DNA of 58,635 nucleotides, filler included, from Sphacelaria rigidula (lineage: Eukaryota): assembly GCA_964200075.2 (NCBI GenBank). It is 7 parts of 7 records of this genome, joined end to end, with 100 filler letters (N's around TTAATTAATTAA, not from the genome) between each part and the next. Parts side by side here need not be neighbours in the genome. Positions count along the whole stretch, not along the records: positions 50,346 to 58,635 come from CAXNAA020011637.1; 6 more parts are not named here. One strand, 5' to 3'. The notes under the pieces are model-generated. The model made no database searches, had not been told where the DNA came from, and saw only the letters and a list, made by a program, of their open reading frames with translations. Within the stretch, counting starts at the first letter, position 1. Each line of letters begins with the position of its first letter. The position numbers and the translations under genes were made by a program. Shown in pieces: positions 1 to 58,635 of this stretch.

Positions 1-12421: not shown

Positions 12422-13026
12422 TGTAATGCGGGGGAGAATGGCGTGCTTACGGGGACGGCATCGTAGTCCAAAACTCCTCAGGATCGACGTTCTCCAAAAC
12501 CAATCGAACCAATATTTCAATATTTGCAGGGGCCACGCCCCTAAGCCTAACCAACACTCACCCTCACCCTAACTGTAATGCGTGAGAGATCCGCGTGCTT
12601 AGAGGACCGCGCCGCAGTTCAAAATACCTCAGGATCGACGTATTTCAAAACCGATCGGGTCAGTCCCTGCAGGTACCACGCCCCCGACCCTAACCCCAAC
12701 ACTAACCCTAACCCTAACCCTAACCACAGGGGTGTACAAATTCCGATGCGGTCCTCTTGTAATGCGTGAGAGGACCGCGTGCTTAGAGGACCGGGCCGTG
12801 ATTGAAAACACCTCAGGATCGACGTTTTTCAAAATTAATCGGGTCATTCCCTGGGAGTACCGCGCCCCTGACCATAACCCTAACACTAGCCCTAACCCTT
12901 ACCCTCACCATAGTGATGTTCAAATTCCGATGCGGTCCTCTCACGCATTACACTAACCTCAACCGCCGTAGGGGTGTTAAAATTCTGATGTGGTCCCCAG
13001 AGTAGGCGGTCCTGCCACGCATTACA
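12422..13026 (+). mobile_element. Nested cluster of three TGT...ACA telomere-motif MITEs
   Basis: The outer degenerate copy (12422-13026) is interrupted in its CCCTAA tract by a copy starting at 12574. A further copy starts at 12758 and the inner block ends at 12952. Confidence 0.85.
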
Positions 13027-13360
13027 GATACCGTAGTCTCAAAGACTCCTAGCTTGCCCATGACATGTTCAGGCGCCAATTTAGGGTCTACCAACGCACG
13101 CTTCTCCTCGAGTATAATTTTCGCACTGCTGCTACCGGAGGGTTCTCGTATGCTTTGGGTGAGGTTTAGGGTCAGGGTTACAGTAGTAGCGGTACTGTAA
13201 TCGTTACCGTGTGCCTTAAATTAAAATGATGAATTTCTATATCGTTCCGTCAACCATTGCGCTCCGTATACGACGAGTCTAGGGCATCTGTTGGGTCAGC
13301 ATACACTTCACTTCAACAAAATGTGCATAATCCAGAAACACGACTCTGGGGTGTAATGCG

Positions 13361-13635
13361 TAACCGTTTGAACGCCAGGGTAGAACACCCGTTCAATCGG
13401 CATCAATATTAACTTGAAACGTATGCATGATCCATATGGAGTAACCACCCCGCGGTCCAAGGGTCGTCACGGGAAACAAAACGATTTTCACTGGAAAACG
13501 TGTGCATGATCCCGGTCGACTAACCCTTAGACCGCGGGGCGCTTAGTTGATCTGGATCATACTGTACATGCCTTTTCAGGTTAATGTTTATTACGTCGAT
13601 TCAGCAGGTGATCTGCCCTCGCGGGCTAAGGGTCA
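13361..13635. mobile_element. Degenerate palindromic MITE (related sequence at ~17230-17440)
   Basis: Imperfect inverted arms (aatcg...attaacttgaaa...gcatgatcca versus tggatcat...catgccttttcaggttaat...cgatt) and internal ccgcggt motifs. Confidence 0.55.
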
Positions 13636-13888
13636 AGACCAATACGCTACCCAGTGGATCTGTAGCCCGTATGTACGCCGATACACGATACAGTGGTGGT
13701 AGTGGCAAGTCGTTCAACCGACCGTGAACGGATCACACAAACATATTTTATCTCGACGTTTCTTGACTTGTTGTCGTTTTCCTTGGTACATTCATTCATT
13801 GCTGTATTTATTGTATGAAGCGTGTTGCTGTATCACTTGGTGGGGTGCCGATGTTTTACCTTCACTGTATCCGCGAGTGATGTACCAC

Positions 13889-14128
13889 TGTAATGCGTGA
13901 GAGGACCGCGTGCTTAAAGAACCGTGCCGTAGTTTAAAATACCTCAGGATCGACGTTTTTCGAACCAATCGGGTCAGTCCTTGCAGGTACCACGCCCCCG
14001 AGCCTAACCCCAACACTGACACTAACCCTAACCCTAACCCTAACCATATAACCATAGGGATGTTTAACCATAGGGATGTTTATATTCCGATGCGGTCCGC
14101 TAAGCACGCGGTCCTCTCACGCATTACA
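13889..14128 (+). mobile_element. Ginger-like MITE carrying (CCCTAA)n, copy A
   Basis: 28-bp perfect TIR TGTAATGCGTGAGAGGACCGCGTGCTTA, internal CCCTAA repeats, flanks CCAC / GCGG. Confidence 0.9.
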
Positions 14129-14357
14129 GCGGCAAGTTTAAGCATCCTCTCTCTCGCACAAACAAGTGGTTAACCAACATTGTGCAGCCTCTGCGAGCTC
14201 TCTTGTCAGAGCTGGGTTTACAAGTTGAACCGATTGTTCCTGTCTACTGGACGGTTGAACACTGTGTATCTTATACACAACCCATGATAGCCAATTGCAT
14301 TCCAACAGGTTTATCAGCCTCGCGTAACATTAGGCATATATCGTGGAAAATATTGAA

Positions 14358-14613
14358 GTCATGCTACGATAGGCGGGGGGGTATTTTGGGCCGCTTTCTT
14401 CAACAAAATTTCACTTCAACCGCCGGTTAAAGCAGCCAACAGTTGTTTGAATGCATGCTCCCGATAAATAACGCTCATTCATACGGCTTTGCACCGCTTT
14501 GACCCGAATACAAGCGCACCGCGAGTGTTTTAGATCGTTTGACGCATTTGTGAGCACATTGCTTCGTGGAATCGGACCCCCCCCCCCCCCCCCCCCCCCC
14601 ATCGTAGCATGGC
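14358..14613. mobile_element. MITE with G-run/C-run TIRs (host of poly-C LINE insertions elsewhere); this copy is empty
   Basis: gtcatgctacgataggcggggggg ... C24-atcgtagcatggc. Homologous bodies occur at ~37245-37805 and ~50430-50655. Confidence 0.75.
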
Positions 14614-15385
14614 TCATTGGCCAATCCAATCAGAGTGCGCACTCGCCGCGACTAAGCGGAAGGGTTCGAACCATGATTTGAAAAACAAAATACATCCGCA
14701 TTCCGCGCAGGTACTGTAGTGCGCCTTACACCAGCAAACAGATCAGTGCACATGGTGGATACTACAAGCACTATCGCCGCAGTGTGTCTCGGCGTCGTGG
14801 TGGCGCATCCATCAGGCGAATGCTGCACGTACAAGCCGCAAGGGTGCGAGCCTCAGCCGCAACGTTCCCGCTCGGCTGACAAGGAGGACCAAGCGGAGGT
14901 CAGCCACAGCCATAAACACAAGTAATAATGTTCACCTTGAGTAGGAGGGAACGAGTGGGTGGTAACTATACCTGCGGGTCGACAACGATGCAAGACAAAA
15001 ACGCGTACTGAATGATAGCGCTCTGATCGACGGCAAATCACGGTAGTATATCCTTGCATCGTTGCTTCTATGACGACGAAGGCATTCAGCGTATTAGCTG
15101 GTTGATTCAAAGCTTGGGGTCCCGATCGTGACACCATCATCAGTGTTATGCCAGACGCAGCGCCTCCTGGATATGCCGGTAAAAATATACATGCTGGTGT
15201 GCACATTCAAGCAGCTCGCGCCGAAGACGTCGGTGTGGTAAATACTAGCACTGCTACGGTTGGGGGAAAATGTGTCCGAAATCCGGGGGGGGGGGGGCTA
15301 ACCTGCCATAAGCCCGCAGCTGCCACGAATAATGTTTTCACAGCGAATGAGCGCTGGGGTGGCGTGTCTCAAATTCACGGGGTGG

Positions 15386-15578
15386 TGTAATGCGTTAGAG
15401 GACCCCGTGCTTAGAAGACCACATCGGAATTTGGACACCCCTGTGGTTAGTGGTGGGGTTAGGATCAGGGGCGTGGTACCTGCAGGGACTGGCCCGATTG
15501 GTTTCGAAAAACGTCGACCCTGGGGTGTTTCGGACTACGGCGCGGTCCTCTAAGCACGCGGTCCTCTCACGCATTACA
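15386..15578 (-). mobile_element. Ginger-like MITE, copy B (opposite orientation to A)
   Basis: TGTAATGCG...CGCATTACA termini, internal GGTTAG motifs, flanks GTGG / CCGC. Confidence 0.9.
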
Positions 15579-15849
15579 CCGCTTCACCTGGGCATTACGA
15601 GTACTCAAATTAAACACATAAAACACTTGGTTCCTTACTAACACAGAAATATTTCGAGCTGTCGTTTTTCTGTTCCTTTCTTTCTTTATCGTATATTTTT
15701 TATAATTATGTTCCATTTTTGCTGCTCCTGACCACGGGCTGGATTGTTGCAATCAGCTAATATGAGATAATCAATCAATCAACCGATCAATCATCTTTCG
15801 AGCAATCCTGGGTCTAAGTAACACGTAACGAAGCATGCTGGAAACATAC

Positions 15850-16005
15850 TTCTTTGGAATAGCCATCGAGTTGTCGAGCGCCTCTTGTTGAGTATCTGAA
15901 AGAGACTTCATACTGTTGCGCCGGTGACGACCACCGTCAGCGAAACGATCCAATGCGGGGGCAGACGCCAACGATATTTGAAACGCAGCATCATTCAGCA
16001 GTCTG
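15850..16005 (-). CDS. Putative internal exon, unknown protein (RLLNDAAFQISLASAPALDRF...DNSMAIPK)
   Basis: Open frame bounded by a CAG acceptor and a strong GTATGT donor. Confidence 0.45.
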
Positions 16006-18999
16006 CTGGGATATACCATCACCACAGTACAGCATCACCACAGTACAGTCGATAAAATGGATGCCCCAAAATAAAGCTGCAGACACACACGACGGGTGTA
16101 AGGGTTAGTCCCACGCTTGGGATTGTTTCGCCGGTAGTGCCCATGCGAGGCGCTTCACTCAGTCTGAACCAGCTACCGCGCCTTGTATGACCACCTCCGC
16201 CGTGGCTGTATTGAGAACGGGTTTCGCGGCGAGGCTGTCGAACACTACTACTGTAGTGCAACGCGCTCCCGACATCCGAGCCGTTTCTTTTTCTTTAGAA
16301 CTGGCATCATCAGCTTTGGTTCGAATATCCCTCCTGACGATCCCAACCGGGGTCTGATCCAGTGGCGGAAAGCGATGGCACCCTGCCCCTCGGATAGGAT
16401 TTGTGACCACCCCAGCGTTACAATTAGACTCCAGGGGAAGTCCTGAAATTACGGATGGTTTTCTTGAAAAGTAGTCGTTCATTGTTACGAGTATAAAGCG
16501 TTCAAGAAAGGAAATTTCGATTGTGAATAATGGAAGATGTACCACAGTACGCCCATCTACTATTCTACATCTTTTACTCCGAGCGATCTTCCCCAAATAC
16601 CCCCACAGTGTAAGGGCTGAATCTTGTACTCAGCGCGCGGGTCTGTATGAAATAGAGGTCGTGGACCTGTGTTGTTGTTCTTNNNNNNNNNNNNNNNNNN
16701 NNNNNNNNNNNNNNNNNNNNNNNNNNTTAATTAATTAANNNNNNNNNNNNNNNNNNNNNNNNNNNNNNNNNNNNNNNNNNNNAGAGTCCGGCAATCAGAC
16801 CCGCAACTCCACCTACACAATGTCCCTAACCTTCGGTAACAATGGTGGCTAGAGTCTACAGACCCCAGATCGGCGCCGCCAATTTCAACGAAAACGCGTT
16901 CTGCGCACCCGAGGAGCACACGGGACTGTCAGCCCTACTATATTTCCGATTCTCGTTGTATACACTCAAATCAAGTAATATCAACCATGAACACTTGTAG
17001 CCCAACGTCGGTAACTGAAGCCAGGAAGCTGAACCATTTGGGGGGGGGGGGATGCGGATTGAAATCGAGCCAACATGATGTGCTCAACATGCGACAGAGC
17101 CATATGTACTGATGAACTTCAACGAGGACGGCCCTACACAGGAGTGGAGTACAACTACTTACCGGGTGTGCGATGTGGGCTGGGCGGGTGCTGATCCACC
17201 ACCTCGTCATGTTTTGAGGAGCTGGATTTATCGGTTGCCATCATTCCACAGCTTTTAGCGGATGAATGGCCTTGTGCAAGTGTATTTTTTGTTCCGTAGG
17301 CATGGCTTTTCATTTCATTAATATTACGTCAATCAACCCTTCGACCGCGACGGTTGGTCACATGCTGAATCGGCATCATTTTTCACTTGAAAAAAGTATG
17401 CATGGTCCAGATGGACTACCCTCGCGGTCTAGGGGTTAATCGGCCTCCAAGGATATTGTGTCGCAATAGGGAATGAAAACAAACGGTTGTCGGTCACCCA
17501 CCAGTGCCGATACAACAGATGCGTCTTTTAGGATGAGTGAGTCCACTGAGAGATATGGATGGTGCTTCGGTGCCATGTGACTTGAGCGAAAGTGGGCCGA
17601 CGACTTCATATTGTCTTTTGTGTCGTCTTGACGCAGTATACTTTACCATTCGGGAGGGTAAGTTGGTCCATCTTGATCTTAGTGTGCAAACCGAAATCCG
17701 GATCTTTCATGGAGGCTGTGCTTCTGGCATGCTCCTACCGTGCCCAGAACGCGTTTTTGTCAAAATCGGCGCCTGGGGCGCCGATTTAAAGTCTGGCAAC
17801 GCACCCCTCGCCCAGGGAACAAGTTGCACCCCCCTTGCGCGAGGGTTCTCGGTGTGCTTTCGTTGTGGTTAGGGTTAGTCTTGGTGTTATAATTTATTCT
17901 CTTCGGTACTGCGAGGTCGCGAAGATGATTAATGTTTCTGGGGGTTCGATCGAAGGTTCAAATTTTACACTTGTCGAATATTCCACGTATCCGATGTATC
18001 AACCATCTGCACTATCAGCACTCACTCATTGGTGTAATCTATTCTGAGGCCGTTGCACAGGGGTGAGATGTTCGCGTTTTGTGGACACCGGCGTGGGTTG
18101 GAGGCGCTTGTTTGCGATCATAGCCCAAACTGGTTGGCCGATTACTCATCGCCAAGGCCATCGATTGAGATGCGACTTTTTGCAGCATCTGCGCCGGGGA
18201 CGACAGCTACACCTTGACCGGATGACTTTTTTTAAATTTCATCAGGATGCGAGTTTTGTAACGAGTTCAGTGGAAAAAAGCGAAGATTTTCCGCGATTTT
18301 CTTGATCACCGTAACTTCTTTGGTAAAACCATCTACAATAGTCAGACTGTAGCTTGAACAAATACACGCCGGTGAGTAGCCGGGCTACGCCGTGGTTCGT
18401 ACTCTGGAACGAAAAAAACTTCGACGTCGTGAAATGGGAATCCCACTCAAATCACGGGTACTTTGTGGGATTTTACGGCGCGCATAATCAGGGGATGAAC
18501 GACATCTCCGCTCTGTTCGTGTTTTTGGTCGGTGACGCGTTTTTGGCTCATTTTGGGGGGTCAGGCGCGTCCATAACTGTCCGCATGGTCGTCTTTTTCA
18601 GACGCTGCCAAGCATCCAAAATATTCCCTTTTTTCTCGAGTTGTTTCCTTGTTTTCGTACCATAAGAAATGGTTCACATCAATTGACCACGTGCGGTCCT
18701 TGTGCCAATCGACCATTAGATGAATGAAGCAAACACTCGTCCGTTTTTGGACAAAATGGGGCAGTTCTTTGACTAGTAATTTTGAAGACAGGTGTACCAC
18801 AACTCTTCATGCAGAAACCTGCTGCTTGCCTGATTTCGTACCAACGCCATTGACTGAAAGTGTGCTTTTCTTGCTGCGGTCAGTGAACTGCAGCTACCTT
18901 CGGAGGTTCCAGACGTCGAGCGTGAGTGCCTGTAGATGCCCAGGTATACCCTGAAACGTCGAGCACACGTTGCTCAAGGTGGGATCTCGTAACCCTTGG

Positions 19000-19262
19000 A
19001 GTTTTTCGAGGGTGTGTTGGGTAGGGTAAATACCCGGGTGTTTACTCCCCGAAATTTTGTATTGCTATGGTCCGACCTCTAAACTCTACCGAATATTGAG
19101 TATATGGTTAGATAGGGTGGCAATACTCCACCCAATATCTAGTTACTGTTGAGTACGATCTCAATATCTAACCAAATTTTGGGTGCTTTGAGTACGATTT
19201 TTCAACAGGGTATTCCCCGATTGTGGGAAATACCCTGACCAACACGCCCTCGAAGGTTTTCC
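19000..19262. mobile_element. Degenerate MITE
   Basis: Inverted arms ttcgagggtgtgttgggtagggta / taccctgaccaacacgccctcgaa. Confidence 0.6.
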
Positions 19263-20008
19263 TGAATGGTGTCCCACCTTTCCGTGCCGGATTGTCGCCG
19301 CAAAAACTGAAGGTGGTATTCTCGATCTGTCTGGTACAGTGGGTAGGTAGTCAAATGATGTGCCGGGTACGTCGAGCCCAAAATAGACGGATCTGTACCC
19401 GTCGGGCATAAGATCGGTAGAAGTAGCAAGTAGAAAACACGATCCTAAAGTACCGGCACACCCGATTATGTCATGTGGAGGGAGGGCGCATGCGTGCATG
19501 CCGGGTGTACAATTTCACACGCATCATACGAGATTCCAAAAGAGAAAAAAAAAAAAACATGGGTTTATGGTTTTACTGCATGATCACCTCCGGAAGGCGA
19601 AAATGATATGGGTGAGGACCCACTGTCAGAGAAGAGGTTCCCAGAGTGACACCGACTCTTTTTTTCTGAGCGAGCAAGTGGCACAAGAGGCGAATATTGT
19701 CTTGGAGGCACTGGTCAAGATACATCGAACTGTTGACTGGCGCCTTAGAGAGGGGGAGACAGAGACAGACAGACGGGCAGAGAGGGCGTTGTTAGGGTCG
19801 AGAGTACTTCTGGTATTTTTGCCATTATTCTTATTTTTATTTTTTGTCTCACTCCTAACCCCACCCCTTCCTCGGGACGAGTCCGTGATCACAACGGGAT
19901 CAACCCGTCTCTCCCCCGGCCAAGTGATTTTGGTTGTGCCTAATCATTTCACCACCGGGACATCCACCAGTAAAAACAGAATATGTATTTGCAATATACA
20001 CATATGAC

Positions 20009-20195
20009 CAGTGTTGTGAACCGAAGCTGAAAATGGCTCGATCGGCTTTTCGTTTTTTTTCGAAAAAGTCGGTCGGTTTCGGTCTCTTTTTTTTTGTAAA
20101 CCGAAAAAAACCGGAACCGAAACAGAGCACTTCTCGGTCGTTTTTTCGATGAAACTGAAAAAAACAAATATTTTTTCGAATTTTCGAAGAGCTCG
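20009..20195 (+). mobile_element. Isolated end of an hAT-like element
   Basis: Starts CAGTGTTGTGAACCGAA, followed by multiple AACCG/CGGT subterminal motifs. No partner end was found. Confidence 0.5.
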
Positions 20196-20811
20196 TTGCG
20201 CAATGCGAGCGGTTGGCATTATTATGTGACGAGTGACGAGATGGATCGTATGATAGCGGTGTCCAGTGGCCTTCCTGCCTATACCTCCGGCCGCTGCGCC
20301 AGATGATATGCACACTCGACACTACTGTAGTCTAGATATTGTGTAGATACAACTTCCGACATATGTGTCATAAGGCGTCAAATTCCTCGAAGCTGGAAAT
20401 TGTTCAAAGGGGGATGTGAGATGTGAGATGTGAGCACGAATAAGCACTTTGTAGGCCGAAGGTATTCCAAGTACTGGATGTAGAGTTTGTGCGAGAAAAT
20501 ACGGTGTGTATGGAAATTGCAGCAGCGTCGTACACTGAACTACAGATGGAAGCCTTCCTCTATATTTTCGTGTTGAGCGTTGCTCGACTATCTTGAGATC
20601 TGCAAACGATGCTGTATTTGGTCACATCGAACGGCAGTTTTTCATCAGAAAAAACTTGGAGGCGGCCACGAAACAGCAATACTGTATAAGAACTGAAAAC
20701 AGTCGCCGATACATGACTCATGTCTTCGTGGTGGTGTTACAGTACAATATCGTGGCCGCAGCACGCGTGTCCTTCTCCTCTAAAAATCACCCCTCCTTCG
20801 AGGTGTGCCAG

Positions 20812-21038
20812 GAGTCTTTCTACGCTGGCCCCCCTCCAAAGCCACGAAGAAAATGGCAATACAGCTCCTGGTGTTTGGTTTCAGGATGACTTTAACACCT
20901 CATGTGGGCAACATTGGCGGAAACAATTTCAAGCGTGGGAATTCCCAGTTGTCCGTTGTGCTCGGCTTTTTTCATTTCGATTTACGTGTGCATTTTGCTC
21001 CCCTAAACCAGCTACCTTTGGGGTGGGGGCTATCGAAG
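20812..21038. mobile_element. Copy of the 55158-55408 MITE family (others at 22735-22970, 25558-25806, ~16060-16240, 52960-53209)
   Basis: Shared core gcgcctcatattggcgacattgg...aagcgtgggaattccc...tgtgctcggctttt...tttcgatt and gatagccccc / gggggctatc ends. Confidence 0.75.
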
Positions 21039-21039
21039 A

Positions 21040-21426
21040 AGGACTCCCAGTAGTCGAGAGGAGGAAGTAGATGTGCAGAATTGCCCCTTTGGCGAAGCGA
21101 TAGAGAGCAAAACTCATATAATGGCACAGTGTGAACTGTACAAGGACGAACAGGACGTGTTAGAGGTGGCATGAAATCGTTTGATACATTAGACAGTGGC
21201 GAGAAAACGATCACTATATTGTACCAGGAGATAGACGGTGGCCACAGACGATGACACGAAAGGAATGAGATACGTAAAAGCCATTTGTGTAATGTATGGA
21301 AGAAACGTAATGAGCGCCCTAATGTTGAATGTTCTCTTGGAGACGGTTCTTCATCTCGGAACGGATGCGTGGTCAATAGTCAAGCGACTAAGGCAAGCAG
21401 CAAATGAGTACTCCCTCCCCGCCCCC
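21040..21426 (+). mobile_element. 5'-truncated LINE 3' end (ORF2 C-terminal zinc-knuckle region) ending in a C-run
   Basis: Decayed frame NCPFGEAIESKTHIMAQCELYKDEQDVLE...FDTLDSGEKTITIL..GDRRWPQT. Ends ggatgcgtggtcaatagtcaagcgactaaggcaagcagcaaatgagtac followed by a C-rich run. Confidence 0.75.
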
Positions 21427-21509
21427 TTCGCGTACACGCGTGACGGTGCTGTTTCACCATCTGAGGACAGGCTCAAGATGATATGGTGGCGTTCTCCATC
21501 GCGCATCAG

Positions 21510-21602
21510 GCGATCTCTCACGAAGCAGTGCTGTCCCCGAAGCACGAAGGCGTTGTGCGCGTGAGAGAGCTCTTAGCACAAGCGTTGGCGGCACAGATTG
21601 AG
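21510..21602 (+). CDS. Putative internal exon (AISHEAVLSPKHEGVVRVRELLAQALAAQIE), unknown protein
   Basis: CAG acceptor, GAG|GTAC donor, 93 nt, phase 0-0. Compatible with the exon at 23748-23858. Confidence 0.55.
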
Positions 21603-23249
21603 GTACCGGTCTTGAAAACGAAGGATTTTCTTCTTGGATTTTTTTTCCGCCGTGAAAACGATCCTGCTCATGTTCGATTCATGTGTGGATTTGTTCATTT
21701 GTTGCTTGTAGCAGGAACTGCTCCGTCGGCATGAGTCCAGCCGTGGTTGATCATGAGATATGAACAGAAATCCTCGCCTTGTGTAGTGAGTCAAGTCCTG
21801 TGCGCGACGATTTTGTCGTGGTTGTTGCTACGTCACTGTGCTGGACCTCTAAGAAGGACACATTGGAGCTTTTATTTCCCAAAGTGTCCCTCACAGGGTA
21901 AGGGTTAGCTACGAGTTCGAGAAAAATGAAACGAATCAAAGTTCAAATCACCCTCCCGTGGGAGAGGGGTTGGTCACGTCACGGTAGATCTTGCGCGACG
22001 GTCAAAACGCGTGGATCCCCGGAGACTGGAGAAATGCCTTGAGAGGGGCGTGACATCAAATCGAAAAACAAAGGCTCTTTTTCTGTGAGAGCCCCCCCCC
22101 CCCTCCCACATATTTCCCCGCAGAGAAAGAAATATGGTGAATGAGGCGAACCGTTCATATGCTCCCTTTTTTTTTCGTGCGCAGAGTCGGCTGAAGGCGT
22201 GGTATTGATAGCCACCGTTTCAATTTTCGTGCGATTTGAGGTGACAGTCGATAACTTGATTTTTCGAGGCCTTTGGTATTTCGGGACACGACTTGATTCC
22301 CGCGTGATTTTATTATGTGAGGAGGTAAATCCATTGTTTTCGAAGATCTTGGGTGCCAGGTGTCTCAGGTCGACCTTCCATGCACTCTACGAAGCGATGT
22401 CAGAGGTGTACTTCCTCCTGTGTTGAAGGCTTGTGATCTCCGTCGTACGCCGTATCCGCCGTCTGTAACCCAATAACAGAGTTTGACTGTACAACACCAA
22501 CACAGTCAACTAATGACAAACATTTTTTCTTTGAAGGACTAAGACACAAAACAAAAGTCCATAAGAAAACTGCAGTTAATGTATAAATCAACAAATAGAA
22601 AAACATGGATAGATCAGGGCGGGTGATGTCTTCCTCATATCTTGGGTCGCAAACTCACCTGGTTACCATGCTTGAGCAACCCGATTGGTATCTCGGGTCG
22701 CACTACCACTGAATATCATGCCCGAATAAGGTGATACCGCGATAGCCCCCCCTCCCCCCAAACCAGCCCAAAAACTGTCGCGAAGAGAATGATGATAAAG
22801 AATGACAGCTGGTTTCAGATTGCATGAAGCGCCTCATATTGGCGACATTGGCGACAACGATTCTAAGTGTGGGAGTCCCTAACTACTCGGTGTGCTCAAC
22901 TTTTGTCATTCTGGTCTCCATGTACATTTTGCCTCCTCGAACGAACCACTTTTCTGAGGGGAAGTATCGCGTCATCAGTCCGCAGTCCACACAAAGGTGT
23001 ATCCAAGAGACAGACAGACAGAGGAGGCTTGACGACCACGTTGGAGACCCCATATGGGGTTGGCGTCAGTTGGCAACGACGCTGTACAACACGCCACTCA
23101 CTGCTTGAGCCAGGCAACCAGGTTACCGCTTCGTTTTTGCGCGCTTGCGTTTCTGCGGTAACCATGATGGTGGTCGAGCTAGATCATATTGTGCGGGGTG
23201 GGAGAACCTCGATTCCGCGCAAAGGGGATGGTCACAATACGTAGTGTTC

Positions 23250-23706
23250 GAATGGTGAGACATCTATGGGGCAGTGTGTAAGCCCTGCCTGTCTCTGAAA
23301 GTGGCAATACCAGGAAATGAAACAACTCATCGGAGGCTGCCATCCATACGCAAGAGAATCAATACTTCGGGCCGAACTCGCCGAACACATGACGGCGCTT
23401 CGCGCTTGGCGACTGATTGCGAGCCTGATCCAGTGAAACCCCGTCGTGCTCCATTCCGGCTTTGTAGGGATGCAAGGTCAATGGTCTGATGACTGTGGCA
23501 TGCAATATAATGAGTAACCCTCCCCTGCACCACCTCCGCGCCCCCGCCCCCCCACACCCCAGCCGACGCCGGGGGTTGTTTCNNNNNNNNNNCCCCGCCG
23601 TGCCCCCTTCCGGTTTTGTAGGAATGCAAGGTAAAGGGTCTGATCACTGGGGCACGCAAAAAAATGATTCCCCCCCCCCCCCCCCCGCCCCCGCCCCCGC
23701 CTCCCT
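23250..23706 (+). mobile_element. Two tandem 3' fragments of poly(C)-ended retroposon subfamily B
   Basis: ttccgg(c/t)tttgtagg(g/a)atgcaaggt...tga followed by a C-run occurs twice (ends at ~23520-23560 and ~23669-23706). The upstream body matches 33225-33464. Confidence 0.75.
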
Positions 23707-23747
23707 TCCCTAACGTCCCGCGTATTGATTGTATCGTCGTGTTCCAG

Positions 23748-23858
23748 GAGGACTCGGCGCGTGGCTTTCGTGGTGACGATGACAGCGTCCTTCGGCTTTC
23801 GAGTGCCGATATGGCTCAATTGCGACAGGAGATCGATTCCCTTCGAAAAAGAGTGTAA
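23748..23858 (+). CDS. Putative terminal exon (EDSARGFRGDDDSVLRLSSADMAQLRQEIDSLRKRV*), coiled-coil-like C-terminus
   Basis: TTCCAG acceptor, open phase-0 frame to TAA. Confidence 0.55.
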   Translation, partial: EDSARGFRGDDDSVLRLSSADMAQLRQEIDSLRKRV

Positions 23859-24582
23859 CGTGTTATCATTCACTGGGCTCGTACTACTATGATACCGATG
23901 CTTTTTTTACTCCATGTTTATGTTGGCTTTAGTAAATGTGCGTAGTTTTGTCCAGGATTTTTAGCAAGTGGTGGGCGTACGAATAGAGGCCTCGTTTTGT
24001 ACGTTGTGACTGTAGTGTAGGTAGTATCATCGTGCATGCATGATGCTGTCGTTGTGCACGCGAGGCTCGACCAGTGAGTGCCAAAAAGACTTGAAGCTTT
24101 CGAAATTGGTGCACCAACATGCACAGAGCACAACCGCTCGAGAATATGCTAATTTTCCATGTTGACGTTACCTGCAGGGGAGGGGGGGCGTGCTCTCTAT
24201 CCTCATGTCTCTGCCCTTGGGACACATTTCTTTCGTAATCTCCCGTGTAAAGTATATGATTCCGTAGATCTCGTGGCGAGGAGGTCGTGTGTGCACGTAC
24301 CTGCACGTATGTGTAAGTTCGATAGAACAAAGTGGAGTGTTTTTCGATGTGCCTTGCGGTGCGGGAGAGAGGTTTACTGTACCCGTACGGCGCACGAATT
24401 TCAGCGTTGCTTTTGCACTGGGTGCTCATGAGTGATGCGTGCGTGGGTGTCGGAATATTTCCAAAAAAAACAGAGGCCAGCCGGCGTGTGCCATTCATCT
24501 CGCACCAGGCTTCAGTCCTACTTGTTGTATGTAGTCAGGCTTTTTTCGGAGAGTGCATTACAAGTAAGTCATACGTACTCAT

Positions 24583-24803
24583 CAGAGGAGATATTCGGAA
24601 AACACTTTTTTTTTTGTCATTTCAGAGTGCCAATATCTCAGTATCAGAGAGAAAAATTAAATAATGAATGAAAAACTCATCGAAAATAAGTCGAGGGGAT
24701 GATACCACATTTGACGGAGGGGGAAATAATTTTTCGTTACACTCTCATCCGGAGATATTTGCACTCTGAATTGACAAAAAAAAGTGCTTTTCGAAACTCT
24801 CTG
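24583..24803. mobile_element. Small MITE
   Basis: Inverted arms cacttttttttttgtcatttcagagtgccaatatctc / gagatatttgcactctgaattgacaaaaaaaagtg. Confidence 0.7.
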
Positions 24804-24973
24804 TTGTGTTATCCCGCGAAGCTTAGTTGTTTCTTGGTGTGAGCAGGTTTCGGTGAGTTATTATTAGTCCTTACTCACGAAAAGATTATTCCTCGACAGA
24901 CACTTACGGGATTTTTTCCCGTTCATGTGTGTGGTGGTAATGGCATACTATTATTTATGCTAAGCGTTTCTTC

Positions 24974-25010
24974 GGGGGGGGGGGGGGGGGGGGGGTTGGG
25001 TGTGGTGGGG

Positions 25011-25041
<31 letters not shown>

Positions 25042-25073
25042 TTGGGGGGTGGGGGGGGGAGAAATAAAAGGGG
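24974..25073 (+). repeat. Poly-G tract at contig end
   Basis: Several G-runs longer than 20 nt. Confidence 0.9.
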
Positions 25074-26160
25074 NNNNNNNNNNNNNNNNNNNNNNNNNNN
25101 NNNNNNNNNNNNNNNNNTTAATTAATTAANNNNNNNNNNNNNNNNNNNNNNNNNNNNNNNNNNNNNNNNNNNNCGCCGAAAAGACCCTCCCCACGCCGTA
25201 CCAACAAGACCGGTCATGGCCTTCGTCGGAGGACGGGGAACGGAGGAGACCACGTACCTGGGGAAAATAATCGACCTTTATAATGGTTCGATTTTTATCC
25301 GATATCCATTCTACAGCACAGAGTGTCCGTGCGCGCGCTGATTGATGGATTGATTCATTCATTGATTCACACCTTACGTGGCTCCCTTCGGAGCTGGCCG
25401 TCGTTAGTTGCAACACATATGTGTTTCGAGTGTTGATCTTCTCTACCCCCTCAGCCTATGTCTATGACCGCGGGTTCTCGAGATCGGACTAATGTGCGGG
25501 AGTAATAATAATGATAACGATGATAATAATAATAATCAAACCCCCAGTAAGTGAGTGGTGTCGCGATAGCCCCACCCCTAATCCAGTCGTAAAACTGTTG
25601 CGGAGAAAATATCCATGCAGCAGCGCATGGTAGTTGGTTACCGACAGACAGCATGAAGCGCCTCACATGGGCGACATTGGTTGGTGAACACGATGCCAAG
25701 CTTGGGAGTTCCCGACTGGTCGTTGTGCTCGGCTCTGTGTCATTTCGATTCACGTGTAGATTCTGACTCTTCAAACCAGCTATTTTTCTTGAGGGAGCTA
25801 TAGCGGCATTACTCGGGTGCTCCGTACGGCGGACAGCTCGTGAGCTACCCAAAATAACAAAATAACCAATCAAAGAGGACTCTCGTACTGCTCATCCAAA
25901 AACACACAATACGCGACAGTAGTTTCCTAGAAGCCAAGGCGCTACATTTACGCTACTGGGCGTGCTCGGCGCCCAGCGCTGCAGGGAGCAAATGTGGAAA
26001 AAGTGGCCAAATGCACCAGCTGATGATCTCGATCAGTATACTATCCAGGAGTAATATTCAGGTAGGTAGCTCATGTGCTCTGTCCGACGTGTAAAGTGTT
26101 CCGTACGCACTTTGCTATGACCGACGATATTGCATTCCTCACGTCTACATGCGGATTAAG

Positions 26161-26387
26161 GTGGCCGAGGTGCGCAGGGGGCTAGAGGAGCGGGAGAATA
26201 GCGGACAGAAGGCTAGTCTGCCCACGTCATCGTCTGCTGGCGGGGCAATGGATTCCCACATGCGAGATGTTCAAAAGGAGGAGGATAACCGTAAGATGCG
26301 CGAGGCCTTCGGCCTGGGGAATGACTATACAGCGGGGGAGGCGTTCGATACGGAGGCGCAGGAGCGCAAGAAGGAGGCCAAAAAAAA
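26161..26387 (+). CDS. Cwf21/SRRM2-like pre-mRNA splicing factor, internal exon
   Basis: VAEVRRGLEE...DSHMRDVQKEEDNRKMREAFGLGNDYTAGEAFDTEAQERKK matches the Cwf21-family H...K...N.++REAFG+...Y..G.AFD pattern. AG/GTGAG boundaries, ends in phase 2. Confidence 0.85.
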
Positions 26388-28237
26388 GTGAGAGCTTTTT
26401 TCTTCTGTTGGGCGGGAGGGTGGGTGTGTATGTGTGTGCTCATTTGGTGCTTGCCTTGGTTCTTTGACCATTGACCACGCCTCCCTTTCGAGCCGGAGCA
26501 GGAGCGAGGTGAGGGGGCAGGGGTTCATCTACCGTTGCCCAGCGTATGTTGGTGTAGCTGGGCAAGAGGGGGATCTGACCTCCTTGACAGGCTAGCTAGA
26601 TAATGCTTTCCACCCCGAAAGCAACAATCCGCAAACCTTCACGCCGATTCTCGGAGTAAGATTTTTTTTCCCCACTAGGTATGGGGTGTGCCAGGGTTAT
26701 GAAGAGTAACATGCCGTTCTGGGACCTCCGTGAATTGTTGAGAACGTATGAAAATAAGAAACGCCGTACATCAAATGTTTTGAAATGCTCCATACTGCAT
26801 GATTGCATTTTTTCAGTGTCCACCTCCGAGAATCGGCGTGGACATTTCGGCTTTTGTGCGACAAAGTGGACCTGAAAGGTACCAACACCGAACTACTTTG
26901 TTTTTTCAGTGTTGGAACCACTTTTTCGGGAACGTTGAGCATGAAGATTACCCACTGTATTATTTTTCAGGGACGCAACGAGACTTTGTACCCACGTTCC
27001 TTGGAGTAGCGTCGGACGCGTGTACCGGCTTCTGGGGGTCCCTCACACGGGGATATCCGAAAGCCGGTAAAGGGCGGAGAAACTTCGACACAATTTCTGC
27101 AGTACTTTTTTTTTTTCCATTTGGAGCATCAATACCTACCGGACTGCCATGTTTGAAGGCGGTCGCGGCTCTTCAACGACAAAGGAGAGATCGTCTGGAG
27201 GCTTTCTAAGCTTTTTCTTCACATCACCAGTTAAAATCCAAGAACGCCAAACGCCGCAAAGCCGAAATACTACGGTTTCGGCTACAATTCGATCCCACAC
27301 TAGCGTTCTCATCTTTTTCCCGTTGGATTCCCCGGCTGGTGACGGTTGATGCAATCTGGAGCATGCGGAGATTGAGTGAAAATTGTGTTGAGCATTGATA
27401 TTTTTCAGAACAATTTCAAGGCTGCTGATTGGTCAATGCACTCTCTTGACCTTATTTTTCGCCCTTGGCGCCACTACCGTGGTGTTGAACAAAAATCAGA
27501 CTGTGTCAACCTGTTCAGTTGCCCGCGGCGGTCAGCATGATGTCGTGCATACGACCACGGAGTTAGGACCGCGAAAGGCTCTCTCGTGAGTGAATTTTGG
27601 GTCGAAAGCATGAAGCAGCTTGTATGCTGCACGGTTTTGTGCGTGAGTGTCGTATGTGATTTGATGACATGCGGGGGGGAAGCAGCTAGTCCGTGGATTA
27701 ATATTACTTGGAAGAGTGTCACGTATAAATTGCGTTGGTTGTCCTCACCGAGGAAGATTGTTTTTGCTATAATAGCGGCCCCGCTACGATAGTATGTTTA
27801 ATATCTTGATCGTGCATCCCAAGTTTTTGACACGTGGTGTGCATGAACTTGTTGAATGCAGGCGCCATACTTTGAATATCCCCTCCCCCCGCCCCCCCAC
27901 CCATGTGATATCCACAACATGTTTGTTCATATATATATGTATAATTTTATGTAGATGTTCAATGTAGTCTTGTTCTCTTTTGTGGTATTGGTTGTGTTGC
28001 TGGTGCTGGTAGCAGTGGAGGATTAGCAGTGATGCGTGTATTGGTAGTAGTAGTAAGTAGTTAGCAAGTGTCCATTCAAATGTGAAACAATTTTTTTAGG
28101 GATGTGAGCTGGCAGCTCTGGCCAGTTGAGGCGAAATTGTCCCCTGGCGCGGCCAGTACATCGTTTTTCCAGTCAATCAGCGAAGCCGATTAACTGAGAA
28201 TCATCGGCGGCGAGCGGCGCCTCCTCGAGACCCGATG

Positions 28238-28312
28238 CCCCCCCCCCTCGCTGGTCAATGGTCTGATGACTATGGCATGCATGATCATGAGTACCCCCCC
28301 CCCCTGGCTGGT
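28238..28312 (+). mobile_element. Very short 5'-truncated poly(C)-ended retroposon insertion with TSD
   Basis: C10-TCGCTGGT [caatggtctgatgactatggcatgcatgatcatgagta] C11-TGGCTGGT. Confidence 0.8.
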
Positions 28313-30390
28313 GAGGGGGCCTCGCGGCAGTGCCTCCGAAGGCGAAGAAACTTACGGCATTTGGCTTATTTTTTCTTCAAAAATATGGATAGTTGTAAAG
28401 AATGTGATGCCTCACATTGAGGAGCGAAGAGGCTTTGATGACACTGAAATTTCGTTCAAAGCGGTGAGCGATTCGAAAATCCTTCATCTGTCGCATGCAG
28501 CAGAAGAGACTCTCCGTGAGAAGCGGAGGATGAGAATGAAGAAGCCAAGGTTGACAGGACGTAGCAATGAGAGCGCTAAGTTATTCACGTCCGGGTCGAC
28601 AAAGACGCATGCAGTTGGAAAGCAAGACATGGTGTATATTGCAGTCTGCCGCTATTTTTTTGCCTTCGGATGTCGTGTAATGACGCGACAAACCTTGGCA
28701 CATGAACGCTTTATCACCTCGAAATGCCGTGAGCATGTCCTGTGTCATGTTCCAAATGCTTTTCATGCAATTGACAACGGGCAATTGGGGTTTGGCGTTC
28801 GGCAGTCCCGCATCAAGCGTCCCATCCGTATATATATATATCACAATGTGGAGCTAGCGTGACCTACGATGGATGGTAGCAACCGTCAAGGCTAAACGGT
28901 GATTTTCTTCCTTGTAATATGGGCAAGAATTGACCGTAGAGTGGCGGTTAGGCTGTTGGAATCAACTTGCCCCGGATACAGAGGAGCTCTTGTTCTGTTG
29001 TTTGACAGTTGGAGTTCAGTAGTAGGTCTGACTCCCCAGGGCTCAACGGTGGCTCTTGTTATGTGGAGCTCTTGCACCGTTGAGAACTGTTGCCTAGTGT
29101 CCCGGAAATTCGGCTGTACAGACACGAGGGTTTCATGCCTCCCGAGCAGTTCACGGTTAGACCTGCTCCTGTACTCGCTTCGTCGCCGGTTCACATGTAC
29201 AAGTAATCACTCCGACCTCCACAACAAGTCCTTTTCCTCCATTTTTCTCATTCGACGGACAAGCCGTCGACCTACACGCTACGGTTACAGCCGAAAAAAA
29301 CGGGAAACTACGGAACCACGAGGTGGTAACGATGCAACGGGACAAGAAAGAGCAGGAGACGCCTGCATTTGTCAGGTAGTGACTGACCCAGGGCAAACCC
29401 GTTCTTCATGTGCTATGGTACTACAGCAGTGGGCGGTCCAACTATTCAGGGGTGTTTTGGGGGTTTTCCTCGCGTACTACTCTACTCGTCCATACAAATC
29501 GAAATTGCTAGCGTCGATAGATTCAAGTACAAAAAAAAATCTTCCTCGAAAAACACTGCCCGAGTCAGTGTTAACTGGTGTTATCGCGCGATACAACTAA
29601 ATACCCCGTTTATCAGGAGGGTGTTATTGACCGTGAAACACAGTTTTTCGGCTCTAGTGCAATGAGTAGGTGAAACTAAAAAAAGCAAAACTGTACGTTT
29701 CTTCACAAACATGATCGGGACAGGCTCGATCCACCGAAAATACCGAAGAGTAAGAATCGGGGATGAAACGTGACAGGACCCCCGGATGACCGGTTAGCCC
29801 GTAAGTCGCTCACTATTGAGTACAGATGAATTTTTCGTCTTGGAATGTGGAGCGGATACAAGAATCTCCAGATCCCCGATGTGATTAGCGGCGGCTAGCG
29901 TAAAGAGCCCAAGCAAATCGCCAATTACGAAAAATTCACAAAATGCCGCAAAATGATTAATCAGACCGCCCACTACTGTGCCACGAGACGCCAGGCCTAT
30001 GCTGTGCATGTAGACCGAAACACGGAAGACGAAACATGAAGCTGTGCACCGCTGCTTCACGCGTCATTGACCCATACATTTTCCGTGGACGTCTTCAAAA
30101 CGTCCGCCGTCTCAATTGATACCCCATAGTCCTCTGCAACAGTGAAGTTCAGGCCTCAATCGTACAGCCAAGTTGTACATAATGGTGTAAGCGTCTTTGT
30201 TATAACCTCATCATACTAAAAATTGATACGAAAATAGCCGGTACCGGCGAACCTAAAATAAACTGGATAAACTGGCGCCATCTTCGCCAGTTCCAGTTTA
30301 ACTCCAGTTCCTATTTAATGGACAGTATAGACTGGTCCAGTTCACAGCCCCCGTTTTTTTTTGGTATTTATTTCGGTGCGCGCGGCTCAG

Positions 30391-30523
30391 AGAGCGCGAA
30401 GAGAGGGAAGCGGCAAAGGAGGCCGCGAAAGCCCAGAAGGCGGCTGAAGAAAAGCAACGCAAAAAGGAAGCTCGGCGCAGAGAAAAGGAGAGGGAACGCG
30501 GAAACACGTCTGCTGCTGACAAG
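30391..30523 (+). CDS. Cwf21/SRRM2-like gene, next exon (charged coiled coil)
   Basis: CAG acceptor completes the phase-2 codon (AA+A=K). Reads EREEREAAKEAAKAQKAAEEKQRKKEARRREKERERGNTSAADK, with donor AAG|GTAC. Confidence 0.85.
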
Positions 30524-31814
30524 GTACAGTACGCTTTTTACTCTTTTTCTTGACTGTATATTTATATGCTTGTGCGTTTGGAATTGTGCCCATCAGCCCT
30601 TTTTTTTCTGTGTATGTGTGAGTGTGTTTTCTCCATTTGTCCTTGTTTGATATTGCTCTTGTTTGTCCTTTCCACAGCAAGGGATGTAGTTTTTCTTTTT
30701 TTCCATTTTTCGTACGTTTTCTTGCCCCACGCAAGTGCCTCTATTTGAAAGACCACGGTCGCCAGCGTCTGATTGTTCTTGTTTTTCGGCGCGGTTTCAT
30801 CGTTTTTTCGGGGTCCCGGACCATTACATGCCTCGTAATCATCGAAGTCTCTCACAATCTTTGCATCCCTTTGACCGTTTGCTCAATTTATCGCGCCATT
30901 TGTAAGTCAGACAGTACAATTTTACACGAGCGCTCCCGTCGGGAGGGCCGAATGCCGAATTTTACACGTTCGTGCAGGTCGAGTTCTCGTTGCTCTCACT
31001 CTCTCATTATTCTGAGGCTCCTGATGACACGAAATAGCCGGGGACCCCGCAAAGCCTGTGGAACCGAGCGCCAGGCAATTTGCACACAAGATATTACACG
31101 AGAGATGTCGAGCTTTTGCTCTGTCAGGTCGGGTCTTGAAGCAAATTTTGACAAGAACGATTTCTGAGTAAAGTCAAGTCGTTCTTTTTTCTTCTTAGCT
31201 TTTCCGGGCGGGTCTAGTTCCAGACAGAAAAAGAAACGAGAAAGTGGTGGCTTCACCGAGCAAGATAGTAAAGGCCCAAGCTCACGTTGCACAGGAAATG
31301 TACCTTTTACTTGGTGGCCGCGAAACTACCGTACAAGTTTCCGTTCATTAGTCTCATCATTTTCATTACTTCTGTGATAATGGGTCTTGGCATTTCAACA
31401 GATTCCCCGATCCGCGAGAAATGACAACGAAAAAAAGTGATCAGAAGAAAATTAAGAAGTTTCGGGTTCGCCCACGCACGAGATTTTGGGATTATGCTTG
31501 AGTGAAGATTAACAGGCCAAACGACAGTAATATGTATCATGATGATACAAGAGACTCCGGAAGTTGTGTAGCTGTGCAAAAATTATGGGTGCCGCTGAGG
31601 TGAAGAAGCCATTTCACCTTTCTCTGATTTTTCGCAATATTGGAGCGAGTGATACGATGCGTAATATGATGTGTTACGGAGTTCTAAAAAATTGAGAAGG
31701 TACATGCTGCACAAGTTTCAAGTGCGTGAGTCAGCGCCGTTATAGCTGTTTTTTTGTGAGAGTATGCTGAGCGGGGCATTCCCACATTCCATACACGTAA
31801 TTGTCATAATCCAG

Positions 31815-31949
31815 GATCTCACCACGAACACCAGCGGCACCGAGAAGAGAGGTGGCGGGCGAGATGATCGCAGGAACGGTGCCAGCAAGGGCGACGATGA
31901 CGACAATGACGATAGCGAGGATCGACTGCGTGAAGACCGAATGAAACAG
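31815..31949 (+). CDS. Cwf21/SRRM2-like gene, third exon (probable GC donor)
   Basis: CCAG acceptor, phase 0, DLTTNTSGTEKRGGGRDDRR...EDRMKQ, then CAG|GCGAGT. Alternatively it reads on to TGA at 31973. Confidence 0.7.
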
Positions 31950-33224
31950 GCGAGTGCCCCAGGGGATGCTTGATTTTCGGAGTCCGAAAACGTATCACTG
32001 GTCATCTGGAGGGTTGGTCTAGAGGGAGGGAGTATTTTTTCACGTACCCCGATCCTGTAGTATTTGTTTCTGGCATAGTTCCAGATTCCAATCGTGGCTG
32101 AAAAGGCGTCACGTACCTCATGTTGTCATCACGGGGGTGGCATTCTGCGTATAGTTGATGTACACTGTAGTCAACGGTGAAGGTAGGGCTACCACTCAAG
32201 AGGATGGCAGTTCAACATTCGAGTCTTGAACGGTTTTCAGAATATTGTAACAAATCAATCACAAAGTGTAATACCTGAATAAAAAGCCCCGTACAGTGGC
32301 TGTTGGTAGCCCAATGAGAAACTCGAACCTCACCTCACTCTAAAGAAGAGGTTCTCAAGTGGTGACATCACCTTGCTCTACGAGACAATGTATCTCGTGC
32401 TGGTGCCTCTCCTAGCGCCCCCCCCGCCCCCGCCCCCCCGGCACTACGGTACCGACAGTTACGGGTCGGAATGAGGGGCCTTGCGACCAAAACTTCATCT
32501 GACAAAATAAATGCTTTGCAATAATAAACGCAGAGGAATAATGAACACGTCAGTAGATGGTCGCACCTGTACCGAGGCCCTCACGAACAGAACACACGCT
32601 TCGTCACTCACTAACTTGGTTTAGGGACAGCTGTATCGCTTGAGATCCCGCGGTTCTCGACACAAAAAGTAAGCCGGCCCACAGTATTTGAGAGCGCCGC
32701 GCATACACACAGCAGCTAGGGAACCTGGTTACACATTTTGCTCAAGTCGCGACAGCCGACCGGAAAAGCCCCTCGAAAGCCAAAAAACACTTTTTTTTCA
32801 TGTATTTGGGTTTGTTGCTGCTTCGTATCACTCGGGGACCTGGCTTGGGTGTTTCGAAAGCGCGCGCAAGAAACCGCAGTCCAATCCTCCGCTTCGTTGC
32901 CGAGATCTAAGCGTTGCGCAATCGGCACAACAGGACACTGCAACAAGAGGGGCACAACAACAACACGAGCAGCAGTTTCTAACCCCCTGTTGTTGTGACC
33001 CTATGCATGTGCGTACAGAAACGTCAGTCACAGGTTTTTTAGTGTAGAATGTACCAGGATAATGATACATTTTGTATGAGTGTTCTCGTCATTTCGAGGT
33101 AACGCGTTTTTTTTTTAATATGATTCGCCCGATAACGATCCAGTTCTTACGCATGCAGCGGTCGGGGTGCACTTCCCCGAAATGTAGTATCCAAAATCGG
33201 CCTCCATTCCGACCCATAACTGAT

Positions 33225-33464
33225 GGTGAGACACCCATGAGGCAGTGTAGAAGCCGTTGCTGTCTCTGGAAGTGCCATACCACAGCCACAGAATAAAGCA
33301 ACTCATGGTTGGCTGTCATCCAAATGCAGCAATATTATCAGTAGGCTTCGGGACGAACAATCTTCACAGGATGCAGCTCACCCTTCATGCGACTCGCCAA
33401 ACACACCACGGCGCTTCGCGCTTGGTGATCGAGTGTGAGCCTTGTCCGGCGAGAACCCGGCGTG
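33225..33464 (+). mobile_element. Body of poly(C)-ended retroposon subfamily B, cut by contig end
   Basis: Collinear with 23250-23450 (atggtgagaca...ctgtctctg(g/a)aagtg...cggcgcttcgcgcttgg). Confidence 0.7.
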
Positions 33465-35460
33465 NNNNNNNNNNNNNNNNNNNNNNNNNNNNNNNNNNNN
33501 NNNNNNNNTTAATTAATTAANNNNNNNNNNNNNNNNNNNNNNNNNNNNNNNNNNNNNNNNNNNNTTGAAAAGCGGTCAATCAGTGAATGAATCTTTTCGG
33601 TTCCGAAATGCACTTCCACAAGGCCCAACATACTTTCTGCGATAGCTGGCCACTGAGACCCTTGATATCCCTGGGTAAGATATCGACGTGTAGCTGTAAG
33701 CACATGCAAGTGATGGAGGTAAAGACAAGCACACGTGGAATGAAAGAATGACTCACTTAAAGCGAATGATCAAAGCCACTCTCAATCGGATCATCTACTC
33801 TCAATCTCACGAAAACACTGTGTTTGTGTTCCTTTTGTATGTACCAAACTCCAAACCGGGTGCAAAATTGCATGAAGCTACAAGTAAGTGCAGAATAATG
33901 CAGCCCTTTCTGATTAATCGTTCTGCTGCCGCGGAATATCAAGCGGGGCGGGGCGGGTGTGTGTATCGCCGCCGTCCACTGTCACCGAGTAGCGCAGTTC
34001 TGCATATTAAAAAGAAAAAAACGAAAGGCCATTGATGTTATCTCCGACTGCAGCCACTCGATTGTTAATTTTGCAAATTGATATCCCCACGGAAAAAGCA
34101 AGCGAATGTAGCGTCGATTTGCAGTTCACATTTGTGTTCGTTCATGACTCGAGGGGTACTCACGAGATTGATTGACACTTTCATTGCGGCCCCAAAACAG
34201 AGGACTCGAACCGTGGAGAACATAGTCGAACGGCTCTGTCGACTTTTTGTTGTTTGCGGTCGTTATTCGGATACCTTTTTGTTTGGTGTGACCAACGCAT
34301 GGACGGCAGGACATGTAAGACATGGAGGGGGTGAATCAAGAAGGCGGGGACACTCGCCGAAATCCAGTGAGTCGGGAGGTGTGTTGCGCTGGGGGCTTTA
34401 GCGTGTAGGCCCGAAGAGGTTTGCTCGAACTTGGCTTGTTTGTATGGCCCGACTGTCTCTCCGGTTTGAATCACTTCGCGGCTCGTACTCACTCTGCATG
34501 TTGTGTATGGCGGTTTAACTTCGAACTGAATATGCACGCTACATATATGGATATATCGTCCATTATTTGTTGTTTATGCCACAGGCATTGTAGTGTTGCA
34601 CTATGTGTGTATTTTTTCACTTAGTTCATATATATATTGGTAGTGACATGGACAGCAATCCTCGCGACTGCCCTTGAGCGTATCGGCCCGACAAGGCGCG
34701 TTTTTAGCTCAGCATAATTGAACACAGGACACGGTACCTATCACATATGTCTGCTCTATTTTTCTCCTTTCCTCGTCGTTCTCGCCGAAACCTATCTTGA
34801 TAAAGCCCAACTCTGCATGTTCTCTCAATAGATGGCGACGACAGATGCATGTATGAGGTCGGGACTCGTGCTTGATGTAAACAGTGACAACGACCAACCA
34901 TGTGGCACACGTAGGGTTGTATAAGTTACTGTATAATGTTGGCACTGCATGTTGTGGCCGATATGACTTCATGAGTTGCCCAACCTTGCAGTGAGGAGTC
35001 AGAGAGACTATGACCTTCACTCGATTGCTGTTGCTACTCAACTGCGATCCCGAAGGTAATCATCATCGTGGGGATATACGATGCAAGCTCGGAAAGAGAT
35101 GTAAGAAGAAACAGACCTTGTGCTGAATAGATGCAAGCAGTGCAAAACTGGCGCGTTCTACCTTGACAGGGAAAATAGATCGATTTTATTATTTTCATCT
35201 CGAGTAATATTCTATACTCTATTTTATTTTTTGAAAAGAACAACAACAACAAAAAATGGAATGGGGTCAGCTATCCGAGCGTTCTTTCCGTGGCAGTTTG
35301 TATGATGAATTGCATAGTACAAATTACCGCCATCAATCCGAATCCAGTGTATACTCAACCGTTACCGCGAGCCACTTACAGGAAGAGGCTCCAGTGCCCG
35401 AGTTGTGAAACGAACCAGTGTTCAAATGACTGTCTCGTGAGGAGGGATTAGTGAGGCCAC

Positions 35461-35548
35461 AAAAAATAAACAATGATAAAAACTGATAAACAATCATAAT
35501 ACATGATAAATAATAAATATTACGATAAACAATAAATAATAATAAAAC
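35461..35548. repeat. AT-rich low-complexity minisatellite (ATAAACAAT-like)
   Basis: Imperfect repeats of gataaa/aataaa/caat. Confidence 0.7.
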
Positions 35549-37661
35549 GTTTCCTTTGCAACCTATCCATGTGTTGAGTCGCAGTGCAGTATGATGACGA
35601 CATGTACAGATGCACGTTGGATGAACGTCGCTGTCTGCTCAAATGCGGGCAAACTACGTGATCACATAAAATTCAAATACTTTACATAGAATATCATAAG
35701 ATTTCCATGCCGGTTGGTAATCCTGAAGTCAGGTTATATCACGAGCACAGCATGCATATTGCACAAGATATTACGTATCATTCGGTAGCAGCAAGGAGCT
35801 ACTCGTCGTACACCGCTCTCCTCAGCATGGAGGCCGTACCACCACAGCAGCGTGAAAGAAGTAATAAGTCGGCGACCGCCGGTGTCGCCCAAGCTAGCGC
35901 ACTCAATATCCATTATCCAGCGATCACCGCGACTACAAATTCATTATCTAGCCAGCAAATATGCTGCCCTACGGCCACAAGAACGACTGACCCACCAAAA
36001 CTCATCGGTTTGGGGCTGCTCATGTCAAGGAGGATCCTACGTGATGCGATTGGTCGTTTAATTCGGTATATTTGTTGAGAAACGGGAAGAATGAGGTTTT
36101 TGCACAGCTGATGTGGTCATTTCCTCATCGACCCCTTGGTACATGCCTCACATATTGGTGTGGTGGAGTGGATCATGACCATCAGCACGCCTGCACCACG
36201 TCGACTGTCATTTAGCAAATTCAGCCAAATGTGCGCCTGTTTTTTGCTGCCCACACCCTTAAGTTTTCAACGACGTAAATCAGACACTTGTACTTGTCAG
36301 GAAAAGGCCAATGCGTTGTATATGGTCTAGACCGCACGTCACTGCGATATTCTACTACTGTTATGGAAGGACGAACGGCGTGGGGTTTATTTGACTCGTG
36401 CCCTCCACTTTGTAACCACCAAGCTCTTGGCCATCATTGTACCTGGAGGAGAGTCACGTTGCGTGCACTCACATGATACATATTGAAATCAGAAGAGGAT
36501 ATCTTTCATTTCACATAGATGAGCTGCCATGGACTCCCACTCACTTTACTCTCCAGGAGTGAAACTAAATATGGCGGATCGAATATATTTTATGAAGTTA
36601 CTGGGTCCCCTTTCCCTCCCCAGCCGTCGTTGAACCGTTCGTGTCGCGTCCCCATGTAACCGGTGGCCTGTGTCGACCGACAAAGGGGGTGGAAGAAGAG
36701 CTTGCCATAGTCTTTGATTATTTATTGAAGGTATCATACCGATGCGATGACCAACAGCACGGGGAACTACAACGCCACATGGTGCTATTGGATTTTGCAA
36801 CTTCAGTTGCCAAGAGTCGTCACCGCTGCCTGCAGCCAGCAGACTCAGTGCTTCCGAGCGAAGCAGTAGTGGTGAAAGCTCTCTGCCCGGGAGACCTTTC
36901 TGATTGCCGTTCCTAAGGTACGTCTGTTGACAACGCCAAATAGACATCACTCCCCATCAACAGCTACTTCGATATACTTGGATTGTTTCCATTCGTTTCC
37001 ATTCACCTTGTTCGCGTGTTCCGTGTGACCACGGCTGGGCTCGCGGTGACTACATGCTAACTCCAGTGTGCGACATTCAAGCAATTATACTCGAGCAATC
37101 AATCCAATATGTATATACCATGCCGGCGAGTTCTTTGTGCTTGTTGATTATGATTTTAGGATATCAGTACTTTTTGACTATGTTAAATACGAATATTTGA
37201 TTTGACCAGTCTCAGCGCTCGACGTGCAACCTCAACATGATGATTTATGCTATGAATTGGGGGGGCGGGGGGGCGGTTGGGGGGCATTTCTTCCACGAAA
37301 TTCACTTCAAACTGTCGCGAAGATTCCGATTAGTTGACTGTCGCACTTTAACTAACCCCTCAGGGATCCAGCCGTTGTCACATGATAGACGTACGCACCC
37401 ATGACAAAACAAAACTGAAACACTCGCTGAAGAAAAAAAAACAGATCAGGTAAAACATAACGACATGGTATACTAGGACGTAAAAAATTGAAGAGCAGCA
37501 CCTTTTGTTGAGACGCACTTATTTCCAACTGGACATAGCCATCGATATACTGCTCGACACTATTGATACACTGCTCACGCGAATACAAGCACACCGCGAG
37601 TGTGGTGGGTCGGTCGTCAGACGTACACATGAACCCCGTTTTTCGTGGAATCAAACACCCG

Positions 37662-37792
37662 CCCCCCCCTATCTGTGATTGCGAGTCTGGTCCGGCAAAA
37701 ACGCGGCGGGTTCCATCCCGGCTTTGTAGGGAGGCCAGGAAAATGGCCTTGTGACTACGGCATGCAAGATCATGAGTACACCTCCTCCTATC
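37662..37792 (+). mobile_element. Subfamily B 3' fragment inserted in the C-run of a MITE
   Basis: C8-TATC [tgtgattgcgag...gcatgcaagatcatgagtaca] CCTCCTCC-TATC gtagcatg. Confidence 0.8.
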
Positions 37793-40700
37793 GTAGCATG
37801 ACTTGGCTTCATTACCATCTGCCCGTGATTTCCATTTGGGTATTTCATTGTTTCCCGAATTTTTTCATCCATTGCTCGAATGATTGACGTCTTGATTGAT
37901 TGACCAACACCAGCGATCCGCTGTTGGATCGTAACCCAGTCGTGATGGCGAGGTTGACGCACGTACGCAAGGTGAATACACGGGAGAAAAATCCGCTACG
38001 CGAACATGAGTGGGAAAACGATGAACGATGAACGATGAAACGGGAGAAAAACAACAGTACCACCAGAAGAAGGAAAAATCATAGTATACTCACAAAAGAC
38101 TCCGGGCTGAGAGCTGTGCCAAGAAAAAGTAATCATTTTCTGATATCCGGTTCTTCGACGTCGGCATAGCGAGAGACTTGGGCATTTTGGAAGTTTCTAA
38201 CACTCGTTCATTGTACGCGTGCCGTGGTCATTGCTACCGAAAGTTTACACGTAGGTTACGGTGACTTCAAGAGATGGCTCATATCCCAGTTCCCCCCTAC
38301 CCCGTGGTGGGCGTTTTAGGAATCCCATACACCTTGGCCGGAACATACACATAACGGCAGTACAGAAACCGCAGCAAGCAGCTTCATTAGCCGCAGGTGT
38401 AATCCGAGGTATGCAGACAAGTGTTTCTACTGCACCTTCATTGAAGCGTGCAGTGTTGTCTTTGGGAAACTTCGAAACTTGGCCACCTCAGCCTCACTGC
38501 TTTTCGATCACTATATCGGTTCGATTTTTTTGTCTCGCAGTCAAGTAATACCGGTCTCTCGAACCCAGTATACTACTGTATGTACGTCCTTGCTCTGAGT
38601 CCGGAGACATCCGCTCGACTCGTGAAGCAACTTCCCTATCGGAGGTATGACCACGTCGGGCGACGTACCTACCGTACTAGAATTTAGAATACCTGACTCG
38701 AGGAAGAAAATGGATGTAGCACAGTGCCTTAGTTGTTGGCCGGCCCTTGCTGTTTAGATTACTCGATATACACTCAGTACAGTCAAACTTGCGGTGGATC
38801 AATACCCCATACTCCCACCCGCAGGAGGGCGAGCAGTGAACCCAGGATCGTTCTCGAATAAACCGCGTTGCTGGGGATGGTCGCCTGAAAAACGCAAACA
38901 TCCGCTTTTTAGGAGGCCATCTAGCGCGGGTAGGAGATTTCTGTGAGAGAGGCGGTCTCAGCGCCCGGCACCGCAGTCACTAATTATTCTCTATCGGAAA
39001 TGCGCGGCCAGCGACATGGCTGAGGAGAGGTTGGCAAGTCAGGTTCGTATTCTTTGCTGCACCGTATTAGACACAGTACGACACATATACACTGGATACC
39101 ATCCCCGCGGATGGTAACCCCCGGGTGCTGAGTTCTGCGATCCCATGAACTCCTCACCACCCGGTGTTGTGCTGCGCCACATATGGGCACTTGGAGGTAC
39201 GCACGTTTTTTTTTCTAAGTTAGGGTTCCACGTGAAATTGGTGTAAGTCGAGCCAACGTTGACCCATTACGGTACTGGGCACGTACAGCACGAGTGCCGG
39301 TTGCATCTTGTCGCACTTTTAATCAACCTCTTCCCTCTCGCCTTGCTCGGGAGGAGTCCGTTCTCAAGGGATCAAACTGTGTATCTCCCCCCCTGCACTG
39401 GCCTTGTCTTCTATTATCAAGTGTCTGAACAACACCCCCGTAACGTGTCGACTCTCATCGATTGTCACGTTCTCACGCCTTCGAGCGGTCGACATTTTTA
39501 ACAAATGCTTAGTCACCGGTAATCACGCGCGTGTTGAGGATTCCATGCGACCGCGGCGGCGTGGCGGGTCATGGAACGCGTCACGCTGACTCACCAGTAA
39601 GTACCCCTTTGAGGCAACGTATTCATTTTAAGTCGACGCATGCATATCTTCCGGCACGGACCATCGTGAGACTTGCGCCTTTTTCATGTATGGGTTTGCA
39701 TGTGTGTACGCAAATATTTAAAAATTTAGCAGTGCAAGGGACAGAAAACGTCAAAAGCAACAAGAGTCGTCTTCGTCTTTCTTATTCGGGGACAGCGAAT
39801 CGATGCTTCCAGGCCTTCAATCGTATCATCGCATCACATGACTTGAAAAATCAGCGTATGAAACGTTGTTGATCATGGAGTGGTATTAACAGTAGTGGAA
39901 GGCACGCGTTATGGTATCGAGGTGCTTGACGCAATTTTCCGTAAATTGTATTGATTGTGTTGGGTGTTAGGTGTACCCAGGATCTGGATCAAGCTCTTCT
40001 GTGCGAAGCGTGCGCGAGACCGGTCTCCTGGGTGTCATCTGCGGTACCTACCGAACGTATCGGCAGCGTCTACAGGGCCAGCGGGCGAGGTGCTGTTCTG
40101 GGCGACATTCGGAAGCAAGAACGGGATGACTTCTGACATGAGGTGTACGCTCTCGTCATCGCCCTGTACCCACCCCCAACCCCCCCCCACCCGACCTTCC
40201 TCCTTACGGATCCATGGGCTTGACACATCAAACTATTACTCTGCCAGCAAAAAACTGCCCTGCACCGTAATCGAGGGTGGGATTACCACTGCTGCAGCTT
40301 ATCAATTCCTTACTTGTGTTGTTTACACTTTGTTGAACCTGTCACCCTTTGACCCCTTTCCTCCGTCCTAGGGACAAGTCCATGATACAGTATCAAATGA
40401 TTCACCCGTGTCTCCCGCGGTCCTTGCTTTGCACCGTATGTGCTATCGAGCACTGGATCAGTACTACCGAAGCCCATCGACTTCCGCTGAGTGTTGTTAG
40501 TACTTTTGCCCTAGTTTTCAGCCCTCCCTCCTCTGCCTTCAGGATCAACCTGTCACTATTCATAGTATGTCTGACGGTATCAAACCACCTCTCCCCCGGT
40601 GTGGTACATGCCTATTAATACCACGTTATTATTGGGGTAACTGCAACCGATCACCATTCCAAACGTGACTCAACGTGTTAGTCACTCACTGCTTCGTTTT

Positions 40701-41805
40701 TCGTTTGCTCTACACTGTTCTTCCTTTTCCGAAAGTTTTGTCAGAAGCGTGGGTAGATAATAGGCATTCTTCTAGCTGTGCCTTATTTTCACACGTCATT
40801 TTCGGTGGCCATATTTGAGGAGTTATGATGATGGAGCATGCCACCTCACTGGCACCATGCACAATACAAGCGACCCTGAGTAAGCGTCGGACAGCTGAAG
40901 CAGCATGTTTTGAGACTGCTGGGCGTACATCAGTTGATTGGTCTCATAGTTTCCGTGCTACACTACTACTACTCGCACTACCGCATGGAATCGCATATCA
41001 CTTGATACAGAGTGATGAGTGTTGTTGAACACGCTGTCGCCTGTGAATAGGCGGCAGTGCGCGTGGCCTCGTTAGTGTTTGGACGTGATTCTGGAAGAGT
41101 TCGCCGCCAACCACCCTGGAAGGTGCCAAACCCTGACCAGAAGCCATGAATTACTCGACGGCTAAATCGCTAATCTCCTATATATATCAACCATGTCGTG
41201 ATGAGCCCTCGATTTGAAAGCATGTCTTATATCATTCAGTGAAGTACGTCAACGTGACGCGGTGATGACATAACATGGAGAATCTGTGTGCTCAACGACC
41301 AAGGCTGCTTGCTTTGAGTTGACAGTTGGCAAAATGTGCCGCAGACATGGGAGGGGTTGAAAATGGATGATTGAAAATGTCTTGCTTTATTCTTCTTGGT
41401 TCATTTTAATGTATTATTTCATACCTGTGCACTCAAGAATGTTTTGCTCCTGCCTCGTTCTTGGATTCTCGTTCGTACTAATTTTGTTTTTTTTTCCTAT
41501 TTTGTCGACTTTCATTCAATCCCGGTGGTTAAAAAGGTTCAACCACGCGCTAATGGTGGAATGTGGGGGCGAGAGCGGACTCAGCAGTCAGCAAGGTACT
41601 GTAGCAATGGGCAGGACTTGGTTTGGCGGTACCAGTACCTGGCGGGGACGGAAAATGTAGTGAAGCGTTTGGGCAGCGAATGGAGGTGTCGAGGGAACAG
41701 GTGCGTACAAAACTCTAAGAACTGCAGTAGAAGTAGTACTACTACTAGTACTAGGAGGAGGAGGAGGAGGAGGAGTAAGGAGAGGAGGAGGAGAAGGGCG
41801 AGGTG

Positions 41806-41855
41806 GGGGGGGGGGGGGGGGGCGTACTCATGATCATGCATGCCATAGTCATCAG
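41806..41855 (-). mobile_element. Subfamily B 3' end with C-run (reverse strand), cut by contig end
   Basis: G-run followed by cgtactcatgatcatgcatgccatagtcatcag. Confidence 0.8.
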
Positions 41856-42264
41856 NNNNNNNNNNNNNNNNNNNNNNNNNNNNNNNNNNNNNNNNNNNNT
41901 TAATTAATTAANNNNNNNNNNNNNNNNNNNNNNNNNNNNNNNNNNNNNNNNNNNNTGCCATCATCCAACGCTTTTCACCGTTTTTCGCGGAGGCGTTTAA
42001 AAGACTATTAAAAAAAGAAAATTTTCCTCGATGTAACACTGCTACGCCTTGGTGTATTTTGGCTACAGCACCCCCAAAGCGAGTTCAAGGCAAACGAGCG
42101 AGCTTGACAACCAACAAAAAGCAAGGCAAACTCGCATGCTCCAAATCACAAAGAAATGCCATACTCCGACGCTAATTCACTTGTCAGCGCCCGAGTCAAC
42201 CTTAATTTACGCAATTTTATCGCAACAAATTCAGGCGCAAAAAACATATCTTCCGAGGGACTAA

Positions 42265-42501
42265 TGCCGAGATAGCACCCCCACAAAACGTGCACTGGAG
42301 ACCGTCCGAAAAACCGGCTGCGATCCCACTACTTGGCTCGTTTGCAGCAATTTCGCCCACATGAGAGGCATGTAGCAGTCCGAAATCAGCTATAACGCCC
42401 AAATGAGTCGCGTCGTGCAGCATGAAACCAGCTCTAACGGCATTTACAATCATCGCCCCCGTGCACTTTTTTGGCCGGTTCGGGGGGGGGCTATCTCGGC
42501 A
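42265..42501. mobile_element. MITE upstream of the Gypsy gag region
   Basis: TIR TGCCGAGATAGC(A)CCCCC / GGGGGGGCTATCTCGGCA. Confidence 0.7.
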
Positions 42502-45500
42502 GCAATCTTTGCCGGATCCGGAGTCAAACTGCTGGCGGTTCGCAATTGTTTAACAAGAGTGGCACGACACCTTCGACGCATCGCCGCACGTATGCGAGCG
42601 CTGTTCGATCTTCGGGATCTGAAGATCAACTTTCGAGCGAAGCTCATTCTTGAAGGCTTGAAGAAAAGACTTTGACGCCGAGACCTGTTTTCTCTCGTTC
42701 CGACCCGGACTCAGAGAACATGGTAGTGCAATCGGCCGAGTCACTGGTTCTTGACGGACATGTCAGTGAGCCCATAATGGTGGATTCCGTCGCACACCCC
42801 TCGCTGGCCCCTGCTCTCCCGAATCCCAATGTTGAATCCGGAGTTAGAATTGTGCCCTCAGTCGAGTCGTTGCCCCTGGACACACGTGTCCAGCTTGGCT
42901 CTGTACCGGTTGCTTCAACCGTGGCACCCCGTCGCTTGACGGCTGCCAATTCTCGAGACGATTCTGTCCCGACGAAGCGCATCGCTTCTGGAGCAAGAGA
43001 CTTTATCACACGGGTTGCTTCCGTTACGGACCCCCTTCGCACGACTCTCGATAGTCCCATGCGCCCTACTGCACAGTCCAATGTCGGACCGGCAGTAGTT
43101 GCAGCCATGCATGCTGCCATGCAAACTATGCATCGCACCTCCTCGGCGTCGTCGCCATCGCCAGCGCCAGCCCTCATCGAGGCATTTACGGCTTTTTGCC
43201 ACGCAGCGCTCCAAGATCAATCGGCGTCTGCTCATGTGCAATTCAATGATGATTCTGCACCTGCCACGCCCACACCCGTACGTCTAGCATCCCGCTCGGT
43301 GACCTCGCGCCCCCCGTTGGTCACTCATGATAAATTCAACGAACATGAGTCCAGCCCTTCCTCAACGTCGCAGCAGAGCTTTACTCGCGCTTCGGACCGG
43401 CGTCGCACACCGAGACTTGGTTATGATCACGTCTCCCGTTCTAGCAGTTCTGAGGGCAACTCCCAGCAAAGCTTGAATTCATCGCGCGCTTCCACACGCC
43501 CGAAGAACATCGCTCATGGACACAAATATGACGGGAGTTCACGCCATGGTTCCAAATCATCTCGCGCTCCAAAGCGCCCGGTGAATGCTACCCATGGCCG
43601 TACTCACGAGGATGCCTTGCGGCACAGATCAAGTTCTTCGCGCGTTAACTCGCGCTCGAACAACTCCTATCATGCACCTTCGCGCATCTGTACTGCTCAG
43701 CATTTGTCACACAGCCGTCATGTACGCGATGATAACACTGTACATACTGATAACATCCACAACATATTTTCGGACATGTCATCGGCTCCGGAATCCTCAA
43801 TTTAGAGATCCGGCCGCACCTCATCGCACAACCGACGACCACGCACTGACCGCGAACCACCGTTCCGTTCCGACGCTGCGCTTATTCGTTCTCTGCAACA
43901 ACGTTTGACAGATCTTGAACAACAACTCGCAACCGCAACCATGGACACCAAATGCACTACCGCTGCTGCTAAGCCTACGAGGGTGACCACCCACGCCGCT
44001 CCCACTACCGCCGCAGCCGCCACTACCGTGTTCACTGCGCCTTCTGCCGCAGCCACTGCAGCCACGGTCCCAACTCCTGCTGCCGCCCAGCCTGCAGTAG
44101 ACACAGATGCGGATAGTGGTCCCACCACTGGCCCTGTCGGGGACGTCCCCGTGCGCTCGCCTCCTTCGGTGGAGGATCTTCCTCCGCTCGGCGACGAGCA
44201 CTGCCCAACCAGCCTGCTCTTACGCCTGTTCACCAACAGGCACCGCGCAGAACAGCAACAACTGATAGCTGACTATGCATCGCAGGAGCCTGCGCTGACG
44301 CAGGATATCCTTGGCAAACAACGCGACGCTGACGCCGCCGCTGGCCGCCTCCTTCCGGAGGAGCACGCGGATACACCCAAGGACCTCCAGCGGCAGGCCT
44401 CCCTTGCCCAATCCACGAGCATGGCGACCCAACGGGCGCTCGGGGAAGGCCGCACTGCGGCTATATCGGCTCAAAGACGGGTTCGCCAGCTCGAAGATCA
44501 CGTTCAACGGACCGCCCAAGCAGCGGCCTCGCCGGCGACCCGCCTAACTGATCATCAAGCCGCCCCGCCTTCCACCGACCACATACTCAGGCCCCACCTG
44601 TCGGCGCCCAACAGAGCGACGTATGTAATTCCTCACAAGTCCAACAGGACGTCGTCGGCTGCGACCGCTGCCGCCGCCTCGACACCTCCGACACCGCCGC
44701 CTCAAGGAGTTAGCTCGGCGCCGCACACAGGTTTTTCGCAAAACCTGCAACTTGCCCCACACGAACGAGTGTGACTTTCTCGGTCTACGGCCGATTATAC
44801 CGGCCCCTTCCAGCGCCGCAACCACCTCAACTGCTCCCGCCATGCTTGGAACAACATTTCCCAACGCATGTCAGCCGTCATTGGCAGTTACGTGGACCAG
44901 GGCGGTTTCTTCCCGGACAAAGGAATGTCGGCGATCACCTTGGGCCAATTGGTCCTTCAGGCAACTATCGGCAATAGTCCGCATATCCAGCGTTACGTTA
45001 ACACTGTCATCGGTCTTTTTGCGGCGCTACGCGCCGCTTCTGACTCTCATCTCGGCGCTCCCATCGATGGTGACGAAGATCAAGCTCCCGCCACATCCAC
45101 TTGCCGGGGACAGAAGAAAAATCACCGGCGCGACGACGATGACAACGATGGAGGAAATTCACGCCGCCGCCATGGCGGTGGAGGGTCCTCTTCGGGCGGT
45201 TCCGGACCAACCCGCCCGCCTCGCAAGCCGAAGGGCAAAAACACCGGAGGTTACTCGTCCGGATCATCCGCATCGGCCTGGAACCGGTCCAGTGCAGATC
45301 TTCCCGCCTCGGGCTCGGAGACCCCCTGGCAAGTGATTCATTGGTTGGCTGATGTTTCGGCCCGCATTTTAGGTTTGTCCGATACGGATACACCTGACCT
45401 TCCTTTGTCTTCTACTGCAGCCCACGCCTTAGCAACGGCTGTGGCTGACAAAGAACGTTCCGAAGCTAGCAAAAAAGCAGCTTCCGATAGAGCTGAGTCT

Positions 45501-45722
45501 GCCCGAGTAGTTGCAACACAGAGACAGTATATTCAGATGGATGTGGAAAAACTCTGGCACATCAAAACCATGCCTGCCGCGGATAACGAAGATTCGGGCC
45601 AGTCTACTTCTGCCCTCATCACGTCCATCCGCGGCACTGTTCGTAACATCCTTCACTTGGCGGATGTGACTGGCACATAACGTTTCGAAGATTCCGACTG
45701 GGTAGAGGGCTGGCGGACTCCC

Positions 45723-46560
45723 TTGCACAAAGCAATGCATCGATCGATCAGCCGCCGCTCTCCCGTCCTCGCTGCTTGTTTGACGCAGATTCTCGACGGA
45801 TTCCTCGCCGAGATGGACCCGGATCGTGCCAAGGGGAAGACCGGCCCGGTATTACACCCTGATTTGGAGAGGCGTCTGATCGATTACTTCGATAAAAGTG
45901 ACCAGGCTAGTGCCATCCAGAGGCTGAGCTCCTTCGTTGTCGCCTCTGATGCCCCTTTTGCGGACTATCTCCGCGAATTTACGCTTTTGGTTTCGGGTAC
46001 GATGGGATTCGGACGTCAGAACGGACCGAGTGACGCAATGTGTCAGACTTACGTTCGCAATAGCGTTGCTCAACAGTATCCGGCTCTGATGCCGTCGTTG
46101 TTTCCGCGTGTCTTGGCTCATCGCGAGGTGCCTTACGCCCCCGTCGATACTATGTGGTCTGCTTTTGTACACCAAGAGGGTAATCTAACGCCTGCCATAC
46201 GTGGCAAACCCCCAACGTCTGTGCGTACAAAACCTATGGTTGTGTCCTCCGCCCATGCCCAAGGGGCTCACGGCAGGAATTCGAGCTCGTCTCGCGCTTC
46301 ATGGACCCCCGACTCAGTCGCCGGCTCAGTTATGCATGTTCAGAGTACCAGAGATGCATTTAGCGCGACTTGTGAGGGTTGGCCGTTTTCCGAGGAAACT
46401 TGGGGTGATGTTTATCTGACTTCAACGACCGCATTCATAACCGGTGACCCCCATTTGTGAAACCCACTTCTTTCTTCTTCCGCTAGACGTAATGCCTTCA
46501 GCAGTCATGCCAACCGTTGCATCAACTGTGGTGTTGAAGGTCACAGCATGCGCGATTGAC
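45723..46560 (+). pseudogene. gag: Gag capsid-like region and CCHC knuckle
   Basis: DQASAIQRLSSF...FADYLREFTLLV. CINCGVEGHSMRD* at ~46518-46559 is C-X2-C-X4-H-X4 with the last Cys changed to TGA. Confidence 0.75.
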
Positions 46561-47559
46561 AGTCCATGCATCTATGCCTTTGATCTCATGAACCCTGAAT
46601 TGCAGGACAATGAACGCGCGTGGCGCCGATGGCAAAAACGCATGCACGACTATCGTCCACCAACTCGAAATTACCGCAACAATTCGAACCAACGTGGCAA
46701 CAAAAACTCTAATCGCGGTCGCCAACACAACAACAATCACGGAAGCCCTCGCCAGAACGATCAAACTTCTCGCGACAACAAACGTTCCGCTGGTAGACAC
46801 CAGCGGACGGGACCGACACAAAGTTCTCATCCCAACACCAGAAACCCTGGTACCTTCACTACGGATCGCTTAGATCCGTGACGTGCCGACGCCGGCGTTT
46901 TTCGGTCTTCCACACCGTCGATAGCACGAGCGAAGACTTTTCCAACACAGCCCGCGGAGTCCGTGTCAGAAATTGCTCCCTCGACTCCCTCGGCACTACC
47001 CAGAAGCGTAACTCACGGCCGTTCATAACGGCCCCCGTCTCGACCCTGCACAAAATTTTCAACACAGCCCGCAGAGCCCGCGACTAAGATTGTCCGCCCG
47101 ACTCTCCCGGCACTATGCAGCAGCGCAACTGACGGCCGTTCAAATCGACCCCCGTCTTCGTCCCTCCACACACCGCGTAACAGTTGTGACACCCCGCGAC
47201 TCAGACCTACACCCGGCACTGAACTTGGTCCTTCAGTTTCGAGTGTAAGTCTGAGGTGTGGGAAGACCAACCGCCAGTCCCTGAGGCAAAGGCTTCCCTC
47301 AGCGACCGCACGCACAGGTAGCAGCAAGCCTTCTTCAGCTGACCCAAGTGTCGCTGATTTGAACCTGACCACATCGGATATTGTAATTCGCAATCAGTTC
47401 GATCGGGCTCCTTCCCCGCGATTTTCGAGACGCACGGACCTACCTCCGGCCGGTTTTACTAACAACCGCCCCAACATATCTTCGGCTATGCCCCAACAGT
47501 CAATAGATTGTGTCTATGAACCTTATTTCGGTATCGCCTCTGCTACTCTACCCCAGGTC

Positions 47560-49210
47560 CACACGGTGGCTCCTGCACAGTCGAATTCCGATCCTCCTGC
47601 TGACATGCTTCAACGCTTATCACCAGATTCTCGGGATATTTTCTTGCACATGTGGAACCAACTGCCGCCACACATGCGCGACATCAATTTTGACCTTCAT
47701 GGGCCCGGCTGGGAACCGGCAGTCATCCAAGAACTCAGTGATGTCCTGCTACAGTACCCAGACCGATTTTCCCGATCCAAGACGCATCTTGGGCATTGCA
47801 AAACACTGCCCTTTGAGGTTACCCTCCAACCCGGTATCTCGCCGATTTCTTCTCGGCCGTACTATACCAACCCAATCCTTACCAAGGAACTTAACGCCAT
47901 CTTGGACGCGTATTCGGGAGCGGACTAATACAACATTCCTCTTCTCCTTGGGCCTCGCCACTTGTGGTCATCCCTAAAACGGATGGAAACATACGCATAA
48001 CCGTGAATTATCAACGGTTGAAACACGTCACTGTAGTCGGTAAACTTCCAATTCCCCGCATTGATGAAGTCTTCGACTCCTTGGGCGAAGGAAAAATATT
48101 CAGCACCTTCGACCTCGCTTCTGGATTTTTTCAGAATGCTATACACCCTGACACAGTCCCACTGACGGCTTTTTGTACCTCGTCCGGACTTTGTGAGTGG
48201 CTTCGAGTGCCACAAGGCGCCGCCACGACCTCGGGATGCTTTCAACGCTTAATGCACGCGTGGGGCCTCGAGCACATCATCATGTACTTGGATGACGCTA
48301 TCGCTTTCGATGCCTCACCTATTGCACATATACGCACTCTACGAGAATTTCTCTCTCGCCTACGTACACACGGTTTGAAACTGTCTCCATCCAAAGCTCG
48401 CCTTGGTGCGACTGACTTGGATTTCTTGGGGCATTCCATCTCGCCAGCAGGCCTGCATCCGGATAGAAACAAAGTCAAGGCGATGACTGATTTGCCGATG
48501 CCAACTAACATTTTTCAACTTCGCTCATTGTTGGGTGGGCTATCCTACTACCGCAAATTTTTGCCGAATTCATCGAAACGGATTCGCCCCCTTACTGAGC
48601 TACTCAAGAAAGGAGCCATGTTTTCTTTCACCACAGAAATGGAGAATATCACCCGCGAATCACTCCAGACGCTCACCGAAAAGCCCGTACTTTGCTTTCC
48701 TGATTGGGAGGCAGTACAAGATGGCTCCCGCCTTTTCCAACTCCATACTGACGCCAGCACAAATGGTTTTGGAGGGCTTTTGAATCTACTTCAGTTTGAT
48801 GGCTCTGTCCAATCCATCCTTTATATCAGTCGCCCTACCCTGCCCAATGAGACCAATTGGAGCCCGCTAGAACTGGAAGGCGGAGTAATCACTTGGGCCA
48901 TTGAGCGCCTTCGACAATATCTGTTTCACGTGCCCTTCGAGATCTATATGGATCACGGAGCACTTGAACAACTCGCCAAGGTTGGTGAACACAACCCTCG
49001 TGTACAACGATGATCGGAGTTTCTAACAGCATACCAGTATACCATTTAAGCACCGTCCAGGCAAATCCAACGGGAACGCGGATCTTCTTTTCCGCCTACC
49101 TCTGCCGCCTACGGCTGCAGATTTCAGCCCGGCTTGCCGTTTAACAAAACCCGATGAACCCGAAATTTACGCGATCAGACGTTTTTCAACGCCTATTTAC
49201 GCCCTCGACC
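47560..49210 (+). pseudogene. pol: Gypsy pol: reverse transcriptase + RNase H (frameshifted, premature stop)
   Basis: PWASPLVVIPKTDGNIRITVNYQRL, FSTFDLASGFFQ, YLDD, FLGH, LHTDAS, ELE and DH motifs. Frameshift near 47925 and TGA at 49011-49013. Confidence 0.95.
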
Positions 49211-49699
49211 TCAGTGCCCGGAAACCGGTATGCATATGGGAGGACCTCGCCCTCTACCATATGACGCCATCTTGGGTGGGATAAAGTCCACTACCTCCGA
49301 TTTTGTCGATTTTCGCACTTTCGGTACTCGCGCGCAACTCTTTGCGGAGACATCTCCATTCACCCACCTTATCTCCGCCCGCACCACTCCGAGTGCCCCG
49401 CCGCCACCAACAACACCTGTAACCCCTATGAGCCACCCAGCACACTTCCCACGGACCAACACGCTAAGCTTCGCAAAAAGTTCTGCACCGTGCGCCACGC
49501 GCCGCGAACAATCTTCTCCGCGCACTGATACAACCCCGCCGCCTACAATGGCGCCGCATATATCTCCGGCCCCCGAGCACGGACCTGACGACTCGTCTCC
49601 AGCTCCCGAGACAGAAATTGACGTCGGCATTTCTGTCCCCCGTCGCCTATTCTTCCGCCGCCTGCCCTACCATGTTTGGTCGACTCGCCAGCGGAAGTC

Positions 49700-50245
49700 A
49701 AGGCATCAGTAAGGCAGCCAACGAAACAATTTTGAAGACAAAACTGTCCCTCAATTGGACAGGACCATTCAAGGTCCTGACAGTCGGACCATCGTCATCA
49801 TCACCGAATTAAAAACCCGTCGGTGACAAACTGCTCTATCTCGACTTGCCTCACGACTTCCAGGGCAAGGACACCAAGCCCCGTGCCTCCGTGCACAGAT
49901 GCAAACCCTGCACGGATCCGCATGATACAAGCGACATACCCAAGTACCTACCTGCCGGACTCACACGGTATGTTCTCAGCAGCTACTCGACCAAGTCCCC
50001 GCCCTACCACGTTACAACCGACGACGTGACGGAACAGCCCCTTCGGTTGGCTGTGTCCTCCATTTCCGGCTACCAGATAACCCGTGGTCGAGGAGGCAAG
50101 ATCGCTGCATGTATAAGACACACTGGCGCGGTCTTCGGAAAGCGTCTTGGGAACGCGAATCCGACCTGCAATTGCGCCGTCGTGCAATCCTCCTTTACTG
50201 GACGCAATCCCAACATCAGCATCTTGCTCACAGCAAGAAATATCG
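49700..50245 (+). pseudogene. Integrase C-terminus (GPF/Y motif) and chromodomain
   Basis: KLSLNWTGPFKV and VSSISGYQITRGRGGK...YKTHWRGLRKASWERESDL. Confidence 0.8.
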
Positions 50246-50551
50246 NNNNNNNNNNNNNNNNNNNNNNNNNNNNNNNNNNNNNNNNNNNNTTAATTAATTA
50301 ANNNNNNNNNNNNNNNNNNNNNNNNNNNNNNNNNNNNNNNNNNNNGAGCACTGTTTCAGGCTTGAACCTCATCTCGGAGTTAAACCTCAATTCGCACAAT
50401 TTGTTGTTAAAGGTTGCTCTAACGAGCTTGTTATAGATGAATAATGCTCATTCATACCGATTGACACCGTTTTGAACCAAATACAAGCGCACCACTAGGG
50501 TGGCAGATCGTCTGACACACGTTCGAGCCTTTTTTTTCGGGCAATAAAATA

Positions 50552-50640
50552 CCCCCCCCCTACGCTCCGTCTCGAAAGGGATGCGTGGTCAATGGTCAAA
50601 TGACTAAGGCAAGCAACAAATGAGTACGCCCCCCCCCTAC
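50552..50640 (+). mobile_element. LINE subfamily A 3' fragment inserted in the C-run of a MITE
   Basis: Perfect 12-bp TSD CCCCCCCCCTAC (50552-50563 and 50629-50640) around gctccgtctcgaaagggatgcgtggtcaatgg...aaatgagtacg. Confidence 0.88.
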
Positions 50641-51214
50641 CGTAGGATGACTCCCGAGTAGTCATCTCAAAAGACATGGAAGTACCAGGATCCGACCGAG
50701 TTCGATGATCATTGTGCGTGCCAGATGGTTTGAAGTAACTCTCCACCTGCAGCGCATGCTCGAGACAACACCAGCTGCAGGCAAGCCAGGCTTACTTTAG
50801 ACGAAGACCAGCGACACCTCTGATATCGCAGTCCATGGATGGCGTAAATGCTTCTTGCATTATCGGCGACAGGCTAGTGGCTGCTGTACGTGCTGGGATC
50901 AATCCTAAAAGCTCTGTGGAAACATTGGTAGATAATCTGACACAAAGCATGACAAAAGTATGACACATGAGACTAGTCGACTGAAAAATGACCAATAAAT
51001 CCATGGCAAGTTTACCACTTGGTAGATATTGAAGATAGTTCTCGGAAAAATACGGTTTGAGCAAGTGCTGATAATCATAATTGTTCTTTTCGCACATGAG
51101 CCTGAGGTATGGAACAACACCTGTCGCGATATGTGCTCAACACCAAATGTCACCTCCTTCGTGACACCTTCTTCGTGACAGCCCTGGAAAAATTGCGCCG
51201 CTTTTCAGCAAGAG

Positions 51215-51223
51215 CACACACAG

Positions 51224-51255
<32 letters not shown>

Positions 51256-51259
51256 ACAC
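51215..51259. repeat. (CA)n microsatellite
   Basis: Imperfect CA run. Confidence 0.9.
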
Positions 51260-51521
51260 TACGCAGCATTCCTGCTGCCCCTGGGCTTGCCAAGTTGCTG
51301 CAGTGCACCAGCTTGGAAAAGAAGACCTCACTTGATACATACAGTTTTCTGGCTACATGTGAACGTTTTCGAGTACAGTAGCAGTTGCGCAGCACGCACC
51401 TCTCGCTGCTGCAATTGCTATGCGGGTGATGTAGCGTCGAGGGTAGAGCGACAGAGTCCGACGCAGCTCGAATGGCCATGTCAAGGCTGCATCATTACAC
51501 CACAGCGGAATTGTAGGCTTG

Positions 51522-51732
51522 TGTGATGCGTGAGAGGACCGCGTGCATGGAGGACCGCATCAGAATTTGAACACCCCTTTGGTTAGGGTTAGGGTTAGGC
51601 GTAGTGTTGGGGTTAGGGTAAGGGGCCTGGTACCTGCAGGGACTGACCCGATTGGTTTTGAAAAACGTCCATCCTGAGGTATTTTAAAGTACGGCGCGGT
51701 CCTCTAAGCACGCGGTCCTCCCAGGCATTACA
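51522..51732 (-). mobile_element. Ginger-like MITE with (TTAGGG)n
   Basis: TGTGATGCG...GCATTACA termini and a perfect 4-bp TSD CTTG (51518-51521 and 51733-51736). Confidence 0.9.
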
Positions 51733-51764
51733 CTTGTACCCGAGAGAGGTTGGACATGGGTAGC

Positions 51765-51965
51765 AGCGATGGTGTGTAGTAAAGTCATTTCCATGCTGTA
51801 CTGGCGGGAAATCATGCCGTTCTGGCGGAAACGATGACGAAAACTCGGTCCCCCGTGGAGGAGGCGGGCTTGTTGTTGAGGGAGTGGATGGGATGCCTTC
51901 GATCCGTTTTTTTTGTCAAAACTCGACACACGGGCAACAGCGCTCATCCCCCGGTAGTACGCTCT
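51765..51965 (-). pseudogene. Possible highly decayed non-LTR RT fragment
   Basis: YYRGMSAVARV resembles the NYRGISLVAH motif. The remainder is very degenerate. Confidence 0.35.
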
Positions 51966-52543
51966 GTATGATACGACCCCGCGTCTTCTACCAGGCGATC
52001 CTATTGGTCGCAAATGGATTTGGGTGTTATGAAACGACGCTGGTCGTTCGGGGCACTCGAAGCGACACTACTGCATCGCAGGATGGAGCGAAACACCAAA
52101 CCAGACATATCGCTTCTTACATCGGGGGAGGGGGGGCATGGAGGGAGTGCGGTCAATCAGACGCTTTATCGGTGGAGGTGGCGGCAGAGGCGGTCGCGAT
52201 AGGAACGATGGCGGAGGAGGAGGCGGTGGAGCAGAGTCGTGGTTATGCGCAAGGTGCAAGGTTGTGAACCGGGGCATCACTCCGTCCTACGAAGCACCGT
52301 GTGTGCAACCGTCCCAGAGTACCCGAAGAAGGGCATGGTCATGGGGGGAGGGATGGGGGGGGGGAGCGGATGCTAGACGAGGGTTATGGGCGGAGACGGG
52401 AGCAGGGACGGGCACGGGGGCGGGGGCGGGGGCGGGCGCAGTGGCAGCGGGGGTACGGGTGGTGGGCACGGGAACGGGGGCGGCAGCGGCGCGGTGGCTC
52501 GAGGGTGTATAACTCTACGATCTGTGCGTTCGATGCTTCAGAA

Positions 52544-52772
52544 TGTAATGCATGAGAGGACCGCGTACTTAGAGGACCGTGCCGTAGTTCAGAACACCTC
52601 AAGATCGATGTTTTTCAAAACAAATCGGGTTAGTCCCTGGACGTACCACGCCCCTGACCATAACCCTAACCCTAACCCCAACCCCAACCCTAACCCTAAC
52701 CCTAACCCTAACCATGGGGATGTTCAAATTCCGATGCGGTCTCCTAAGCACGCGGTCCTCTCACGCACTACA
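52544..52772 (+). mobile_element. Ginger-like MITE with ~8 CCCTAA-like units
   Basis: TGTAATGC...GCACTACA termini, flanks AGAA / AGAG (3 of 4 match). Confidence 0.9.
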
Positions 52773-54290
52773 AGAGGCAAGGCTGAATAGAACTCGTGAG
52801 TTTACCAGAGCATTCCACAACTATGCGCGCCCTCTGCTTGTACTACGCTATTGGCGCCATCCGCAGTTAGAGGCCGCTTGTCTTATCCAGCTAAAAAATA
52901 ATCATCACAAGTCGCTTTTTGGCTCGCCCAGAGAAGCCCTGAACCGTCGTCCAAGAAGCTGACACTTTCTATGATAGCCCCCCCCGAAAGAAGTGCATGG
53001 TTTTGGGAGGCAAAATCTTCACTTGAATCGAAATGGGAAAAGCTGAGCACAATGAACACCTGGGAATTCCCACGCTTGGGGTCGTTCCAGCCAGTGTTGC
53101 CAGTATGAGGCGCTCCATGCAGTCTGAATCCAAACATCAGACGCTGTACGGTCATTCTTTTCGTGACACTTTTGGGCTGGTTTTGGGGGGGCTGTCGTAT
53201 AAAATGTCAGCTCTACGTAAAAAATCGGATCGGAATCGCCTCGAATTCATTTATTCACCGTGCTTATGGATTTTTCATATTTTTTGTGCTCCTTGGCACT
53301 CGATTCCGTTTCGCCGATATGAGGAGGCAGGGGGGAAGGGGGGAAGGGGGTGCGGTATCAATTACAACGTTGTTAGGACAAAAAATCAACTTAGTTTGAC
53401 TTGGATATTTCTTTGCGATAAAAGCTGCAACATGACCATCTAAGTTTGACCTGAAAGCTTTTTGCGAAAATACCGTCGTTGGCGACATATCTGTAATACA
53501 GCAACTGAAACGACAACAAGAACAACAAGTACGGGATTCAAAATATCCGCCCAAAAATTCCCCTACCGTCAGTGCTTCACGGGGTTTATTGTATTTGCGT
53601 CGAAAATCCCGAAAGCGTCGCGTGAAACGCTACGCTTGGGATACCGGTTCGGGACCGCCTCGAATTAATGTCTTCACCACGTTTTTGTGTTTTGTTTTTT
53701 GGATGCTCCTTCGCGTCGATGCTATGTCGCCGACCGTTTTATCTGGGGGGGCACAAGCGTGTCGTTGCTTGTTGATCCAAGGACTCCGACTTTTTTTACT
53801 TGAATTTTTGACTGCGAGTAAAAGCTCCAACGTGACCGTCTTTGCTCGAGTGTAATGCCTCTTCGCGATACTTCGACCTCTCCGCTCGTATCTGTCAATG
53901 TATCTAACCAAACCTCACGGCTCTGGCGTACTTGTTTCCAGTTGCACAACCAGGCCAATGCTCATGGATCTCTTCAAGCAACTCCGATCACGTTTAATCT
54001 TATGTACCGGAGGCAGCGAAGAGTGTTCGAAAAGTTTCTTGGGACACGGGTCTGCGGCGACATCGGGTGTGGAAGGGTATTGCACGTCCAGCGGGAGTCA
54101 GGTCGCGCACATGTTTTGTGGAGGGCGAAGGGCGGAGGGCGGACGGCGCAAAAGAGGTTGTGCAAATAGTAAGCCACTGGCTGGTGTGTCGCGTTTCGTT
54201 GCCTCTCATGTTGTAATTTCTACAATTTGGGAAATATCGATGCACAAGCAATTACCTACCGGTAATCTTCCCATTGTGACCCCACCCATG

Positions 54291-54804
54291 GTATAGTAGT
54301 TAACCTTGTCAAGAAAGGAGACAAGGCCGATAGAGATAATTGTAGAGGGATAACACTACCGCGCACGGTAGGAGAGATATTCCGCATGATTCTCGACGAT
54401 AGAGTAGTAAGGATGCTAGAAAAGGAAAAAAAAACAGCGAGGGGACAGCGGGTTTTAGACCCAACCGCAGCTGCGTAGACCATGAATACACACTAGGTGA
54501 GAATATTCAGGGTAGGAAAGACGTCGGGCTGTTTTTTTCTGGACGTACAAAAGGCTTATGGCACAGCATGGAGAAATGGGCTGTAAAAGCGTTGTGGGAA
54601 ACTGCGATCAGACGACAGACGTGGAGAATGGTGAAGATGACAGAATGTGCCAAAAGTGCGTTGATGCTAGACGGGAAAATATCGAAATAATTTATGTTTT
54701 ACAAGGAGTTGCACAACGATGTACGGTACCACTCTCTTCATCCAAGGTACTTGTTAATGACCAGATGACAGCAATAGAACCAGCGAAGCAACAAGTCAAG
54801 GTGG
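54291..54804 (+). pseudogene. LINE reverse transcriptase fragment (N-terminal RT blocks)
   Basis: KKGDKADRDNCRGITL...GFRPNRSCVDH...FLDVQKAY...W.NGL...LQGVAQ.C with frameshifts. Truncated by an LTR before the xADD motif. Confidence 0.88.
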
Positions 54805-55567
54805 TGTAATGGCGTTACGGTGCTGTTATGGCAAGGACAGGCTCACTAGGCAAGGCAAGGGTCCAGTCCGTAGACTGAGCAGCCAGGCAACACAACAAAG
54901 ACCGACTCACACAAGACGTGTCCGACAAATACAAATATCTGACGCGCAACTTATGTCTCCTTCTTTATGGTCTGGTCTCGACCTTCCGGTATCCACTTAA
55001 TCAATCCAATCTCACGCTCAGTATATCAGTCTCCCCGGTGTCGGACTTTTAGCTGAGAGAGGGACAGTAGACGGTAGCGACTGGAGATCGAGACTTCGTT
55101 CGTGCGAGGACAAACGAAGCCGACATCATCTCTGCAATATACAAGTTCACACTCGTACGACACTTTCTACGATAGCCCTCCCCCCAAAAGTGCATGGTTT
55201 TGAGACGCCAAATCTTCACTTAAATCGAAAGGGAAAAAGCCAAGCGCAACGAGCAGCGGGGAATTTCCACGCTTGGGTTCGTTCTAGCCAATGTCGCCAA
55301 TATGAGGCGCTTTATGCAGCCTGAACCCAACAATCAGGCGCTGTATGATCATTTTTTTTCGTGACACTTTTGGGCTGGTTTTAGGGGGGGCTATCGTAGA
55401 AAGTGTCGTACCTGACCAACTCTGAACAGACCTGCAGTCCGAGGTCTTAGAATACCCGAAATGCAAATAGTCAGACTCATCAACGGGTCTGACGCGGTAT
55501 GGAAAAGCTGCTGTACCCAATAGATTGATGCTCAAAGCATTGTAAGGAAACACTCCCGTATCCAACA
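54805..55567 (-). repeat. Probable 3' LTR of the minus-strand Gypsy element (contains a MITE)
   Basis: On the minus strand it starts TGTTGGATAC after a purine-rich tract (gaggtgtgggagtggg...) and ends CCATTACA exactly where LINE homology stops. Confidence 0.6.
55158..55408. mobile_element. MITE with perfect TIR, TA-flanked (Tc1/mariner-like)
   Basis: TA-CGACACTTTCTACGATAGCCC ... GGGCTATCGTAGAAAGTGTCG-TA. Confidence 0.85.
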
Positions 55568-55737
55568 ATCCCGTACCCACTCCCACACCTCATAAGAAGG
55601 AAAACGTATACTGCGTCGAGGAGCAGAAAAACTGCTTCGAAACGCGGAAACACAAACTGCTTCTTCGTGCTAGCGATCAACAAAGAAACGCAATTGCTTC
55701 GGCGTCCTAGCAAAACGAAAGGGAAAATCAGAAAAGG

Positions 55738-55880
55738 TACAACAGGAAGCAGAGCTTCAACCTGGGGTAATCCAAAGAGGAAAAACGGCAGGTAGGTACA
55801 ACAGGGAGCAGAACTTCGGCCTGGGGGAATCCAAAGGCACAACAGGGAGCAGAGCTTCAACCTGGGGGAATCCAAAGAGA
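55738..55880. repeat. Three ~37-bp direct repeats in the Gypsy 3' non-coding region
   Basis: caacagg(g/a)agcaga(g/a)cttc(aa/gg)cctgggg(g/t)aatccaaag occurs three times. Confidence 0.85.
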
Positions 55881-56269
55881 AAAAAATGCAAGATCAGTAT
55901 GCGACCACGCATGTTGGTCGGAAGCACAATCTAAAAATCGGTGGTCCAACGAGATCGAACGCCAGCCGAAAGGAGATACCATAGCTCCAGCAGTCGTAGA
56001 TGGTAGGTGTTCAGTAATTCTTCGATCGTCTTCCGATGTAGGTGGTCCTGCTGTGGATGTTGTAGAGTCGAGTTCTAGTGAAGAAGGGAGGGCAAACGAT
56101 GCTATAGGTGGGGGGGCAACAGTTGCAGCGAAGGAGCGTGGTTCAAAGGGAGGCGTGGACGTCGTGGGTGTGGTCGACGTTGTGCTGGGGACCGTGGCGA
56201 AGTTCTTTGAACTTAAAGCGCTGGAAACACGAGGGTCCGCGTGGTGCAGATGGGCTGGTGGTGTATAGT

Positions 56270-58386
56270 AGCTTGAGCTGTATAGGTCCACGGTCATCGA
56301 TGGAGCGCACAATGTATGTGTCGGCAGAAACCAGGTTGGCGGAGTGGATCTGACCCAACCACCCGAAGTTATCGCTGCCCTTGGACCAAAGGTAGCTGCC
56401 CTTGGGCAGTATTCGCTGGTTCACGAGGAACTTCGTCTTTCAAGTCTTGGTGGGTACAAGTTCGTAACCACTGACGACGAAGCGTGGTCCCTGATCGCGG
56501 TGAAGTTCACAGGCTGCTGCGCCACGACGCATGTTGCGATATTTCTTGTTGTGAGCAAGATGCTGATGTTGAGATTGCGTCCAGTACAGGAGGATTGCAC
56601 GGCGGTGCAATTGAAGGTCGGATTCGCGTTCCCAAGACGCTCTCCGGAGACCGTGCCAGTGGGTCTTATACATGACAGCACTTTTGCCACCCTCGACCAC
56701 GGTTTATCTGGTGGCCGAAGATGGAGGACACGGTCAATCGGAGGGACGGGTTCGTCAGGTCGTGGGTGGTAACGTGGTAGGGCGGGGACTTGATCGAGTA
56801 GCTGTCGAGAACATACTGTGTGCGTCCGGCAGGCAGGTACTTGGGCATGTCGCTTGTACATGCGGGTTCGTGCATGATTTGCATCTGGAAGTCGCGAGAC
56901 GCGGGGTTTGGTGTCCTTGCCCTGGAAGTCGCGAGGCAAGTCGAAATAGAGCAGTTTGTCACCAACGGGTTTATCATCCGGTGATAATGGCGAAATAGAG
57001 CGCAGTGTTTTATCTCTCCAGGTGCGAGGCGTTGATAGCGTCTTGTTCGCGCACGAGGGCAAACGCTTTGCGTTGTCGTGAATGCGCTAGCTCGTGATAG
57101 GATATCTGGTCCTGATCCAATCCTTGGTAGCCATCGAAGGTGTGTTGCTCAAACACGGTGATGGGCAGCCGAGGGTAACGTCCAAGATGGAGTTTGTTCG
57201 GAGAAAGGCCTGTGGCAGCGTTAACCGAGTTGTTGCAGGACAAACTGATGTGCGAGAGATGTAGGTCCCAGTCATTTTGGCTGTCAATAACAACCATAGA
57301 GAGCATCTGGGCCATGGTGTGGTTGACTCTTTCGGTACCACCGTTACCGTTCGGGTGGTAGGCGCTCGTGGCAATTTTGCGGATGCCCAGGAGCTCGTAA
57401 TGCTCATCAATATTTAATCAAAATTGCTGACCTGTGTCCGAAAGTAGTCGCTTCGGGCAACCGTAGTGCTTACTGTAGTCGTGGACAAATATGTCGCCCG
57501 TTCCGGCGGCAGTGAAATCTGCGGCGGTTACCGCGTACATGGACGCGTGGCGGCTGAAGCGGTCAGTGAAGAGTAAGACGTAGAAGTTGCCGCGACCTGT
57601 GGTCGGTCGAGGGCCAAACCAGTCCAAGGACACAAGGTGGCCTGGCTCATTGGGGAGTCCCATAGAGATGATGGGCCAGCGTACTGTCTGTCGTGAAGTT
57701 TACGGGCTTGGCATTTGAAGCATCGCCCAATCCAGAAGTGGGTGGAGATGTCCATGCCAACCCACCAATAGAAGCGTTCCAAGTGCGCTAGGGTGGGAGT
57801 GACGCCAAGGTGACATGACAAGTCTGTGTGGCTGATATTGACGTCGGCATTTCTGTCCCGTCGCCTATTCCCCCGCTGCCTACCCCACCATGTTTGGTCG
57901 GCTCGCCAGCGTAAGGTCAACAACGAGTCTCTCGCCAGCTACCGTCACCGCCATTGGGCTCGCGATCAAAACGCGGAACCGCTGTGTCGCGCAGCCATCC
58001 GGTACTTACACAACTCGACTGTTCAGTCCCTTTTCCATCCGCCCTTCTGGCCCCGGTTGGCACACCGCCACCACCAGTTATTTCTGACGTATGCGAGCTC
58101 GTGCGTAAATGTCCCGGGAGCAGGAGCTGAGTCGTCAGCTCCATACTCGGGAGCGGTAGATGTTGATGGCGCCGTTATGGGCGGCGAGGCTGTATCAGTG
58201 GGCGGCAAAGATTGTCCGCGGCGCGTGGTGCACGTTGCAGGAGTTTTTGCGGAGCGTTGCGTGCTGGTCCGTGGAACCTGTGTTGCGTGGCTCGTGGAAT
58301 TTGCAGGTGTTATCGGTGGCGGCGTGGCACTCGGGGTGGTGCGGGCGGCAGACCGGGAGCGTGTGTTGTCGGAGATTAGGTGGGTG
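56270..58386 (-). pseudogene. Gypsy integrase (HHCC finger, DDE core) + chromodomain, same family as 42672-50245
   Basis: HTDLSCHLG...YWW...CFKCQARK, VSLDWFGP...LFTDRFSR, LLSDTGQQF and YKTHWHGLRRASWERESDL. Frameshifts, deletions and an internal inversion. Confidence 0.92.
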
Positions 58387-58635
58387 CACACGTGGCCACT
58401 GGGGGGGGCTTCAGGACCTTGCAGGCACCTTGCGCAACCTGGCCCTGCAAGGTAGGTTATCCACCTTTGGCAAGGTGGAGGTTGCGCAAGGTACGTTGCA
58501 CAAGGTCCTGGAAGGTCGTGGAAGGTCTGGTAAGGTACGTTGCACAAGGTCCTGCAAGGTACATTGCACAAGGTCCTGTATGGTACCTTGCACAAGGTTC
58601 TGTAAGGTAGCTTACACCAGGTTGCGCGAGGTACC
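58387..58635. repeat. Tandem ~24-bp CAAGGT-rich array, likely the subterminal region of another element inserted in the Gypsy pol
   Basis: Units such as caaggtacgttgcacaaggtcctg. Gypsy homology stops at ~58386. Confidence 0.7.

Follow-up and report, generated by a model that had tools for sequence, protein, structure and literature searches.

A LINE of Sphacelaria rigidula with C-run 3′ ends and a probable preference for C/G homopolymers as insertion sites

The window analysed here is the whole stretch of 58,635 nt from the Sphacelaria rigidula assembly GCA_964200075.2. It consists of seven pieces of about 8291 nt, with spacers of the form N44-TTAATTAATTAA-N44 every 8391 nt (8292-8391, 16683-16782, 25074-25173, 33465-33564, 41856-41955 and 50246-50345), so that distances across pieces are meaningless. 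In the last piece, positions 50552-50640 comprise the sequence CCCCCCCCCTAC (50552-50563), an insert of 65 nt (50564-50628) which starts with GCTCCG and ends with ATGAGTACG, and a second CCCCCCCCCTAC (50629-50640). The two flanking copies form a TSD of C9TAC that agrees at 12 of 12 nt. The insert codes for the final 18 codons of an ORF, followed by a TGA stop and GTACG. Two long copies on external contigs, L001 and L020, have 3′ ends identical to its last 64 nt (64/64), and by eye the preceding G is also the same in both; in tblastn, the insert matches residues 1364-1381 of the ORF at 100%. An empty allele, seen as a joint that skips the insert, was absent among the joints listed for the contigs of four runs (X1, X2, X4 and X5), which were compared with 50346-58635. 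The features of the window are collected in Table 1.

Table 1. LINE copies, their TSDs and the MITE copies of the window, by position
Feature	Position	Strand	Basis or remark
5′-truncated LINE copy, subfamily A, 65 nt	50564..50628	+	identity to the L001/L020 3′ ends, and tblastn
5′ TSD copy of the 50564 insert, CCCCCCCCCTAC	50552..50563	.	
3′ TSD copy of the 50564 insert, CCCCCCCCCTAC	50629..50640	.	
MITE family 1, three window copies	14375-14614; 37259-37800; 50436-50700		
Host MITE upstream of its right-hand C-run	50436..50551	+	resumes after the insert at 50641; 14463-14587 vs 50436-50560, 74%
C24, unfilled MITE paralogue	14577..14600	+	left arm G7 at 14375-14381
Subfamily B copy, 43 nt	28252..28294	+	TSDs 28238-28255 (C10TCGCTGGT) and 28295-28312 (C10TGGCTGGT)
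Subfamily B copy, 106 nt, in the right-hand C-run of the second MITE copy	37674..37779	+	TSDs 37662-37673 (C8TATC) and 37780-37792 (ACCTCCTCCTATC)
A-like copy, 377 nt, holding the ORF's C-terminal part with its CCHC region	21035..21411	+	blastn to L020 4741-5168, 72%; tblastn to residues 1248-1381
Subfamily B copy, decayed C-rich flank	23252..23519	+	
Subfamily B copy (23593-23669), then C17 (23670-23686)	23593..23686	+	interrupted on the 5′ side by a 10-N gap
Subfamily B 3′ end (41823-41855), then, on its strand, C18 (41805-41822)	41805..41855	-	copy cut by the piece end
Subfamily A copy, 64 nt	26436..26499	-	start base is that of the 50564 copy
Old subfamily B copy, C/T-rich flank	312..400	-	
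Subfamily B copy	33223..33464	+	3′ end hidden by the piece end/spacer
Old RT-coding fragment of a related LINE	54287..54803	+	blastn 73% to L020 3256-3783; tblastn to residues 751-928

The preliminary description of this DNA had reported seven 3′ ends of this kind, and all seven exist (21411, 23519, 23669, 28294, 37779 and 50628 on the forward strand, 41823 on the reverse strand). Comparison of the window with itself added three further copies, two on the reverse strand (26436-26499 and 312-400) and one on the forward strand (33223-33464). The 5′ truncation points vary among members of the family, giving copies of 43, 64, 65, 106, about 350 and 377 nt, and all of them end in ...ATGAGTAC(G), with an exact 3′ junction in all copies compared. 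The final 60 nt or so are conserved between the two subfamilies, A and B. Subfamily B has one additional base ahead of ATGAGTAC, and in three of four window copies a TAG replaces the AAG that subfamily A carries 19 codons earlier; judged from the sequence, the end of subfamily B is probably an untranslated relic of the stretch that is coding in A. The copy at 23593-23669 lies head to tail behind the one at 23252-23519. Overall, the LINE density in the window is about one copy per 6 kb. A Pfam search of the 141 open frames of at least 100 aa in the window found LTR-retrotransposon domains only and no LINE RT, and tblastn with the ORF detected no endonuclease-coding part in the window.

Several other features share the window with these copies. 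A GC-rich LTR-retrotransposon body extends over 42654-50245, with RT and RNase H domains at 47895-49010, and a separate integrase zinc-binding fragment lies on the reverse strand at 57531-57938. A repeat unit of 184 nt with short telomere-like (CCCTAA)n is found at 12574-12941, 13887-14048 and 52542-52727, and a long (CAA)n/(CAACGA)n microsatellite opens the first piece (1-180). A cluster of G22, G29 and G9 stands at a piece end (24974-25059), and its upstream side on the C-strand lies beyond the piece.

The 3′ ends had been described as always followed by a C-run and never by poly(A), and the flanks bear this out. In six of the nine visible flanks at least 10 of the first 15 nt are C, the remaining three, which belong to older copies, have 7 C per 15 nt, and an A-run is present in none of the nine. 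At least 10 C in 15 nt occur at 779 of 115,824 window positions (0.67%), a background against which we estimate the binomial probability of six in nine at about 1e-11. Outside the window, the long copies continue into C8 (L001), C13 (L020) and C10TC9 (L021), again with no A-run, and C-rich flanks are also seen in the decayed copies L024, L026, L029 and L033, which lie in the same bin on other contigs. We regard an assembly artefact, or a chance association where C-runs are plentiful in the genome, as practically negligible: the window does contain 22 C or G runs of at least 8 nt, but this is set against six of nine flanks over a background of 0.67%, and against the recurrence of the same junction in three other assemblies and in the contigs of the four runs.

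The contigs of the four runs extend this observation to many further loci. Behind 50637, 646 contig ends leave the reference in X1, 741 in X2, 354 in X4 and 136 in X5, and the consensus of these loose ends continues with 17-21 more C before agreement drops to 0.40-0.48. Since agreement is lost past the C-run, the flanks differ, which rules out a single repeated locus. Run lengths in such contigs are unreliable because short-word assemblies break in long homopolymers. The summed depth over 50346-50622, a span that also takes in most of the LINE insert, exceeds that of the lowest-depth bins hundreds to thousands of times in each of the four runs. This figure is no copy number; it does show a very high abundance of the MITE, the LINE tail or both. 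The C-run end is supported genome-wide and in independent assemblies.

Moreover, the contigs contain joints that lead back by 70-75 nt, from 50633-50638 to 50564, with counts per joint of 13-40 in X1, 12-62 in X2, 5-23 in X4 and 1-3 in X5. These joints represent head-to-tail arrays with a unit of 65 nt and 5-10 C between units. In X1 and X2, the plurality sequence upstream of 50564 consists of 12 nt of LINE preceded by C's, which suggests that another unit, of about 77 nt, is also common. The start base of the arrays is shared by the solo copy at 26499. Random 5′ truncation leaves this recurrent start unexplained; a fixed start could result from array amplification, from a preferred stop of the RT or from a short template RNA. 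The arrays with their identical unit start, together with the 26499 copy, are what one would expect if the short copies were pieces of a satellite, made of LINE tail plus C-run and spread by recombination or by break capture in fragile homopolymers. We nevertheless hold this to be very unlikely, since the clean TSDs include bases outside the run (TAC, TATC and TSGC), truncation points (43, 65 and 106 nt) and subfamilies differ among the copies, and the 3′ junction is always the exact end of the element.

The preliminary description had further connected the 3′ end to a LINE ORF, and in the external copy L020 it is indeed joined to a frame with APE, RT and CCHC regions. L020 has one open frame of 1382 aa, on a contig that may not include the 5′ end of the element. 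The frame contains Exo_endo_phos (residues 193-415, E 8e-11), Exo_endo_phos_2 and RVT_1 (E 7e-32) domains and, near its C-terminal end, a CPCG...H....C motif; an RVT_1 domain was also found in P0001 (E 5e-33). The in-frame stop is the TGA within AAATGAGTACG, and GTACG alone (5 nt) stands between this stop and the C-run. L001, which was recovered from metagenome contigs by a pattern scan with the 3′ end, is 96% identical to L020 over 3037 nt. The link of the window copy first placed at 21040-21426 to a zinc-knuckle region also holds, as 21035-21411 matches ORF residues 1248-1381 including the CCHC. The element is an APE-type non-LTR retrotransposon (LINE). Scanning of genome contigs with the 3′-end pattern returned seven loci, comprising two real copies on stray eukaryotic contigs within bacterial bins and five chance matches in bacterial contigs. 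A further pattern search returned nine places, five of which were chance matches, and scans of viral contigs gave no match.

The closest named relatives of the ORF are proteins of Ectocarpus sp., with 45-62% identity, and a brown alga is the probable source of the element. Matches in the PDB are the RTs of L1 ORF2p and R2, the best being L1 ORF2p, which covers the RT core only (E about 2e-21). The Exo_endo_phos_2 domain and the neighbours of the protein in the atlas give a weak hint that the element may belong to a Jockey/I-like group; LINEs listed for a kelp genome are labelled Jockey, RTE, L1 and CRE (PMC4421812). A C-terminal peptide, G-C/R-V-V-N-G-x-x-A-M/K-A-x, is kept in relatives down to 38% identity (P0002-P0030), which indicates that the terminal 60 nt code for protein and have been conserved in a broad clade. 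Some of these relatives lie on megabase-size contigs and fall into clusters of hundreds of members, so the clade is widespread and present in high copy elsewhere. Ahead of the endonuclease, L020 codes for a conserved domain of about 100 aa (reverse strand, 999-1560; ..VLVFGVPSDMTRIEFKRKCDEVGLY..GEHFRVTL..) that is also found in P0002 and P0009-P0012. As a guess from the sequence, this N-terminal domain might have an RNA-recognition-motif fold, fused in place of a separate ORF1. At the RNA level, RNAalifold on eight copies lent no support to a conserved 3′ stem-loop (-5.7 kcal/mol, compensatory change in 0 of 14 pairs). The 65 nt kept in the shortest copies, which hold the last codons of the ORF, may be the part that is recognised by the RT.

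The sites at which the copies are inserted bear on the origin of the C-runs. The MITE of family 1 that hosts the 50564 insert has a G/C-run within both terminal inverted repeats, its left arm reading ...CATGCTACGAT-G(n) and its right arm C(n)-ATCGTAGCATG..., and in paralogous copies C(n)-(T)ATCGTAGCATG is uninterrupted. Because the opposite arm carries a G-run and the unfilled copy carries the C-run as well, this run belongs to the MITE and is not the relic of a LINE. The C24 at 14577-14600 had been presented as the empty allele of the filled site; this does not hold, since the MITE in question lies on a separate piece and is a paralogous copy. The report of two insertions in the C-run of the same MITE was correct, one being the 106-nt copy of subfamily B (37662) and the other the 65-nt copy of subfamily A (50552). 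Two of the three right-hand MITE C-runs in the window are therefore filled, at the same base and by copies of different subfamilies and lengths. Two independent MITE insertions at the same base are strong evidence that the edge of the run is targeted.

Together with the insertion at 28238/28295, these two provide three clean cases in which, as originally noted, the TSD starts with the C-run. The TSD at 50552/50629 agrees at 12 of 12 nt, the one at 28238/28295 at 17 of 18 nt (C10-TCGCTGGT vs C10-TGGCTGGT, the final 4 nt of 28238-28255 being shared with the element's own sequence), and the one at 37662/37780 reads C8-TATC vs ACCTCCTCC-TATC. In all three, the first nick falls between the run and the base preceding it and the second nick 3-8 nt past the run. 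The run stands on both sides of the copy, and each of these insertions has duplicated its run, which agrees with the earlier proposal that new runs are seeded in this way. The 5′ and 3′ run lengths are 9/9, 10/10 and 9/8; since the 3′ run never exceeds the 5′ run, no C's were contributed by the element in the clean cases.

As a general rule for 5′ junctions, a C-run at the target was borne out in part. Among the seven copies whose 5′ junction can be placed, three have a clean TSD (of 12, 18 and 12-13 nt) and two have a C-rich 5′ flank with no alignable TSD, namely the copy at 26499 (reverse strand), both flanks of which are C-rich and decayed, and L029. The remaining two, at 21035 and L021:349, show no C-run on the 5′ side and no visible TSD, and their 3′ ends are followed by TCCCTCCCCGCCCCC and C10TC9, respectively. 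These two copies suggest that the element can bring a C-run along to a site with no run of its own; alternatively, the 5′ copy of their target may have been lost. The targeting of C/G runs would thus be a preference and not a strict rule. Also against such a rule, many of the C/G runs of 8 nt or more in the window are free of a LINE.

The two copies with a C-rich 3′ tail and no 5′ C-run also speak for a LINE in which the run is purely a tail. The element would then bring or produce the C-run itself, from a templated mononucleotide repeat or through untemplated G's added by the RT, target choice would be indifferent to homopolymers, and runs at 5′ junctions would reflect landing in older tails. 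The hundreds of copies that continue into long runs and the presence of head-to-tail arrays fit this explanation as well. We consider it unlikely, however, because the run at the two MITE sites is the MITE's and not that of an older LINE, because the three clean TSDs show no extra tail, and because the use of two of three right-hand MITE runs at the same base, at about one copy per 6 kb, is by our own estimate far from random.

A second MITE family was noticed in the window. It is about 255 nt long, with the terminal inverted repeat GTACGACACTTTCTACGATAG followed by an inward C-run, and lies at 52958-53218 and 55155-55405, with further occurrences near 22746, 42482 and 20990-21034. Contig joints from 52961 to 53219/53224 and from 55152 to 55406 indicate that copies or alleles free of this MITE exist. 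Joints from 50637/50638 to 55159 were considered as insertions in its C-run and rejected, the junction being in fact at the outer end of the MITE. The bases after the C-run of the family 1 MITE resemble a spliced-leader motif, which raised the idea of a dinoflagellate origin. With up to 3 mismatches this motif gave 0 matches, its core CGTAGC occurred 15 times vs 17.7 expected, and the idea was rejected.

On balance, and with moderate confidence, we favour a LINE for which C/G homopolymers are sites of target-primed reverse transcription (TPRT), with the G-run as primer. The bottom strand would be nicked at the 3′ end of the G-run, which is the 5′ edge of the top-strand C-run, and the G-run would then serve as primer for reverse transcription. 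The template RNA would carry C's at its 3′ end, gained by read-through into the run of the donor or by slippage, and these could pair with the G-run primer as the poly(A) of L1 does with the T-run at its nick. A second nick would follow a few bases past the run, so that the entire C-run is copied and opens the TSD. In such a cycle the C-run would be both the tail of the element and its preferred target, each insertion would make a second run, and repeated hits in these runs could build the head-to-tail arrays of short 3′ fragments. The initial proposal of a mirror image of L1 is upheld in part, for the LINE itself, its C-run end and its run-starting TSDs, and fails as a strict rule on the two copies without a 5′ C-run; the C-ended RNA, the pairing of its tail with a G-tract primer and the G-quadruplex link are hypothetical parts of it.

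It is also conceivable that there is no tail at all and that an R1/R2-like endonuclease is specific for the edge of the G/C-run. Reverse transcription would start at ...GTAC(G) on a C-less RNA, and every 3′ C-run would be target DNA. The run lengths in the three clean TSDs (9/9, 10/10 and 9/8) and the exact 3′ junction in all copies agree with such a system, and deletion of target sequence on insertion could account for the copies without a 5′ run. On the other hand, an RNA that reads through from the donor must contain the run. A template free of C's would have to be processed exactly at its 3′ end, and no signal for this is seen, as the ORF stops 5 nt from the terminus. We judge this explanation improbable, and the window data cannot separate it from TPRT with a G-run primer and a C-ended RNA. 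The data are compatible with the run as tail, as target and as both.

A wider reading of the G-run-primed system is possible, though we offer it tentatively and think it rather doubtful. The clade with the GCVVNG..AMAA peptide may have exchanged poly(A) for poly(C) with no poly(C) polymerase, the run being made at the target, and the element may be the main generator and spreader of the long G/C tracts in these algal genomes. Under this reading the run would arise from pairing of read-through C's with a G-run primer plus slippage, or from untemplated G's added by the RT at the nick. If true, the element would supply landing sites for itself and give rise to satellite-like arrays, and it would allow a natural test of the extent to which pairing between tail and primer suffices to set the target choice of a LINE.

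Comparison with known systems places the element close to several and apart from each. The target choice of L1 has been attributed to the TTTT/AA preference of its endonuclease and to pairing of poly(A) with the T-run, two contributions that are hard to separate. Like L1, the element has APE and RT domains, 5′-truncated copies and, in the three clean cases, TSDs; TPRT would be a further common trait, as would a homopolymer tail able to pair with the homopolymer at the nick, by which the TSD starts with the base of the tail. Unlike L1, the homopolymer is a C-run and not an A-run, AATAAA is absent, L020 has a single ORF and no separate ORF1, and the TSD takes in the entire run of 8-10 nt. Moreover, the stop codon, 5 nt before the terminus, leaves hardly any 3′ UTR, again unlike L1. 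We know of no post-transcriptional addition of poly(C), and a C tail must therefore arise in another way.

The eel UnaL2, the zebrafish L2 types and the I factor (TAA) have simple-repeat 3′ tails that are recognised by their own RT. They resemble the element in lacking poly(A) and in having a short 3′ repeat that can pair with the nicked target and extend by slippage. Here, in contrast, the repeat consists of single nucleotides, conservation at the 3′ end concerns coding sequence, and a stem-loop is unsupported (0 of 14 compensatory pairs). Site-specific elements of the R1/R2 type make use of read-through target sequence. With them the element shares a precise 3′ junction, and target sequence downstream of the donor could likewise guide the next insertion; it differs in that its target is a scattered generic homopolymer and not a unique gene and, compared with R2, in its APE endonuclease.

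APE-type LINEs in simple repeats, as listed in a 2013 review, include Waldo (ACAY), Mino (AC), Kibi (TC), Koshi (TTC) and Dong (TAA) (PMC3812793). The element is alike in being APE-type and, for part of its copies, in being inserted in and flanked by a simple repeat: the repeat stands on both sides of the three clean copies, two copies are C-rich on both sides, and it is absent from the 5′ side of two. It is unlike them in that the repeat is a mononucleotide C/G run, a class absent from the list in that review (PMC3812793), and would be preferred, not obligatory. Full-text searches turned up no account of a LINE that has a poly(C) tail or targets C/G runs, within a range that ended short of the bracketed spelling 'poly(C)', Repbase and subscription journals. 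We therefore place the element with L1 and the simple-repeat LINEs in its probable mode of action, and apart from them in its use of C/G homopolymers, its near lack of a 3′ UTR and its single ORF.

A natural LINE of C/G runs would be an independent system in which the preference of the endonuclease can be separated from tail-primer pairing. Compared with A/T tracts, such a system combines stronger G:C pairing and rarer runs with an RNA tail that is impossible by ordinary polyadenylation. Furthermore, because each insertion copies its run, the element would explain part of the unusually frequent long C/G tracts of this genome, and such tracts matter for replication stability as well as for sequencing and assembly.
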